From positions 1-63,716 of the forward strand of contig JACQRJ010000027.1 of the NCBI GenBank assembly GCA_016206505.1: DNA of 63,716 nt, written 5' to 3'. The notes beneath the pieces are model-generated. The model was not told the DNA's origin. It saw only the letters and a list, made by a program, of their open reading frames with translations, and did no database searches. A program made the translations under genes and the position numbers. Shown here in pieces: positions 1 to 63,716 of the stretch. Within the stretch, counting starts at the first letter, position 1; every line of letters starts with the position of its first letter. The DNA comes from Candidatus Peregrinibacteria bacterium. GTDB taxonomy: Bacteria; Patescibacteriota; Gracilibacteria; UBA1369; LOWO2-01-FULL-3.

Positions 1-187
1 GCCCATGAATCAGTCAACAATTCGGTAAGAAAATCACTCAATTTTCAAAAATACCTCATTGAAAAACAAGATTCGAGTTATTTTACTTCTAATTCAACAC
101 TCTCAGGGGAGCTTTGTTTTTCGAGGTGCGAATTGAGCCCATCGCTTGGCGAGGGCGAACCTGAGCAGCGAGAAAAATAAGGCTCCC

Positions 188-1960
188 CTACAGTTGAAGC
201 GAAGGCCTGATCTCAAATTCAATATTTGTGGCCAAGCTCGGCACCGTAGGTGACCAGGCCGGCCAGCTCTCGATCTCCACTTTATTGATTTCCGGAAGAT
301 TTTGAATGTAATTTTTGGCTGCTTCTATGTCTTTTCCGGCTATATGATCACGGATTTTCTCAAGCAAACGAACGCCATTTTCTTTTTCCGGATCAATAGA
401 AAACTGCTCTATGCCTTTTATATTGGCCGTAATTTTGATTTTTCCAGTCGAAGTGTTCCAGTCAAAAATTCTATAAGATGTTGATTCTTCATTGATGCGT
501 AAAAGCTCCTTTTGCGGACTTTTTTTCATCATAAGTTCCTGCTTCAAAATTTCCAGCATCCCGACGTGATCGTAATAAACCCCACTCACGGAAACTTCCC
601 CGCCGATTAGAAATTCCTTCATTTCGGCTCCGGCAGATATATTCGGCTCAAAAACACGTACTTCTGCAGTTTTTACAGCGCCTTCTCCTTCCAGCAGCAC
701 AAATGCGGTCTCATCGCCGACAAGAGTCCCTTTCTCTTTTACCGCCACCTTCAATTCATCTGTTGCCGCCTTCAAAAGTTCATCTTTGATTCTTTGCCTT
801 CCGGCTTCAATATCCTCTTCTGTCACAAAAGTAATGAAATCGGTCACTCCACCCTTCATCGGCTCGCTGCTTTCTGCGTAAATCTTCGATCTGCTGTCAT
901 CGCGCAAAGCCGGAAGAAAAAACTTGCTCGGAGAGATATTGCCCCTTTCACCGACAATTCCACCTGTAGCATCAACTATATCGGCCACAACAAATGCTGT
1001 AAGTTTCCCCGGACCGGTACTCGAAGCCTTTGGCACCGTCACCGAACTTGTGATTCTGAAAACCAAACCTTCGGCGGTCTGAAAACGTGTCTGCGCAATC
1101 AGCGGCCATTCGCTCGTTGCGGTATTGATAATTGTGATTTTTCCGCTTGCGTTTGCCCCTCTTTCCGAAAATTTCTTGCCCGTTGCAAAATGGGTTATTT
1201 CTTTTTTAACTGCTGTTGAAATGTTATAACTGGCAATCATATGAGAGGGAGTGGTTGTAAGCTCTGCGCGGTTTTTTTCATAGTCGGCCAATGTAATATT
1301 TACGGATTTTTCCAAAACGCTGGCCGAAGGCGTCAAATAAACGGTAGCTCCCGGCAAGGCGATATAAATAATAGTCAACAAAATCATTAAGCTGCCTACA
1401 ATAAGCCCAATCAGGGCATGTCTGTTCGGTGAAATAATTACAAATTTCGGTTTTTCCGGTTTTTTCTTTTCAGGATCTTTCTTGATTTTCTCTATATCCA
1501 AAGCCGATTTTCTGCCCTTTTTGCTGCCAAGAATCTGGCTGATGGAAAGTTTTTTTTCCTTTAGCCTTGTCGGTGCATCATCTTCTACTGAATTCACGCT
1601 TGCCTTGAGCGGTGTGATTTTCAACTTTTCATCTTCTTCGGTGGAAAAAAGTGCGGGCTTGCCCTCTGAATTTGCCTTGTTATAAACAGGAACGCCGATC
1701 CTTTGTGCGAGATAAATTCCATTTTTGTCATTTGTGACAAGATAGATTTTTTTACCTTCATCTTCAGCTTTTCGCTTCAGAATTTTTAAGTTAACGACGC
1801 TTTGAAACAAAATCGCTCTTTTTGGTACAACGATATAAACATCTTTGGCCATTACCGGTCGGATGCGATCAAAAATTTCACTGATCTCATCATCAATTTC
1901 CGCATAAATAACCTTCTTTTTTGGAATTATCTCCGCTTCTGATTTTTTTTCCGCAGTCAT
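188..1960 (-). CDS. Hypothetical single-pass membrane protein with an N-terminal cytoplasmic domain, one TM and a ~385-aa external domain; co-transcribed with ftsA
   Basis: 590-aa ORF. Its start abuts the ftsA stop (1960/1961). One hydrophobic helix, LIGLIVGSLMILLTIIYIALP. I recognise no family motif. Confidence 0.6.
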   Translation of the reverse strand: MTAEKKSEAEIIPKKKVIYAEIDDEISEIFDRIRPVMAKDVYIVVPKRAILFQSVVNLKILKRKAEDEGKKIYLVTNDKNGIYLAQRIGVPVYNKANSEGKPALFSTEEDEKLKITPLKASVNSVEDDAPTRLKEKKLSISQILGSKKGRKSALDIEKIKKDPEKKKPEKPKFVIISPNRHALIGLIVGSLMILLTIIYIALPGATVYLTPSASVLEKSVNITLADYEKNRAELTTTPSHMIASYNISTAVKKEITHFATGKKFSERGANASGKITIINTATSEWPLIAQTRFQTAEGLVFRITSSVTVPKASSTGPGKLTAFVVADIVDATGGIVGERGNISPSKFFLPALRDDSRSKIYAESSEPMKGGVTDFITFVTEEDIEAGRQRIKDELLKAATDELKVAVKEKGTLVGDETAFVLLEGEGAVKTAEVRVFEPNISAGAEMKEFLIGGEVSVSGVYYDHVGMLEILKQELMMKKSPQKELLRINEESTSYRIFDWNTSTGKIKITANIKGIEQFSIDPEKENGVRLLEKIRDHIAGKDIEAAKNYIQNLPEINKVEIESWPAWSPTVPSLATNIEFEIRPSLQL

Positions 1961-3235
1961 TTAAATCTGCATTAAACGAACTACTTTTTTTAAGACCTTG
2001 GAAAGCAGCTGTTCCTCGGCGATAAAAGTGAGTCCAAGGTTTGCCAGAGCAAGCGGCACAATATCCTGCTGATCCTTTAACAGGCGCGTATTATCGACAA
2101 GATTGCTCACCATTTTCGGATGAATAAAGGAAACCTGCGGTTTTTTGCTGAACGGCAGGGACTTGATCCATTCGCGGGTTTCCAGTGCTTCTTTTATTTC
2201 CGGAAGATTACTGGCCGCTCCCGAAAGCAATATTTTGGAAGGAAAACTGTCCAATCCTTCAAAATCTTCCAGTGTCAAAACAACGCCGGAAAGCCAAACA
2301 TCACTATCAATTTTCATCGCTTCCCGCACAATTCTGTTTGATTGCCTTTCCAGATTGTCATTGCTGTATTCCAGCTTTATTTCTTCCGCTTCCTGAAATG
2401 AAATATTCAATGATTGCGCAAGCCGCTTGGTGAAAGTATGTCCGCCCAAAGTAAACATTTTTGTGCCTTCAACCGTGCCATCTCTGACCACGGCTACGTC
2501 GGTAGTTCCCGCTCCCACATCAATAAAAATCGCACTGAAATTGCCTCCGTCTTCATAGCTCAGACAGCGCGTCAACGCATAAGGTTCCGTCGCAATCGCC
2601 AAAAGTTCGCGATCGATCTCCGCCGCAATCGTCTGCAAAGCCCCATAATGTACGAGTGGCGCAAAAGCGTTAAAAATGCTCAAAGTGACTTCTTTTCCCT
2701 GAAAACCAATCGGATTGTTTACTTTGTATCCGTCGATTCGCACATCCACAATCGCTGCATTTACCAGCTTTACATCTATTTCGCTGTACCCCGTTTCATA
2801 AGCCAGCTGTGCTCTGACCTGATCAAAAGCTCTCCATTGAACTTTATGTACGATATTTTTCAATTCGGATAAATCAATCTTATTACTGGCATCGCGCCTC
2901 ACATAACTCGTTGTGCTTGTTGCTCCTTTCACCAGTTCTCCCGCGATCCCCAAAATCATTTTTTTCGTTGAAACTCCCGCCATATTTTCCGCATCCTTGA
3001 TTGCGCTATGACAATTGGCAATAACCGAAGCAATATCCGTAACCACGCCACTTTGCATATCCCCAAGTTTTTGTTTCTTTTTGCCTATGCCCAAAACCTT
3101 GCCTTTTTCCCCTTCCGCTTCGCAGACCAAAGCTTTAACGCAATCGGTTCCGATATCCAATGCCAGGAAGTACGCATCGGAAGCCCTCTTTTTTAGTCTT
3201 CTAAAAATTCTCATAAGCCGAGCAAGTATAGGCAA
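1961..3235 (-). CDS. ftsA: Cell division protein FtsA (actin-like ATPase)
   Basis: Actin-fold phosphate motifs LALDIGTDCVKALV and IFIDVGAGTTDVAVV. The C-terminal amphipathic helix LLSKVLKKVVRLMQI is typical of the FtsA membrane-targeting sequence. Confidence 0.8.
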   Translation of the reverse strand: MPILARLMRIFRRLKKRASDAYFLALDIGTDCVKALVCEAEGEKGKVLGIGKKKQKLGDMQSGVVTDIASVIANCHSAIKDAENMAGVSTKKMILGIAGELVKGATSTTSYVRRDASNKIDLSELKNIVHKVQWRAFDQVRAQLAYETGYSEIDVKLVNAAIVDVRIDGYKVNNPIGFQGKEVTLSIFNAFAPLVHYGALQTIAAEIDRELLAIATEPYALTRCLSYEDGGNFSAIFIDVGAGTTDVAVVRDGTVEGTKMFTLGGHTFTKRLAQSLNISFQEAEEIKLEYSNDNLERQSNRIVREAMKIDSDVWLSGVVLTLEDFEGLDSFPSKILLSGAASNLPEIKEALETREWIKSLPFSKKPQVSFIHPKMVSNLVDNTRLLKDQQDIVPLALANLGLTFIAEEQLLSKVLKKVVRLMQI

Positions 3236-3434
3236 AGGGACTTATGAAATCAAGTTCAAGGGCATGCAACAAATTAATTCAAACTATTTTCCCTTAACGT
3301 AGTCAATTCTGTGAGAAAAAATCTGCAAATAAATACATAAATAAATAAAGATCAAGCAATTTTCCACGAAAAAGGCTTGAAATAAAGCTGAAAAAGATTT
3401 AGATTTCCGCAAACTTTATAAAAACTACGAAAAT

Positions 3435-5831
3435 ATGAGCACGAAATTCAAAGTTGCAGTGCTGTGCGGCGGCCCTTCGCTTGAAAGAGGCATTTCTTTA
3501 AATTCCGCCCGCTCCGTGATGGATCACCTCCAGTCTGAGCAAATTGAAATCGTCCCGATTTACTTCGATCATTTCAAAAATCCTTATCGCATTTCCAGAT
3601 CGCAGCTTTATTCCAATACTCCTTCCGATTTTGATTTTAAGTTGATGGCCACTTCAAAGCCGCTCAAGAATGCCGCTTTTGAAAAATTGCTAAAAGGAGT
3701 TGATCTGGCTTTTCCTGTAATGCATGGTGCTTTTGGTGAAGATGGGGAGATTCAGGGCATTTTGGAAAAATTTGCCGTCCCATATGTCGGTTCCGAAAAA
3801 GAAGCGTGCAGAATTTGTTTTGATAAATATCGCGCAAACGAATTTATCAGGAAACATGGTTTCCATACGCTGCCTTCCACTGTTTTAAAAATTCACGAAC
3901 CGGACGAATTTTTGCATATTCTCACGAAATTCTTCACCGCTCATAAACTCAAAAGAGCAATAGTAAAGCCTGCAACCGGAGGATCTTCTATCGGAGTTTA
4001 TTCTGTAAATAATGTTGATGAAGCAATCAAGGCGGCCAATAACATCTTCAAAAAGCGCATCGATACCCGTGTTGTTGTTGAACCTTTTGCCGATGGTATC
4101 GAATTTACAGTTATCATTCTCCAAAACCGTTTTGGCCTTCCTGTAGCGCTTTTTCCTACAGAAATAGAAACGGATTATGCGGAAAATCAGATTTTTGATT
4201 TTCGCAAAAAATATCTCGCCACCAGACAAGTCACTTATCATTGTCCTCCGCGCTTTTCAGCGGATATTACCGAAGCTATCCAGATTCAGGCCAAACAGCT
4301 TTTTAAGCTCTTAAACATGCGTGATTTTGCCCGTTTTGATGGCTGGCTCTTCCGGGATGGCAAAAAGGGCTTTAAAATCTGGTTTTCCGATTTCAATCCG
4401 ATCAGCGGCATGGAGCAAAATAGTTTTCTTTTTCTCCAATCGGCGCAAGTAGGATTCAGTCACGGAGATTTGCTGAATTTTATTTTACGCAATGCTGCCG
4501 CCCGCAGCGGTCTGACTTTCCCTGAAAAACCCTTAGACGGTTTTCAGCACTTCCGCAAAAAAGATATCAATGTCCTCTTTGGCGGAAGCACTTCCGAACG
4601 TCAGGTTTCCATAATGAGCGGCACCAATGCCTGGCTGAAACTGCGCAAATCAAAAAAATACCGACCTCATCCGTATCTTCTCGATCTCGATGATAAGACA
4701 GTCTGGCGCTTGCCTTATTCCAAAACGCTGAATCATACTGTCGAGGAAATTTCCGCAAACTGTCACGCTGCAAAAAAGGCCGAAAAAATTCTTGGACCGA
4801 TAAGAAAACTCCTTTTACAGGAAATCGGCGCTTTACCTGGACATTTAAATGAGGAGCTTTTTATTCCCGAAAAAATGACTTTAACCGATTTTTTGAAAAA
4901 TTCCCCCTATGTCTTTATCGGATTGCACGGAGGGATAGGGGAGGATGGCACTTTGCAAAAAATGCTGGAAAAAATGCATAAGCCATTTAATGGCTCAGAT
5001 TCGAAGGCCTCGGCTCTTTGCATGGATAAATATTTGACCATTCAGGCTCTGAAAGATTTGGATGGACAGGGAATCTATGTGCCGCGCCAGTCGCTTGTCA
5101 TCGTTGCTGATCTTTTGAAATTAAAAAACAACGCATTGAAAGATTTTTGGCAAAATTTGATGCTGCATTTGAATTGTAAAAAAATAGTTGTTAAGCCCCG
5201 GGCCGACGGCTGTTCCACCGGCATTATGAAGCTTAATTCTTTCAAAGATTTGGCCATTTATCTCGATATAATTCGCAAAAAATTGCCTCACATTCCAAAA
5301 AATACCTTCAAAGATCAGGCCGGAATCATCGAAATGCCTCATATCCCGCCAAAAGATTTGATTTTTGAACAATTCATCACTACCGACAAAGTTCGCATCA
5401 TAAAAAACAAACTTAAATGGCAGAAAAATTCCGGCTGGATCGAAATTACGATGGGCCTGATCGGCAAAGAAAATCAGATGCAAGCTCTAAATCCGAGTTT
5501 GACCGTAGCTTTGGGCGATGTTTTGAGTGTTGAAGAAAAATTCCAGGGCGGAACAGGCGTAAATATCACGCCGCCGCCACAGCCCTATGTGAAGCAAAAA
5601 GCCATAGATATGGCAAAAAAACGCATGGAAATTGTGGCCAAAAAAGTAGAACTAAAAAACTACGCCCGCGTCGATGCCTTCATGGAAACCCAAACCGGCG
5701 AAATCATCATCATCGAAGTCAATACCACTCCCGCATTGACTCCATCAACCGTCCTTTATCATCAGGCTTTGACAGAGCCTACGCCAATCTATCCGACGGA
5801 ACTTTTGGAACAGATCATTGAAAATTCTTGA
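3435..5831 (+). CDS. ddl: Tandem fusion of two D-alanine--D-alanine ligase (ATP-grasp) units
   Basis: 798 aa. The N half starts KVAVLCGGPSLERGISLNSA and carries HGAFGEDGEIQGILE and KPATGGSSIG. The C half restarts INVLFGGSTSERQVSIMSG and carries HGGIGEDGTLQKMLE, KPRADGCSTG and EVNTTPALTPSTV. Confidence 0.85.
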   Translation: MSTKFKVAVLCGGPSLERGISLNSARSVMDHLQSEQIEIVPIYFDHFKNPYRISRSQLYSNTPSDFDFKLMATSKPLKNAAFEKLLKGVDLAFPVMHGAFGEDGEIQGILEKFAVPYVGSEKEACRICFDKYRANEFIRKHGFHTLPSTVLKIHEPDEFLHILTKFFTAHKLKRAIVKPATGGSSIGVYSVNNVDEAIKAANNIFKKRIDTRVVVEPFADGIEFTVIILQNRFGLPVALFPTEIETDYAENQIFDFRKKYLATRQVTYHCPPRFSADITEAIQIQAKQLFKLLNMRDFARFDGWLFRDGKKGFKIWFSDFNPISGMEQNSFLFLQSAQVGFSHGDLLNFILRNAAARSGLTFPEKPLDGFQHFRKKDINVLFGGSTSERQVSIMSGTNAWLKLRKSKKYRPHPYLLDLDDKTVWRLPYSKTLNHTVEEISANCHAAKKAEKILGPIRKLLLQEIGALPGHLNEELFIPEKMTLTDFLKNSPYVFIGLHGGIGEDGTLQKMLEKMHKPFNGSDSKASALCMDKYLTIQALKDLDGQGIYVPRQSLVIVADLLKLKNNALKDFWQNLMLHLNCKKIVVKPRADGCSTGIMKLNSFKDLAIYLDIIRKKLPHIPKNTFKDQAGIIEMPHIPPKDLIFEQFITTDKVRIIKNKLKWQKNSGWIEITMGLIGKENQMQALNPSLTVALGDVLSVEEKFQGGTGVNITPPPQPYVKQKAIDMAKKRMEIVAKKVELKNYARVDAFMETQTGEIIIIEVNTTPALTPSTVLYHQALTEPTPIYPTELLEQIIENS

Positions 5832-5885
5832 AATTAGTATTATAATCTCATCCCGATTCATCTAAATCCTTAAACAAAATCAATT

Positions 5886-6572
5886 ATGGAAATGCAAAAT
5901 CAAAATCCCTACACCTCGACCTCAAAAGTCGGCATTCAGACAACCTTTTTCGGCAAAGTGATGGCTTTTTTGGCACTTGCGGTTCTGGCATCTGTCGGCG
6001 GAGTTTTTGTCGGCGCGCAATATTTGTTGGAATTCTTTTTCACCAATCCTTACATGATGTATGTGCTTTTCGGGATTGAACTCGTGTTAATTTTCACCTC
6101 CACCAAATGGAGTACAAAAGTCCCTTTAAACCGCTTCCTTTTTGCAGCTTTCGCTTTCATTACCGGCCTGACTATTGCTCCATTAATCGGCATTTTGGCG
6201 CAAACTCCGGGAGGCCTTCTAATTCTCAATAAAGCTCTGATCGCTACAGCACTGATGTTTACCGCCACTGCCCTTGTCGGCTGGACTACAAAATGGAATC
6301 TCTCAGGAATGCGAGGTTTTCTTTTTATGGCGCTTATCGGCATGATAATTGTCGGCATTATCGGCATTTTTGTTCCCTGGAGCAACACTTTTGAACTTGT
6401 ATTTTCCGGTGTCGGCGTCGCATTATTCGGCGGATTTGTTATGTACGATTTTCAGAAAATCAGACAATATCCCGAAGATCGCTATATCGACGCTGCCTTG
6501 GCAATATATTTGGATTTATTCAATCTTTTTCTTTATATTTTGCGCTTTATTTCCGCAAGCAGCCGTGATTAA
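5886..6572 (+). CDS. BAX inhibitor-1/YccA family membrane protein
   Basis: Seven hydrophobic segments. C-terminal signature AALAIYLDLFNLFLYILRF is typical of the TMBIM/YccA family. Confidence 0.8.
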   Translation: MEMQNQNPYTSTSKVGIQTTFFGKVMAFLALAVLASVGGVFVGAQYLLEFFFTNPYMMYVLFGIELVLIFTSTKWSTKVPLNRFLFAAFAFITGLTIAPLIGILAQTPGGLLILNKALIATALMFTATALVGWTTKWNLSGMRGFLFMALIGMIIVGIIGIFVPWSNTFELVFSGVGVALFGGFVMYDFQKIRQYPEDRYIDAALAIYLDLFNLFLYILRFISASSRD

Positions 6573-6575
6573 AAC

Positions 6576-7253
6576 ATGAAAAAAAATACGCAAATTGATC
6601 CGCATTTGCTCAAAGAAGTGCTGAAAAACGATGCAATGCGAGGAGGCAAGGAGCTGCCGCCTGAGCCGTATGAAGCTATACGGCGAAAAGGAAGCTCCGA
6701 AGACGACAAAGCATTGCGCGTTTTTCAGCACTTTCTCAAGTTCAAAATTTCTGAGCTTATCGAAAAGCCTATCGGCACTTCACAAGTGTATTCATTCGAT
6801 TTGCCGGTGCGATTTATCGATTTTGATGTGAAAAAGAAGCTCAAAGGCAAAGTTGAAATCATGCGCATCGAAGATGGCTTCAACGCCTGTGTCACTGATT
6901 TAAAACTCACGGTTGAATTTGCCTGTGTAAAATGTCTCCGAAAATTCAGCAAAAATATAGAAATCCCACATGCCGAACGCCAGTTTTATTTCACTCGTGA
7001 AAAAGCTCTAAATTTCGATCCATTCGACATCTATGTGGTTGATCAAAAACACATGGAAATCGATCTTTCGGAGATGTTCAGGCAGGAAATTATCTTGCAT
7101 TTCCCGGTGGATCAAGTATGCTCATCAAGCTGTAAGGGGCTTTGTGTAGCGTGCGGGATCAATAAAAACCTCAAAAAGTGCAAGTGTAAGATTCTTAAAG
7201 AGACATCACTTGACAACAAGCCGCTGAAAGCATTGAAAGAACTATTAAAGTAA
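6576..7253 (+). CDS. yceD: YceD/DUF177 family protein (large-subunit rRNA accumulation)
   Basis: Cys cluster CSSSCKGLCVACGINKN. Conserved position immediately upstream of rpmF. Confidence 0.8.
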   Translation: MKKNTQIDPHLLKEVLKNDAMRGGKELPPEPYEAIRRKGSSEDDKALRVFQHFLKFKISELIEKPIGTSQVYSFDLPVRFIDFDVKKKLKGKVEIMRIEDGFNACVTDLKLTVEFACVKCLRKFSKNIEIPHAERQFYFTREKALNFDPFDIYVVDQKHMEIDLSEMFRQEIILHFPVDQVCSSSCKGLCVACGINKNLKKCKCKILKETSLDNKPLKALKELLK

Positions 7254-7265
7254 ATTTACAAAAAT

Positions 7266-7505
7266 ATGGCTAAGCATGCAGTCCCAAAAAAGAAAACTTC
7301 AAAAGCGAGAACCAAACGCCGTTACGGCAGTTTTAAGACAAAAACTCTCACAAAATTAACCAATGCGATTCATCTGGTCACTTGTCCGCAGTGCGGCGCA
7401 AAAGCATTGAACCACACAGTTTGCAAACAGTGCGGAAAATATCGCGGCAGACAGGTTTTGAACATGAATAAGAAAGTCTCAAAAATCACCAAGATAAAAG
7501 CCTAG
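7266..7505 (+). CDS. rpmF: 50S ribosomal protein L32
   Basis: MAKHAVPKKKTSKARTKRR followed by the zinc-ribbon CPQCG...CKQCG. Confidence 0.9.
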   Translation: MAKHAVPKKKTSKARTKRRYGSFKTKTLTKLTNAIHLVTCPQCGAKALNHTVCKQCGKYRGRQVLNMNKKVSKITKIKA

Positions 7506-7508
7506 TTT

Positions 7509-7922
7509 ATGGCTAGCTATCGACACCTGGCACGAACCTGCATTATGCAAACTTTGTTTGCTGTTGAGTTTAATAAAAATAATGATCCCAAAATAACTTT
7601 AGAGGAGATTTTGGATGAATTTGCACCGAAACTGAGTGAAACCGATTTTGCTTATGAAACTCTTGAAGGAGTATTAAAGCACCGAAAAGATATTCTTGAA
7701 ATGATCGCCAATTACGCTCCGGAATGGCCTGTTGACAAGATCGCCAGGGTTGATAGGGTGATTTTGGAAATCGGCATATATGAAATCATGTATTCTGATG
7801 ATGTGCCGCCTGTTGTGGCCATAAATGAAGCCGTTGAAATCGCCAAGCATTATGGTGATAAAAACAGTCCGAAATTCATTAACGGCGTTTTAAGCAGCGT
7901 CATGAACAAAATAAAAAACTGA
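7509..7922 (+). CDS. nusB: Transcription antitermination factor NusB
   Basis: 137 aa. AINEAVEIAKHYGDKNSPKFINGVL motif. Confidence 0.85.
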   Translation: MASYRHLARTCIMQTLFAVEFNKNNDPKITLEEILDEFAPKLSETDFAYETLEGVLKHRKDILEMIANYAPEWPVDKIARVDRVILEIGIYEIMYSDDVPPVVAINEAVEIAKHYGDKNSPKFINGVLSSVMNKIKN

Positions 7923-7924
7923 AC

Positions 7925-8620
7925 ATGGAAACAGATTACACAGAATTGGAAAAAATCATCGGTTTGCAGATAAAGGATAGAGAACTGCTGAAGTTGGCAT
8001 TTATTCACAAATCATATTTGAACGAACATAAAGAAGATCGACCCAGGGACAATGAGCGTCTGGAGTTTTTGGGTGATGCGGTTTTGGAATTAATTGCTAC
8101 CAAACATCTCTATACAACCTGCCCGGACAAAACAGAGGGCGAGATGACGGCTTTTCGCTCGGCTCTGGTAAAAGGCAAAAATTTGGCCGGAATTGCGGAT
8201 AAACTGTCTCTTGGAAAATATCTTTTTTTAAGTCACGGCGAAGAAAAATCCGGCGGCCGCAAGAAAAATTATATTCTGGCCAATACCCTGGAAGCCCTCA
8301 TTGGTGCGATCTATCTCGGCAACGGGCATGAGGATGCTGAAAAATTCATTGAAAAATTTATCCTTACCAAGCTCGACGAAATCATTCAAAACGAGTTACA
8401 CATCGATTCTAAATCACGTTTTCAGGAAATTTGTCAGGAGAAGGAAGAGGTGACTCCTCATTATGAAATCATCAGTGAAGAAGGACCGGATCATAACAAG
8501 ATTTTCACTATGGGCGCTTATATTGGCGACCAATTGATTGGAAAGGGAAAGGGCTCCAGTAAGCAGAAAGCCGAAGATATGGCCGCCGAAAACGCTTTAA
8601 AAAACAAAGGATGGATTTGA
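7925..8620 (+). CDS. rnc: Ribonuclease III
   Basis: RNase III signature ERLEFLGDAVLEL. C-terminal dsRBD (KGSSKQKAEDMAAENAL). Confidence 0.9.
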   Translation: METDYTELEKIIGLQIKDRELLKLAFIHKSYLNEHKEDRPRDNERLEFLGDAVLELIATKHLYTTCPDKTEGEMTAFRSALVKGKNLAGIADKLSLGKYLFLSHGEEKSGGRKKNYILANTLEALIGAIYLGNGHEDAEKFIEKFILTKLDEIIQNELHIDSKSRFQEICQEKEEVTPHYEIISEEGPDHNKIFTMGAYIGDQLIGKGKGSSKQKAEDMAAENALKNKGWI

Positions 8621-9042
8621 GTGGATCAAAAAAGGCCATGGATGAGATATCTGCAGGAATCGTGCTTTTCTACGAGAGAAAAGGAGAAAAATTTTATTTG
8701 CTCTTAAAATACCCCGGAAGCCATTTTGATTTCCCAAAAGGACATTTGGAAAAAGGGGAGACAGAGCTTGCTGCAGCAATAAGGGAACTTGAAGAAGAAA
8801 CCGGCATTTCTGGCATAGAAATTCTCAAGCCTTTCAGGGAAGAAATCTATTATACTTATGAGCACAACGGAAAACTTTCCAACAAAATGGTGAGTTTTTT
8901 TCTTGCCAAAACTTCCAAAAAAAGTGTCACTTTGTCCCACGAACATCATGATTTTGTCTGGCTTCCATACGAAAAAGCTCATTCAAAAATAACCTACGAC
9001 AACTCACGCAAAGTCTTGGAAAAAGCACATGAATTTTGCTAG
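8611..9042 (+). CDS. NUDIX hydrolase
   Basis: Nudix box GHLEKGETELAAAIRELEEETGI. Confidence 0.8.
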   Translation: MDLSGSKKAMDEISAGIVLFYERKGEKFYLLLKYPGSHFDFPKGHLEKGETELAAAIRELEEETGISGIEILKPFREEIYYTYEHNGKLSNKMVSFFLAKTSKKSVTLSHEHHDFVWLPYEKAHSKITYDNSRKVLEKAHEFC

Positions 9043-10540
9043 AATCTTTTGCATGAAGATCAGTCTGCAGCAAAGGCTCAAAAGTAAAGATGGCGTTCTT
9101 GTAGTGCCGCTATTTGAGAATCAGCTCAAAGATTTATCGCAAAATTTACCTGCTAAAATTCGGGAATTTATCGGGAAAGTTCACAAAAATAAAGCTTTCA
9201 AAGGCGCAAAAAATGAGATGCTGCTAACGTATTTTGGAGATAAAGGTTTGCCTCCAAGACTGCTTTTATTGGGTCTTGGCAAAAGTCCTGCTTTGAGTGT
9301 GAAATCGATATTAAATTGTGCCGGTATGCTCGGCAAAAAATTGAAAAGTGGAAAAATTGCCGAATTGAATATACTGCTGCCTCAAGAGCTTTATGTCGGC
9401 CTTGAGCATTTTTTGATCGCCCTGATCCAAAGCCAATACGACACAGGTAAATTGAAGAAGATCAATAAAAGCAAACATCCGCATGATTTGCAGAAAGTGA
9501 ATTTCATTATCGACAAGATTTCGAGAGTTTCGGAAAAAGAACTTGAGGCAAAAATAGAGAAAGCGCAGTACATCGGCAGCTCTTTGGAATTTGTAAAAGA
9601 TCTGGTAAACAGGCCCTCAAATTATGTGCATGGAGAATCTATGGCTCAAAATGCTTACAAAATTGCCAAGGAAAATTATTATAAAATTGGCGTTTTTGGA
9701 AATAAAGAATTGAAGAAAATGGGTTTCGGCGGACTTTTGGCTGTCAATCAGGGGGCGCATAATGAAGCCAAATGTATTGTCCTGCAGTATCACGGTGCGC
9801 CCAAGAAAAATGAACCGCCGATTGCTCTGATCGGTAAAGGCATAATTTTCGATACCGGCGGATACAATATGAAAATGAATAAGAAAATGGATGAAATGCA
9901 TCAGGATATGGCCGGTGGAGCGACAGTTTTGGGTATTTTTCGGATTCTGAAGGATCTTGAGATCAAAAAAAATGTGATCGGTATCATTCCGATCGCGGAA
10001 AATCTGGTTTCCGACAAAGCTTATCGGCCATCGGATATCATCACCATGCTTTCCGGGCACACTGTGGAAATTACCAATACCGATGCCGAGGGAAGAATTG
10101 TTTTGGCCGATGCTATTACTTACGCTCTCGAATTCAAACCTCAGGCATTGATAACCATCGCTACTTTGACAGGCGCCGCCGGAATTGCGGTTGGCAATCG
10201 ATATGCCGGTCTGCTTGGCAATGATCCGATATTACGCAATAAAATTAAAAACGCCGGAAAAGAAACTGATGATCGTGGTTGGAGTTTGCCTTTGCCGAAA
10301 GATTATATAGAAAAAATGAAGAGCAAAGTTGCCGATCTGCGCAATTATGATGTAGGCAGCAGCCACTATGCGGGAGCTTCAAAAGGAGCGGCTTTCCTTT
10401 CCTATTTTGTCGGCAAAACTCCATGGTGTCACATCGATATCGGCGGCACGGCTTTTACCGAAGATCCAAAACCGTATCAGACTCACGGCGCCACCGGACA
10501 TGGTTTCTTGATGCTATTGAAGTTTTTAGAACAGACATGA
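9029..10540 (+). CDS. pepA: Leucyl aminopeptidase (M17)
   Basis: M17 signature NTDAEGRIVLADAI and the metal-ligand region GKGIIFDTGGYNMK. The true start may be the internal MKISLQ near 9053. Confidence 0.9.
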   Translation: MNFARIFCMKISLQQRLKSKDGVLVVPLFENQLKDLSQNLPAKIREFIGKVHKNKAFKGAKNEMLLTYFGDKGLPPRLLLLGLGKSPALSVKSILNCAGMLGKKLKSGKIAELNILLPQELYVGLEHFLIALIQSQYDTGKLKKINKSKHPHDLQKVNFIIDKISRVSEKELEAKIEKAQYIGSSLEFVKDLVNRPSNYVHGESMAQNAYKIAKENYYKIGVFGNKELKKMGFGGLLAVNQGAHNEAKCIVLQYHGAPKKNEPPIALIGKGIIFDTGGYNMKMNKKMDEMHQDMAGGATVLGIFRILKDLEIKKNVIGIIPIAENLVSDKAYRPSDIITMLSGHTVEITNTDAEGRIVLADAITYALEFKPQALITIATLTGAAGIAVGNRYAGLLGNDPILRNKIKNAGKETDDRGWSLPLPKDYIEKMKSKVADLRNYDVGSSHYAGASKGAAFLSYFVGKTPWCHIDIGGTAFTEDPKPYQTHGATGHGFLMLLKFLEQT

Positions 10541-10679
10541 GCGAAGCGAATGTCCCTGCCGCTAACTTTATCACCACTACCACGCCGATGGCTTTAGCGA
10601 GCAGTTTTTTTAGAAATTTGCGCTTGACCAGAGCCTCTAAGCTCATTAAGCTCCAAAACCTATCTTTAAATCCAAATTT

Positions 10680-11852
10680 ATGGCAACAGAACAGGCAAAC
10701 CCTCGTGAAGGCATGGAAGAACGATTCCCCGGTCGCAGACAAGGACTTTATACCAGAGAACAGCAGCTCGGATTTATTGTAAGAGATCGTTTGCATGAAG
10801 TAAGGCCTGCCGACTTATGTTATCCTCAGAACAAATTCGCCGAAGATGGAAAAGATGGCAAGACTGTAAACACTACTGGAGCTGCCTTAAGAGCTGATAT
10901 AACCAGATTTTTTGACCGTTTGGAAGGAAAAGTTGATGCCACCAAACTTGAATTAATAAGGCAAAGTTTTGAGACAAGTGTCGCGATATGGGAAGAAGCC
11001 GGACTTTTCTCGGAAGCAAGAACGAAACGCGGTTATCGCAAGCCAAATTTTGAAGAAGACTACAGAGCTCTATTCGGAATGGAAGATACTGACATGATGG
11101 CCGCAGGTAAAGGACTCGATAGAGGTTACGGTCGAGCCGTTTGGGCTCCTGAAGACGTACCTGTGGCATCGAAAGATCCTAAAACTTTGACATATCTGAA
11201 ATTGGCAAAGGGGACTCTTTTGGAAGCATATCATGGCACAGCGGGCGGCAAGGCCCCAAACACTCTATTGGTCGGGCCGAATAAAAAAGTTTTAACCGCA
11301 GATCAGATCGACTTGAGCAAAATTCTCTGGCAATGGGAACGCTATAAAAAGTCGGGCATTGTGTATAACCCAAGAGAACTTGATCCGAGAACACACGGCG
11401 GCCAAACGGAAGAAGAAATGCTTGCCGCATTGCAAGGTACTGAAAAGACAACGGGCGGAGTACTACGCATGGAACGTGATCAGCTCATTATGCCCAAAGA
11501 TGTGGGACAAACTCAAATGAGTGACACAGATTGGCACGCCGCTATAAAAGAAGGAAAACTTCCAAAAGGAGTTAGGGCACAAGACGCTAAGCAAGCCCTT
11601 GCTTACATAATCCATTGTTTGAAAACAGAAGGTTGGATTCCAGATTATTATGATCATGAAACTCCTGCAAATTCAAGAATAGCCTTGGCACCGGAAACAT
11701 ACATTCCGGACGAATCAGATGTCGGCGCGGTTCCTGCGTTCCACTGGCCTACCCGCTATGGGCGGTTCTACGCGGGCGGGTACCGTGCAGATCGTCGGCG
11801 CAGTGACTATGGCGTGCGCGGCGGGGTGAGAAAAAACAATGAGGCTGCTTAG
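10680..11852 (+). CDS. Orphan protein carrying a DGR-like variable region at its C-terminus (candidate DGR target)
   Basis: 390-aa ORF that is Arg-rich, unlike its Lys-rich neighbours. The 3' end is locally GC-rich: 42 of 60 nt are G/C in 11761-11820 by hand count. The last ~25 codons align to a downstream template-like copy. Confidence 0.6.
   Translation: MATEQANPREGMEERFPGRRQGLYTREQQLGFIVRDRLHEVRPADLCYPQNKFAEDGKDGKTVNTTGAALRADITRFFDRLEGKVDATKLELIRQSFETSVAIWEEAGLFSEARTKRGYRKPNFEEDYRALFGMEDTDMMAAGKGLDRGYGRAVWAPEDVPVASKDPKTLTYLKLAKGTLLEAYHGTAGGKAPNTLLVGPNKKVLTADQIDLSKILWQWERYKKSGIVYNPRELDPRTHGGQTEEEMLAALQGTEKTTGGVLRMERDQLIMPKDVGQTQMSDTDWHAAIKEGKLPKGVRAQDAKQALAYIIHCLKTEGWIPDYYDHETPANSRIALAPETYIPDESDVGAVPAFHWPTRYGRFYAGGYRADRRRSDYGVRGGVRKNNEAA
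11757..11830 (+). other. Candidate DGR variable repeat (VR)
   Basis: Ungapped 74-nt alignment to 11949-12022. 21 mismatches, 17 of them where the partner has A. Ends with the A-free block GGCGTGCGCGGCGGG. Confidence 0.6.
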
Positions 11853-11948
11853 TCTTTGGACTTTAGTTCTTCTTTATTTTTTTTCTTTATCTTTTATGCA
11901 AAAAGTTTAATACTAAAACAACGGTGAATAGCAACTCGATGTCTCTTT

Positions 11949-12022
11949 TATAGACAATTCAACGCGGACAGGAACAATGCAGACAATCGGAACACGAACA
12001 GTGGCGTGCGCGGCGGGATGAG
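11949..12022 (+). repeat. Candidate DGR template repeat (TR)
   Basis: The intergenic copy of the VR is rich in AAY codons in the VR frame (YRQFNADRNNADNRNTNSGVRGGM). 25 A residues, 17 of them substituted in the VR. Confidence 0.6.
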
Positions 12023-12025
12023 GAA

Positions 12026-12250
12026 TTATGTGCTTTGTGTTGCCCTGAGCCAGCCACCAAGCATTCTACCGATCTCCGCTAATTTTGTTTGTGTTTGAAA
12101 AATCTTGGTTTCGTTTACCAATCTCAATTCCAGAAATAGGCGCAGTTTTATTGTAGTTATTTCAAGTTGGCTGCTCGCTTTAATTAAATATGAGGCCTTC
12201 AGAGTTTTTGGTGCATTTTTGGCCATGATTAGATCTTCCATGCATGACAT
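12026..12250 (-). pseudogene. avd: Truncated Avd / four-helix-bundle (23S rRNA IVS protein family) gene
   Basis: 74 aa. The C-terminus TKLAEIGRMLGGWLRA resembles the last helix of Avd/four-helix-bundle proteins, which are normally ~115-130 aa. An in-frame stop lies 5 codons upstream of the ATG. The stop codon abuts the TR end. Confidence 0.55.
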
Positions 12251-12424
12251 GATGGAGGTTCCCTAAAGCTAAGTTAATAAAAAAATTTGACTGGCTGATT
12301 TATGAAAAGTTTTTTTGAAATAAAAAAACGATCTAGTCTAGTAACTTTTGTATGTCACAATGCTTGCGAATTTATTAATCATATAGTATGATTATCTATA
12401 TTAATTAAATTAACTAATTTTACT

Positions 12425-12661
12425 ATGATTTACACTTTGTCTATGTTTAACACCGGTCAAATTACTCTGCCTAAATCTTGGAGAGCCAAATATAAAACCA
12501 CCAAGTTTATTGCTGAAGACACGAAAGATGGATTGCTTATTAAGCCATTGGTTAAGGACGAAACGGTCTATTACGAAGACGAAAAAGGCTTTGGTATTTA
12601 TTGTGAAAGTGGATTGGATATAGAAAAATTTAAACAAGCTATCAAGAAAATGGATGGATAA
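12425..12661 (+). CDS. AbrB/MazE/SpoVT-type antitoxin
   Basis: N-terminal swapped-hairpin-like motif GQITLPKSWRAKY. Overlaps the downstream toxin gene by 8 nt. Confidence 0.7.
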   Translation: MIYTLSMFNTGQITLPKSWRAKYKTTKFIAEDTKDGLLIKPLVKDETVYYEDEKGFGIYCESGLDIEKFKQAIKKMDG

Positions 12662-12893
12662 AATTCAAAAAATATTAAACAAATTGACAAAGAAAAAAAG
12701 ACAGCAGATCTTGGAAATTTGGCGAAAAATAATAAATAACGATCTTGCTGATTTAAAGCCAAAAAAGCTCAAAGGATTCGCTAATTATTATCGCATCCGC
12801 TCTGGTAACATGCGTCTTGTTTACAAGATCGAAAACAGCACAAACATCCTAATAAATATCGATTACCGTAAAGATGCTTATAAGAATCTCTGA
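12654..12893 (+). CDS. RelE/ParE family toxin
   Basis: YRIRSGNMRLVYKIENSTNILINIDYRKDAY matches the RelE/StbE core pattern (YRIRVGDYRIIY...HRKDVY). Confidence 0.75.
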   Translation: MDKIQKILNKLTKKKRQQILEIWRKIINNDLADLKPKKLKGFANYYRIRSGNMRLVYKIENSTNILINIDYRKDAYKNL

Positions 12894-12902
12894 CCTGGCA
12901 GT

Positions 12903-13847
12903 CTAAAAAACCTCGCCCGTGGTGCAAACATGAAAAGCAAAATACGAAGCCGTGACGGCTTCTGCCGAACCTGTTATTGCCTGTTTAAATTCAGTATCGC
13001 AACAATCTCCGGCCGCAAAAACTCCTTCGAGATTTGTTTCAGTTCTGCGATTTATAATAATTTCTTTTTTGTCATTCAGCGCCACTCCAAGCTGCCCCGC
13101 AAGTTCGGTTTGGGCATCATGACCAATTGCCAAAAACACACCCTGCATTTCTACCGTCTGCCCTGAAAATTTTCCTTCTCCGGCCTTAAAACGCACACCT
13201 GTAACATTTTTTCCATCGCCCAAAATTTCCTCAATTTCGCTCTTAAATAAAACTTCAATTTTCGCATTTTTCTTCACTCTCTCACCATTTATCGGCTCAG
13301 CTCTAAGCACATCCCTTCTCACCACGATATAAACTTTGCTCGCGTGCTCGCTCAAAAACAAAGCTTCCTTGGCCGCGCTATCGCCTCCGCCCACAATACA
13401 GACAACTTTCTCCTTAAAAAAAGCACCATCGCATAATGCGCAATAAGAAACCCCGCGATTTTCATATTCTTTTTCGCCGGGAGCATTGAGCTTTCTATGC
13501 TTCGATCCCGTAGCAAATAAGAGGCTCTTGCCAACGTATTCGCCTGAAGTGGTCGTTACCTGATATTGTGGAAAACCTTCTTTATCCGGCAGTTTGGCAA
13601 CTTTCACCGCTCTTTCATTTTTAATTTCAGCACCGGCAGCAATAGCGTGATCGTATAGTTGCGTAGCTAGATCCGGGCCTGAAATAGTTTTTATTCCCGG
13701 CCAGTTTTCCACCAGATGCGTCGTGGTGATAAGACCCCCGGGCATTTCCGCCAAAGTAAGAGTTTTAAGACCGAGTCTTGTCCCATACATTGCAGCAGAA
13801 AGCCCGCTACACCCCCCTCCAATAATTATGAAATCATATTCCTGCAT
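12903..13847 (-). CDS. trxB: Thioredoxin-disulfide reductase
   Basis: FAD motif DFIIIGGGCSGLSAA, redox CALCDG, NADPH motif VGGGDSAAKEA. Confidence 0.9.
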   Translation of the reverse strand: MQEYDFIIIGGGCSGLSAAMYGTRLGLKTLTLAEMPGGLITTTHLVENWPGIKTISGPDLATQLYDHAIAAGAEIKNERAVKVAKLPDKEGFPQYQVTTTSGEYVGKSLLFATGSKHRKLNAPGEKEYENRGVSYCALCDGAFFKEKVVCIVGGGDSAAKEALFLSEHASKVYIVVRRDVLRAEPINGERVKKNAKIEVLFKSEIEEILGDGKNVTGVRFKAGEGKFSGQTVEMQGVFLAIGHDAQTELAGQLGVALNDKKEIIINRRTETNLEGVFAAGDCCDTEFKQAITGSAEAVTASYFAFHVCTTGEVF

Positions 13848-13921
13848 AAATTTCTGGTTAAAAATCTCCGAAAATATAGCACAAAGTATTAAGCAAAAAC
13901 ATCTTCAAAACCCTTTGTAAA

Positions 13922-13948
13922 GAAAAAACCCCCCGCCTTGCGGCGGGA
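13922..13948 (-). terminator. Rho-independent terminator of the 1025-aa surface-protein gene
   Basis: On the minus strand: CCCGCC-GCAA-GGCGGG followed by GGTTTTTT. Confidence 0.6.
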
Positions 13949-14007
13949 GGCCTTTTCCCCTCATTCCTATGAAAAATGTCTAATCGTACTAAAAGTAAAG
14001 TGCCTGG

Positions 14008-17000
14008 TTAGAGCAGACCCGCTTTATCCATTCGATAGAGAAGTAATGCAACTTCTCCACGCTCTACCAGCTGGGACGGTTTGAGATACTGTTTTCCATT
14101 GATCCAGTAAGTATCAAATAAGCTGTATTTGTAAGCCCCCATGGCATATTGGTAATACCATTTGGAAACTTTCACATCGGCATAAACATATGAATTGTAA
14201 TCGTCATCAAAGTCATATCCGCCAAATTCTTCAGCCGCTTCAAGAACGAATTTCAATATCTCCGCACGATTAATGTCATCGCTCATACCGGCTTTGTTTC
14301 CTTTGGCATAGCCATCAAGCATGCCATATTCCTTGGCGGTTTTGACATAGGTCATATACCAGGCATTTGGATTTACGTCTTTAAAGCCCATACTTGAGCC
14401 GCCACCGGATATAAGTGCAACATCATAAGCCTCAAGCACAACTTTCAAAACTTCCGCTCGATTTATAGTGTCATGTCTTTTGAAACTTCCATCATTATAC
14501 CCTGCAAAAATTCCCTGATCCTTGGCCCACTGTATCGCTTTGCAAAGCTCACTATCCTCATCCAAAGAACCTAGATCATAGTATCCTCCGCAGGCATCGC
14601 TGTCATATTTCTTCTTTGGAGCGCTCTTCTTAACTTTTCCACCGAGATTTCCGACTACAAATGTTCCAACCTCCGTATCTTTGTTATTGTAAGTGGTTTC
14701 ACTGGTAAGTCTGTAGTTATACGGACCGTCTGACAAAGTATAATACACATCGTCTTCGACATACCATTTTACAGTATGGCATCCTGATTTATAACTTTCC
14801 TCATTGAGAATTGTAGTCACTTTCTGTCCTGTGGAAGCCACACCCTTGTAGATTTCCAAATCCACATCGGCACTTGCGTCCAGGCAGAAAGAAATTTCCA
14901 TCAGATATTCTTTGTTGTCATCATAAATCACGGGTTCGGTATAATCTCTGGTGATATTTGCAGCTTTATTTGAAGACTTATCACGTTTTACGCCGATATT
15001 TACATATTTCACGTCATTCCCGGCTGTGATTTTAAATCTCCAGTTATCATCATAATCGGCCTCATCACCGTCTGATTCTGTGCCATCCCATGTCGCTGAG
15101 TACCATTTGTTGGCAGCCACATCTACATTTTTTGACAGACTCTTCTCGAAAGATGAACCGTTATAGAGATCGACATCAACTTCTTCACTCTTATCCACTT
15201 TGAAAAGCAAACTCACTTTTTCATCATAATCCGGATCGAATTCTTTTTTGGTTGTGTAAGCTTCAATGTCGGCATCAATGCTTTTGCCACCGCCTGAACC
15301 GCTGTATTTGATTGTAATATTCTTACTTACGCTGTCGCCATCGGCTTTTACGGTTATTTTCCAGATACCGGCATCAACATAATCATTGTATTTATCCTTT
15401 CCGTCCCATTCATAGCTGTAGTTGCCTTTGGAATATGAAGAATATGGATCATCGAGAATCTTCACGCTTTTTTCACCTGATTTACTGGCCGTAATCTCAA
15501 GATCATCAACTGATTTTTTCAATTCGAAATCAATGTCCAGATCCTCATTTTCTGGATTCCATTTTGAACTTGGTGAAAGTTTAAAATTCTTGATCTTTGC
15601 TGAACCGTAAGGGTAATTTGGATCATTATCGGTGTCCACGGTCACAGTAACCGTTTCAGTATCGGATTCACCGTTCATGTAAGAATAGAGATAAAAAGTG
15701 TATTTACCGTCATCAACGATATCGCCGTAATCATCACGTCCGTTCCAGGAAATACTGCGGCTTGATTTGCTGCCGTTATAGTAATCGCTATCGTAATTAT
15801 CAAAAGTTATCACTTTGTTTGAGCCTTGCTTGATATAAGCTGTCAAATAAGCGTTTTCCTTCACTTTAAAAGTGAATTTAGCCTTTTCATTGTCTGTAGG
15901 ATCAAAAGTCTTCGGATAAACGCTCAAATCATAAATCGTAGGAACATCGTTATTACCGCAAATGTAATCGCCATACTTGTTATAACAATCATTGTTGTCG
16001 GTAAGAACCTTCACGTTTATGGATTCTGAATCCGTCTTGTTTCCGCCATCCTGAGCATAAACAACAACCTGATAAGTACCGTCATCAACAATATTGCCGC
16101 TATTATTTCGGCCATTCCAGTAAACATATTGTGTGCCTTTGTTCTTCCAGTCGTAGTCATAGTCTGGGAAACTGCGGATCACATTATTGTTTTTCTTTAT
16201 GTAAACCTGAAGATAAGCGCTTACATTTGTGTCAAAACTGATTGTGGTATTTTCACCATCTTCCGGATCAAAAGTTGCCGGACTTACATTTAGATTTTTG
16301 ATTTGCGGAGTAACTGTTGAATCATTATCGACTGTTACAGTTATCCATTCAATATCCGTACTATAATTGTTTGTCGCTTTTACATAAAAATAATAAGTCC
16401 CATCATTTACCGGATAACCATTGTCATCGCCGCCATACCAATAAACAGAATGAGCGGTCCCGCTGTTGCCATAAGTTGTATCGTCATACCAGGTATAATC
16501 ATACGCTGAAAAATTACGTACATTATTGCTATAGGAATCTACGATATAAGCGTCAATATAAGCATCACCGGCTACTGTGAAGGACAATTTTGTCGCTTCA
16601 TTATTCTCTGAATCAATAGATTTTGGCTTTGCGCTAAGGCCTGAAACTACAGGCGCAGTATTTCTGTCGGAACCACGGCCGCTTTTACCTGTAACAGTTA
16701 CTTTTCCGCTATCATTATCAACCACGGAACCTTGTGATTGGACATAAACTTCGATCGCATAGTCGTTTGATGGAACCGCGTAGCCATAATACTTATAACC
16801 ACCATCCCATTTTATGTCGACAACTCCTTCATTAAACCATTCATAGCCATCAGTGATTTTGTAAATCACTCCATCTCCACGACTTGTTGCATATGCATAA
16901 ACATAAGCGCCATCAAACATATCAAAGTTGATGGCCATTTTTTCGCCATTGCTCGGGTTGAAAGTGTTTGGATAAATTTCCAGACCGGAAATCCATGAGC

Positions 17001-17085
17001 CTCCGGCCAGAGCCGCTACCGGCAGAATGGTTGCTGTTAAAAATATACCGATGAACGCACTGACAACTTTATTCCACATATGCAA
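14008..17085 (-). CDS. Secreted surface (S-layer-like) protein with repeated FlgD-Ig-like modules and three C-terminal SLH domains
   Basis: Signal peptide. At least 7 modules of type FNPxxGE..I.F.......WDG.D..G..V.DG.Y. C-terminal SLH-like repeats (AIQWAKDQGIFAGYNDGSFKRHDTINRAEVLKVVLEA; FKDVNPNAWYMTYVKTAKEYGMLDGY; a third degenerate copy). Confidence 0.85.
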   Translation of the reverse strand: MHMWNKVVSAFIGIFLTATILPVAALAGGSWISGLEIYPNTFNPSNGEKMAINFDMFDGAYVYAYATSRGDGVIYKITDGYEWFNEGVVDIKWDGGYKYYGYAVPSNDYAIEVYVQSQGSVVDNDSGKVTVTGKSGRGSDRNTAPVVSGLSAKPKSIDSENNEATKLSFTVAGDAYIDAYIVDSYSNNVRNFSAYDYTWYDDTTYGNSGTAHSVYWYGGDDNGYPVNDGTYYFYVKATNNYSTDIEWITVTVDNDSTVTPQIKNLNVSPATFDPEDGENTTISFDTNVSAYLQVYIKKNNNVIRSFPDYDYDWKNKGTQYVYWNGRNNSGNIVDDGTYQVVVYAQDGGNKTDSESINVKVLTDNNDCYNKYGDYICGNNDVPTIYDLSVYPKTFDPTDNEKAKFTFKVKENAYLTAYIKQGSNKVITFDNYDSDYYNGSKSSRSISWNGRDDYGDIVDDGKYTFYLYSYMNGESDTETVTVTVDTDNDPNYPYGSAKIKNFKLSPSSKWNPENEDLDIDFELKKSVDDLEITASKSGEKSVKILDDPYSSYSKGNYSYEWDGKDKYNDYVDAGIWKITVKADGDSVSKNITIKYSGSGGGKSIDADIEAYTTKKEFDPDYDEKVSLLFKVDKSEEVDVDLYNGSSFEKSLSKNVDVAANKWYSATWDGTESDGDEADYDDNWRFKITAGNDVKYVNIGVKRDKSSNKAANITRDYTEPVIYDDNKEYLMEISFCLDASADVDLEIYKGVASTGQKVTTILNEESYKSGCHTVKWYVEDDVYYTLSDGPYNYRLTSETTYNNKDTEVGTFVVGNLGGKVKKSAPKKKYDSDACGGYYDLGSLDEDSELCKAIQWAKDQGIFAGYNDGSFKRHDTINRAEVLKVVLEAYDVALISGGGSSMGFKDVNPNAWYMTYVKTAKEYGMLDGYAKGNKAGMSDDINRAEILKFVLEAAEEFGGYDFDDDYNSYVYADVKVSKWYYQYAMGAYKYSLFDTYWINGKQYLKPSQLVERGEVALLLYRMDKAGLL

Positions 17086-17137
17086 AGGGTTAAAATCCTA
17101 AAAAGGATATAAGTTGTATATGAGATTCAAAGTTTTG

Positions 17138-18001
17138 TCAAGAGGTCATTTGACTAATCAGAAAAATAGTCGCTTTATCATGCGTAAGTCTTTCTCCATC
17201 GATATCGATTACGGGCTCTAATAAGTCATTTTTCGGACATAAATTTCCCACAGTAAAAGGAGTTCCATACTTTCCATCAAGAAAATAAAAATCATTTCCA
17301 CCCTCTTCCGGCCGGTCTCCCGCCACCAAAATCTCTTTAAAATTTTTGCTGAATTCAATGCCGCGATTTCCCACTAAATATTTGCCAAATTCCTGAATTC
17401 CCCGATTTTTATCACCTATAGCCGGACAAATAATCACTCCTATTCCGGAATTCCCGATATGAAAAAACCGCTCATAATCCGGCAAAATTTCTGCCATAAA
17501 CTCTTTGCAAACCTCATAAATCTGATCGGAACATCGACTGATAGCCTGAAAATCACCGCTTTCATGCTCATTTGTCCTTATCACCACTACAACACGATGC
17601 TTCCGAAAATAAACCCGTCCAAAATCCTTGATTCTATGATCCAAAGCCTGCATCAGCTCTTCACGCCCGATAATCTCATCCGGCCAATTTACTCTATAAA
17701 ATTCCTCAAATTCATCCAGTGAACTGTTAAATTTATAACCAATGGAGCCATTTTCCGCGATCAAAACCAGATTTTCAAAGAAATGCTCCAATTCGGCTTT
17801 CGGTATCTCCTTGATCAAAGTTTCAAGCCCATGATCCTCAAAAGACTCCAATTGTCTGCCTGTACAAAAGGCAATCGGCATTTTTCTGGTCAATTTCACA
17901 AGTGCATCAGCCATCTCCTGACTCGGTTCATAATTTCCGGGCACAGTCACAGTCCCGTCGAAATCAAACATCGCGGCCTTAAATTTGGAAAAATCGCTCA
18001 T
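17138..18001 (-). CDS. HAD-superfamily (IIB-like) phosphatase
   Basis: Motif I FDFDGTV, motif II CTGR, motif IV GDRPEEGGNDFYF. Confidence 0.7.
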   Translation of the reverse strand: MSDFSKFKAAMFDFDGTVTVPGNYEPSQEMADALVKLTRKMPIAFCTGRQLESFEDHGLETLIKEIPKAELEHFFENLVLIAENGSIGYKFNSSLDEFEEFYRVNWPDEIIGREELMQALDHRIKDFGRVYFRKHRVVVVIRTNEHESGDFQAISRCSDQIYEVCKEFMAEILPDYERFFHIGNSGIGVIICPAIGDKNRGIQEFGKYLVGNRGIEFSKNFKEILVAGDRPEEGGNDFYFLDGKYGTPFTVGNLCPKNDLLEPVIDIDGERLTHDKATIFLISQMTS

Positions 18002-18004
18002 GGA

Positions 18005-18412
18005 TTACTTGTGGTCTCTTTTGATTAGCGTCCAATGAAAAATATACAGAGGCAAAGCCACTATAAACATGGAAATCCATTGAACCAGATCACGTTTTAC
18101 ATCGTTTTTATGCTGATTTTCACGCTTCAATTTAGCCTCTTCCTCACATTCTTTGATCTTTTGATCCTTCTCGGCCTGAGTCAGATTTGGCTCCTTATCA
18201 ACATTTTTTTGTGCCTTATCATCCCATTTCATCAACAAAGTATCTTCATTACATTCCCAAAACTCATCCATTTCTTCCCAGCCTTTTACATCAAAAACGT
18301 ATTCGTTCAAAACAAGCTGCACCAGCCCGATAGTGGAAATAAGCATCACGACTATGGAAATTATCGAGACACCATAAAGATAAATTGAACGTATAATTCC
18401 AGGATTTTTCAT
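18005..18412 (-). CDS. Hypothetical two-TM membrane protein
   Basis: 135-aa ORF with terminal hydrophobic helices and a charged central segment. 3-nt gap to the downstream HAD gene. Confidence 0.5.
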   Translation of the reverse strand: MKNPGIIRSIYLYGVSIISIVVMLISTIGLVQLVLNEYVFDVKGWEEMDEFWECNEDTLLMKWDDKAQKNVDKEPNLTQAEKDQKIKECEEEAKLKRENQHKNDVKRDLVQWISMFIVALPLYIFHWTLIKRDHK

Positions 18413-18425
18413 AAAATTAAAGTTA

Positions 18426-20240
18426 TTAAAATAATTTTTTCGCCCGAATTTCTGCGACCTTATTTAACATCTTTTCCTTCTTTTTCTCAAGTTCAGAGCG
18501 CTCTTTTGCCGGCAAATATCTCATCATAATATCGGAAATTTCCGCTGCGGCTTCAACATTTTTTGTATAAGCAGTGAAATGCACATTTTTCTCCGCAAAC
18601 TCAAAATACTGCTCAATCAAAGGCAAAATCATCAGAATCTCTCCACTTTCAAAATGCCGATAATATTCAAGATAATAATTCAAATTGTTCTTTGGATTCA
18701 GGCTTATCGCTTTTCTCAAATTTTCCTCACAGATCTCGTTTTGTTTAGCCTCGCAGACCAATTTGCCCTTCAAAAAATACCCCTCGCTATCAATCGGCGC
18801 TTTTGCCAAATGCCTATCTATAAGCACAATCGCCCGATTGTACGAAACGGCTTTTTCCGCCTGCTCCAGATAATAATTGCGCGGATAAAATGAACGGCTT
18901 AAAAAATCCTTATCAATACTCTCCGACATAAACAAAATACCCGCTTCATAAGCGGCAAAAACCGCTATGATTATGAAAAGCATCATGTTTGAAAAAGTCT
19001 TTTTCACTTTATAAACTTTGAAAGCGACCAAAGACCGCAAAAAAGCCATCAGCGCAAAAAGCAGCATCAGATTTACCCAGAAATTCAGATTATAATCGAT
19101 CAGATTATGTGCAAATGCGCCGGAAATCGCGACTCCCAAAATAAAAACCTCGTCCTTTTTCACTCCGCTCAAAATTTTAAACCGCTTCAAAACAATCACA
19201 AAAATGCTTATCAAAAAGCCAAAAAATGCCGCCAAAGCCACAAGTCCGTTTTCCGCCCCGATTTTCAGAAAAATATTATGTGGATGATCACTGCTGCCCA
19301 AAAGTGTCTTTTGTATGGGATTATATGCCTGTCTGAAGCTAAAAGGACCCCAGCCAAAAAGCGGTTTTTCTTTGATAAGCTGTATTGCCCCCAGCCAAAA
19401 ATCCATTCTTTCCACCTTTGAAGTGACGCTTTCCTCATTTGCAAATCTCAATTTTTCACCGACATCCAGTATTTCCTGCCTTTGCGATTTAATATTATTC
19501 ACGCCAAAAAACATGCCAACAGCTACAATCAAAACCAGAAAAGCGGCTCCCAATTTTTTTAAGCTTACCCTGCGCGCAAAATAAATCGCAAAAATCAGAA
19601 ACTGCCCCAAAAGCACGATCAAAGCGCCGCGCGAAAAAGTCAGCAAAACCGCGCTCAACACAAATCCCAAAAGCAAGGATTCGCGAAAACTCCATTTTTT
19701 GCCGTAAAGCAAAACAAAAACCGGCCACGCCATAATCAAAAAAAGTGCAAAAGCGTTTGGCCACTCGTTTGCATGATAAAAAAGATTCATAAACGGCCCA
19801 AACATCCTCGTTTCCGGCATCAGCAAATACTGCAAATATCCCCAAAAAACGGCGATAACCGTGCCAAAAGCCACGATATGCAAAACCTGTCTCAAAGTTT
19901 CGCCTTTTCGATGCGCAAACAGTAGATACATGGAAAAAGCCGTGAAAAAAGCCAAAACCTCGCTGAATCCCGTATTCCGCATCTGCGAAAATACAAAACT
20001 CATCGCCACGGCTCCCAGAAAAATCAAAACAAACAAAATTTCCCACAAACTTCGCTCTTTTTTCTGCCTAAACTCATAAATCGCCACGCAAACAAAAATC
20101 AAAGCAAATGCCAAAATCATCGGATACTCGGCTCCATAATCGTATTTTTTAAACACCGGATTCAGCAATGACAGTAAAAAAATCGCGCTCAAAAACACCG
20201 TACTGAAATTTTTGGCTGTAAAATCGAGGATTTTTTGCAT
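18426..20240 (-). CDS. O-antigen ligase (Wzy_C)-like polytopic membrane protein with a C-terminal TPR-like tail
   Basis: About 12 TM segments. TFSRGALIVLLGQ loop typical of O-antigen ligase/Wzy_C. Soluble helical C-terminus. Confidence 0.7.
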   Translation of the reverse strand: MQKILDFTAKNFSTVFLSAIFLLSLLNPVFKKYDYGAEYPMILAFALIFVCVAIYEFRQKKERSLWEILFVLIFLGAVAMSFVFSQMRNTGFSEVLAFFTAFSMYLLFAHRKGETLRQVLHIVAFGTVIAVFWGYLQYLLMPETRMFGPFMNLFYHANEWPNAFALFLIMAWPVFVLLYGKKWSFRESLLLGFVLSAVLLTFSRGALIVLLGQFLIFAIYFARRVSLKKLGAAFLVLIVAVGMFFGVNNIKSQRQEILDVGEKLRFANEESVTSKVERMDFWLGAIQLIKEKPLFGWGPFSFRQAYNPIQKTLLGSSDHPHNIFLKIGAENGLVALAAFFGFLISIFVIVLKRFKILSGVKKDEVFILGVAISGAFAHNLIDYNLNFWVNLMLLFALMAFLRSLVAFKVYKVKKTFSNMMLFIIIAVFAAYEAGILFMSESIDKDFLSRSFYPRNYYLEQAEKAVSYNRAIVLIDRHLAKAPIDSEGYFLKGKLVCEAKQNEICEENLRKAISLNPKNNLNYYLEYYRHFESGEILMILPLIEQYFEFAEKNVHFTAYTKNVEAAAEISDIMMRYLPAKERSELEKKKEKMLNKVAEIRAKKLF

Positions 20241-20278
20241 AAATCCGCTTCATTATAATTGCCCGTGCCAAAATCCCT

Positions 20279-20300
20279 AAGCTTTTCCCGGGAAAATCTT
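20279..20300. promoter_or_regulatory. 22-nt near-perfect palindrome AAGCTTTTCCCGGGAAAATCTT (candidate operator)
   Basis: One mismatch from perfect dyad symmetry. The 20-mer TTTTCCCGGGAAAATCTTTG recurs at 55753-55772. It abuts a -35-like TTGCCA. Confidence 0.45.
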
Positions 20301-20328
20301 TGCCAAAAGGCGGAAATTCTGTTAAAAT
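20300..20328 (+). promoter_or_regulatory. Sigma70-like promoter for ORF 20358
   Basis: TTGCCA-N17-TAAAAT with an extended -10 TG (TGtTAAAAT). Confidence 0.45.
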
Positions 20329-20357
20329 ATAGCAAATAGAAATAAAAATATTCCAAT

Positions 20358-21653
20358 ATGTTCAAAGAAAAATACCTTATTTTCCAACGAGGCAATCCAT
20401 CTCCAGAAGCCAGCAAGCCAGTAGACAGAACTGAAGCTGAATTGCGACAAGCAAAAGAAAATGCCGCCAGAAGTCGCCGCGAAATGATGGAAAAAGCATC
20501 ACAGGTCGCCGACAGAGTCATTGAAGACATTTTTGGCCACAACGCCGACATTGTAAAAGATAAGCTTGGTCCGAAATATGACCAGATCATTGACAATCTT
20601 GGTGATCTCAAACCGGGAGAAAAATACCTGAAATCAGTTCTTAAAGCGGATGGAATTCATATTTTTTTTGTGCTTGATGGACGTCAGGTTGATTTTGATC
20701 TCACAACTGCGCTTTTGATGACTGATGAAGAAATTAAGACGCTTTGGCCGCTTGTTACATTAAAAAGAGAAGACATTCCGGCAAGCCGCTCACCCGAAAG
20801 TAAACAGGAAACATTCGAGGCCAGAGCCGATAAATACATCATGGGGCCGATCATGGAAATGTTTCTTCATTTCATGCCCGATTCAATTCCTGATGACTTT
20901 GACATTGTCAGCGCAATATTAAAAACTTCTACGATCAAAGAAATCCGGAAAGCCCTCATTGAAAGTTATAAAAGAGGAAAACCTTACGAAATCACCACAA
21001 CCGATTATGGCTTCAAGTTGGAATCAGAGGATCCTGACCTCAAAACCAAAGAGTACGATCTCGAGCGCTTTTTCACCTATTTCAAACCAACGGATATTGC
21101 AGGGATGGAATCTGGAAAAGATAAAACAGCAGATCTCGATGCACAGTGGGCGGGCAGAACGGCGGAAGATATGAGTATCGATGATCTCGAGCTGCTACTT
21201 TTTGGTGATGAGTCAAAAGGCATTCGTCCACGAACCATCGCTGAAATTGAAAAAATTTATGGACAAATTCCGGACTCTTATGAAGAACCGAAAATGGACG
21301 CGCTAATCACCCGTGCGCAAAAACAGTATTTTCCCGCTGCTTACGGCACGAAAAAAGAGATTAAAAAATGGGAGATTAGGAATAAGAGTGACCAAAGAAC
21401 ACCTGAAGATGCGGAACACATAAGACAACTGGCGCATAAACAATTGGACGACATCGTCAGGCAATGCCCTGAAACAAGAGAATTGGACGCGCTCGTGAAC
21501 AAGTTCTTCGAAAACATGGATGACGAAGAGGCTCAAAAAAATATAAAAAGCGAATTTTTTGGAAAAGTTTTGAAACTCAGTCGCGGCACTATGAAACAGG
21601 CTGCGGCAGCGAAATTTTACGAATATTTCATCGAATTGGCGGTTGGCCCCTAA
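20358..21653 (+). CDS. Hypothetical acidic cytoplasmic protein
   Basis: 431-aa ORF with no recognisable motif and a clean promoter upstream. Confidence 0.55.
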   Translation: MFKEKYLIFQRGNPSPEASKPVDRTEAELRQAKENAARSRREMMEKASQVADRVIEDIFGHNADIVKDKLGPKYDQIIDNLGDLKPGEKYLKSVLKADGIHIFFVLDGRQVDFDLTTALLMTDEEIKTLWPLVTLKREDIPASRSPESKQETFEARADKYIMGPIMEMFLHFMPDSIPDDFDIVSAILKTSTIKEIRKALIESYKRGKPYEITTTDYGFKLESEDPDLKTKEYDLERFFTYFKPTDIAGMESGKDKTADLDAQWAGRTAEDMSIDDLELLLFGDESKGIRPRTIAEIEKIYGQIPDSYEEPKMDALITRAQKQYFPAAYGTKKEIKKWEIRNKSDQRTPEDAEHIRQLAHKQLDDIVRQCPETRELDALVNKFFENMDDEEAQKNIKSEFFGKVLKLSRGTMKQAAAAKFYEYFIELAVGP

Positions 21654-21708
21654 TAGTCGCTGATTGAAATCTGGCCTTTTCCCAAAATGAGCCCTATCAT
21701 GTTTTCAC

Positions 21709-23046
21709 ATGAATAAGGCTATTTTAATCGACGTCATCGATCCAAAAACTTCCAAAGAAGAAGCGCAAAAACGCCTGGAAGAAATCGAAAGTCTGGTAAA
21801 AACATACGGTGGCATCGTGATCGAAAAAGTGATTCAGAAAAGATCTTTACCCGATTATGAAACCTATATCGGCAAAGGCAAAGTGACCGAACTCAAAGAG
21901 CACGCCGAGGCAATGGGTGCCAATTTGATTATCGTCAATAATATCCTGAAACCGCGCCAGATTTTCACGCTTCAGGAAAAATTTGATGAAAAATCGGAAA
22001 AAATTGTCGTCTGGGACCGCGTCGATCTGATTTTGAAAATATTTTCCAAACACGCCACTTCAACCGAAGCCAAATTGCAGATCGAACTGGCCTCCATCCG
22101 TCACATGGGCCCGCGCATTTTTGGCCTGGGAAAAGATTTGATGCAGCAAACCGGAGGCATCGGGCAACGCTCCGGCCAGGGTGAAACCAATATTGAGCTG
22201 ATGAAGCGCCATTTGAAAAAGCAGGAAATCGCCATCCAAAAAAAACTCGATCATTATGACACAATCGGCGAAGGCCATCGCAAAAGCCGACAACGTAAAA
22301 ATCTCAAAACCGTGGCGCTCGTGGGTTATACCAATGCCGGCAAATCGGCGCTACTGAACGCGCTGACAAACAAAGGCGCTTATGTCGCTAACAAGCTCTT
22401 TGCCACGCTGCAAACCCGCATCGGAACGCTCTATATTTCGCCGGAAAATCATCACGAAAACGGCAAATACGTCCACGGCAAAGAAGTTTTGATTTCCGAT
22501 ACCATCGGCTTTATCCGCGATCTACCGCCATCTTTGATTCAGGCTTTTACTTCGACTTTGAAGGAAACCATCGAAGCCAATCTGATTTTGCATGTCATTG
22601 ACATTACCGACAGAGACATCGACAAAAAAATCAAAGTTGTCGAGGAAATCCTCGACCAGCTCGGACTTCACGATAAGCCGAAAATCTATGTTTTCAATAA
22701 AATCGATCTGATCGATCATCAAGCGAAAATTCCCAAAAAACACTGGCACGCGCATGGACATGCTGCTGCGCAAAAGACGGCTGAGGAACATCATTACGAA
22801 AGCCTGACCTTTAATCCCGATCAGCCGATCCCGGGAATGCTCAAAGCCGGCCGCTATACTTCCCACCTCCTCGGCTGGCGCACCAAAGAGCAGCAAGCCA
22901 AAAAACTCGCTCTCTACAAAGGAACTTCCCACGTCAAACCTGCCCGCCTCCTCAAAAAATACGGGGAATTTAACCCCATCTTCATCGCCGCCGAGGAAAA
23001 GCTGAATTTGCAAAAACTCATAGAGGAAATCAGAAAAATTGCCTGA
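21709..23046 (+). CDS. hflX: GTPase HflX
   Basis: HflX N-domain, G1 VALVGYTNAGKSALLNALT, G3 DTIGF, G4 NKID. His-rich insertion near the C-terminus. Confidence 0.9.
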   Translation: MNKAILIDVIDPKTSKEEAQKRLEEIESLVKTYGGIVIEKVIQKRSLPDYETYIGKGKVTELKEHAEAMGANLIIVNNILKPRQIFTLQEKFDEKSEKIVVWDRVDLILKIFSKHATSTEAKLQIELASIRHMGPRIFGLGKDLMQQTGGIGQRSGQGETNIELMKRHLKKQEIAIQKKLDHYDTIGEGHRKSRQRKNLKTVALVGYTNAGKSALLNALTNKGAYVANKLFATLQTRIGTLYISPENHHENGKYVHGKEVLISDTIGFIRDLPPSLIQAFTSTLKETIEANLILHVIDITDRDIDKKIKVVEEILDQLGLHDKPKIYVFNKIDLIDHQAKIPKKHWHAHGHAAAQKTAEEHHYESLTFNPDQPIPGMLKAGRYTSHLLGWRTKEQQAKKLALYKGTSHVKPARLLKKYGEFNPIFIAAEEKLNLQKLIEEIRKIA

Positions 23047-23106
23047 CAAGCCCTTCATAAAACGGCTGTTTTCTGCTATAATTAAAACAAATAAAAACAA
23101 AAATTT

Positions 23107-23319
23107 ATGGACAACATTGAACCAAACGCCCAAACAAACACCCAAACAAACACCCAAACAAACACCGAGCCAAGCACACCGGCTCCATCCCCAACTCCAG
23201 AGCCTCCACATTCCAAATACACCAAAGGCTACGCTTTCAAATGGCTTGTTTTCGGCATCGTTCTCGCCGGCGGACTTTATGTGCTTTTGACATATTTTGT
23301 TCCCAGCTGGCAGGGATAA
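23107..23319 (+). CDS. Small membrane protein with a TNTQ tandem repeat
   Basis: 70 aa. (QTNT)x3, then a Pro-rich segment, then the TM WLVFGIVLAGGLYVLLTYFV. Confidence 0.45.
   Translation: MDNIEPNAQTNTQTNTQTNTEPSTPAPSPTPEPPHSKYTKGYAFKWLVFGIVLAGGLYVLLTYFVPSWQG
23129..23164. repeat. Perfect 12-nt tandem repeat CCCAAACAAACA x3
   Basis: Read directly from the sequence; in frame within ORF 23107-23319. Confidence 0.9.
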
Positions 23320-23335
23320 GGAGTAAAATCCAAAT

Positions 23336-24310
23336 ATGAAAAACAAAAACTCCTTCGGAAAAATCTATTTTTTTGAAACCGAAAAAAGCGAAGAGCGGAT
23401 TGTCAAAAATGCCTTCCCCAAAGCCGAAATCGTCAAAGAACCCTTCACCGTCAAAAACGCTTCGAAATTCAAAGATGCGGAAATTTTTTGCGTCATGATC
23501 GATTCCGTACTCGATGCTGCCAATTTGAAAAAATGTCCAAATCTGAAACTGATCGCCACCCGCACTGTAGGCTATAACCATATCGACCTCAAGTACGCCT
23601 CAAAAAAGGGAATCAAAGTTTGCAATGTTCCGGACTACGGTTCCCACGTAATTGCCGAACATGTTTTTGCACTTCTACTTGCCTCAATTCGCAATGTTCT
23701 TGAAGGCGAAAATCGCACGGCTCATCAAAAATTTTCCTGGAAAGGTTTGAAGGGGATTGCACTGCAGGGTAAAACTCTGGGCGTTATCGGGACAGGCAAA
23801 ATCGGCCTGAATGTTTGTCGCATTGGTTCACTGGGATTTTTGATGAATGTAATTGCTTTCGATGTGCATAGAGATGAGGAAAAAGCCCTCGAAAATCATT
23901 TCAAATATGTCGATTCGCTCGACGAAATTTGGAAAAACTCCAACGTTATAAGTCTGCACGTGCCGCTTTTCCCTGAAACAAAACATCTGATCAATGAGAA
24001 AACAATTAAGAAAATGAAAGATGGCGTTGTTTTGATCAATACTGCCCGCGGCGGACTGATTGATACAAAAGCTCTGATTAAAGCCGTCAAAGCCGGAAAA
24101 TTTTCCGATGTTGCACTCGATGTCCTTGAACACGAAACCAACATCAAAGAGGACAAAGAACTTCTCCAACTTCCCGGGGTCATCATTACGCCTCACATCG
24201 CTTTTTACGCCGATGATTCGATAATCTGCATGTACAAAGAAGCCATCAGATCAATCAACAGCTATTTAAAAAAGGAAACAGTGCTTCTGCATGAGGTGAA
24301 AGGGTGCTGA
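23336..24310 (+). CDS. D-isomer-specific 2-hydroxyacid dehydrogenase (D-lactate dehydrogenase-like)
   Basis: NAD motif GVIGTGKIGLNV. Catalytic-region motifs NTARGGLID, DVLEHE, ITPHIAF. Confidence 0.85.
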   Translation: MKNKNSFGKIYFFETEKSEERIVKNAFPKAEIVKEPFTVKNASKFKDAEIFCVMIDSVLDAANLKKCPNLKLIATRTVGYNHIDLKYASKKGIKVCNVPDYGSHVIAEHVFALLLASIRNVLEGENRTAHQKFSWKGLKGIALQGKTLGVIGTGKIGLNVCRIGSLGFLMNVIAFDVHRDEEKALENHFKYVDSLDEIWKNSNVISLHVPLFPETKHLINEKTIKKMKDGVVLINTARGGLIDTKALIKAVKAGKFSDVALDVLEHETNIKEDKELLQLPGVIITPHIAFYADDSIICMYKEAIRSINSYLKKETVLLHEVKGC

Positions 24311-24329
24311 AAAACAAAACTTCCCCAAA

Positions 24330-25211
24330 TTACCTGAGTCTGCGTCGATATTCCCTTACCTGACCGTTTCTATAATAAACCGTCAATTTTTCCCATTGCT
24401 TATTGACTCTCCTGGAAGAAATTAAATTAACACCTTCGGGAAGTGTTCCGCCTCCACCGGGGCCGTATTCAACTTTTTCATACAATCCGGGAGGCGCATC
24501 CGGCAAATCTCTTAATGCTGGCGGAATAGCAGCTAGAGGTTTGGGCATGGCAGTTGGTGCATTAGCCGGCCTTCTTGAGCCGCGTCTTGTAGTTTTCATA
24601 TTTAAAATGAAACTAACTTTTGCTCCGCTTACCGGGGGATTTTTTAAGTTTTGCATTTTTTGACGCGCTCTCGTATAAGCCAGTACAGCCTGCAAAGCGC
24701 CTGTTTTTCCGAAAACATCACCATATTGACTCAATAATTCTTTGGCCGCACGGTCATATTCACGCGCACTGACATATTTTTTTCCCTTAAATTTTACATG
24801 CAAAAGATAGGGGAGTTTTGAAAATGTTTCCAACACCGGAAAAAGCTGCTTCAAATCAGTGCCAGGGAAATTCAAAATGACAGTTTTCCCTTGACGCAGC
24901 ACAAATAACAATGATGAAGCTCTTAATGAATAAATCGCATACCACCTTCTACTTCTGATAATTTTCGCATTAAACGGTACATCAGTCACCACGCCTTCAA
25001 ATAAATTTTTAGCAGTTGCTAAAGCCGCATTAACTCTCACAACATCACCGCCTCTGACAGGCTTTTTCCCGTGCTGTGGCCCCTCATGCCAGCCGCCCTC
25101 CTGAAGCCTTCTCCGTCTTAGCTGCTCCCATGCAGTTAATCCGCCCTCGTTTGAGGCTTCGCTTTTTTCATGCTCGGATTCGTGACTAGCTGTCCCACCT
25201 TCAAACGGCAT
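24330..25211 (-). CDS. Hypothetical basic, Arg/Pro/Gly-rich protein
   Basis: 293-aa ORF with no family motif and composition atypical for the window. Confidence 0.45.
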   Translation of the reverse strand: MPFEGGTASHESEHEKSEASNEGGLTAWEQLRRRRLQEGGWHEGPQHGKKPVRGGDVVRVNAALATAKNLFEGVVTDVPFNAKIIRSRRWYAIYSLRASSLLFVLRQGKTVILNFPGTDLKQLFPVLETFSKLPYLLHVKFKGKKYVSAREYDRAAKELLSQYGDVFGKTGALQAVLAYTRARQKMQNLKNPPVSGAKVSFILNMKTTRRGSRRPANAPTAMPKPLAAIPPALRDLPDAPPGLYEKVEYGPGGGGTLPEGVNLISSRRVNKQWEKLTVYYRNGQVREYRRRLR

Positions 25212-25268
25212 AATAGAGATATAAATTATCAGATTATTATACCAGAAATGCCGCTTCAGAAAAAGCGG

Positions 25269-25994
25269 TTAAACCGGGAAAACAGCCAGTTTTATTCCCA
25301 CCAAAAATAAAAAGACCGCAATTACTATGCGAAACTTGTCCTGAGGAATTTTATGGATAATTTTGCCCGCAACCTTGGCGGCAACAAGCGAAACCGGAAT
25401 AAATATCAAAAGTCCCCACCAGATTCGCTCACTCATGGCAATCCCGCCAATCCAGACGTATGTAATAATTCGCGTGGAATCAACAAGTAAGCCTATTGCT
25501 GCAGCTGTTGATACATACACCGCCTTCGGCAGATCAAAAACCAGAAGAAATGCACTACGTATTGCGCCACCAATCCCAAAAAGACCGGCAAAAAATCCTG
25601 AAAGTGTGCCGCCAACAAGCGCGGTTTTAGTACCGGCTTTGATTTTCATTTTGGTTTTCACAACGAGCGAAATAGCATATACAGCCAAGAAACCGCCAAG
25701 TATCCGCAACAAAAAAGTTCCATCGACTTTCAGGGATGAAAATGCGCCAAGATAACTCGCAATAAGTCCCGAAATGCCGAAAAGCGCAAATAGTTTGAGA
25801 TTCAGGCCGGATTTGAAAAGCAGTATTCTCCACAGATTGCTGAAAAAATGAATTATTGACACCAGAAAAATCGCCTCCACCGGCGGCATAAACATCACCA
25901 AAACCGGAATCATGATCGTCGATGTCCCAAATCCGGTAACAGTACCGACAGCCGCTGCGAAAAGGGTCAAGAGCGAAATGTAAAAAATATCCAT
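25269..25994 (-). CDS. TauE/SafE family sulfite/anion exporter
   Basis: 241 aa, ~8 TM, internally duplicated. Gly-rich helices (GTVTGFGTSTIMIP; GGTLSGFFAGLFGIGGA). Confidence 0.8.
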   Translation of the reverse strand: MDIFYISLLTLFAAAVGTVTGFGTSTIMIPVLVMFMPPVEAIFLVSIIHFFSNLWRILLFKSGLNLKLFALFGISGLIASYLGAFSSLKVDGTFLLRILGGFLAVYAISLVVKTKMKIKAGTKTALVGGTLSGFFAGLFGIGGAIRSAFLLVFDLPKAVYVSTAAAIGLLVDSTRIITYVWIGGIAMSERIWWGLLIFIPVSLVAAKVAGKIIHKIPQDKFRIVIAVFLFLVGIKLAVFPV

Positions 25995-26003
25995 GCGTGT
26001 ATT

Positions 26004-26882
26004 TTAAAAGCTTTCCGCAATTTTCCAAACACCTTTTTCACGGAAAGCCGGAATATTTTGGCGACGGGCGGCATTGGTCACTGCTGGAGCAGACTTGCCA
26101 TTTTTTTTAATGTATTCCGAAAGTGTAATTATTTTTTCACCTTTCAGATAAGCAATACGTTTATGAAAAGATTCAATAAGCGCAAGATAAAGAGCTTTCT
26201 CCATTGTTTTTGTATTTTCACTGTCATTATAATCACGAAAGGCTTTGTAATATTCCTGTTTTTCCCTGTCTCTTATTATCACCATTGGAAATCCCAGACT
26301 CTGAAGCTGAAAACAAATCAGTACGCGCCCGATTCTTCCGTTTCCATCGCAAAATGGATGAATTGTTTCAAAATCCAGATGGAATTTGGCAATTTTCTCC
26401 AGAAAATAAGATGAAACGTCGCTTGTATATTTTGAAATAGCCTCTTCAATCATTAATTCAACATGTTCCGGAGCGGGAGCTATATGAGTTCCAACACGGA
26501 CATATTCACCTTTGCCTCTGAATCGACCGGCAATTTTATCATCGATCACATTGATGAGCATTTGATGCAGAAGTAAAACAAGCTCTTTATCGAGTTCGTT
26601 TGCCTTGGATTTATTGCGGATATAATCAATAACCCGTGCAAGATTTTTTGCCTCGTAGACTTCGCGTAGGGAAAGATCCCTGGCGACCTCCATATCCAAA
26701 AGAATTTTTTCCGTCTCTTTAAGAGTAAGAGTCGAGTTTTCAATGGCGTTTGAATTGTAAACATTTTCCGGCACTTCCGCCTCGTCGATAATAGCCAAAA
26801 GTGAATCCTTGTCCTTGCTCAAGGCATCAAATTCAGTCTTTAACTGCTGTATTTTCTCCCTGATTTGCTTTGGTATTGGCAT
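26004..26882 (-). CDS. Fic family protein (class II, N-terminal inhibitory motif)
   Basis: Fic motif HPFCDGNGRIGR. Upstream inhibitory-helix motif SNAIEN ([S/T]xxxE[G/N]). Confidence 0.9.
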   Translation of the reverse strand: MPIPKQIREKIQQLKTEFDALSKDKDSLLAIIDEAEVPENVYNSNAIENSTLTLKETEKILLDMEVARDLSLREVYEAKNLARVIDYIRNKSKANELDKELVLLLHQMLINVIDDKIAGRFRGKGEYVRVGTHIAPAPEHVELMIEEAISKYTSDVSSYFLEKIAKFHLDFETIHPFCDGNGRIGRVLICFQLQSLGFPMVIIRDREKQEYYKAFRDYNDSENTKTMEKALYLALIESFHKRIAYLKGEKIITLSEYIKKNGKSAPAVTNAARRQNIPAFREKGVWKIAESF

Positions 26883-26980
26883 AAACTTAGTGAATTGATG
26901 CTTGGATTATATCAAATTCACGGAAAATAGTCAAATCTTAGTGAATCGAGGGTGCAAAATGGGCATCATTCACGTATTTT

Positions 26981-27320
26981 TGGTGGGCCTGCCTGGACTT
27001 GAACCAGGGACCAATCGGTTATGCATCTCACAACCGGTTTCCCGGCCTCTTTCGAGTTTGTAAGCGGGACTATCCCTTGAGTCCCATTGACTGGAACTCT
27101 CTGCCGTCTAGTCTCTACACCTTCCCGCTCATTGAGGGGGCTTGGCTCGGGATTGCCATAATCACATTGTGATTTTAGGTTTCCCCGAATTTGACAGATT
27201 CTACCCCGCATACGCGGGGCAGCCCGTTGATATTGACGCATATCGTGCTAGAAACAATCCACAGCACGAGTTAGCGTCGTATCTTTAAGCCGACTGCTCT
27301 AACCACTGAGCTACAGGCCC
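26981..27320 (-). tRNA. tRNA(CAU), most similar to tRNA-Ile2/elongator Met type, interrupted in the anticodon loop
   Basis: Exon 1 is GGGCCTGTAGCTCAGTGGTTAGAGCAGTCGGCT. Exon 2 is CATAACCGATTGGTCCCTGGTTCAAGTCCAGGCAGGCCCACCA. Joined, they give a canonical 76-nt cloverleaf with the loop CU-CAU-AA. It resembles my recollection of E. coli ileX. Confidence 0.85.
27024..27287 (-). ncRNA. Group I intron (IC3-like, no ORF) in the tRNA anticodon loop
   Basis: Minus-strand core elements GUCAAAUUCGGGGAAACCUAA, GGCAAUCCCGAGCCAAGCC and GGAAGGUGUAGAGACUAGACGGCA match the conserved P4-P6 and P7/P3/P8 cores of the Azoarcus and Anabaena tRNA introns. It ends GAGAUG (omega-G). The IGS-like GGGCUG can pair with exon CGGCU(U). 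Confidence 0.8.
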
Positions 27321-27372
27321 ATTTTTCAAAGAACTGCACCGTCACATAGCGTGACTGCAACGGATTCTAATA

Positions 27373-27398
27373 CAAAAAAACTCCTTTTCCAAGGAGTT
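27373..27398 (-). terminator. Rho-independent terminator of rpsT
   Basis: Minus strand: ACTCCTT-GGAA-AAGGAGT followed by TTTTTTT. Confidence 0.6.
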
Positions 27399-27431
27399 AA
27401 ATTTTACATTTTTTACGCCGCTTTGCTATAT

Positions 27432-27716
27432 TTATGCCACTTTCTCACCCTTCCCGCCCATAGCACTCAACGCCAAAGCCAATCTGCTCTTTTTCCGGGC
27501 CGCATTATTTCTATGAATAATATTCTTTTTGCAGGCCGTATCAATAGTGGAATAAACTTGAGGCAGAAGTTTTGTCGCTTCCTCTAGCTTTCCGTCTTTT
27601 ATAAACGTCAATTCTTTCTTGATCATTGTTTTCAATTTACTGCGCACGGACAGATTGCGGCTTTTCTTCACCGCGCTCTGCTTCATTCTCTTTTTTGCTG
27701 ACTTGATTACTGGCAT
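27432..27716 (-). CDS. rpsT: 30S ribosomal protein S20
   Basis: MPVIKSAKKRMKQSAVKKSRNLSVRSKLKT is a typical S20 N-terminus. Confidence 0.9.
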   Translation of the reverse strand: MPVIKSAKKRMKQSAVKKSRNLSVRSKLKTMIKKELTFIKDGKLEEATKLLPQVYSTIDTACKKNIIHRNNAARKKSRLALALSAMGGKGEKVA

Positions 27717-27784
27717 TTTTTAAAACTTAGGATAATATGCTTGCCGATTCTATTGTAGAGGCACTTTAAAGTCAACAAATAAAT

Positions 27785-28471
27785 ATGCAAAAACAGATCA
27801 TTTTAGCTTCATCAAGCCCTCGTCGCAAAGAATTGCTCGAGCAGATAGGCCTCAAATTCATCATCCACCCCTCGGAATTTGAGGAAAAACTTCAGCTCGA
27901 CGATAAGGAGAAAACACCCAAAGAATTGGCCATATACAATGCACTCGGCAAAGCTCAAAAAATCGCCCGTCACTACAAAAATGCTTTGATTATCGGCGTA
28001 GATACTATTGTCGCATTTCAAAATCACATCATCGGAAAGCCAAAAGACCGCGAAGATGCCGCCAGAATCCTAAGACTTCTCAGCAATACGACTCACCAGG
28101 TTATTACCGGCATCAGTATTTTCGATTCCGATAGAAACCGTGCTCTAAATGGCGTAGAAATTACCGATGTCACTATGGATCGCCTCGAAGAAAAAGACAT
28201 CATGCGTTACATCGCTTCTGGAGAAGGTGAGGACAAAGCCGCCGGCTACGCTATCCAGGGCATGGGCTCGCTCTTCGTCAAAAAAATCGATGGTGATTAT
28301 TTCAATGTCGTCGGCCTGCCGATTCATCATTTATATAAGCTTCTGTATAAGCAGTGGTCCGGTTATAAATTTTATGAAAAAAATTTCAATAATCTAATTA
28401 ATCCTGTACTTTCCAGAAACTGCTTTCCCATTCCCGAAATAGATGAAAAAGCTTTGGCTACACCCAAATAA
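27785..28471 (+). CDS. maf: Maf-like nucleoside triphosphate pyrophosphatase
   Basis: ILASSSPRRKELLEQIGL, GVDTIV, AGGYAIQG motifs. A ~35-aa C-terminal extension overlaps the convergent gene by 100 nt. Confidence 0.85.
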   Translation: MQKQIILASSSPRRKELLEQIGLKFIIHPSEFEEKLQLDDKEKTPKELAIYNALGKAQKIARHYKNALIIGVDTIVAFQNHIIGKPKDREDAARILRLLSNTTHQVITGISIFDSDRNRALNGVEITDVTMDRLEEKDIMRYIASGEGEDKAAGYAIQGMGSLFVKKIDGDYFNVVGLPIHHLYKLLYKQWSGYKFYEKNFNNLINPVLSRNCFPIPEIDEKALATPK

Positions 28472-29211
28472 TCCAAATGTCCTCCTTTAAAAAGAATTTC
28501 TCTGTCTTCCAAAGGCACCGATTCATCATCAATAATTCTATGCAGATGTCCATGCAATCTTTCCCTGTTTGATTTCAGACTCAATTCAACCAGCCTATCA
28601 GCAGCATGCCGCAAATCTCTCTCCTGCGAACGCCGATAATCCGCTTTTACCGCCTCTATCTGTTCTCTCTCTTCGGGATCGGGAGAAGGTTCATCCCTGG
28701 TTGGGCCAGACTCGAAACCCTCCCGATATTGCCGACCACAATGCCACATAAAGGCTGACCTTCCTAAGCAATAGCGATTATCCGCCTTTAAAAATAAGTC
28801 CGCCGCCGCACTTGCTGCATTGCCGCTCACATACGCGTCGACAATTCCACCGTTTGATTTTACAAAATTCAAAAGTCTTGAATATGGTGCAAACTTCAAA
28901 GAAAATCCTCCGAAACTATTCAACAAAATTGATAGTCTCAAACGCCCTTCCAAAATGACTTTGGCGACCTCTGGCCCGACAACTTGAACCAGATCGGTTT
29001 CGGCTTCCCGTCTTCTTCTCTCCGCATAATCAAAAAAACATGTCGGCACATCCCCGAGAGGAATATGTTTCACGGCAGAACCACATTCGACAAAATCACC
29101 ACTGCCATCCCCATCTTTCCCCTCTTTGTACACATAGATTCTCCCATCCTCCTCCTCATGCATGTCACCAACGTTTAAAATCAAATTTCCTTCCATCAAA
29201 TTTCCTTCCAT
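28372..29211 (-). CDS. ClpP/SDH-like serine protease family protein (tentative)
   Basis: LLNSFGGFS, SGNAASAAADLFL and FMWH resemble the ClpP-fold oxyanion, Ser and His regions. Arg-rich composition. 15-nt duplication at the start codon. Confidence 0.45.
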   Translation of the reverse strand: MEGNLMEGNLILNVGDMHEEEDGRIYVYKEGKDGDGSGDFVECGSAVKHIPLGDVPTCFFDYAERRRREAETDLVQVVGPEVAKVILEGRLRLSILLNSFGGFSLKFAPYSRLLNFVKSNGGIVDAYVSGNAASAAADLFLKADNRYCLGRSAFMWHCGRQYREGFESGPTRDEPSPDPEEREQIEAVKADYRRSQERDLRHAADRLVELSLKSNRERLHGHLHRIIDDESVPLEDREILFKGGHLDYLGVAKAFSSISGMGKQFLESTGLIRLLKFFS

Positions 29212-29337
29212 ATGAATTAACTTAAATGTGCCTCATGATACATCACTTCGGTGAGATGTCAATGTGCGGCCATTGACAAAACGCAGAATGTGTGATATGG
29301 TAATCGGCTTTTAATCCCTAGTTTAACCAATATTCTT

Positions 29338-31335
29338 ATGCATACGACATTCAGTTTGACACTTGTTGCTGTGCTGTTTTCTCTCTTATTGCCGATTTCT
29401 ACAGCAAGCGCCTCAAATTATGCTGAAATCACTTCGCATAATATCTATGCGGATTCCAGAGGCAATTTTGACATCCAATATTGCCTGAATACTGAAGCTT
29501 ACGTCACCGTGGGCATTTATCGTGCAACAGGCACAAATACTTCGGATAACGTGTCAATTTTGGATAATTATGCGTACAAAAATTCTGGTTGTTATACTTC
29601 AACTTGGAATAGAGGAAATATGTCCCTAAATCAGCTTTTTTACGGCATTACTACAGTAGCTACAGGATCAAATGCCGGTTCGGACTATGTTTCCAACTGG
29701 CTGCCTGTAGATACAAGTTCCGGCAACAATTCTAACAATAACGACAGCAATAACGATTCAACCGGCAACTACGGCAAATCAAAAAATCTGAAATTTCTTG
29801 ATTTCGAAGTGGAAAATCGCACTTTCAACCCTGAAGACGGCCAAAAAGGTCGCATAACATTTGTCACAACCGCAGACTCCTATGTCACTTTTGAGATCTA
29901 CGACAAAGACGATGAGGAAGAAGTCATCAAAACTGTTGTGGATAACGAATTTTATAGCGCAGGGCAGTATACGGTGAAATGGGATGGCGGCAATTATTAC
30001 AACAATACGGTTAGCGCCGGCGAATACAAATTTCGCCTAAAAGCCAAATATGGCGACCAAAATGTAACTGAAACAGGCTATTTTACGGTTCAGAAAGGTA
30101 TCTATACCGATTCAACAGAGGATCCTCGCCTGAAAAACACTTATGCGACCAAGGAAAGCTTTGATCCAGGCCGCAACGAAACAACAAGCATCGTTTTCAC
30201 CCTCACTTCCGAGGCTGATGTCACCATCACTATTCAGGACAAACATGGTGACAATATTGCGACAATCTATGACAAAAATAACCGTTCAAAAGGCACTTAT
30301 GCAGCTGAGTGGAACGGATCTGAAGTGATGGAACGTGAAGGTGTTTATACGTACAAAATCGTCGCAAAAAATTCTTCGGGCCAGGATACCCAAACAGGCA
30401 CCATCGAAATTGCCGATGATTTTAAAGATCAGAAAAAGCCAAACATCACCAAGGACAAAGTTGATGAAATCCCTTTCAAGCCGAAATTCAACGATTTGCA
30501 TTTCTCTTTCAGCCTTGATCGTGATGCCGATGTCACAATCGAAATCCGCGACGGCGGAAATGTGATTGCCACCACTATCAGAGAAAAAAGTGTAAATGAA
30601 GGGCACGAAAGCCTTGGATGGGATGGCCGTGATGATAATGGCAATTATATAGCCAATGGCGTTTACCAGTACAAAATCATTGCCGAAAACTACAGCGGCA
30701 AAGATGTGGAAATCGGAAATTTCTCTGTAGAGGAGACTTCCGGCGCAAAACGCTTATACGACAATTGCGGCTCATTTGATGACGTGGATTCAAATTACAA
30801 ATATTGCGATGCTATTGCCTGGGCGCAAAGCGAAGGAATATTTGGCGGATACAACGATGGCACTTTCCGTCCAAACAATGCGATTAATCGCGTTGAAGCG
30901 CTTAAAGTCATCCTTGAAGCTATGGATGTAAATCTTCTCGATGCCTATGGGCAGCACCTGGGGTTTTACGATACCAATCCAAACACCTGGTACGCGCCAT
31001 ATTTAAAAACCGCTACCAGCCTGGGAATTGTAAATGGTTATAAAGACGGTACTTTTCGCCCGAATATAACCATCTCCCGCATCGAAGCATTGAAGATGAT
31101 CCTTGAAACCGGACGTGTGAAACACAACATCATTATCCCAACAAACGTTTACGGTCAGCCATATTATGACACGCCAAACACCGGTGCCAGCAAGTGGTAT
31201 CTGTCTTATGTGTACTTCGCAAAAGAATTCAATCTCAGTGATAATGAATTTTATTTCTACCCTCAATCAAACATGACACGTGGTGAAATGGCCGACATGC
31301 TCTATCGCTACCACATGAATGTAACTCAATATTGA
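29338..31335 (+). CDS. Secreted surface protein with FlgD-Ig-like repeats and three C-terminal SLH domains (paralogue of 14008-17085)
   Basis: Signal peptide ending TASA. Modules FNPEDGQKGRITF...WDGGNY, FDPGRNETTSIVF...WNGSE and others. SLH-like AIAWAQSEGIFGGYNDGTFRPNNAINRVEALKVILEA, repeated. Confidence 0.85.
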   Translation: MHTTFSLTLVAVLFSLLLPISTASASNYAEITSHNIYADSRGNFDIQYCLNTEAYVTVGIYRATGTNTSDNVSILDNYAYKNSGCYTSTWNRGNMSLNQLFYGITTVATGSNAGSDYVSNWLPVDTSSGNNSNNNDSNNDSTGNYGKSKNLKFLDFEVENRTFNPEDGQKGRITFVTTADSYVTFEIYDKDDEEEVIKTVVDNEFYSAGQYTVKWDGGNYYNNTVSAGEYKFRLKAKYGDQNVTETGYFTVQKGIYTDSTEDPRLKNTYATKESFDPGRNETTSIVFTLTSEADVTITIQDKHGDNIATIYDKNNRSKGTYAAEWNGSEVMEREGVYTYKIVAKNSSGQDTQTGTIEIADDFKDQKKPNITKDKVDEIPFKPKFNDLHFSFSLDRDADVTIEIRDGGNVIATTIREKSVNEGHESLGWDGRDDNGNYIANGVYQYKIIAENYSGKDVEIGNFSVEETSGAKRLYDNCGSFDDVDSNYKYCDAIAWAQSEGIFGGYNDGTFRPNNAINRVEALKVILEAMDVNLLDAYGQHLGFYDTNPNTWYAPYLKTATSLGIVNGYKDGTFRPNITISRIEALKMILETGRVKHNIIIPTNVYGQPYYDTPNTGASKWYLSYVYFAKEFNLSDNEFYFYPQSNMTRGEMADMLYRYHMNVTQY

Positions 31336-31337
31336 CA

Positions 31338-31362
31338 GAAAAAAGTGCTTTTGCACTTTTTT
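31338..31362 (+). terminator. Rho-independent terminator (first of two)
   Basis: AAAAGTGC-TTTT-GCACTTTTTT. Confidence 0.5.
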
Positions 31363-31392
31363 CCTTCCGAAAACAAATTTAAGTATGGTTCA

Positions 31393-31425
31393 GAAGCCCC
31401 CACCGTCGTGGGGGCTTCTTCTTTT
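31393..31425 (+). terminator. Rho-independent terminator (second, stronger)
   Basis: GAAGCCCCCA-CCGTCG-TGGGGGCTTC followed by TTCTTTT. Confidence 0.7.
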
Positions 31426-31535
31426 AAGAAAGTATCACCGGTGACGCTTTTGTTTTTTAAAACTCTTGTGAAATTTCGCTGCGTCTTATACGATAAAAAA
31501 GTTCCTAAAAAATCTTTTTTTTAACCCTCAAAAAT

Positions 31536-31868
31536 ATGTTCAAAGCTTTAAAATCACTTATTGCAGGTTTGGCAGCCGGCACTGCACTTGGCATTCTTTT
31601 TTCACCAAAAAAAGGCGAAGAAATTCGCAAAAATATCAAAAACGAAGTCAAGAGTGGCGGCAGCGGATTATCAACAGTCAAGGACACTCTTGTCTCCATG
31701 GGCAAAGACATCGGAGACACTTGCAAAGATTGCTATGAAGATGTGAAAAAAACCGAAGAATTCAAACAGGGAAAAGAGGGATTGAAAAAAGCGTACAAAA
31801 AACATGTGCCCGCAAAAACCCGTGATAAAGTTCAGAAAATCATCAAAAGAATAAAGAAGAACAAATAA
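31536..31868 (+). CDS. YtxH-like protein
   Basis: N-terminal LIAGLAAGTALGILFSPKKGEEIRKNIK is typical of the YtxH domain; charged helical remainder. Confidence 0.7.
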   Translation: MFKALKSLIAGLAAGTALGILFSPKKGEEIRKNIKNEVKSGGSGLSTVKDTLVSMGKDIGDTCKDCYEDVKKTEEFKQGKEGLKKAYKKHVPAKTRDKVQKIIKRIKKNK

Positions 31869-31880
31869 AGCCATCAGGAA

Positions 31881-32885
31881 ATGCTGAAAAACGATAAATC
31901 ACGCGAAATTGCCAAGTCGCTTAAGCATCCCAAAAAGTCCGATCTCGCCCTTCTAGGACCCAAAAATACTTTTTCCGATCTCGCCGCCGCCGACATCAAA
32001 ATGCCAAAATACTACGCCAGGGACATCGAAGAAGTTTTTTCAGTTGTGGAGCAGGGGAGAGTCAACAAGGGGCTTGTACCGATTGAAAATAAATTGCAGG
32101 GCTCGGTGCGCGAAACTATGGATGCGCTTTTTACAAGCAAAGTGCATATTACAAATGAAATTCGTCTGCCGATTCATCACTGTTTAATTACGCATAAGCA
32201 CACAAAAAAGGAAGATATACGAAAAGTTATTTCGCATTATCAGGCGCTGGGCCAGTGCAAAAAATATCTCAGGAGAAATTTTCCTAAAGCCGAAATCCAA
32301 ACAACGACATCAACTGCCGCCGCTATTGAAAAATTAAATTCGGCAAATAATCATATTGCCGTCATCGCTCCGGAAATCGCTGCAACGAGCGGTGAAAGTG
32401 CGCAAAATAACCATCTGAAAATCTTCGCCAAAAACATCGAAGACTCAAAGGACAACGAAACTATTTTTGTTGTTATTGAGAAAGGGGAGCTGGATTTTGC
32501 CGACACAATGACTCAATCGAAAAGTCAAATATTTTCCTGGGAAAAATATCCCCGGGGACACTTTCTCACAGATATTATGGCTTCCCAAAGTGCGTCTTCC
32601 AAAACCGCTGCACTGCCGCAAAGTACTACCGCTGTCATTCCCAAAACCTCCATCGCCTTTTATTTCTCCCATGACAAATCGGGCTCCCTTTTCACGATTT
32701 TCAAGATTTTCAAGGATGCCAAAATCAACATGACAAAAGTCGAATCCCGTCCAACCCAAGTCAAATTCGGCCAGTACATTTTCTACCTGGACTTTGAAGG
32801 CCATATTTCAGAGCCCAAAATTCAAAAAGCCTTAAGTCAGATCGCAACAAGCGTCGCAAAACTCAAAATCCTCGGCAGCTATTAG
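31881..32885 (+). CDS. pheA: Prephenate dehydratase with a C-terminal ACT domain
   Basis: LALLGPKNTFSDLAA start of the PDT domain. ACT region with the TKVESRPT motif. About 50 aa of low-complexity linker between the domains. Confidence 0.8.
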   Translation: MLKNDKSREIAKSLKHPKKSDLALLGPKNTFSDLAAADIKMPKYYARDIEEVFSVVEQGRVNKGLVPIENKLQGSVRETMDALFTSKVHITNEIRLPIHHCLITHKHTKKEDIRKVISHYQALGQCKKYLRRNFPKAEIQTTTSTAAAIEKLNSANNHIAVIAPEIAATSGESAQNNHLKIFAKNIEDSKDNETIFVVIEKGELDFADTMTQSKSQIFSWEKYPRGHFLTDIMASQSASSKTAALPQSTTAVIPKTSIAFYFSHDKSGSLFTIFKIFKDAKINMTKVESRPTQVKFGQYIFYLDFEGHISEPKIQKALSQIATSVAKLKILGSY

Positions 32886-33433
32886 TAAAGAGTTTTTTGA
32901 CACACATCCTTCATTTTTTCCGCTAATAAATCAAATCTGTCATAGCCGGTAACTAGGTTGAAGTGACCGGCACCTTTCACAAAAATCAGATCGGTATTCA
33001 AATTTCGCACCAACTCATCGCCTTTCTCAAGGCCGAAATAGGGATCATTATCAGAATGAAAAACGTAAAATGCGGGACAATTGGCTCTGATTTTTCCCCA
33101 GTCAAAAGGCCGACAAAAGCTCGCAACCGTGGGATCAACGGGATTATCCACAAAACCGGCAACAAAAAAAGCCGCCCTTACAGGCGTCTTCTCAAGAATA
33201 TTAAGCAGAAAAGGCGCTCCAAGACTGTGACCAACAACTATCGAATCTGGCGTTACAAATTCTTTGTATTCCTCAAAAACATCCATCCATCCTCCAAGCG
33301 TTTGATTTTCCGGCGTCGGAAATTTCGGCGCAAAAACTTTGTGCCCCAATTTCTCCATCTCCGTTTTGAGCCATGGAAACCAATTGCCATCGGGAGTGTT
33401 TTCTTTGCCGTGGACTATGAGGATATTTGGCAT
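32882..33433 (-). CDS. YdeN/RBBP9-type alpha/beta serine hydrolase
   Basis: ILIVHGKENTPDGNWFPWLK and the nucleophile elbow VGHSLGAP; ~180 aa, the typical size. Confidence 0.7.
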   Translation of the reverse strand: MPNILIVHGKENTPDGNWFPWLKTEMEKLGHKVFAPKFPTPENQTLGGWMDVFEEYKEFVTPDSIVVGHSLGAPFLLNILEKTPVRAAFFVAGFVDNPVDPTVASFCRPFDWGKIRANCPAFYVFHSDNDPYFGLEKGDELVRNLNTDLIFVKGAGHFNLVTGYDRFDLLAEKMKDVCQKTLY

Positions 33434-33507
33434 GATAGTGGAATTTTACCTTTTTATTCTAGCAAACCGGCAACTTTTCAAATCCTTCAGGCTCGCTTCT
33501 GACGCAT

Positions 33508-33738
33508 TTACGCATGTTTTCTTAGTTTTTCGTATTCTTCAATCGATAACTGAACGTCGCTTAAAATTTTCCTAAGCAGTCCCTTACTCAGCTCTCGATT
33601 GTGGATTGGTACCACAGTTGTTCTTCCGTCTCTATGTTTGAAAAAAACATGTGAACCCTGAGCATCTCTCTCGGAAAATCCAAGAAGCATCAACATTTTT
33701 ATCAGTTTTTTTGGCTTGATGGGTATGAGTTTAGGCAT
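33508..33738 (-). CDS. hicA: HicA toxin
   Basis: LGFSERDAQGSHVFFKHRDGRTTVVPIHNRELSKGLLRKIL matches the HicA pattern. Overlaps hicB by 8 nt. Confidence 0.8.
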   Translation of the reverse strand: MPKLIPIKPKKLIKMLMLLGFSERDAQGSHVFFKHRDGRTTVVPIHNRELSKGLLRKILSDVQLSIEEYEKLRKHA

Positions 33739-34006
33739 TGGAAAGCTCTAGATTTTGAATGCCAATGAATTTTGTTTTCAAAATTTCTTTCTTGTTCACA
33801 TTGCGAAGGCATAGCTCTAAAACTTCGGAAAGATTTTTTAGCATCAAAGCCTGTGTTTTTCCTTCTGCGTGGCAGCTTGGTACGGCCGGAATCGAGCCGA
33901 TGAACATGCCATCCTCATCCTGTTCTATGTAAACTGTAAATTTTGACGGTTTTATGATAAGAATTTTAAACAGCCACATTTTATCAATGAATGAGAAATA
34001 AGGCAA
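33731..34006 (-). CDS. hicB: HicB-like antitoxin (UPF0150)
   Basis: FTVYIEQDEDGMFIGSIPAVPSCHAEGKTQALMLKNLSEVLELCL matches the HicB N-domain. The start may be an internal Met. Confidence 0.7.
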   Translation of the reverse strand: MPYFSFIDKMWLFKILIIKPSKFTVYIEQDEDGMFIGSIPAVPSCHAEGKTQALMLKNLSEVLELCLRNVNKKEILKTKFIGIQNLELSNA

Positions 34007-34070
34007 ACTGGCTATCCTTAGGCAATTTTCCCATAGATGAGGACTGTTTTTGATGTAATAGCTTTTACGT

Positions 34071-34322
34071 CTATTTGTAAATCAGCTTCAAAATAAACAA
34101 GCTTATCGTTATCAGCAATTCAATGCTTGCAAAAATAAACAACGGAACGATGTTATTCAATATCGCGTAAGATATCCAGAGTGCCAGCCCAATCATCAAA
34201 ATCAAAGTATAGGCAATCGAAATATCCTTTGTAGATTTGGTTCTGAATGACTTAATTACTTGAGGCAGTAGGGATGTCGTCACGAGTGCGCCACCCAAGA
34301 AACCAAGTATTTCCACTGTCAT
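34071..34322 (-). CDS. SemiSWEET (PQ-loop) transporter
   Basis: 83 aa, 3 TM, PQ motif LLPQVIKSFRTKSTKDIS. Confidence 0.75.
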   Translation of the reverse strand: MTVEILGFLGGALVTTSLLPQVIKSFRTKSTKDISIAYTLILMIGLALWISYAILNNIVPLFIFASIELLITISLFILKLIYK

Positions 34323-34354
34323 AATTTTTACATATTAAAATATATCCGAACTCT

Positions 34355-35722
34355 TCACCCTCTAAGTCCCTCCATCATCTTCACCCTCTTCTCGATCAAC
34401 TCCGCAGTTCCGATGTCGTGACGGTGAAAAACCGGCCCGGAAATACTGCAAGCCCCTTCCTCGGCGATTTTTTCCGCCTCGGAAATACTGTCCGCAATTC
34501 CAACGCAATTAACCGCCCGCGAACCGCACAAATATAAGCCATCTTCGCGTTGATCCACAGAGGCATAATAAATTCTAAAAGCATTCACTGGAATGCTTTT
34601 ATCCCCGGGGACACTTTTAGAATCCGCACCGGCACCCTCCCCGCCGCCCACCAAAATCTTTTCCCCCTTCACCGGATCATCCGGATAACCGTTTGGCACG
34701 AGATATTTGCAAACCGTCGCTTTGCGCTCAAACTCAAGCGGCAAATCGGCCAAAGTCCCATTGATAATCGCCTCGCAAACATCTACGAAATCCGTCTTCA
34801 GCAAAGGCAAAACATTCATCACTTCAGGATCGCCGAAACGCGCATTATATTCAATCAACTTCACACCATCTTTTGTCGCCATAAAACCGCCATACATCAC
34901 GCCTTTGAACTCAGTGCCTGTTTCCTCAAAAAGAGCCTTCGCAACATTTCGCGTAATCTCCGCCGCCTCAAGAACATCTGAAGATCTCAAAAACGGCAAA
35001 GAATGATCTGCATCGCTATACGAGCCCATCCCTCCCGTGTTTCCACCTTTGTCGCCATCAAAAGCTCTTTTGTGATCCTGCACCGCCGGCATTTCACAGG
35101 TAAAATTTCCATCGCAAAAACTCATCAACGAAAACTCTTGACCGATCAGTTTTTCCTCCACAACAACTCGTCCATCCTCCCTCAAACATTCAAGCGCAAA
35201 TTCCAATCCCTCTGCCTTTCCATTGAGATGATCTCCTGAAACTTTCACACCTTTTCCGCCCTTAAGTCCGTCCGCTTTCACCACAAAATCATCTCCCAAT
35301 TCCTCAAAAAATTCTTTCAATCCTTCTTCACTGTCAAAAGAACGAAAGCGGGCATTTCCGGCAATCCCATATTTCGAAAGCAATTCCCTTGTAAAACCCT
35401 TCGACGATTCCAGCCGCCCCACGGTAGCAAGTGGCGAAGCGCTTTTGAAACCAGCCTCAAGCAAACCATCAACAACCCCCGCCGCAATCGGCGCTTCCGG
35501 CCCAACCACGGCAAAATCAACGCCGCATTTGCGCGCAAATTCAACAATCGCCGCAACATCACAAACATCAGCTATCAAATAATCCTTTGCCAAAGCACTC
35601 AAACCCGGATTTTTCGCTCCCCCCACAACAAAAATCTCAACCTCATGCCGACTTCGCATAAAAGTCTCAGCAATAACATGTTCCCGCGCACCACTACCAA
35701 TTATCAGGACTTTTTTAGCCAT
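34355..35722 (-). CDS. purD: Phosphoribosylamine--glycine ligase
   Basis: KVLIIGSGAREHVIAE N-terminus; ATP-grasp core; IEYNARFGDPE. Confidence 0.9.
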   Translation of the reverse strand: MAKKVLIIGSGAREHVIAETFMRSRHEVEIFVVGGAKNPGLSALAKDYLIADVCDVAAIVEFARKCGVDFAVVGPEAPIAAGVVDGLLEAGFKSASPLATVGRLESSKGFTRELLSKYGIAGNARFRSFDSEEGLKEFFEELGDDFVVKADGLKGGKGVKVSGDHLNGKAEGLEFALECLREDGRVVVEEKLIGQEFSLMSFCDGNFTCEMPAVQDHKRAFDGDKGGNTGGMGSYSDADHSLPFLRSSDVLEAAEITRNVAKALFEETGTEFKGVMYGGFMATKDGVKLIEYNARFGDPEVMNVLPLLKTDFVDVCEAIINGTLADLPLEFERKATVCKYLVPNGYPDDPVKGEKILVGGGEGAGADSKSVPGDKSIPVNAFRIYYASVDQREDGLYLCGSRAVNCVGIADSISEAEKIAEEGACSISGPVFHRHDIGTAELIEKRVKMMEGLRG

Positions 35723-35730
35723 ACAAAAAT

Positions 35731-37260
35731 TCAGATTAAGTCCAATTGCGCACCGCCTCCACCGTTTTCCTCGTCAAACGGATCACCAAAACCATCACAA
35801 CCGCCGCAATCCCGCTCCTGTTTTCTCATATCCGACTGCCTCTTTATCACCTGAGGCGTCACATCGCCCGTCTTGTAAACACCGTCAAAACAGGACATAT
35901 CAAAATCTTTGATCTTTGGATTTCCCTCACTGCAGGAATCAGCCATATCTTTTATATCCCCGTAAAAAAGCCGATCACATCCCAGCATCTTGCCAATCTC
36001 TTCAACCGATTTTCCCACAGCGATCAGTTCATCGGTAGTCGGAATATCGATACCATAAAAGTTCGGATAACATATCGGCGGCGCATAAGAAGCAAAATAA
36101 ATTTTCGCAGCACCGGCGGCTTTCACCATTTCAATGATTTTTTTCGACGTATTTCCCCGCACAATACTGTCATCCACAAGCAAAATTTTCTTTCCTTTGA
36201 TCAAAAGTGGAATGGTATTCAGCTTATATTTGATAGATTTTTTGCGAACTTTTTGGCCCGGCATAATAAAAGTGCGCCCGATATAACGATTTTTAATCAG
36301 CCCCTCGCTGTAGGGGACACCAAAAACCTCCGCCATCGCCAGAGCCGCTGTACGACTGCTATCCGGCACCGGCATCACCACATCGATATCAAGCTTTAAT
36401 TTTTTAATTTTCTTCGCCAGCTTGCTGCCCATACGCTCGCGAGCCTTGTGAACGGAAATCCCATTAATCACAGTGTCCGGCCTGGCAAAGTAGACATATT
36501 CAAAAACGCACGGAGTTTCTTTTCTTTTTTTAATGACTTTTCTATGAACTTTTCGCATTTTTTCATCGATGAAAATCGCTTCACCGGCTCCCACATCGGA
36601 AATAAATTCAAATCCAAGAATATCCAGAGTCACCGATTCGGAAGCAAAAATATATTCCGTATCCAGCCCGTTTAAACGCTTACCAAAAACAAGAGGGCGG
36701 ATACCGTTTGGATCGCGAAAAGCCACCATCCCCTGACGCGCGATATAGGCTACAACGCTGTACGCTCCTCTTGATCTCGCAAATACACTTTCGACTGCTT
36801 TAAAAATATGCTCCGGCTTCAAACCGTCCTGATCCTGCCTGGTCAAAGCTTTGCTGAACAAATTCAACAAAACTTCACCATCACTGTCGGAATTAACCAT
36901 CCGGTGATCTTTTTCGAAAAGTTCTTTTTTAAGTTCCGCCGAATTGAACAAATTACCGTTATGAGCCAGCGTCACACCAAAAGGGGCAGGCCCGAGATAG
37001 GGCTGAATTTCTTCAATTGCACCAGTTCCAATCGTCGCATATCTTGTATGACCTACGGCCGCATAACCGGTCAAAAGTCGCATGTGCCTATTGTGAAACA
37101 CGTCTCTCACCAAACCGAAATCCTTGCGCCAATGAAATTTTGCACCATCAAAAGTATAAATTCCGGCCGCATCCTGACCGCGATGCTGCAAAGTAATCAG
37201 TGCATCGTAGGTTTCCTGGGCGACAGGCTGATGTCCGTAAATTCCAACTAGGCCACACAT
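35731..37260 (-). CDS. purF: Amidophosphoribosyltransferase
   Basis: MCGLVGIYG Ntn start; LAHNGNL; PRTase motif LVDDSIVRGNTS. Confidence 0.9.
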   Translation of the reverse strand: MCGLVGIYGHQPVAQETYDALITLQHRGQDAAGIYTFDGAKFHWRKDFGLVRDVFHNRHMRLLTGYAAVGHTRYATIGTGAIEEIQPYLGPAPFGVTLAHNGNLFNSAELKKELFEKDHRMVNSDSDGEVLLNLFSKALTRQDQDGLKPEHIFKAVESVFARSRGAYSVVAYIARQGMVAFRDPNGIRPLVFGKRLNGLDTEYIFASESVTLDILGFEFISDVGAGEAIFIDEKMRKVHRKVIKKRKETPCVFEYVYFARPDTVINGISVHKARERMGSKLAKKIKKLKLDIDVVMPVPDSSRTAALAMAEVFGVPYSEGLIKNRYIGRTFIMPGQKVRKKSIKYKLNTIPLLIKGKKILLVDDSIVRGNTSKKIIEMVKAAGAAKIYFASYAPPICYPNFYGIDIPTTDELIAVGKSVEEIGKMLGCDRLFYGDIKDMADSCSEGNPKIKDFDMSCFDGVYKTGDVTPQVIKRQSDMRKQERDCGGCDGFGDPFDEENGGGGAQLDLI

Positions 37261-37265
37261 AGGCT

Positions 37266-38135
37266 TTAGGTTAGGTTATTAAGTCTTTTTGCTGATTTTA
37301 CGGTATTTTCCATCAAACAGGCCACGGTCATCGGCCCAACACCTCCGGGAACCGGAGTTATCATACCAGCTTTTTTACTGACATTTTCAAAATCACAATC
37401 ACCGACCAGTTTTTCTTTTCCATCCGCACCTTTTATGCGATTTACACCGATATCGATGACCACTGCGCCTTCCTTTACCATTTCCGCAGTAATCAAATTT
37501 GCCTTGCCGACAGCCACGCATAGGATGTCCGCTCGTTTTGTATGCGAAGCCAGATCCTTTGTATGTACATGACAAACGGTTACAGTCGCATCACGATTCA
37601 GTAGCATCGTTGCCAAAGGTTTTCCCACGATATTGCTATGTCCGACAACAACAACTTCCTGTCCTTTTATCGGTACTTTGTAATATTCAAGTAACTGAAT
37701 AACCCCCATCGGCGTGCAGGGGGTCAGGTGTTCAAATTCGGTGCTCAAAAACATTTTGCCCAGGTTGTAAGCCGTAAAACCGTCTACATCTTTTTTCGGC
37801 TCAATCGCTTTCAACACTTCCGGCGCATAGACATTTTTGGGCAATGGCAATTGCACCAGAATTCCGTGAATATCGGGATCTTCATTTAGCGAATGGACTT
37901 TTGAAGCCAACTGTTCTGTTGTTACTTCTTCATCATAATCAAATTGTTCCCACTCGATTCCTGTATCGCTGCAGGCCTTTTGTTTTTGACGGATATAGGA
38001 TAGCGAAGCCGGATTTTGCCCTACAAGAATTACGGCAAGTTTTGGATGAATATGTTTGTTAATAAGCCCGCTAACTTGATCTTTTAATTTAAGCAGGATT
38101 TCTTTTGAGACCTTGCGGCCTTCGATCAGATTCAT
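37266..38135 (-). CDS. folD: Bifunctional methylenetetrahydrofolate dehydrogenase/cyclohydrolase
   Basis: PASLSYIRQKQKA, HGILVQLPLP, VVVGHSNIVGKP, PVPGGVGPMT. Confidence 0.9.
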   Translation of the reverse strand: MNLIEGRKVSKEILLKLKDQVSGLINKHIHPKLAVILVGQNPASLSYIRQKQKACSDTGIEWEQFDYDEEVTTEQLASKVHSLNEDPDIHGILVQLPLPKNVYAPEVLKAIEPKKDVDGFTAYNLGKMFLSTEFEHLTPCTPMGVIQLLEYYKVPIKGQEVVVVGHSNIVGKPLATMLLNRDATVTVCHVHTKDLASHTKRADILCVAVGKANLITAEMVKEGAVVIDIGVNRIKGADGKEKLVGDCDFENVSKKAGMITPVPGGVGPMTVACLMENTVKSAKRLNNLT

Positions 38136-38192
38136 AATTTGAAAGGAAAGAAAAGCAAATCAAATATAACTTATGCGCTTCCGGCCGGTCAA

Positions 38193-38298
38193 GAAGTAGC
38201 GAGCAGACACGAGCGCAAGCGAGTGTCCATAGCCGAAGCGGTTCGCGAATTTAGCGAACCCGAAGGCTTTAGGAGAACCTTTCAAGAAATTTGCAAAC
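38193..38298 (-). repeat. Intergenic structured repeat, copy 1 (divergent/partial)
   Basis: Shares AGCCGAAGCG, the hairpin GGTTCGC-GAATTTA-GCGAACC and GGAGAAC..TTTCAAG with copies 2 and 3. Its right end overlaps the tmk stop. Confidence 0.75.
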
Positions 38299-38872
38299 TC
38301 TCTTTCACCACCTCCCAAAGCCGATCGGTCGTGATATCCCAATTTTTATCCACCAAAACTTTTTTCCAACAGTACTTCTCACCCAAATTCGCAAAAATTT
38401 CACGGCATTTTTCTGTTAATGCTTCATTTTTCTCATGCACATGCAGATTTTCAATCGCCGCAACATCGCGCACGCCTTCCATCAAAATTGCCAAACCTTC
38501 TTTGATAAGTTTTCCGTTTATACATTCCAGAAAATCCTCTTCAAGACCTTTTGCCATTCCCCAGGCGACCCCCGTGCCGATATAATCCTCGGCCACAACA
38601 TTTACACCATCCTCCAGCATCGAAATAAGTTTAGGCTGAAACTGATAACGATTCATCACAAACCACATTTGCAATTCATCCTCTGATATTTTTTGCTCAC
38701 CGCTGCGCAAAACATCGTTCAGCAAGGGGCCTGTCGGAGCAAGATCATAAATCGGATATTTGATATATTCCGCCTTCAAGCCATAACCTCGCAATTTTTC
38801 CACAAGCCTTTTGGCCTGTGTGGTTTTGCCAATATTGTTTATCCCGTAAAGTGTGATGAATTTTCCCCGCAT
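38282..38872 (-). CDS. tmk: Thymidylate kinase-like nucleotide kinase
   Basis: P-loop FITLYGINNIGKTTQAKRL resembles dTMP kinase GxDGxGKTTQ. 196 aa. Confidence 0.6.
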   Translation of the reverse strand: MRGKFITLYGINNIGKTTQAKRLVEKLRGYGLKAEYIKYPIYDLAPTGPLLNDVLRSGEQKISEDELQMWFVMNRYQFQPKLISMLEDGVNVVAEDYIGTGVAWGMAKGLEEDFLECINGKLIKEGLAILMEGVRDVAAIENLHVHEKNEALTEKCREIFANLGEKYCWKKVLVDKNWDITTDRLWEVVKESLQIS

Positions 38873-39108
38873 TAAGTTGTTGTAAAAATTTTAACAACAG
38901 AAAACCAACTGTTTAAAATCGCTTTCATTATAACATTTTCAATATTCAACGTATCGTTTCCTGCTTGATTTTTAGCAATATTTCTGTATCATACAAGTAA
39001 AGCCAAGCGGATCGTAACTACGGTTCCTCTCGGGTCGCACAGAAGCCTTTCCTGGACGGAAGGCTTTTCTGTAATACGATTAAATAACCTGGTGGAGATA
39101 GTTTTAAA

Positions 39109-39182
39109 GGGGCCGTAGTTTAATGGTAAAACGCTTGGCCGCGGCCCGAGAGATGCCGGTTCAAATCCGGTCGGCTCCACCA
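39109..39182 (+). tRNA. Atypical tRNA: anticodon loop CCGCGGC (GCG, C33) with an Ala-type acceptor stem (G3:U70, A73)
   Basis: GGGGCCG-TA-GTTT-AATGGTA-AAAC-G-CTTGG-CCGCGGC-CCGAG-AGAT-GCCGG-TTCAAAT-CCGGT-CGGCTCC-A-CCA folds as a canonical 74-nt cloverleaf. Confidence 0.7.
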
Positions 39183-39184
39183 GG

Positions 39185-39321
39185 CAAAGTAGCGAAATTT
39201 GCGCTCCAAAGCCGAAGTGGCACGCGAATTTAGCGTGACCGTAGGCGAAGGAGAACTTTCAAGCAAAATGCAAACGTACGTGCAGCATCTTGCGTAGAAA
39301 GTTCAGCAAATTCCTATTGAA
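39185..39321 (-). repeat. Intergenic structured repeat, copy 2
   Basis: 137 nt, ungapped. 123/137 identical to copy 3 by hand alignment. Starts 3 nt after the tRNA CCA end. Its right end overlaps the dut stop codon. Confidence 0.9.
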
Positions 39322-39784
39322 CAAAATTATATCCACCCGTACTCCCAAACCCTCCGCGGCTCTCTACAGAGATTTCTTCAACTTCCTGCCACTGAAACTT
39401 ATCAATTTTTACAAAAACTCCCTGAGCGATCTTTTCGCCGCGCAAAATTTTCACAGTATCCGAAGTGAAATTATAAACCAAAACTTTTATCTCATCATTC
39501 GGCCCGCAATAATCATGATCGATAATCCCAAAACCATGTGGTGGACTGATGCCTTTCTTTATTGGTGTACTGCTGCGACTTGCGATCACAAGCATGTAAC
39601 CTTTTGGCACTTCTACGATCAAATTTGCAGCAACCAAGCCGATTTTTGCCGGCAAAACCTCGGTGTCTTCGCGCGCGATAATGTCAAAACCAACCGAACC
39701 GTCGGTTTCATAGACCGGCAAAGGCAAGGATTTATCGATTCTTTTTATCTTAACTTCCATCACAAAGTAAGATAAATTACTCAA
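39314..39784 (-). CDS. dut: dUTP diphosphatase
   Basis: GSVGFDI, SRSS, GIIDHDY and C-terminal RGGFGSTG dUTPase motifs. Confidence 0.85.
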   Translation of the reverse strand: MSNLSYFVMEVKIKRIDKSLPLPVYETDGSVGFDIIAREDTEVLPAKIGLVAANLIVEVPKGYMLVIASRSSTPIKKGISPPHGFGIIDHDYCGPNDEIKVLVYNFTSDTVKILRGEKIAQGVFVKIDKFQWQEVEEISVESRGGFGSTGGYNFVQ

Positions 39785-39787
39785 GCC

Positions 39788-40852
39788 TTGAAAAACAATA
39801 TGAATTTCAGAAATCTCAATGTTCTCGTTCTAAATTGGCTTCTTATCCTCGCCGCTCCGGTTGATGCCGCCCCTAAAGCCAAGATTGATTTTGCCGTCGG
39901 TGGCCAAGCTGTGATTGAGGGAGTAATGATGCGCTCTCCCAGATCTTTGACTATCGCCGTTCGCAAGCCTGATAAAAAAATTAAAGTCAAAAAGGATCAC
40001 CATTTAACAATTTGTCAGAAATATCCAAAATTAAACATTCCCATTGTTAGGGGAGTGATCAATCTTTTTGAAATGATGATAATTGGGACCAAAGCCATCA
40101 ACTGGTCGGCAAATGAGAGTATCAGAGATGAGGAGGAACATAGTGACGACTCATCTCCAAAAATAAATAAGCAACACGCTCTGGAAAAACATGAAGAGGA
40201 ATCAAAATCTAAATTAAGCAAGTTCTACGAACTCCTCATGTTTTCCCTCTCCCTCGCCCTCGCCATCGGCTTCAGCCTTTTCCTTTTCAAATTTGTACCG
40301 CTCGGCATCACCTCATTGATCGACAAAAATTTTTCAACGGTTCATGAGAATTTCCTATTTTTCAATTTCATTGACGGCACACTAAAAGCCACGATTTTCC
40401 TCACTTACATCTGGCTTCTTTCTCTTATCCCCAGTTTTCGCCGCGTTTTTGAATACCACGGCGCCGAGCACAAATCCATTTTCACCTATGAAAATAAGCT
40501 CGATTTAAAAGTTGAAAATGCAAAAAAACAAACCCGCTTCCATCCCCGTTGCGGCACCAGTTTCATCATCATCGTTTTCATCATCAGCATTTTTGCTTAC
40601 ACACTTTTGCCAAAGCAGGATACTTTCATTGAAAATTTCCTTCTGCGCGTTACTTTTTTGCCGCTTGTAGCCGGCCTTTCTTATGAAGCCCTCAAGATTA
40701 GTGCAAAGTATTCCACAAGCGCTTTTGTAAAACCTCTTATCGCTCCCGGCCTGGCCTTCCAGCGTCTCACTACAAAAGAGCCGAAAGACGGTCAGCTCGA
40801 AGTCGGCCTCGAATCACTCAAGGCCGCATTGGAGATGGAAAAGCAAATATAA
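39788..40852 (+). CDS. DUF1385 (YqhQ-like) membrane protein
   Basis: VGGQAVIEGVMMRSP and EYHGAEHK motifs typical of DUF1385. Acidic insert near residue 110-150. Confidence 0.8.
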   Translation: MKNNMNFRNLNVLVLNWLLILAAPVDAAPKAKIDFAVGGQAVIEGVMMRSPRSLTIAVRKPDKKIKVKKDHHLTICQKYPKLNIPIVRGVINLFEMMIIGTKAINWSANESIRDEEEHSDDSSPKINKQHALEKHEEESKSKLSKFYELLMFSLSLALAIGFSLFLFKFVPLGITSLIDKNFSTVHENFLFFNFIDGTLKATIFLTYIWLLSLIPSFRRVFEYHGAEHKSIFTYENKLDLKVENAKKQTRFHPRCGTSFIIIVFIISIFAYTLLPKQDTFIENFLLRVTFLPLVAGLSYEALKISAKYSTSAFVKPLIAPGLAFQRLTTKEPKDGQLEVGLESLKAALEMEKQI

Positions 40853-40956
40853 TTTTGATAAAACCCGTATTCAAATAATGTGTCTTTTTGCCGAAAAAAA
40901 CTTGACTCTTTTATCAAAAAGTAAGAAAAATTACTGCAAATTTAATCAATTGAATT

Positions 40957-41199
40957 ATGTCTGAATCTAATAAACAAGATAGCGCAGGAGATGATTTAAC
41001 AGCAATGTCGGGACCAACGAGACCAAAAGGTGTCCTCCATCTGGACACCTTCCGGGAAGCTGAACATGCAGCTCAGCACCCATGGTCTCCATCTACAATT
41101 AGGCTTGAAGACCCAGAAACAAGGGCTATACGTGCACAATTGTCTCAAGCAACAAGAGCAGCTACGAATGCAGATAAAAATACAGATGAAGAGGCGTAA
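40957..41199 (+). CDS. Small hypothetical protein
   Basis: 80-aa ORF followed by a strong terminator. No similarity recognised. Confidence 0.3.
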   Translation: MSESNKQDSAGDDLTAMSGPTRPKGVLHLDTFREAEHAAQHPWSPSTIRLEDPETRAIRAQLSQATRAATNADKNTDEEA

Positions 41200-41212
41200 A
41201 TTTCAGCTCAAT

Positions 41213-41240
41213 AAAAAAGTGTCCCCGGGGACACTTTTTT
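41213..41240. terminator. Bidirectional rho-independent terminator
   Basis: AAAAAA-GTGTCCCC/GGGGACAC-TTTTTT perfect palindrome between the convergent ORF 40957 and rplA. Confidence 0.7.
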
Positions 41241-41292
41241 ACATTTTTAAATCAAAACCTCAGGCTCAAATTTCTCATTTCTCACACCTCCT

Positions 41293-41994
41293 TTACCTAC
41301 TCGCATTAACCGCATCATTTACTTCTACAGCAACTGAAGGTCCCATAGTGGTTGTAACTGTTACACTGTTCATGTAAGTACCTTTCTGTGAAGATGGTTT
41401 AACTTCCATAACGGCTTTCACAATCGCCTTCAAATTTTCCTTCAACTTATCCGTACCGAAAGATACTTTGCCAAAAAGTACATGCAAATTTCCATCTTTA
41501 TCTACGCGAAGCTCCACCTTGCCTTTTTTCAACTCCACAATCATTCTCTCAAAATCCGGCCCGACAGTTCCGGCCTTTGGATTTGGCATCAATCTCTTTT
41601 GCCCCAGTACTTTTGCAACTTTTCCCAATTCCTTCATCTGATCCGGTGTCGCAATCGCCACGTCAAAATCGGTCCACCCTTTTTCAATTTTCTTAATCAA
41701 ATCATCTGTTCCGGCGGTAGTAGCGCCGGCGGCTTTTGCAGCCTTGGCCTGACTTTCATCCACAAAAGCCACAACCCTCACATCTTTACCCGTACCATGC
41801 GGCAAAGAAACCGTGGTTCTGATATTTTGATCGGCCTGTTTTGTATCGATTCCAAGATTAAAATGAACTTCGCAACCACTATCAAATTTTGTGATTGCTG
41901 TTTTTGGCAGAAGCTCCAATGCTTCTTGAAATTTGTAAAGCGGCTTATCAATTAATTTGATAACTGCCAAGTATTTCTTTCCACGTTTAGCCAT
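41293..41994 (-). CDS. rplA: 50S ribosomal protein L1
   Basis: MAKRGKKYL start, GTGKDVRVVAF, ATPDQM motifs. Confidence 0.9.
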   Translation of the reverse strand: MAKRGKKYLAVIKLIDKPLYKFQEALELLPKTAITKFDSGCEVHFNLGIDTKQADQNIRTTVSLPHGTGKDVRVVAFVDESQAKAAKAAGATTAGTDDLIKKIEKGWTDFDVAIATPDQMKELGKVAKVLGQKRLMPNPKAGTVGPDFERMIVELKKGKVELRVDKDGNLHVLFGKVSFGTDKLKENLKAIVKAVMEVKPSSQKGTYMNSVTVTTTMGPSVAVEVNDAVNASR

Positions 41995-42053
41995 ATAAAT
42001 GTTGTTAGTGGTGCAAACCCCCGTAAGGAACGGGGTCCCACGAAATAAATAAA

Positions 42054-42479
42054 TTAACCTTCAAATTTCACTCCCATACTGCGTGCTGTTCCGGCAATAA
42101 TTTTCACCGCCTGATCCATTTCATTTGCATTGATATCCTCCCATTTGCGCTTGGCTATGTCCTCAGCTTGTTTTCTGGTCAAAACTCCAACTTTATCTTT
42201 ATGCGGAGCCGCTGATCCCTTTTCCAGCTTCAATGCTTCCTTGATCAGCACTGCCGCTGGCGGACTTTTAAGGATAAAAGTAAAACTTCTGTCGTCAAAA
42301 ATGGTAATTATTACAGGCACTGTAGTACTTCCCATTTCCTTGGTCTGGTTGTTAAATTGCATACAAAAATCCTGCATATTTACACCATGAGGGCCCAGAG
42401 CCGTACCCACGGGAGGCGCCGGATTGGCCTTTCCTGCGGGAAGCTGCAGTTTGACCATAGCTTTTATTTCTTTAGCCAT
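42054..42479 (-). CDS. rplK: 50S ribosomal protein L11
   Basis: [34 protein letters not shown]. Confidence 0.9.
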
Positions 42480-42572
42480 AAAATTTGTTTAATTTTGCTA
42501 AAATTCGTTCTTAACCGAGTGCGTAATAACGAAATTCTAGGTATTTTTTGCGAAAAGTCAAACCAATTCAAA

Positions 42573-43370
42573 TCAAAACTCATAATCCAGCAAAGTTATC
42601 AGATTTCTGATCTGTGCGTGATATTCTTTTGGATAAGAAAATGCGTAAATCATATTGCTGATTTTCACCGTCAAAAATGCCACGCCGGAGCGCTTGGCAT
42701 CATTCATAAAAAAAGATCCCTGTCCAAACTCATTAGTTTCATTTATCTCTGTATCAAGTCCTTCCGAAGCTCTTACTTTCAAAACTTCGTAAACCTCGGT
42801 GATCGAACTAGCCGGTCCGACCTGTAAAACATAAATTTTAGCTAATAAAATTTCAGCGCTTTTCACGAGTGTCTTTGTCACATTCAAATCATACAAATCA
42901 TCCACATAAACGGTTTTAAAGACAAAACCGTTATGGGGCTCATTTGAAAGAATTGCATTTGCAAAGCCAGAGCTCTTGATCTGATCATCACGGATATAAA
43001 CATTTGTTGCCCAATTGGCATAATTTTCACTTTCAAAATCGGAGGAATCTTCCGCATTGGTATTGCTATCCAGAGTCGTACTGGCAGAAACTTCCAGGCT
43101 GGAAGCATCCGAACTCTCTCTAGATATGCCATCCCCTTCATCAATCTGCGCAGAGTCAACAGGATCGGTTGCAACAGAAGAACCCAGCACATTTGTCTCC
43201 ATACTTTTGCTCAAATCCAGACTCTCCGGCAATGGCACTTCCGTACCATCGGATAAAACTTCTTCCGAAGCACCTTCTTCAACGGGAAAATAATCATTCA
43301 TGGCAATTTCCGCCATCACAACTATCACTATAATGGTCAGAAGAACCGTAAAAACTGTAAATTTTCGCAT
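42573..43370 (-). CDS. Hypothetical N-terminally anchored protein inserted between nusG and rplK
   Basis: 265 aa. TM FTVFTVLLTIIVIVVMAEIAM, an acidic Ser/Asp-rich linker and a C-terminal globular part. No family recognised. Confidence 0.55.
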   Translation of the reverse strand: MRKFTVFTVLLTIIVIVVMAEIAMNDYFPVEEGASEEVLSDGTEVPLPESLDLSKSMETNVLGSSVATDPVDSAQIDEGDGISRESSDASSLEVSASTTLDSNTNAEDSSDFESENYANWATNVYIRDDQIKSSGFANAILSNEPHNGFVFKTVYVDDLYDLNVTKTLVKSAEILLAKIYVLQVGPASSITEVYEVLKVRASEGLDTEINETNEFGQGSFFMNDAKRSGVAFLTVKISNMIYAFSYPKEYHAQIRNLITLLDYEF

Positions 43371-43419
43371 CTAAACTTGGAATATTGGAATAAGGGAATA
43401 TCCAAATCAAAGCTTATGA

Positions 43420-43556
43420 CAAAGTAGCGAGATTTGCAATCCGAAGCCGAAGCGTCACGCGAATTTAGCGTGACCGGAGGCGAAGGAGAACTTTCAAACA
43501 AAATGCCAACGAAGGTGCAGCATTTTGTGTAGAAAGTTCAGCAAATCCCTATTGAA
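43420..43556 (-). repeat. Intergenic structured repeat, copy 3
   Basis: 137 nt. Hairpins GTCACGC-GAATTTA-GCGTGAC and ACAAAATGC-N13-GCATTTTGT. Ends 13 nt from the nusG stop. Confidence 0.9.
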
Positions 43557-43568
43557 AAACATCAAAAT

Positions 43569-44114
43569 TTACTTTTTTTTGATCTGCGTAAAATCCAGTT
43601 CAACCGGAGTCTCTCGTCCGAAGATTGTAATAAGAACCTTAACTTTACCCTTTTCTTCATCAATATTGCTGATAACTCCTTCATAATTGGCAAAAGGCCC
43701 TTCCAAAACCACCACATGATCGTTGTCAGTAAAGTCGATTTTGAATTTAGGCTCAGCCTGACCCATATGTTTTTTAATCACTTTCCACTCTTCCGGAGAG
43801 ACAGGCACGGGAATAGTTCCAGAGCCTACAAACCCCGTAACATTTGGAGTATTTCTCACCACATACCAACTGTCATCGGTCACGACCATATCAACAAGAA
43901 CATAGCCTGGAAAAATGCGCTTTTCTTGAGTAATCGGCTCACCCTTCTTGATGACGATTTCAGTTTCCTTTGGTACAACAACATCAAAAATCAAATCCTG
44001 CATGCCCAACGACTCGATACGTTGAAGCAAAGCCTCACGCACCGCATCTTCATAACCTGAATAAGTGTGAACCACATACCAATGGCGACCTGTATCTTTC
44101 GCTTGTCGTGACAT
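43569..44114 (-). CDS. nusG: Transcription termination/antitermination factor NusG
   Basis: WYVVHTYSGYEDAV (NGN) and C-terminal KOW (GPFANYEGVISNID...KVKVLITIFGRETPVEL). Confidence 0.9.
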   Translation of the reverse strand: MSRQAKDTGRHWYVVHTYSGYEDAVREALLQRIESLGMQDLIFDVVVPKETEIVIKKGEPITQEKRIFPGYVLVDMVVTDDSWYVVRNTPNVTGFVGSGTIPVPVSPEEWKVIKKHMGQAEPKFKIDFTDNDHVVVLEGPFANYEGVISNIDEEKGKVKVLITIFGRETPVELDFTQIKKK

Positions 44115-44117
44115 AAC

Positions 44118-44318
44118 TTAAAATTTCAAATTGACTAAATAACTATAAAGCTGACCAAATAAATAATCGACCGCACCCAAAACAACGGCCGCAACAAGGC
44201 AGAAAATAAGTACAATAATGCTGATTTTTACAGCTTGTTGTTTGGTCGGCCATGTAACCCTGGTCAACTCCTCAAAACTTGCTCTTAAATAATTTGATAC
44301 CGCGTTTACTGCTTTCAT
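44118..44318 (-). CDS. secE: Preprotein translocase subunit SecE
   Basis: 66 aa. ELTRVTWPTKQQ followed by one TM. Conserved position upstream of nusG. Confidence 0.8.
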   Translation of the reverse strand: MKAVNAVSNYLRASFEELTRVTWPTKQQAVKISIIVLIFCLVAAVVLGAVDYLFGQLYSYLVNLKF

Positions 44319-44409
44319 ATGTTTATGTTCTCATTTTTAAAAAGCCTCTCGGCTCGAAAATGAATATAGCATCGATAGTCGCGAAAGCGCAAGGAAAAAT
44401 CAGCCGGCA

Positions 44410-44438
44410 TTGCTAAAAAAGCCAAAAAATGCTAAAAT
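44410..44438 (+). promoter_or_regulatory. Sigma70-like promoter of the pilin-like/PKD operon
   Basis: TTGCTA-N17-TAAAAT with an extended -10 TG (TGcTAAAAT). It overlaps the upstream ATG at 44429, which favours the 44459 start. Confidence 0.45.
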
Positions 44439-44458
44439 ATCAGGAAACAAAAATACAA

Positions 44459-45394
44459 ATGAAAACTCTCTTTCAATTCACGCTCGTCATGGGTTTAATG
44501 GCTCTTGCCCTGCATTTGCCTGCATTTGCCGCCAATCTTCCCATCACAAGAGACGTATATGAGGCCTCAAATATTCCGCGTCCGCCGGACAAGGAAGGCA
44601 AAGAAATTGTTAAGGATCTGGTTTTTGGCGGTTTAAGATATGTAAAAGTGATCGCAGCTGTTCTCGGCATCCTCATGATTACAGTCATGGGCTTCAAACT
44701 GGTAATAAATAATGGAAACGAAGAGGATGTCACAACTTCCAAGAGGGGACTGATCTTTGCAATAGTTGCTTTCGTAATTATCAGCATGTCTCAGGACATA
44801 GCCAAAATCTTCGACATGGAAAAGAAAAGCATTTTGGATAGCCCGCAGGAAATTCTCAACCGCGTACACCTTTTTGATAAGCAGGTCGAAATTTTCATGA
44901 CCTTCACGAAATACGCGATTGGCGCTTATGCCACTTTGATGGTAATTCGCTCAGCCATAAGTTTGATTACAGGCGGAGGCAACGAAGAAGAGACTACAAA
45001 GCATAAAAAAGGCATTATGTTCAGCGCTGCGGGACTGCTTTTGATTTATGTCGGAGAAGTTTTTGTGCAAAAAGTTTTCTACAAAGTGGACAAAAATGTC
45101 TATTCCGGCATCAATGGAAATCATCCCGGAGTGGATGCAAAGGAAGGTGTTGAACAAATCTCCGGAATCATCAATTTGATCATTTCCTTCATTGCTCCGA
45201 TTGCTGTTTTAATGCTGATTGGCGCTGCGATTATGTATGCAACCGCCCGCGGCGAAGACGAACAGATGCAAAAAGCCAAAAGACTTATTACAGCGATTGT
45301 TATCGGAATTGTAATCATTTACGGAGCTTTTGCTTTTGTGAATACTATTATTTTAAGCCGATTGACTGAAATCGGTGTAATTGCCGAATCATGA
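44459..45394 (+). CDS. Secreted/membrane protein made of three VirB2/TrbC-like hairpin (TM-loop-TM) modules
   Basis: Signal peptide MKTLFQFTLVMGLMALALHLPAFA. Three modules, each with a G(G/N)GNEE(D/E) or RGEDE loop between two hydrophobic helices (e.g. VIAAVLGILMITVMGFKLVINNGNEEDVTTSKRGLIFAIVAFVIISM). The ORF track starts at 44429. Confidence 0.7.
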   Translation: MKTLFQFTLVMGLMALALHLPAFAANLPITRDVYEASNIPRPPDKEGKEIVKDLVFGGLRYVKVIAAVLGILMITVMGFKLVINNGNEEDVTTSKRGLIFAIVAFVIISMSQDIAKIFDMEKKSILDSPQEILNRVHLFDKQVEIFMTFTKYAIGAYATLMVIRSAISLITGGGNEEETTKHKKGIMFSAAGLLLIYVGEVFVQKVFYKVDKNVYSGINGNHPGVDAKEGVEQISGIINLIISFIAPIAVLMLIGAAIMYATARGEDEQMQKAKRLITAIVIGIVIIYGAFAFVNTIILSRLTEIGVIAES

Positions 45395-46434
45395 GAAAAT
45401 TGATTAAATCATTCATTTTTGCCGTATTACTTTTGAATCTTGGATTGACACTCAATCTTGTAGCTACAACGGCATCTGTTTTTGCAGAAGAGCCGCAAGA
45501 AAAAAATGACAAAACTTCCCAGGGTTTCAATCCCCTCGATACGATTATTGAAATCGGCGACCCTACAGGATTGCCCAATTTCTATACAAAAGGCGACAAA
45601 CATGTCGATGCCCCAAATGACTTTACCGAGCCGGGCGTAGGAACAGCTACCAGCCCGATCCTTTATGCGATTGATCTTTTCCGCTATCTGGTTAGCGGCG
45701 TTGCTTTAATTATGATATTTATTGCCGCTGTCAAACTGATTTCCACCGCGAACGAAGAGGAAGCTGAAAAAATGAGAAAAAATCTTATCTTTGGAGTGAT
45801 TGGACTTTTGATAATTCAACTTGCTGATGTTGCGGTGAAAAAAATGTTTTTCGGAGAATCGGGCGAAGCCTTTGAAAGTGAAGCGGTAGCCGAGGATTTT
45901 GCGCGGGAAAGTGTCGATCAGATTCGTGGAATCATAGGCTTTGTAGAAGCTTTTGTCGGTATTGTCGCTGTTCTTGTACTTGTGATCCGCGGCTTTACCT
46001 TGATTGTCGGCAGCGGCGAGGAGGAGGATATTACCAAAGCCAGAAGGCATGTCACTTATGCTATAGCCGGCCTTGCAGTTATCGCCATTTCCGAAGTTGT
46101 GGTGCGCGGTGTTATTTTTCCCGCCGCCGGAGAAGAATTGCCCGATGTCAATAAAGGAAAATTCATTCTTATAGAACTTGTGAATTTTATCACCGGCTTT
46201 ATCGCCATAATCTGCTTCGCTATTCTTTTTTATGGCGGCTACAAATACGTTGTTTCCGCCGGCAATGAAGAGGAAAACGAAAAGCTGAAAAAACTTTTGA
46301 CCGGCACTTTGATCGCTTTGGCTTTGACTCTCGGTGCCTTCGCTCTGGTGAATACTTTGGTGAAATTCGATCCCAAAGAAGTAACGCCTGCGGAAGAAAC
46401 CAAGCCGAAATCGCCGGAAATTATTGAACAGTAA
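45391..46434 (+). CDS. Second protein with three VirB2/TrbC-like hairpin modules
   Basis: ATGA start/stop overlap with the upstream gene. Modules carry STANEEEAEK, GSGEEEDITK and SAGNEEENEK loops flanked by hydrophobic helices. Pro/Glu-rich tail. Confidence 0.7.
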   Translation: MRKLIKSFIFAVLLLNLGLTLNLVATTASVFAEEPQEKNDKTSQGFNPLDTIIEIGDPTGLPNFYTKGDKHVDAPNDFTEPGVGTATSPILYAIDLFRYLVSGVALIMIFIAAVKLISTANEEEAEKMRKNLIFGVIGLLIIQLADVAVKKMFFGESGEAFESEAVAEDFARESVDQIRGIIGFVEAFVGIVAVLVLVIRGFTLIVGSGEEEDITKARRHVTYAIAGLAVIAISEVVVRGVIFPAAGEELPDVNKGKFILIELVNFITGFIAIICFAILFYGGYKYVVSAGNEEENEKLKKLLTGTLIALALTLGAFALVNTLVKFDPKEVTPAEETKPKSPEIIEQ

Positions 46435-46477
46435 CATTTGCTAACAAATTCTTTCAAATCTATAATCGAAAAGAAAA

Positions 46478-49400
46478 ATGCCCCTCATGAAAAAACTCAT
46501 CTCATTCCTCCTGGTAAGCCTGATAGCTGCTTTTGCATTAAGTTTTGCAAGCATAAGTGTTGCAAATGCAGGCGCGCTTGATGAGCTTAAGAAACTTATT
46601 ACTTCTGGAGATCAGGACGGAACCGATTTTACGGAATTCAAGCCGGGAGAAGATCTCACTTTGACTGCAGATGGCTTGAACGAATCGCTGACAACTGAGG
46701 ACAATCTTAAGTCTTATGTTATCCGTGTGGTAAATTTTGCTTTGGGCTTTTTGGGACTTATAGCTATAATAATTGTAATTTATGGCGGCATACTTTATGT
46801 CACTGCGGGAGGAGAAGAAGAGAAGACTCAAACAGGTAAAAAAGCGATTACTTACGCTGTTATCGGTATCATTATCATTCTGGGCTCATTTGCTTTTGTA
46901 AATACGATTATCAAAGGCGCCAGTGGCGGCAAAGAAAATGGCAGATTTGTTTCCGGCAGCGCTATCGGTAATAGTTTCAATGCATCGGCCGTACAGGTAA
47001 GAAATATCGCCCGCGAAATTTATACCGGATTTATATTGCTTTCAGAATCCGCGGAGGAATTAAAAGGAATTTTAAGTGATCTGGATAAACCTCAATTTTC
47101 ATACAAAAAAACTCTTGTGGATCGCAATAATATGCTTAGCTTTCTTGCCAGCGCCGAGGCGAAGTTGCGCAATATTCAGGCAAGATTGATCAAGTTTTCC
47201 ACCGCCTACACACGCATAAACGAACTTCTGCGTTACATAGATTTGGCCAAAAGTCAGGTTCAGGCGGCCAATGACTTTCAGCTAGCCAAAATTAACGGTG
47301 GAAATTTGAATGTTGAAACATGTGAAATATCCAGACCGGATAGCACGGGAGCATCTACAGGATTTGGAGCAACAGGTGGCACTACTGGCGGAATTGGAAG
47401 CGCGACAAGTAGTAATACAGACCAGAAGGCGGAATATTGCGCAGGATACAGTGAATATCCAGTCGATCTTGTGCCTATCTGGAATGGAATTAGCGAAAAT
47501 CTCCTCGATGATGAGACAAATCCTTTGAGCATTAAATATGTTTTTGATCCCTTGAAAAAAGATTATTTGCGCAAGCTTTTAAGCTTTTTCTCCGAGTTAC
47601 AGGATATCAGGGATACTTTAACAGGCTTGAAAGCCGCAGAGGCGGGAGACATCGGCAAGGTCTATGACCAGATGAAAGCCACTTTTGGTTTCACGGATGA
47701 TGATATAAAAAAGACCACTGATGGAGGGTTTCCCGATAATGCCTATAATGCAGGATTTATCGGAGCACTTTATAATTGGGAACTTTACAATACCGCAACC
47801 GGAGACGACAAAGGAGCGGTTACCGAGCAAATGGGTGTCATGCTGCTTTCCGCCCTGGAAAAACAGTTTGAATTTGCCGACCTTTTAACCAAATTAAAGT
47901 CCGTTGAAGCACATTTAAGGGCCAATGTGATAAATGGTAATGCGCCGCTTGTCGTTACTTTTGACATTATAGACAGTCTTGATCCCGCCGGCGGCACCAT
48001 CGTTCCAAGCAATATCAAATGGAATTTAAGCGGCGCCCAAACCTTTGAAGGTGAAAATCTTCAGGACGAAAGCCTGCAAAAGGTTGCCATTACAGCCGAT
48101 ACCGTCGTATGCGACGAAGGTACATATACCGACAAGCCCGACCTTTATGGCACGGTTTTCCGACAATGTACTTTCAAACGTCCGGGCACTTATGTCGCCA
48201 CAGTGACTATCGGTTCCAACGATCCGACAAAATTCATTTCCGGACAAAGCAGCTTGATAATCAAAGTAAATCCGCCAACCAACAAAATAGATCTCAATGT
48301 AAAACCGCAAAGCGCTCAACAAGGCGTCAATGTCATCTCTTATTACACCAACGGCTTACTGAAAAACGATCAGGATCTCGTGCCAATGACTTTGAAAGAA
48401 GCCAAATCTGTCATTTTTGACGCAAGCGGCACCACTCCAAAAATTACCAATTTCACCTGGGATTTTGGCGATGGCACAAAGATAGATACCGATGCCTCCG
48501 GCAAACAAACTCATGAATACAAAGTGGAAGGAAAATATCGCGTTCAGCTTGAAGTCATCAATGAACTTGGCGAACTCGATCGCAAAATTTTCACAGTTGA
48601 AGTGCGCAATATCGCAGCCAGAATTCAGGTTTCACCGACAGAGAATATCCTTATAGATCAGGCGGTTTTGATCGATGGCCGACTTTCCTCGGCATCTTCC
48701 GGCAAAATCAAACTCTACGAATGGAAATTAACCAAAATTTCCGGCCAGGGAGCGCCAAAAGATGTCGATCTGACTTTAAACAAAAACAAAAGTTCTTTCA
48801 GCCACAAGTTTGCCGAGCCCGGCAAATATCAAATCGATCTCACTATCACCAGTGATCTGGAAACCGTTTCCGCTCAACCATATTTTGTCACTGTCGCCAG
48901 CAAACCTCCTGTCGCCATTTTTGATCACAAAACTCCAGAGCCACATCAGCCCGGAACTGTTCATTTCAACGGTTCAAAAAGCTTTGATCCGGATGGCGAG
49001 GAAGAAAATCTGCTCTTCAATTGGACCATCGAGCCCGACAGCAACAATGGCAAAAACTGGCTTTATATAGTAGACAATAGAAGCTCTTTACAAAAAGCGC
49101 CGAAAGTGAAATTTCTTAAGAGCCAGGAATATGAAGTTACTTTGAAAGTCACCGATAAAAACACTCTTGCCGCAGATCTCAAAGAAGAATCCGGCGAAAT
49201 TACCAAAAAAATCGAGATCAAAAACGTCCTGGATATCGCCTGGGATGAAAATCAAAATGTCACTGCCGTACTCGATAAAGATGGCAAAGCCACAATTAAT
49301 TTCAAATTTGAAAGTACCAATGGCAAAGCCTATGAAATCAATTTTGGTGACGGCGAAAAAAGTTCCGGCGATATCAAAATTTCCGCCGTTGTGCCGCATA

Positions 49401-51490
49401 CTTATACCGAAGGCGGCAAATTTACCGCCGAAGTAAGAGTTTACGACGCAGATGACAATGACAATTCCGTCAAACGCACGATTTTCATCGGTGGCAGCAA
49501 TTCACCGATTGCCAAAGCTGAAATTCTTGTCAATGGAGTGCAGATTCCAGATACTTCGGAAATAATCGATGTTTACAAAAAAGATGTCCTGACTTTTGAT
49601 GCCAGCGCTTCAAAAAACATCGACGGTTCCGGCAGAAATTTAAAATACAGTTGGGATTTTGGCGACACCGAGTTGAGTTCAAACAAAACCGCAACTCATT
49701 CATATAAGGAATTGAGTCCAAAAGATCCAGGATATTTCACAGCCAGTTTAAAAGTTTTTGATAAAGATGAACCAAATAAAATCAGCGAGGATAAATTGAA
49801 AATTCGTGTAAATGCCAGCGCCCCGACTTTTTCTTCTTTGCAGGCCGTACCGGAGACCAGAGATGGTAAATTGATTACACCCGTTACAGTAAACCTCAAG
49901 GCCTTCAATCCCGAGGATAAAGACGGCCAAATCACCCAATACAAATGGTGGTATTTCGATGTCGATGATCCCGATGAACAGCTTGGTGTTCAGGTGACAC
50001 AAGTACCGTCAGCCAGGTTGATAATCGGAACAAGCGGCAAGGAAGGCCTTGAGCGCGAATACGGCTTTGGCCTCGAAGTTACCGACTCGGATAATTTGAA
50101 AACTTCTTCCGAAGATATTTTCGATAAAAACAATGTCCCGAAAGTAAAAGTAAAAAACGGCCCCAATGACTTGCCGATTGCCAAATTCAGTGTAAATACC
50201 ACGAAAGTTTTCACCGGCGATGAAGTCACTTTCACAAGCAGTTCCAAGGATCCCGATGGCAAAATTACCGCTTATATCTGGGATCTGGAAGGGGATGGAT
50301 TTTTCAATAACATGCCGATTGATAAATCTGTTGTCGAGTATGTATATAAGGAACAGAAAAAAGATGGTTATGAAGTCCGCTTAAAAGTTCGCGATGACAA
50401 GGGTGGAGAAGCCGTTTCCGAGCCTGTAAAGATTTATGTGCAGACTTTGGCAAAAGCTCCAACCGCCGCTTTCAAATTTCAGGTCATCGAAGGTTCCGGC
50501 GGCAAAAAAGTGAAATTCACCAATAATTCAACAGCCGACAAAGATGCCGGCGCCGAAATCATCGCTTTCAAATGGGATTTTGACACCGCCTCACAATTTG
50601 ATAATGCCGATTCAGACGGTGACGGTAAAAAAGATAACGATAGCGATTCTACAGCCAAAGAACCCGAACGTCTTTATATCGATGCCGGAGAATATGTTGT
50701 GAAATTAACAGTCACCGACAATCAGGGCTCCACAGATGAGACAACGCAGAAGTTGGTAATTCCACTCGCCAATGCCCCTACAGCCGCCTTTACTTACAAA
50801 ATAGTGGCCGGCAAAATTATTTTCACGGACAATTCCACCGCTGACACGGCGAAAGGAGCTAAAATTGAAAAATACACCTGGGACTTCGATACCGATTCAC
50901 AGCTCGATAATGCCGATTCAGACGGCGACGGCAAAAAAGATAATGACAAAGATTCTACCGAAAAAGAGCCTACATTTACTTATCCAATCGAAGGAGAATA
51001 TAAAGTGAAACTTATGGTTACCGATAACTACGGCAACACTGATGATGTTGTAAATAAAGTAAATACCAAGACCGGACCAAACTTGAGCGATCCGGGAAAC
51101 TTTGGCGATAATCCCGATGACCCGATAGACGGTTTTGGTCTGAAAGACCCCAATAAAAAAAGTCCATCACAATCCCTGGTTGCCGTCATGAGCAGCAATC
51201 CAAAACCGGACAAAGATGGAATACTTTACCTCACAGGCGACAAAGGCACGGTTACTTTTGATTTCACCGGCTCAATCGGACAGATCGCCGATTACACTTT
51301 TGATAAAAATATCTATTTCGATACCGACAAAAATGGTATAAATCATGACGACCAGGATTTTAAAACACCATTGCCTGGTACCTGGACAACGAATTTCGAA
51401 AAAGCCTGGGGCAAGATCGTCGTCAAGCTCACAATCAAGGACATCTACGGCAATGAAAATTCTGTCAGCCAGGAAATAAAATTTAAATAA
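46478..51490 (+). CDS. Giant surface protein: signal peptide, one pilin-like hairpin module, a helical region, then ~10 or more PKD/Ig-like domains
   Basis: 1670 aa. Module LGLIAIIIVIYGGILYVTAGGEEEKTQTGKKAITYAVIGIIIILGSFAFVNT. Repeated PKD signatures (WDFGDGT...H.Y...G.Y.V.L.V.D). Two domains carry DSDGDGKKDND Ca-binding-like inserts. Confidence 0.8.
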   Translation: MPLMKKLISFLLVSLIAAFALSFASISVANAGALDELKKLITSGDQDGTDFTEFKPGEDLTLTADGLNESLTTEDNLKSYVIRVVNFALGFLGLIAIIIVIYGGILYVTAGGEEEKTQTGKKAITYAVIGIIIILGSFAFVNTIIKGASGGKENGRFVSGSAIGNSFNASAVQVRNIAREIYTGFILLSESAEELKGILSDLDKPQFSYKKTLVDRNNMLSFLASAEAKLRNIQARLIKFSTAYTRINELLRYIDLAKSQVQAANDFQLAKINGGNLNVETCEISRPDSTGASTGFGATGGTTGGIGSATSSNTDQKAEYCAGYSEYPVDLVPIWNGISENLLDDETNPLSIKYVFDPLKKDYLRKLLSFFSELQDIRDTLTGLKAAEAGDIGKVYDQMKATFGFTDDDIKKTTDGGFPDNAYNAGFIGALYNWELYNTATGDDKGAVTEQMGVMLLSALEKQFEFADLLTKLKSVEAHLRANVINGNAPLVVTFDIIDSLDPAGGTIVPSNIKWNLSGAQTFEGENLQDESLQKVAITADTVVCDEGTYTDKPDLYGTVFRQCTFKRPGTYVATVTIGSNDPTKFISGQSSLIIKVNPPTNKIDLNVKPQSAQQGVNVISYYTNGLLKNDQDLVPMTLKEAKSVIFDASGTTPKITNFTWDFGDGTKIDTDASGKQTHEYKVEGKYRVQLEVINELGELDRKIFTVEVRNIAARIQVSPTENILIDQAVLIDGRLSSASSGKIKLYEWKLTKISGQGAPKDVDLTLNKNKSSFSHKFAEPGKYQIDLTITSDLETVSAQPYFVTVASKPPVAIFDHKTPEPHQPGTVHFNGSKSFDPDGEEENLLFNWTIEPDSNNGKNWLYIVDNRSSLQKAPKVKFLKSQEYEVTLKVTDKNTLAADLKEESGEITKKIEIKNVLDIAWDENQNVTAVLDKDGKATINFKFESTNGKAYEINFGDGEKSSGDIKISAVVPHTYTEGGKFTAEVRVYDADDNDNSVKRTIFIGGSNSPIAKAEILVNGVQIPDTSEIIDVYKKDVLTFDASASKNIDGSGRNLKYSWDFGDTELSSNKTATHSYKELSPKDPGYFTASLKVFDKDEPNKISEDKLKIRVNASAPTFSSLQAVPETRDGKLITPVTVNLKAFNPEDKDGQITQYKWWYFDVDDPDEQLGVQVTQVPSARLIIGTSGKEGLEREYGFGLEVTDSDNLKTSSEDIFDKNNVPKVKVKNGPNDLPIAKFSVNTTKVFTGDEVTFTSSSKDPDGKITAYIWDLEGDGFFNNMPIDKSVVEYVYKEQKKDGYEVRLKVRDDKGGEAVSEPVKIYVQTLAKAPTAAFKFQVIEGSGGKKVKFTNNSTADKDAGAEIIAFKWDFDTASQFDNADSDGDGKKDNDSDSTAKEPERLYIDAGEYVVKLTVTDNQGSTDETTQKLVIPLANAPTAAFTYKIVAGKIIFTDNSTADTAKGAKIEKYTWDFDTDSQLDNADSDGDGKKDNDKDSTEKEPTFTYPIEGEYKVKLMVTDNYGNTDDVVNKVNTKTGPNLSDPGNFGDNPDDPIDGFGLKDPNKKSPSQSLVAVMSSNPKPDKDGILYLTGDKGTVTFDFTGSIGQIADYTFDKNIYFDTDKNGINHDDQDFKTPLPGTWTTNFEKAWGKIVVKLTIKDIYGNENSVSQEIKFK

Positions 51491-51495
51491 AAACC

Positions 51496-53862
51496 ATGGA
51501 TGAGAAAACTACCAAAGATGTGAAAGCGGAAGATTTTGGCATGGGCGATGACGCACAAGCGCAAGGCCAACCCCAAGCTCCAAAAATCAATAATTACGCC
51601 AGAGATATCAAGCCCTCCGCACAAACTTCGACAGAAAAACCTCAAGTCGATCCCAAGGACAATCCGCCACCGGTCACTTCTAACACTCAGCCCGCTCAAT
51701 CATCGCAGTCAACAGCCTCAGCAACCCCCACCAACAGCTCACCCTCACCCTCAACTTCAGCTACAACAAGCTCACCCCAAGCCACCGGCAAAACCATCGG
51801 CCAGGTAAAAAGCGGCAAAACTTTGCCGCCGCCCATGGATCCCGCCAAAAAGAAAAAAGTCGTACTCGGCTGCCTCGGGGGCTTCGGTTCAATCATGTTG
51901 ATCTTCTTAGGGATAGCATTTTTATTCATCTCCCAGTCTGACGAAACCACTACAAATCCGATCGCCAAGCTCCTAAATCTCAATCAGGCCAGCTTCATCA
52001 ACGGCTTAATCACGTTCATCCATCTCATTTTCATACTTGTTTCACTTACGGTTTTCGTCTTTACCATGGTTGGCGTTTTCAAAGCCAGCATGGCCAAAAA
52101 AGATGACAAGGATGCAAAACGCGCGGGCTTAAAAATGAGCATGATTTCCGGCATCATTCTTGTAATAGTATTCTTTGTTTGGGCTTTTGTTTATTTTTAC
52201 CTCGACGGCAAAAGGATCAACGTACAAACTGCGGATATAGCGCCGATTATCACCGAGCCTGAAGATACGCTAAATCTTACCGCTCCGGTCGATATTCGTT
52301 TCGATGCCAGCAATGTTCCCGTCGATCAGCGCAAATTTCAGATCATTTCCTACGACTGGAATTTTGGTGACAAATCTACTGGAACAAGTCAAATAGTTTC
52401 CCATACCTTTGAGGAAAAAGGCCGCTATGACGTTGTTTTGAAAGTTACAAAAATCGACAAAAAAACCGGTGAAGAAACGGTCGATAGCTACACTGTCATT
52501 GTCAGCATTCAAAATGAAGCACTTTCCGCCATCATCGAAGCCGATCCGCAATCCGGTCCAGCGCCGCTGAAAGTAAAACTCGACGGCGGAAAATCAGAAG
52601 ATCCGGATGGCACAATCAAAACCTACGAATGGGATCTTGATGAAGATGGCGAATTTGATGACGGCACAGGCAAAACCGTTGAAAAGGAATTCACCAAAAT
52701 CGGCAAATATAAAGTCTCTTTGCGAGTTGTTTCCAGCACCGAAGAATTTGATATAGCCGAAAAAGAAATCATCGTGGAACAGGCCAAACTTCCAGAAGCG
52801 AAAATCGAAATTACCGATAATCCCACAGCATTTACGACCGGCGTTGAATATATTTTCAAATCCGCATCCACTTCGCCAAACGGCTCGATAGAAAAATACG
52901 AATGGGATTTTGGCGATGGCAGCAAACCTGAAGCCACCAAAACCGTCTCCCACACATTTACCAAAGAAGGTACTTTTGATGTTACATTGAAAGTCATTGA
53001 TGAAAAGGAAGAAGAAGCACAGACACTGATGTCTATCACAGTTGGCTCACCACAAGGCACGCCTAAGGCAAAAATTGAGACTGATCCCGTTTATACCGCA
53101 GGCACAATAAATCTCGAAGGCGAAGTGCCTTTTATTGTTGCCTTCGACGCTTCCGGCTCTACGGATAGCGATAATAATATCGTGGATTATGCCTGGGACT
53201 TTGATGATGATGCAAAAAATGATAAATTTAGCGCAAAAACCACATATACTTTCACTCTTGAAGGCACTTATACAGTGAGGCTGTCGGTTACCGATGCCGA
53301 TGAAAATGTTGGAACTGCAAGTGTGATAATTAAAGTGAAAGCCCAGGGAATAAAAGCCAATCTGCAGGCCGATAAAATCGAAGGCAGCATACCTTTGACC
53401 GTAAAATTTGATGCTTCCGGTTCGAGTTATCAAAATGGGCAGATTACGAGTTATCAATGGGACTTCGGCGATGGCGGCAAGCCAAAAGTAGGCAGTGCCA
53501 AAATCAGCCATAAATATACGGAAATCGGAACATACACCGCGGCGGTTACGGCAATAGGCGGAGATAACAGTCGCTCAACCGCTCAAATAATTATCACTGT
53601 GCGCGAGATTCCTTTGACTGCCTGTTTTGTTTCCGTTTTTGAAGAAGGCAAAGCGCCGCTCAAGACGACTTTTGATCCAGGCTGCAGCACCGGCACGGCG
53701 GTGAAATATTTTTGGGATTTTGGAGACGGACAAAACTCAACCGAAGTAAATCCTACACACGTCTACGAAAGCGCCGGCGACTACACTGCGACTTTGGAAA
53801 TAGCGGATGCTGACAATACGGTCTCTTCCGCCAGCCTGAAAATCACTGTAACCGCAGAATGA
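51496..53862 (+). CDS. Membrane protein with a low-complexity N-terminus, 3 TM and six PKD domains
   Basis: 788 aa. S/T/P/Q-rich first ~110 aa. Three hydrophobic helices. Six WDFGDG/WDLDEDG-type PKD repeats. Confidence 0.8.
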   Translation: MDEKTTKDVKAEDFGMGDDAQAQGQPQAPKINNYARDIKPSAQTSTEKPQVDPKDNPPPVTSNTQPAQSSQSTASATPTNSSPSPSTSATTSSPQATGKTIGQVKSGKTLPPPMDPAKKKKVVLGCLGGFGSIMLIFLGIAFLFISQSDETTTNPIAKLLNLNQASFINGLITFIHLIFILVSLTVFVFTMVGVFKASMAKKDDKDAKRAGLKMSMISGIILVIVFFVWAFVYFYLDGKRINVQTADIAPIITEPEDTLNLTAPVDIRFDASNVPVDQRKFQIISYDWNFGDKSTGTSQIVSHTFEEKGRYDVVLKVTKIDKKTGEETVDSYTVIVSIQNEALSAIIEADPQSGPAPLKVKLDGGKSEDPDGTIKTYEWDLDEDGEFDDGTGKTVEKEFTKIGKYKVSLRVVSSTEEFDIAEKEIIVEQAKLPEAKIEITDNPTAFTTGVEYIFKSASTSPNGSIEKYEWDFGDGSKPEATKTVSHTFTKEGTFDVTLKVIDEKEEEAQTLMSITVGSPQGTPKAKIETDPVYTAGTINLEGEVPFIVAFDASGSTDSDNNIVDYAWDFDDDAKNDKFSAKTTYTFTLEGTYTVRLSVTDADENVGTASVIIKVKAQGIKANLQADKIEGSIPLTVKFDASGSSYQNGQITSYQWDFGDGGKPKVGSAKISHKYTEIGTYTAAVTAIGGDNSRSTAQIIITVREIPLTACFVSVFEEGKAPLKTTFDPGCSTGTAVKYFWDFGDGQNSTEVNPTHVYESAGDYTATLEIADADNTVSSASLKITVTAE

Positions 53863-53863
53863 C

Positions 53864-53965
53864 ATGTCTAAAAAAAATCAGAAAACTTTCATTTCTATCG
53901 TTGCCGCTCTTGTTATCCTCGGCCTTCTGATGAGCATTGTTTTGCCTTTTGTCGGCGGGTACTAG
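53864..53965 (+). CDS. 33-aa single-TM peptide (not in the ORF track)
   Basis: ATG 1 nt after the upstream TGA. MSKKNQKTFISIVAALVILGLLMSIVLPFVGGY has a basic N-terminus plus one TM. Confidence 0.35.
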   Translation: MSKKNQKTFISIVAALVILGLLMSIVLPFVGGY

Positions 53966-54079
53966 ATCGTGCACGCGCCCTACAGTTTTCTTGCCCGCTC
54001 TCTACGAATGTTGCAATGCTTCGCGCTGAAGACCACTCCTCGAGTAGGGCAACAAAGTCTGCAATATGCAGTTCCGGGC

Positions 54080-55456
54080 TCAGCCCTTCGCAATTCTATT
54101 CCTGATCTCCAGATATCGCAGATCTTCTCTTCCCAAATTCGCCGTCTCTCTGATGGTCAAATTTTGCTCATCAATCAGCCCGTTATGCATGAATGCGTGG
54201 TGCTCTTTGCAAAGCGGAATAATATTTGCATGCGAGCGGCTTTTTGCCCATCTCTCGATATGATGCAGCACTTTGTATGGTTTGTTGCAGTTCGCATAAG
54301 CACAGCGATTGTTTGTTTTAGCGAGGGCGGCGGTACGGATAGATTTTTTGATGTAGGTGCGGCGGGAGACATGGCCGCCTTGCCCATCTGTTTTGCGTGG
54401 GAGGGGCGCGTCCAATGGCTTTGCGCATTCAATTGGCGAATTTTCGTACCCGGAATTTGAAAAATAAAGAATTTCCAGTTCGGAGATTTGTATAGGGTTG
54501 ATCTCTTCGTCTGCGCTATCGCTTTCAGAAGCAATGTCGTAATTTTCTCTTAATGCGGGCATTGCACTTGAAATTTTCCCCACGCCTACGGCGGGCGCAG
54601 CGGGAAAATCTTGGACAATTTTCAGATTTTGTTGCTTTGTATACGCAGGGATTTTCGCATCTGCACGACTGCCGTCCGATTGCTTTTTCTCTGCAAATTT
54701 CAGTTCAATCATTTCGCATAATATTCTTCTCAAAACTTCTTTGTTCGAAAGTTTTTCACCGTATTTCCGCTTTAGTTTCAAAAACAAATATTGCATTTCA
54801 TTGTCCAGATCAATGCTGATTTTTTGGACCGCGCGGCATTTTCGCAAATTTTCTATCTCGCCATCCTGCACCCCGCAGCCGGAGCCATGATCTGCCACAA
54901 TCCGCATTTGCTGACCGTCTTCCACATTTCGCCCACTATGCAAATTTTGCTTTTCCCTCAATTCCCGCGCATATTCCAGTACGGCATCCTTGTTCGCGCC
55001 CTGCACGAAATCGGCCAGCATTTTTTCGTTTTCAGATGTTGCGACAGTGGCTACCAAAGCCACTTTATGGATCCCCTCGATACCGATTGCAGCCTTCAAA
55101 TTCGGCTTATCCTCAACCTTTTTCGCCACCTGCATAGTTTTGTGCACAACCGCTTCACTTAGCCCACCCAAAATCTTCGCATAATGTGCCAGGCTCTGAA
55201 ATCCCTCTTTTTCCCAGATGTGCAAACGATCAATTTCCGGCAGCATGGTCAGAAGCTCATAGCCAAGTTTTCGACGATCTTTTCCGAGACGGACAAATTT
55301 TTTGTGCAGGGATTTTTCGGGCGACAATGGCTTTGATTTCTGAAGAGGACTGAGTCCAGTTCCTCCAGTGCGATCATTCAAGGACATTTTTTCCGGATTT
55401 TCCATAGAATTTGAAGTTAAGAAGTATTGAAAAATATGGCAAAAATCGTCCATCAA
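54080..55456 (-). CDS. HNH endonuclease with a DUF222-like N-terminal domain
   Basis: C-terminal HNH/zinc motif CAYANCNKPYKVLHHIERW...IPLCKEHHAFMHNG. N-terminal region with the WEKEGFQSLAHYA pattern. The start may be the internal MENPEK. Confidence 0.8.
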   Translation of the reverse strand: MMDDFCHIFQYFLTSNSMENPEKMSLNDRTGGTGLSPLQKSKPLSPEKSLHKKFVRLGKDRRKLGYELLTMLPEIDRLHIWEKEGFQSLAHYAKILGGLSEAVVHKTMQVAKKVEDKPNLKAAIGIEGIHKVALVATVATSENEKMLADFVQGANKDAVLEYARELREKQNLHSGRNVEDGQQMRIVADHGSGCGVQDGEIENLRKCRAVQKISIDLDNEMQYLFLKLKRKYGEKLSNKEVLRRILCEMIELKFAEKKQSDGSRADAKIPAYTKQQNLKIVQDFPAAPAVGVGKISSAMPALRENYDIASESDSADEEINPIQISELEILYFSNSGYENSPIECAKPLDAPLPRKTDGQGGHVSRRTYIKKSIRTAALAKTNNRCAYANCNKPYKVLHHIERWAKSRSHANIIPLCKEHHAFMHNGLIDEQNLTIRETANLGREDLRYLEIRNRIAKG

Positions 55457-55748
55457 AACAAGGCGAAAATGGCTCCCAAATGCTATTTTAACATATTTTC
55501 ACTCAAATTGTTTCAATCGAAAATCTTTAGCAGAAAAAATCGCCAAAATTCCATCAAAAACCGCTCGGTGGAGGCACCTCCACACGACCACCATCAAAAT
55601 TTTCCATTCCTCCGCAAACTCGCACAAAATCAAAAATTCGCCACCGCAATTTTCCGCATCAAAAGCCGTCAAGCCGATTTTTTCCGCTTCCGCCCACCAC
55701 GATGAAAGTTTTCAATCTACAACCGCAGCGTCCCAACAGCCGCCCAAC

Positions 55749-55770
55749 AAGATTTTCCCGGGAAAATCTT
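55749..55770. promoter_or_regulatory. Perfect 22-nt palindrome AAGATTTTCCCGGGAAAATCTT (candidate operator)
   Basis: Perfect dyad, followed directly by TTGACT. Same 20-mer as at 20283-20302. Confidence 0.45.
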
Positions 55771-55937
55771 TGACTTTTTAATCGTTATATTTTAAAGCGC
55801 ACTTCCTGCCAGGATAGGCATGTGCATTCAAAAGCTGTTATCCAAAAAATTCCCATCAAAATTAGGCTACTAAAATACCCCTCCGCACCAATCGCATGTG
55901 CCGCTCAAAAATCCCCATAATTCACCAAAACATACTA

Positions 55938-55966
55938 TTGCGCGTCATGCAATAAAGTGTTATAAT
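55938..55966 (+). promoter_or_regulatory. Sigma70-like promoter of the 1259-aa surface-protein gene
   Basis: TTGCGC-N17-TATAAT with an extended -10 TG (TGtTATAAT), 25 nt upstream of the ATG. Confidence 0.5.
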
Positions 55967-55990
55967 ATACAGAATTAAACAAAAACAAAA

Positions 55991-58900
55991 ATGGCATTTT
56001 TCCAGGTTGATGAAGAGCAAAAGCTAAAGAAAGCCCTGAACTCCGGCATAAAAAAAGGTAATCTGAAAATTATCGGTGCCGTACTCGGTGTGCTTGTTTT
56101 GGTCATTGTTTTTACAATGGTCGACTTTGGAAATTTATTCAAAGGGCAGTTGGAACTTGCTTCTTGCGGGCAGCCCACGGATGCAACTTATTTCACCTGT
56201 GTCGCTGAAAAGGCAAAAGCGGGAAATTGTGACGATATCAGTGATGCGGCCGGTGGCACAATGGTTAGCATAGAACTTTTCAAATCGACAGTGGCCGCAG
56301 AACAGATCAGCAAGCTGAATCAGCTTACCGATACGCTTGTCATAGAGTATCAAAATAAGTCCTGTGACACAGGTTTTCTGGCAAATTATTCACGAGAAGA
56401 GCTTTTAAATTATAAAAACTACTGCTATCCCGGAAGTTTCTTCGCCTATAAACAGAGAAATGCAGTCGGCAACATCATGAATGCCTGTGTACCTCTTCCG
56501 GACGGCCCTTTCATGGAGATGCTGACAAAGAAATACACTAAGGCTGATGAAAAAAAGCAGTGGGAAGATTTTTACACTGCAACGTTTGAAGCGATTTACA
56601 AACAGTCAAACATCAATTTAAACGACCGCACCTTTCTAACTGAACTGAAAACCGACGCCAATTACAAAACCCTCGCCTACACTAAAACGATCATCGAAAA
56701 CATCATCATCGAAAAATTCACCTGCAAAGAAGGTCCGGCTTATGTGCCCGATCCTGCAAATGCAGGGAAATGTACGCTAAGCTGCGACAATGCTCGTTCC
56801 GAGATCAGCAAGGCGGCCACTTCGTATTATATCGCTTTGCAACAGGGCAAACCCGCAACCGAGAAAGCGCAATACTTAAAAACCGTTGCAGACCTTGTAA
56901 AACAGGCTCAGGCTAAAGGTTGCTATGCAACTAAACTTGAAGAAGTGCAAAAACTCTGCAGTTCATTTGATCTTTATCAATACGAACTTGGTTTGAGCGC
57001 TGAAGAAAATACACTTTTGCCGAGCATCACTACCGATCTGAAATGTTGCAGCGGCCCGGGGCAGAGTCTCGAGACCGGCGTGTGTGCGTATAAAGATCTC
57101 AAATTCCAGGAAGATCTCGTAAGCTCACTTGCACTTTACAAGTATGCCCTCGAAAAAAACGCCACCGATACCGAAAAAACAAAATCTGCAACTCACCTAA
57201 AAGCGACTCTCGACGCCTATAAGGCACAATTTGAGGCTTTGGGATTGTCGAAATTTACCAATGCCTACATGGAGGGAAAGGCGGTTGCAGGCACCTGTGC
57301 GGACGAATTGGCGATTTTAAATTCCAACAAAATGTCCACAGACGCAACCGGCAAAGCTTTGACGGACTCCCTCACGGATTCTTCAAAACTTTTACAATGT
57401 TGCCCGCAGCCAGGCTATTACAAACTCGTTTCCGATCCTACGAACGGCGAAAAACCGGTCTACAGCTGCGCCGTCCCCACCGAAGAATTCAAGGATTTTC
57501 AATTGGGGCAGAAGCAGTGTTACGAAAGCGATGAATTATCAGGGGAAATCGGAAAAATATTTGAAATATCCACAATGCAGATTGTACTGGCTGCCAAGGA
57601 GCAAATATCCCCACCGCAAACGCTTTCTTGCAGTGACCCGGCTTATAAATATCTCCCGGCCTGTAATTCCGGAGGAACCTTATCATGTAAAGAAAATCCT
57701 CAAAAAGATAATGAGATATCCAGTACAAATTTTTATTGTGAAAATCGTGTTTTTGAGGAGAGCGAGAAACCGCAAAAATCTACGTGCGCACTTGATCCAT
57801 ATAACGTTGCTTGTGAATTTGCCATGGAATTCTACATTGATAATGAGGGCGTTGAGCCCACAGAGCAGTATTATAAAGATGTTAAAACTGCCTGCACCGA
57901 ATTGGATGAAAATGGATTGACAAAAGAGTGGTGTCAAGTTGTTTGCAGTGATTATCCCAATTATTACGGTTGTGTTTATAAAAAAGAACCGCAAACAACT
58001 CTGGACTGCAAAAATCCGGCCATCAAAACTTTCTTTGAAAAAGAATGTGAAGCGGCGAAGCCAAGCGTAGTAGACTGTTCCGAAAACAAAGACATTCCTG
58101 AATGTACTCAGGCTGCCGAAGGATCCGCTGAAACAACTCTGGAATATAAAGTCATCAAGCCTCTCTACGATGACCTCAAAGCCAAAAACGATGCGGCAAT
58201 ATCAACTTTCCTGCAGTCCGTAAAAGCTCTCGACGAAACTACAAAAAACAGCTGCAAATTAACCGAACTAAGCGCAAATAAGCCAATCTGCGGCGCACTT
58301 CGCGATACATTGACTGCTGCAGCATACAAACCATCCGACTACATCGACAGCATCAAAAACAACCTCAACACTCTCGCAAACGAAACTCTCCGCTGCTGCT
58401 ATTACGAAAATGAGGGCAATACCGATCTCGAAATAAATTTCGCTACAAGCGATGCCCAAACCGGCTTCACCTGTTCAAGCAAATCGGTGAAGGCCCCAAC
58501 AATAAAATCTCAATACACCGACAAAACCACATTCAATCCGACAGCACTCGAAAAACTGAAAATCACTTATACCGTCGATCAGGGCGCTACGGTCACTATT
58601 TCAATCAACGACATCACCGGCACTGAAGTTTACAAATTCGATGATGTAAACGTCGCGGCACAGGCAGTCACCTCTCATTTCTGGGACGGAAAAGCCAATG
58701 CCGGCACAAACGCAGGAAAAATAGTGAACAACGGCACATACAGCTACAGCCTAAAGGCCAAAAATTCCGCCCCCGGAAGCTCGGCGGTTGGCGGCAACTT
58801 CACCGTCACCGGAACCACGGTTCAGCCTCCCCAAGTCATCCCACAGCCCGATGTCAAATGTACCGATAATCAGCTCGCAGACAATTCAACAAAAATCTGT

Positions 58901-59770
58901 ATCAGCGGCGAATGGGTACTTTGTACCGAAGGCGGCATATATGACGGCCAGAAGAGTGTCGACAAAAAGCTCACCTGTGCCGGAGGCAAATGGATTGATC
59001 TTTCAAATCCGCCACCGCCACCCCCTCCCAAAAATGAATCTAAGGACCCTCCTTGCGTCGAAAACAACACCATGATGGAAGGAAAACGCCTCTGTAAAGG
59101 CGGGGAGTGGATAACCTGCGTACCAAATCTCGAAGGAAAAAAGAGCTCTGACGGACAAAAAGAATGTAAAAACGGCATTTGGGGCAAAGCCGGAGTGACT
59201 CCTCCTGGCACAACTCCTCCGGGAGCAACTCCGCCGGGCGGCGACCAAAGTTCCGGCAATATCAAAATCACCAAACATTCCGTTTTCCCCGTCGGCTTCA
59301 ACCCTCTTATCAATGAATCCAAAATCGCCTACACGATCTCCGCCAAAGCCGAAGTGGAAATCCGCATCCTCACCCAATCCGGCGTCACAATTACTACACT
59401 TGTGGACAATAAAGTCCTCGACCAAGGCGAATATTTCGTCTATTGGGACGGTACAAATAATGCAAGCGGCAACGGCAAAGTCGTTGATCCCGCAACTTAT
59501 CAATACAAAATCACCGCCAAAGATCCAAACAACGGCACTGTCAAGGATGTGAAGACCGGAAATGTAAACGTTGTTTACGTGAAATCCGCCGACTTTGAAA
59601 ACGGTAGCAGCAGTTCTGTGACCGTTCCACCGGTAAACAATCAGGCTCAGGCCACTGTTGCCATGCAAAATGCCACGGGCGGCAAAACCGCAGGCACAGG
59701 TCCCGGAATTCTGATTTATGCTTTATTCCCACTTGCCGGCTACTTTATTTCCCGCTACAAAAAGAAATAA
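55991..59770 (+). CDS. Large Cys-rich surface protein with two FlgD-Ig-like domains, Pro-rich linkers and a C-terminal sorting-like anchor
   Basis: 1259 aa. N-terminal TM/signal anchor. Recurrent CC motifs (LKCCSGPG, LQCCPQPG, LRCCYYEN). Duplicated ~50-aa Cys module (C..G.W..C). PPPPPPP and (TPPG)x3 linkers. Terminal GPGILIYALFPLAGYFISRYKKK. Confidence 0.8.
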   Translation: MAFFQVDEEQKLKKALNSGIKKGNLKIIGAVLGVLVLVIVFTMVDFGNLFKGQLELASCGQPTDATYFTCVAEKAKAGNCDDISDAAGGTMVSIELFKSTVAAEQISKLNQLTDTLVIEYQNKSCDTGFLANYSREELLNYKNYCYPGSFFAYKQRNAVGNIMNACVPLPDGPFMEMLTKKYTKADEKKQWEDFYTATFEAIYKQSNINLNDRTFLTELKTDANYKTLAYTKTIIENIIIEKFTCKEGPAYVPDPANAGKCTLSCDNARSEISKAATSYYIALQQGKPATEKAQYLKTVADLVKQAQAKGCYATKLEEVQKLCSSFDLYQYELGLSAEENTLLPSITTDLKCCSGPGQSLETGVCAYKDLKFQEDLVSSLALYKYALEKNATDTEKTKSATHLKATLDAYKAQFEALGLSKFTNAYMEGKAVAGTCADELAILNSNKMSTDATGKALTDSLTDSSKLLQCCPQPGYYKLVSDPTNGEKPVYSCAVPTEEFKDFQLGQKQCYESDELSGEIGKIFEISTMQIVLAAKEQISPPQTLSCSDPAYKYLPACNSGGTLSCKENPQKDNEISSTNFYCENRVFEESEKPQKSTCALDPYNVACEFAMEFYIDNEGVEPTEQYYKDVKTACTELDENGLTKEWCQVVCSDYPNYYGCVYKKEPQTTLDCKNPAIKTFFEKECEAAKPSVVDCSENKDIPECTQAAEGSAETTLEYKVIKPLYDDLKAKNDAAISTFLQSVKALDETTKNSCKLTELSANKPICGALRDTLTAAAYKPSDYIDSIKNNLNTLANETLRCCYYENEGNTDLEINFATSDAQTGFTCSSKSVKAPTIKSQYTDKTTFNPTALEKLKITYTVDQGATVTISINDITGTEVYKFDDVNVAAQAVTSHFWDGKANAGTNAGKIVNNGTYSYSLKAKNSAPGSSAVGGNFTVTGTTVQPPQVIPQPDVKCTDNQLADNSTKICISGEWVLCTEGGIYDGQKSVDKKLTCAGGKWIDLSNPPPPPPPKNESKDPPCVENNTMMEGKRLCKGGEWITCVPNLEGKKSSDGQKECKNGIWGKAGVTPPGTTPPGATPPGGDQSSGNIKITKHSVFPVGFNPLINESKIAYTISAKAEVEIRILTQSGVTITTLVDNKVLDQGEYFVYWDGTNNASGNGKVVDPATYQYKITAKDPNNGTVKDVKTGNVNVVYVKSADFENGSSSSVTVPPVNNQAQATVAMQNATGGKTAGTGPGILIYALFPLAGYFISRYKKK

Positions 59771-59771
59771 T

Positions 59772-60302
59772 ATGGATATTAAAGATCAGCCATTACAGGC
59801 AAATGCACCGGCATCACCTCAACCACCCGTTGCACCTTCTCAGTCAGATATCGCGGCAGAATCTGTCCAAGCCGCACCGGTTCAATCAATCCCGTCGTCC
59901 GCCACCCGGTCCGATTCTGCACAGACTGCATCAATTCTATCTACTCCAGCATCCATCCCCACCGAAGAGCATCAAACCGCGAAAAGGTCTCACAAAAGCC
60001 TGATAATCGGAATAATTTTAGCCGCCATAGTAGTCGTTTCCGGCTTAAGCGTTTTCATCGGCTTCAACAATTCCAGTCAATATCAGGGATTCTTAAAAAA
60101 AATCGAGGCTGAAACTGAAAAATTACAGGCACAAGATGCGCAAAAAGCTGCCTCCGAAAGTCCACAATCCACAGAAAGTATCCCCGGGGATACTTTTGAA
60201 AACCCCGCATCCGCCCTGCCTCCAATGCCGGCCGAAACCTCACCGCAAGCCCCTGCGCCCGCCGATGAAGCCCCCGCGCCCGACGAAGGCCTGACAAGGT
60301 AG
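59772..60302 (+). CDS. Pro/Ala/Ser-rich single-TM protein
   Basis: The ATG at 59772 lies 1 nt after the upstream stop; the ORF-track start at 59718 would overlap. TM LIIGIILAAIVVVSGLSVFIGF. Confidence 0.5.
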   Translation: MDIKDQPLQANAPASPQPPVAPSQSDIAAESVQAAPVQSIPSSATRSDSAQTASILSTPASIPTEEHQTAKRSHKSLIIGIILAAIVVVSGLSVFIGFNNSSQYQGFLKKIEAETEKLQAQDAQKAASESPQSTESIPGDTFENPASALPPMPAETSPQAPAPADEAPAPDEGLTR

Positions 60303-60313
60303 TTTGCCCCAAT

Positions 60314-60619
60314 TTGACAAGTTCCAACAAAAGGTCTACCTTGATAATCGGGCAAGGAGAAATATTTGATGTTAGCGATTTTAACCTTAAGACTATGCCG
60401 GTTTTTACGACTTTAATGATCATAGTGCTTATAGCTTCACTGATGATGACCGCATTTACCATCTCGCGCCTTTTTGCTTATAATAGTAAATATAATTTGC
60501 CGGAATCCTCATATACCAAACTTTTCCATTTTATTACCAAGGAGCACGTAGCCATTGCCTACGTGCTTTTTATTTTGGCCCACCTTAGCTTTACGATTTG
60601 GTTTTTAATCACTTTGTAA
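60314..60619 (+). CDS. Small hypothetical membrane protein
   Basis: ORF with a TTG start. Two hydrophobic helices. The real start is possibly the internal MPVFTT. Confidence 0.3.
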   Translation: MTSSNKRSTLIIGQGEIFDVSDFNLKTMPVFTTLMIIVLIASLMMTAFTISRLFAYNSKYNLPESSYTKLFHFITKEHVAIAYVLFILAHLSFTIWFLITL

Positions 60620-61251
60620 TGAACATGGAACACCCAATTACCGGATTCAAAGATCAGTTCTTCAAGGGTCAGCAGCAGGACGAGAAATTCGTGTGTTTTT
60701 TCCGCCATCATTGGTTCGATCTCATGCGCGAATTTATCTATTTCGCCATTTTTGTTGCTTTCATTATAACAAGCCTGAATTACATCAGCGAAATCCAGGA
60801 ATTCCTGCGCGGCAATCGTGAAATGAAATTCCTTTTCTTGGCAATTTTCCTCGGCGTCACATTTTATTTGCATCGTTTTTTTATCAATTTACTGGATTAT
60901 TTCACAAATATCGGCATCATCACTGATCGAAGAATCATCGATCATGAGAAAACACTTTTTTTCATCGATAATCTGGATTCGATCGAACTTTCCCAGATTC
61001 AGAATATTGAAAAAATCGAAGATGGCCTGCTGCCAAACTTACTGAAATACGGAGATATAAAAATCTTTCTCAACGCTTCCGCTACCGTCAAGACCTTCCA
61101 TCGCGTACCCAACGCCAAATTTCACTTCCGCTGTATAAATAGGGAACGCGAAATCCGCCAGCATTCACTTATGCGCGGCCATGGCGATTTGTTTCAGCAA
61201 AATCAGCCAGAGTTGGTGATACCTCAAACCGAAACCACCCCAAGCGCATAA
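60619..61251 (+). CDS. Membrane protein with a bacterial PH (YdbS/YdbT-like) domain
   Basis: ATG at 60619; the ORF track starts at a TTG at 60598. Two TM, then GIITDRRIIDHEKTLFF...LSQIQNI...GDIKIF, which resembles the bPH_2 topology. Confidence 0.55.
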   Translation: MNMEHPITGFKDQFFKGQQQDEKFVCFFRHHWFDLMREFIYFAIFVAFIITSLNYISEIQEFLRGNREMKFLFLAIFLGVTFYLHRFFINLLDYFTNIGIITDRRIIDHEKTLFFIDNLDSIELSQIQNIEKIEDGLLPNLLKYGDIKIFLNASATVKTFHRVPNAKFHFRCINREREIRQHSLMRGHGDLFQQNQPELVIPQTETTPSA

Positions 61252-62135
61252 AGAATCAGTAAGATAATCGGGATATGTAGCATGTAGATTAAGAGCGCAT
61301 GTTTGCCGAGAAACAGAAAACTGCAAATCAAAAATCTCCAAACTGCAGACAAGCAGTTGTAGTGAGTAATTTTTTCAAATCTCGCAGGGAAACATTTACT
61401 AAAAATTGTCAAACTTTTTCCCGCCGTGCCCGCCGTAAGCGTGGGGAAAATTTTGCGGAAAATTTCCAGCAAATTTCGCTCAAATCCTCCATAGCAAACA
61501 TTCCCCAGAAAAATCCCGAAAAGCGACACCGAAATCCATGGAAAAATCGGGAAATAGTCAAATGTATTAATTCCGATAAAATCAAAACCGAAAGGATAAA
61601 GCAGGGGATTTGAAACGGCAATGTCCTTAATCAAAAACGCCACTAGAAGTGCCAAAAATCCTAGAAACAAATTCAGCCATTTGCGCCCTGCCAAAAACAT
61701 CAGCAAAAAAACGCTCAAAGCGATGAAATGCAAAATACCGAATTTCACATAAGCATCTGGAGCGGCAAGATATGTGAACAAAGTTACAATCATTGCCATC
61801 GCAAAAACCAAAAAAGCCCTTTTTAGCTGTCTCTTATAAAACCTCCTCACCCCATCATCGAATCCTTCCATGCTTTCTGATCCAAACCTCTCCACCTTTT
61901 GCCACGATAATGCCATCGAAACTCCCACCAGCCCCAAAAATATAAATTGCACACTTCTCGCCAGCACAAGCCAAAGTCCCCCATACATTTCATTCGCGAC
62001 AACATCAAAATAGTCCAGAATAAAAAACAAATGAAAAACTATCATCCCCAAAACAGCCATGCCCCGAAGCACATCGATTTCTATAAATCTTTTCGAGAAC
62101 TCTTTCACCGGTTTTTTTGCGGACAACTCGCTCAT
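61224..62135 (-). CDS. DUF1624 (heparan-alpha-glucosaminide N-acetyltransferase-like) membrane acyltransferase
   Basis: KRFIEIDVLRGMAVLGMIVFH N-terminal signature; ~9 TM. Confidence 0.75.
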   Translation of the reverse strand: MSELSAKKPVKEFSKRFIEIDVLRGMAVLGMIVFHLFFILDYFDVVANEMYGGLWLVLARSVQFIFLGLVGVSMALSWQKVERFGSESMEGFDDGVRRFYKRQLKRAFLVFAMAMIVTLFTYLAAPDAYVKFGILHFIALSVFLLMFLAGRKWLNLFLGFLALLVAFLIKDIAVSNPLLYPFGFDFIGINTFDYFPIFPWISVSLFGIFLGNVCYGGFERNLLEIFRKIFPTLTAGTAGKSLTIFSKCFPARFEKITHYNCLSAVWRFLICSFLFLGKHALLIYMLHIPIILLILYALGVVSV

Positions 62136-62171
62136 GTGCTACATTATAACAAATTTCCTAACCCTCATTTT

Positions 62172-62453
62172 ATGTACGCATTAAACATAATGTCCGGTGT
62201 CGGAGGCATCTGGATGGGCTGGCATATTCATATGCTTTTTGGCCTGTCTTTGACAGTCGGCCTGATTTTGTTCGTTATCTGGGCTTACAAGGCTCTGAAG
62301 CCGGCCCAACTGGCACAGTGGGCACTTTGGCTGGTCATCGTCGGCCTGGTCGGCGCACTTTTGACCTCTACATGGGGCGGCAAAGCCTGGACAAACATGA
62401 TGGGCAATTGGCGCAATCTGGAGTCTGTAACCGATTCGTCATCAGCAGAATAA
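62172..62453 (+). CDS. Small hypothetical membrane protein
   Basis: The internal ATG at 62172 avoids antisense overlap with the DUF1624 gene. Three hydrophobic helices. Terminator downstream. Confidence 0.4.
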   Translation: MYALNIMSGVGGIWMGWHIHMLFGLSLTVGLILFVIWAYKALKPAQLAQWALWLVIVGLVGALLTSTWGGKAWTNMMGNWRNLESVTDSSSAE

Positions 62454-62477
62454 CAATCTGAAAAACGCAAAAAATTT

Positions 62478-62510
62478 AAAAGAGCTCCGAAATCAGGAGC
62501 TCTTTTTTTC
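62478..62510. terminator. Bidirectional rho-independent terminator
   Basis: AAAAGAGCTCC-GAAATCA-GGAGCTCTTTTTTT between convergent genes. Confidence 0.7.
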
Positions 62511-62527
62511 AACTCAAACACATCGCT

Positions 62528-63487
62528 TCATCCTCTGTAAATCAGATACGCAATATAAAACACATAAAATAAAATCATCATCGCTCCCTGCCACCTCTCT
62601 AGCAAGTGCCTCCTGCCGACAAACATTGCGATAAATAAAATCAAAGTTGCACCGATCGATACAAGAACATCCACATTCGTAGCTGGATTAAAAGGCAATT
62701 GCAGCATTGTTCCGGTTAAGCCGAGAATCCAGAAAACATTAAAAATATTTGATCCTACTATGTTACCTATGGCGATATCGGACTGCTTGTGCATCGCCGC
62801 AACGATAGATGTAGCCATTTCGGGCAGGGAAGTGCCGACTGCGACAATGGTCAGGCCGATGAGAGCTTCCGAAAGACCGGCCATTTCCGCCAGAACAATC
62901 GCGTTATCCACCAGAATTTTTCCGCCGAAAAAAAGCATCAAAATACCCAAAACGCTGTATCCGATGGATGCCGGATATGAATACATTTTGATTTTTTCCT
63001 CTTTTTGGCCATTTTGCTCCTTTGCCAGGCCAAAAATATAAAACATGAAAATTATAAAAATCGCAATCAGCGAAAAGCCGTCGGTTCTGGTGATTGAATT
63101 AAAACCGCTGCCGTCAAACAATGTGTCATTTCCCATTGTGTAGACCAAAATCGCAGCCAGCAAAGCAAAAGGAATTTCCCTCCATACCGTATTTCTTTGA
63201 ACGGTAAGAGGCACGATCACGGAGGCAACACCCAAAACCAGCAAAATATTTGCGATATTTGAGCCGATCACATTGCCTATCGCGATATCCGCCGAGCCTT
63301 TAATCGCAGAAAACACATTTACAATCAGCTCCGGCGCCGAAGTACCGAAAGCCACAACAGTCAGCCCGACCACAAGAGGAGAAACCCCCATTTTTCTGGC
63401 CAAAGAAGCCGCTCCGCTCACCAGCGCTTTTGCACCGAAAATCAAAACAGCTAGACCGACAAGGATAAGAATAATTGCTAAAGCCAT
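62528..63487 (-). CDS. Ca2+/Na+ (CaCA family, YrbG-like) antiporter
   Basis: Duplicated alpha-repeat motifs GTSAPE...GNVIGSNIANILLVLG and GTSLPE...GNIVGSNIFNVFWILG. Confidence 0.9.
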   Translation of the reverse strand: MALAIILILVGLAVLIFGAKALVSGAASLARKMGVSPLVVGLTVVAFGTSAPELIVNVFSAIKGSADIAIGNVIGSNIANILLVLGVASVIVPLTVQRNTVWREIPFALLAAILVYTMGNDTLFDGSGFNSITRTDGFSLIAIFIIFMFYIFGLAKEQNGQKEEKIKMYSYPASIGYSVLGILMLFFGGKILVDNAIVLAEMAGLSEALIGLTIVAVGTSLPEMATSIVAAMHKQSDIAIGNIVGSNIFNVFWILGLTGTMLQLPFNPATNVDVLVSIGATLILFIAMFVGRRHLLERWQGAMMILFYVFYIAYLIYRG

Positions 63488-63509
63488 AGGAATTTTTTGT
63501 TACTAATTT

Positions 63510-63583
63510 TGGCTGGGGCGCAGGGATTCGAACCCCGGATGCTGGGACCAAAACCCAGTGCCTTACCGCTTGGCGACGCCCCA
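63510..63583 (-). tRNA. tRNA-Gln(UUG)
   Basis: TGGGGCGTCGCCAAGCGGTAAGGCACTGGGTTTTGGTCCCAGCATCCGGGGTTCGAATCCCTGCGCCCCAGCCA. Anticodon loop UU-UUG-GU. Close to the E. coli tRNA-Gln architecture. Confidence 0.9.
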
Positions 63584-63716
63584 ATTTTTAACGTAAGCCA
63601 ATCTATCAATCAGGAGTGGGGAAGTCAAGTACGCGCTCTTGCCTCAGCCCCCGACTATAAGCTAAAATAGGATAAATGAGCGACGAAAATCTTCAACAAC
63701 CAGATCCTGCTGCAGC

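Follow-up and report, generated by a model that had tools for sequence, protein, structure and literature searches.

A core envelope operon of Peribacteria encoding repeated and PKD-fused T4SS_pilin-type hairpins

Gene organisation of the locus

An open reading frame (ORF) check of the 63.7-kb window (the whole stretch of DNA analysed) placed five plus-strand genes, g1 to g5, at 44429-53965, and all junctions given in the initial annotation were correct, with close packing through an ATGA overlap between g1 and g2 at 45391-45394, and gaps of 5 nt between g3 and g4 and 1 nt between g4 and g5. The window also encodes SLH-domain surface proteins. The genes and promoter-like sites are:

44410-44438, + strand: promoter-like site P1 upstream of g1 (TTGCTA, 17-nt spacer, TG-n-TAAAAT), a consensus match only
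44429-45394, + strand: g1, ORF of 321 aa (311 aa if the start is 44459); predicted signal peptide and three T4SS_pilin hairpin modules
45391-46434, + strand: g2, ORF of 347 aa; predicted signal peptide and three hairpin modules
46438-46466, + strand: promoter-like site P2 in the g2-g3 gap (TTGCTA-17-TATAAT), the best match of the region (10/12)
46478-51490, + strand: g3, ORF of 1670 aa; predicted signal peptide, hairpin, helical domain, Ig-like domain, PKD array and C-terminal domain
51496-53862, + strand: g4, ORF of 788 aa; predicted cytoplasmic low-complexity tail, three TM helices and six PKD domains
53864-53965, + strand: g5, ORF of 33 aa; basic N-terminus and single TM helix

A consensus scan, checked against the sequence, showed that P1 overlaps the first ATG of g1 (44429), which makes the ATG at 44459 (MKTLFQF...) the probable true start. 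A single strong promoter had been proposed for all five genes, but this is not supported, because P2 is a better match than P1 and is conserved in relatives, where a P2-type match of at least 10/12 was found at the g2-g3 junction in 64% of 53 cases, compared with 0.7% of coding and 3.2% of shuffled controls. Region-wide, the scan returned 18 promoter-like hits with 18.2 expected by chance, and thus no excess. The five genes probably form two coupled sub-operons, g1-g2 and g3-g4-g5.

Seven hairpin modules in g1, g2 and g3

The 3+3+1 arrangement of seven hairpin modules over g1, g2 and g3 that had been described earlier was recovered by both PF18895 (T4SS_pilin) and a lineage-specific module HMM. 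PF18895 detected three stretches in g1 (5e-15), three in g2 (1.5e-20) and one in g3 (4.5e-8), each of them passing the gathering threshold, while the lineage HMM found exactly these seven modules and none further in the window:

44603-44827, + strand: g1 module 1 (lineage module HMM E 4e-21)
44864-45103, + strand: g1 module 2 (E 2e-27)
45134-45358, + strand: g1 module 3, terminal type with 'FAFVNT' motif (E 8e-25)
45637-45873, + strand: g2 module 1 (E 2e-23)
45904-46140, + strand: g2 module 2 (E 2e-26)
46147-46383, + strand: g2 module 3, terminal type with 'FALVNT' motif (E 5e-23)
46700-46927, + strand: g3 hairpin module, terminal 'FAFVNT' type (E 5e-26; PF18895 E 4.5e-8)

All seven positions are mutually homologous (hhalign probability 96-99.8%), with pairwise identities of 17-43%, and their loops carry G-x-G-N/E-E-E and then K/R, as first noted. 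The modules of g1 and g2 pair position by position in hhalign and, on this sequence comparison, g2 is a paralogue of g1; the g3 hairpin lies nearest to g2 module 3 (hhalign E 1e-28). The canonical C-terminal FA-x-VNT is kept only by the last module of each protein, and the divergence of the internal module ends suggests that these modules no longer function as free ends. An AF2 model of g2 showed three helical hairpins (pLDDT 79.8, pTM 0.61) with the inter-module linkers as continuous helix extensions, and orthologue comparison revealed invariant motifs, such as FFGExGEAF, in the predicted extracellular linkers. Both g1 and g2 have six helices, in and around which charged residues are conserved.

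Against NCBIfam NF045849 (Mbov_0395 pilin-like conjugal transfer; cut-off 40 bits), g1 and g2 scored 45.8 and 55.2 bits, whereas g3 fell below with 33.1. Module 3 of g1 reached 27.6 bits with PF04956 (TrbC), just under the 27.9 cut-off, and also matches PF19607. However, hhalign gave no signal between the modules and the solved A. tumefaciens VirB2, and neither PDB sequence searches nor Foldseek returned a hit. The earlier description of the modules as VirB2/TrbC-like therefore holds for membership of the T4SS_pilin family and NF045849, which sets aside an unrelated membrane family, but is only marginal for VirB2/TrbC proper.

Domain structure of g3 and g4

The PKD array previously noted in g3 consists of nine clear PKD domains and a weak tenth, preceded by two further regions, and g4 carries the six PKD domains and three hydrophobic segments already recognised:

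46943-47902, + strand: g3 helical ectodomain, aa 156-475 (AF2 helices over 161-472, pLDDT 85-94 over 170-270)
47903-48367, + strand: g3 Ig-like beta-sandwich, aa 476-630 (AF2 strands over 486-598; conserved cysteines)
48371-51073, + strand: g3 nine-PKD array, aa 632-1532 (Pfam PKD_4 E 1.4e-60, PKD E 8e-53; jackhmmer domain map)
51212-51484, + strand: g3 C-terminal (distal) domain (weak PKD-profile hit, E 0.004)
51841-52230, + strand: g4 membrane region, signal-anchor TM1 followed by a TM2-loop-TM3 hairpin
52240-53859, + strand: g4 six-PKD array, aa 249-788 (PKD_4 E 3e-88; median identity to orthologues 55%)

The helical ectodomain of g3 is a new domain, with no PDB fold match at E<1e-3, and is the most variable part of the operon (median identity 27%, detectable in 29 of 56 orthologues). 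The Ig-like region gave only weak Ig/adhesin fold hits, with C564 invariant and C545 nearly so. The distal domain is conserved (median identity 49%, 52 of 56 orthologues) and is possibly a tenth PKD-like domain. Host-specific adhesins usually show the reverse of this pattern of conserved distal tip and variable membrane-proximal helical domain, which speaks against an adhesin role, and PKD domains alone are no proof of adhesion.

The TM2-loop-TM3 segment of g4 is probably a degenerate eighth hairpin module: alignment with the pooled modules gave an hhalign probability of 87% (E 3.8e-6) against 1-2% for reversed controls. PF18895 reached E 0.25 here but E 0.0047 in the g4-like protein encoded at locus L077, over positions 9-71 of the profile, and the lineage module HMM (HMMER) was not significant on the g4 hairpin (E 0.15). 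With a 115-aa tail without a signal peptide followed by three TM helices, and co-encoded with g1-g3 in every locus, g4 is by its predicted topology clearly a resident membrane protein. A g5-like peptide, with a K/R-rich start, TM helix and conserved Pro, directly follows g4 in 23 of 42 relatives, compared with 0 of 42 on the opposite strand.

Conservation and genomic context

Gene order was strictly conserved in 71 species-level Peribacteria/Peregrinibacteria genomes, in all of which the genes L11, X, nusG and secE share one strand, and g1, g2, g3 and g4, with three, three and one modules in the first three, occupy the other. In the class Peribacteria (CPR/Patescibacteria), these genes constitute a core envelope operon on the chromosome. 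Orthologues of g1 were present in 67 loci (median 51% identity), those of g3 (1470-2214 aa) in the same position in 56, and those of g4 (690-865 aa) after g3 in 45, while g2 had more than 100 full-length homologues. Median identity was 46-55% for g1, g2, the g3 hairpin and the g4 PKD array, whereas hypervariable patescibacterial pilin arrays average 25% (PMC12102498). Other lineages carry simpler or reordered versions (pilin, pilin-PKD, 3TM-PKD) in loci L076, L080 and L077, with single-module pilins standing in for g1/g2 in L076 and L080.

The absence of VirB4, VirD4 and a pilus ATPase remarked on initially was seen across all scanned window ORFs, and VirB4, VirB3, VirB6, VirD4 or another ATPase were found neither in the window nor within 10 kb of the cluster in the 71 genomes. 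Likewise, no peptidase gene was conserved within the operon or its flanks in the relatives' loci. Following the GTDB classification, we take Peribacterales to be part of the class Gracilibacteria. T4SS genes are reportedly dispersed in this class, with VirB3 near virB4 in only 4.7% (PMC12102498), and if it does include Peribacterales the absent linkage is weak evidence for T4SS independence.

Topology and a tentative model of a membrane base with PKD arms

Read directly off the sequences, g1-g3 each begin with a hydrophobic segment followed by an A-x-A-type site, which we interpret as cleavable signal peptides, and each has an even number of helices thereafter. Across 57 orthologues, K+R per residue was 0.16-0.21 in the hairpin loops and 0.04-0.10 in linkers and tails, a 2-4 times higher content in the loops. 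These features, together with the conserved cysteines of the g3 ectodomain, point to PKD arrays that are extracellular, as had been supposed, and not cytoplasmic.

We tentatively favour a model, plausible but far from secure, in which Sec-inserted hairpins pack into a membrane base to which extracellular PKD arms are tethered. Insertion by Sec would leave the acidic/basic loops of the hairpins facing the cytoplasm, and all linkers and the two PKD arrays on the outside. In the cytoplasmic membrane, the hairpins would lie side by side as one hetero-oligomeric base, because neighbouring subunits of an oligomer tend to fuse into single chains. In the c/K proteolipids of A-/V-type ATPases, a two-helix hairpin protomer is duplicated or triplicated in one chain, which fixes neighbours and stoichiometry; this is an analogy only, with no sequence relationship, but it argues that concatenation may imply adjacency in the assembly. 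The base would covalently tether a short arm (g4, ~25 nm) and a long arm (g3, ~45-50 nm) that cross the wall to form a surface fibril or adhesin, and could assemble without a dedicated, co-encoded T4SS ATPase. A filament or raft that displays adhesins, as first suggested, would be a similarly hypothetical structure. Both the name of the family and the TrbC score just under threshold, on the other hand, suggest proteins that normally exit the membrane to polymerise.

Alternative explanations

A true T4SS-dependent pilus is the strongest competitor, although we regard it as less likely. In this reading the major pilin would come as single-chain pseudo-trimers, g1 and g2, extracted from the membrane and polymerised by a VirB4-type machine encoded elsewhere, with g3 as a pilin-adhesin fusion at the tip or along the shaft and g4 and g5 staying behind as a base. 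The solved structures of T- and F-pili show VirB2-type pilins with their N- and C-termini at the outer pilus surface, and chaining of subunits or a C-terminal ectodomain is therefore geometrically conceivable. The PF18895 and NF045849 matches and the near-threshold PF04956 score fit a pilin, and pilin arrays of Saccharibacteria sit within an essential T4SS cluster (PMC10633639; PMC12857230). In Patescibacteria, 2417 of 3035 genomes contain VirB4, and the T4SS genes of Gracilibacteria are scattered (PMC12102498). However, there are no T4SS genes in the window or within 10 kb in the 71 genomes, the neighbourhood is one of housekeeping genes, conservation is far above that of known pilin arrays, g4 must remain in the membrane, no similarity to the solved VirB2 pilin was detected, and a pilus from a monoderm T4SS has not yet been observed (PMC12857230). 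Under this hypothesis g3 would act as a functional analogue of the tip adhesin VirB5 or of PrgB, the Gram-positive T4SS adhesin; it has no sequence or fold similarity to either, is covalently fused to a pilin hairpin, and PrgB-like adhesins were not found in Patescibacteria (PMC12102498).

It is rather improbable that the hairpins form a membrane channel or envelope-integrity device instead of an anchor, with adhesion to other cells not the function. In that case g1/g2 could, for example, be the 'missing' polytopic VirB6-like component of Gracilibacteria, the class taken here to include this lineage, or could form a pore to which PKD proteins that bind the wall or S-layer are coupled. VirB6 homologues are reported to be undetectable in Gracilibacteria (PMC12102498), the six helices of g1/g2 with their conserved charges would suit a channel, a core physiological role would agree with the strong conservation and the location among housekeeping genes, and the SLH-domain proteins of the window are possible contacts for the PKD arrays. 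None-the-less, we obtained no above-threshold hit to VirB6/TrbL or any transporter family and no fold match, and the fusion of one hairpin to a 1500 aa ectodomain is left unexplained.

Canonical VirB2/TrbC pilins undergo proteolytic maturation, and g1/g2 could be polyprotein precursors whose linkers are cut by a post-Sec peptidase, with the invariant linker motifs as recognition sites, releasing six single-hairpin pilins in fixed 1:1:1 ratios that act as single-module pilins normally do in other CPR bacteria. Although one module plus the linker before it roughly matches a free-standing pilin in size, and L076/L080 use single-module pilins instead, this is very improbable given the lack of a conserved peptidase gene in the operon or flanks, AF2 linkers that are continuous helix extensions and not exposed loops, internal modules without the canonical ending, and a class-wide fixed 3+3 arrangement that better fits a structural unit.

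Relation to known systems

The closest known counterparts are the VirB2-like pilin arrays of Patescibacteria, of which 441, of 2-11 genes, have been reported (PMC12102498), for example the essential array in the T4SS cluster of Southlakia epibionticum. Both share PF18895 and the superphylum, are chromosomal without a relaxase, and place divergent paralogous hairpins side by side (identity 17-43% here, reported mean 25%). Unlike in those arrays, the hairpins here are three per polypeptide or fused to a ~1500 aa ectodomain, the set is fixed at 3+3+1 with 46-51% identity across a class and not hypervariable, and the cluster always occurs with a 3-TM PKD protein and not near virB4.

With VirB2/TrbC pilins (PF04956; T-pilus 8EXH/8CUE) the proteins appear to share a cleavable signal peptide, two long hydrophobic helices and a short polar loop, as well as a predicted orientation with termini outside and loop inside. 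However, the PF04956 score is sub-threshold and confined to one module, the solved pilin shows no hhalign, PDB or Foldseek similarity, the loop is acidic (E-E-E) then K/R, T4SS genes are not adjacent, and the mature proteins would be 290-1640 aa in place of ~70 aa. The Mbov_0395 family of Mycoplasma ICEs likewise comes from a wall-less or monoderm-type lineage, which fits the reported monoderm (MPF-FATA) ancestry of patescibacterial T4SS, but is a single 80-aa hairpin in a mobile element with VirB4/VirD4, whereas the hairpins here occur as repeats and fusions encoded on the chromosome among housekeeping genes.

A literature search found no paper mentioning multi-module or PKD-fused hairpin forms, so the architecture does appear undescribed as first suggested, but it is not rare: metagenomes contain proteins with 3-8 hairpins and >100 clusters of ~1600-aa hairpin-anchored proteins. 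Judged from sequence, the cluster is a widespread, undescribed variant of the known patescibacterial VirB2-like pilin genes, with a mechanism that we infer. Under the base-and-arms model, g1-g2 and g3-g4-g5 would be two translationally coupled units, each with its own promoter, and separate promoters would allow base and arms to be produced in independently controlled amounts.

Gene organisation and genomic setting

The operon comprises five plus-strand genes, g1 to g5, and all five open reading frames were found exactly where the initial annotation had placed them. Together with the divergent genes upstream, they are arranged as follows.

43569-44114, divergent, nusG, upstream of the operon (rplK and rplA then follow)
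44118-44318, divergent from g1, secE, upstream of the operon
44429-45394, plus strand, g1, 321 aa
45391-46434, plus strand, g2, 347 aa, with an ATGA overlap with g1
46478-51490, plus strand, g3, 1670 aa
51496-53862, plus strand, g4, 788 aa, after a 5-nt gap from g3
53864-53965, plus strand, g5, 33 aa, after a 1-nt gap from g4

The rest of the window is housekeeping (ftsA, ddl, purD, purF, folD, hflX, RNase III and tmk), with several SLH/FlgD_ig surface proteins also encoded. GC content is even along the window and that of the operon equals its surroundings. For this reason, and because the operon lies among conserved housekeeping genes in every relative, an origin in a mobile element or ICE was rejected. 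The MAGs nearest to it bear the labels Candidatus Peribacteria, Peregrinibacteria or "Gracilibacteria", and the organism was therefore assigned to the CPR/Patescibacteria with the standard genetic code.

Between rplK and nusG lies the gene of a 265-aa protein (42573-43370, minus strand) that begins with a TM helix, has an acidic stretch of low complexity and matches no Pfam family; its position is kept in ~60 related genomes. A 458-aa protein (54080-55456, minus strand) carries an HNH-like motif (HHIERW...CKEHH) and a weak RecA_dep_nuc match; its homologues occupy varying sites around the operon in related loci (L019, L049, L053 and others), including between secE and g1, which suggests that the gene is mobile. 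Three more large surface-type proteins with FlgD_ig, SLH or CHU_C-like domains are encoded outside the operon (14008-17085, minus strand; 29338-31335 and 55991-59770, plus strand), a heavy investment in envelope proteins, and the organism probably has an SLH-anchored S-layer. The 798-aa ORF at 3435-5831 (plus strand) looks like a tandem-fused Ddl, with two complete D-Ala-D-Ala ligase units in which the N- and C-terminal Pfam domains each match twice. Finally, a gap without large ORFs holds a group I intron (27043-27320, minus strand; Rfam RF00028, 55.6 bits, gathering score 50). Its 5' end is overlapped by a weak tRNA match at 27215-27320 (18.5 bits, E 0.71), and the intron may therefore lie within a tRNA gene, although ARAGORN calls none there.

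The operon probably consists of two translationally coupled units

The initial annotation had described a five-gene operon behind one strong promoter. The gene junctions are as described, but the proposed site overlaps the first ATG and a conserved internal promoter-like site precedes g3.

44410-44438, promoter-like site TTGCTA-17-TG-n-TAAAAT, overlapping the first ATG of g1
46438-46466, promoter-like site TTGCTA-17-TATAAT, in the g2-g3 gap, the top consensus match of the region

Given the overlap, the g1 start is more likely at 44459, where the protein begins with a normal signal peptide (MKTLFQF...). Across 53 related loci the g2-g3 junction carries a near-consensus sigma-70-type site (TTGnnn-17-TATAAT) just 5' of g3, with a match of at least 10/12 in 64% of these relatives, compared with 0.7% of coding controls and 3.2% of shuffled junctions. 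Median gaps are ~4 nt for g1-g2 and ~11 nt for g3-g4, with ~45 nt for g2-g3. These gap sizes and the conserved promoter match indicate that g1-g2 and g3-g4-g5 are probably separate translationally coupled units. Downstream of g5 no convincing terminator was seen.

Seven hairpin modules in g1, g2 and g3

Searches with the Pfam HMM PF18895 (T4SS_pilin; gathering cut-off 26.6 bits) upheld the proposed 3+3+1 layout of seven hairpin modules. Scores of 55.7, 73.5 and 33.5 bits for g1, g2 and g3 were all above the cut-off. Both g1 (5e-15) and g2 (1.5e-20) contain three matching stretches and g3 (4.5e-8) contains one, and an HMM built from orthologue modules matched these seven and no others in the window. 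Each module is a helical hairpin of two hydrophobic helices and a short polar loop, as judged from hydropathy and, for g2 and g3, from AF2 models. The g2 model (57-sequence alignment; pLDDT 79.8, pTM 0.61) shows a signal helix and three long helical hairpins, and the g3 hairpin is formed by helices at 77-109 and 114-148. When the g2 model was compared with the PDB using Foldseek there was no match at E<1e-3.

Profile-profile comparison showed the seven positions to be mutually homologous (96-99.8%) and to pair by position, the first, second and third modules of g1 with those of g2 (g1m1-g2m1, g1m2-g2m2 and g1m3-g2m3), which indicates that g1 and g2 are paralogues of an ancestor that was already triplicated. 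The g3 module most resembles the third modules, which are the terminal type (g2m3, E 1e-28). Paralogous modules have diverged to 17-43% identity, and the canonical C-terminal motif G-x-F-A-x-V-N-T is kept solely in the last module of each protein; single pilins that stand alone in other lineages have it too. Invariant residues, including FFGExGEAF and F-P-x-x-G, occur in the extracellular linkers of g2.

PKD arrays of g3 and g4 and their topology

Both g3 and g4 pass the cut-off of the PKD HMM (PF18911/PF00801), with PKD_4 scores of 201.7 and 290.3 bits, respectively. The g3 protein is organised as follows.

N-terminus, signal peptide ending ...VANA before G, with ~50 residues preceding the hairpin
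aa 156-475, helical domain, part of it confidently modelled by AF2
aa 476-630, Ig-like sandwich with conserved cysteines
aa 632-1532, PKD array of nine clear PKD domains
distal to the PKD array, conserved C-terminal domain

Foldseek comparison of the g3 N-terminal model with the PDB gave no fold match at E<1e-3; between them, the g2 and g3 comparisons returned only generic helical bundles and Ig folds.

The g4 protein is without a signal peptide and has a 115-aa Pro/Ser/Thr/Gln-rich tail, then TM1, a conserved outside loop, TM2, a K/D-rich loop, TM3 and six PKD domains; it is unmistakably a resident membrane protein. By hhalign, its TM2-loop-TM3 segment is in register with a profile of the pooled modules (87%, E 3.8e-6, compared with 1-2% for reversed controls), and the hairpin of a g4-like protein from another lineage, at locus L077, matches PF18895 over profile positions 9-71 (E 0.0047). 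For g4 itself plain HMMER gave no significant match, either with PF18895 (11.9 bits, E 0.25, under the cut-off) or with the HMM of orthologue modules (E 0.15). On these profile alignments the g4 hairpin is a probable degenerate eighth module.

Signal peptides and an even number of helices are predicted to put all linkers and both PKD arrays outside. In 57 orthologues of g2 the hairpin loops contain 0.16-0.21 K+R per residue, whereas the N-terminus, the linkers and the tail contain 0.04-0.10, in agreement with the positive-inside rule.

The arrangement is conserved across the class

The initial annotation had also proposed a survey of synteny in related genomes. Taking one genome per GTDB species we obtained 71 loci, and every locus with enough flank showed the identical arrangement, with L11, a conserved gene without assigned function, nusG and secE on one strand and, on the other, g1 (three modules), g2 (three), g3 (one; 1470-2214 aa) and g4 (690-865 aa). 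Compared with the window proteins, the median identity was 51% for g1, 46% for g2 and 55% for the g4 PKD array. For g3 it was 49% in the hairpin region, 40% in the PKD array and 49% in the C-terminal domain, with 27% in the helical domain, which was detectable in 29/56. None of the interpretations discussed below fits neatly with a conserved distal end of g3 and a variable membrane-proximal helical domain. A g5-like peptide lies immediately 3' of g4 in 23/42 loci and on the opposite strand in 0/42. The large genes downstream were ruled out as conserved partners, being variable fn3, PKD or unknown proteins.

Two word-indexed searches with the g3 N-terminus yielded only 9-10 matches, and an exhaustive search was required. 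Using g3 residues 1-620 as query this returned 24,614 representative proteins at E<=1e-3. The 150 best of these include 109 proteins of >1000 aa, nearly all of them single-module and most with the module starting near residue 60-140, as well as proteins with 3, 4, 5, 6, 7 and 8 modules. Some library proteins consist of tandem T4SS_pilin hairpins and no other domain (552-820 aa), among them P0157, P0194 and P0208 with six, eight and seven, respectively.

Related cassettes were found beyond the class. In two loci (L076 and L080) the gene of a single-module pilin is followed by those of a hairpin-PKD protein and a g4-like 3-TM PKD protein, in this order; a metagenomic scaffold (L077, 1-5548 of ERZ28563803 scaffold_31446) encodes a PKD giant, a g4-like 3-TM PKD protein and then a triple-module pilin. 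The hairpin-PKD partnership thus outlasts changes in module number and gene order, which argues for a functional unit.

Relation to conjugative pilins and other pilus systems

The initial annotation had likened the modules to VirB2/TrbC pilins. Membership of PF18895 speaks for this kinship, but the match to PF04956 (VirB2/TrbC; gathering cut-off 27.9 bits) falls just short in g1 (27.6 bits, E 3.5e-6, one module) and further short in g3 (17.4 bits), with no match in g2, although some orthologues carry precomputed PF04956 matches. Aligning the module profiles by hhalign with mature A. tumefaciens VirB2 (8EXH; sequence confirmed against the PDB beforehand) gave a probability of <2%, not above that of a reversed control, in a test that a single-sequence template makes weak. 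Neither the g2-family profile nor g1 found any sequence match in the PDB. Because PF04956 scores were below cut-off and the VirB2, PDB and Foldseek comparisons were empty, we filed the modules as PF18895 members and not as established VirB2 pilins. The link to real conjugative pilins is, as far as these comparisons go, weaker than the family name suggests; the modules are putatively VirB2-like in how they work, and a remote kinship to VirB2 may exist.

The NCBIfam model NF045849, a Mycoplasma-ICE family named "Mbov_0395 pilin-like conjugal transfer protein" (cut-off 40 bits), scored 45.8 bits on g1 and 55.2 bits on g2, with g3 below the cut-off at 33.1 bits. The ICE context of that family is absent here, the neighbourhood of the operon being housekeeping.

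A type IV pilus or T2SS pseudopilin reading was rejected, because the sole match, of g5 to GspG, has 15.8 bits where 88.85 are needed; no G/FxxxE motif was visible when the g1-g5 sequences were read directly. Likewise, a CPR Pam pilus (families PamA, PamB and PamR) was rejected, since PamR matches, which were located on the PKD/Ig domains, reached 23-25 bits where the cut-off is 300. Pam pilins are Ig-fold, donor-strand-exchange proteins (bioRxiv 10.64898/2026.03.03.709456).

The claim that secretion partners are missing held for the window, with no VirB4, VirD4, VirB6 or pilus ATPase among the scanned ORFs of at least 190 aa in its 63.7 kb. Furthermore, T4SS assembly genes were absent within 10 kb of the operon in 71 related genomes, and a literature search combining Peregrinibacteria and VirB4 found nothing. 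We take the class Gracilibacteria, as used in a published survey, to cover the Peribacterales. In that survey T4SS genes are dispersed and VirB6 is undetectable in this class, and VirB4 is present in 2417/3035 Patescibacteria genomes (PMC12102498).

Discussion

We have described PF18895 hairpins that occur in a fixed set (3+3+1, probably +1), are co-encoded with two PKD-array ectodomains, have a predicted outward topology and class-wide conservation, and have no adjacent ATPase. VirB2-like pilins of Patescibacteria and arrays of 2-11 pilin genes have already been published (PMC12102498, PMC10633639, PMC12857230). The operon resembles a Patescibacterial pilin array, defined as at least two adjacent PF18895/PF04956 genes (PMC12102498), in that g1, g2 and g3 are consecutive. 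However, the published arrays consist of small single-hairpin genes, whereas here a polypeptide holds three modules, or one joined to 1500 aa. Likewise, the arrays described so far are hypervariable, whereas the operon is under strong sequence constraint, with orthologues 46-51% identical across the class. Our literature searches found no description of multi-module polypeptides, hairpin-PKD fusions or this operon, and some members are labelled simply "pilin" in databases.

The hairpin-PKD operon is real, widespread and conserved, whereas its mechanism is inferred. Our leading interpretation, which we hold at slightly short of even confidence, is that the hairpins would be inserted in the membrane by Sec and would join side by side there into a single base, which would tether two PKD arms, one short and one long. 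Concatenated protomers are typical of adjacent oligomer subunits. The multi-hairpin proteolipids of A/V-ATPases, built of such concatenated protomers, serve here purely as an analogy.

The main alternative is a genuine T4SS-built pilus, in which g1 and g2 would be pseudo-trimeric subunits and g3 a fused adhesin. The PF18895 and NF045849 matches are what such a pilus would draw on, and the lack of T4SS assembly genes near the operon stands on the other side; we consider it possible but doubtful. A channel or VirB6-like role, to which the multi-helix membrane proteins might lend themselves, is improbable. Processing of g1 and g2 as polyproteins into single hairpins is slightly less probable still.

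Returning to the proposed membrane base, a bolder extension, which we regard as speculative and rather unlikely as a whole, is that the VirB2-like hairpin was exapted in CPR as a modular, self-associating membrane anchor. The eight hairpins in four proteins (3+3+1+1) would then form a defined, Sec-inserted, ATPase-independent ring or raft, the base of a hitherto unrecognised PKD-fibril organelle on the cell surface. If this were true, many of the thousands of annotated Patescibacteria "T4SS pilins" would have no place in a type IV secretion system at all.

Of the protein families enriched in CPR, VirB2-like pilins belong to the most abundant, and they are essential in the sole genetically tractable species, yet no bacterium with a single membrane is known to assemble them into a pilus. 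The operon offers a natural experiment, in which hairpins are locked in fixed chains and numbers and fused to large, easily labelled ectodomains, and its class-wide conservation and distance from T4SS ATPase genes add to this value. Through it, the question of pilus subunit or membrane anchor becomes directly testable. A PF18895 match alone should be taken with caution, as it is no proof of a type IV secretion system, and the products of the operon are candidate attachment structures for Peribacteria.
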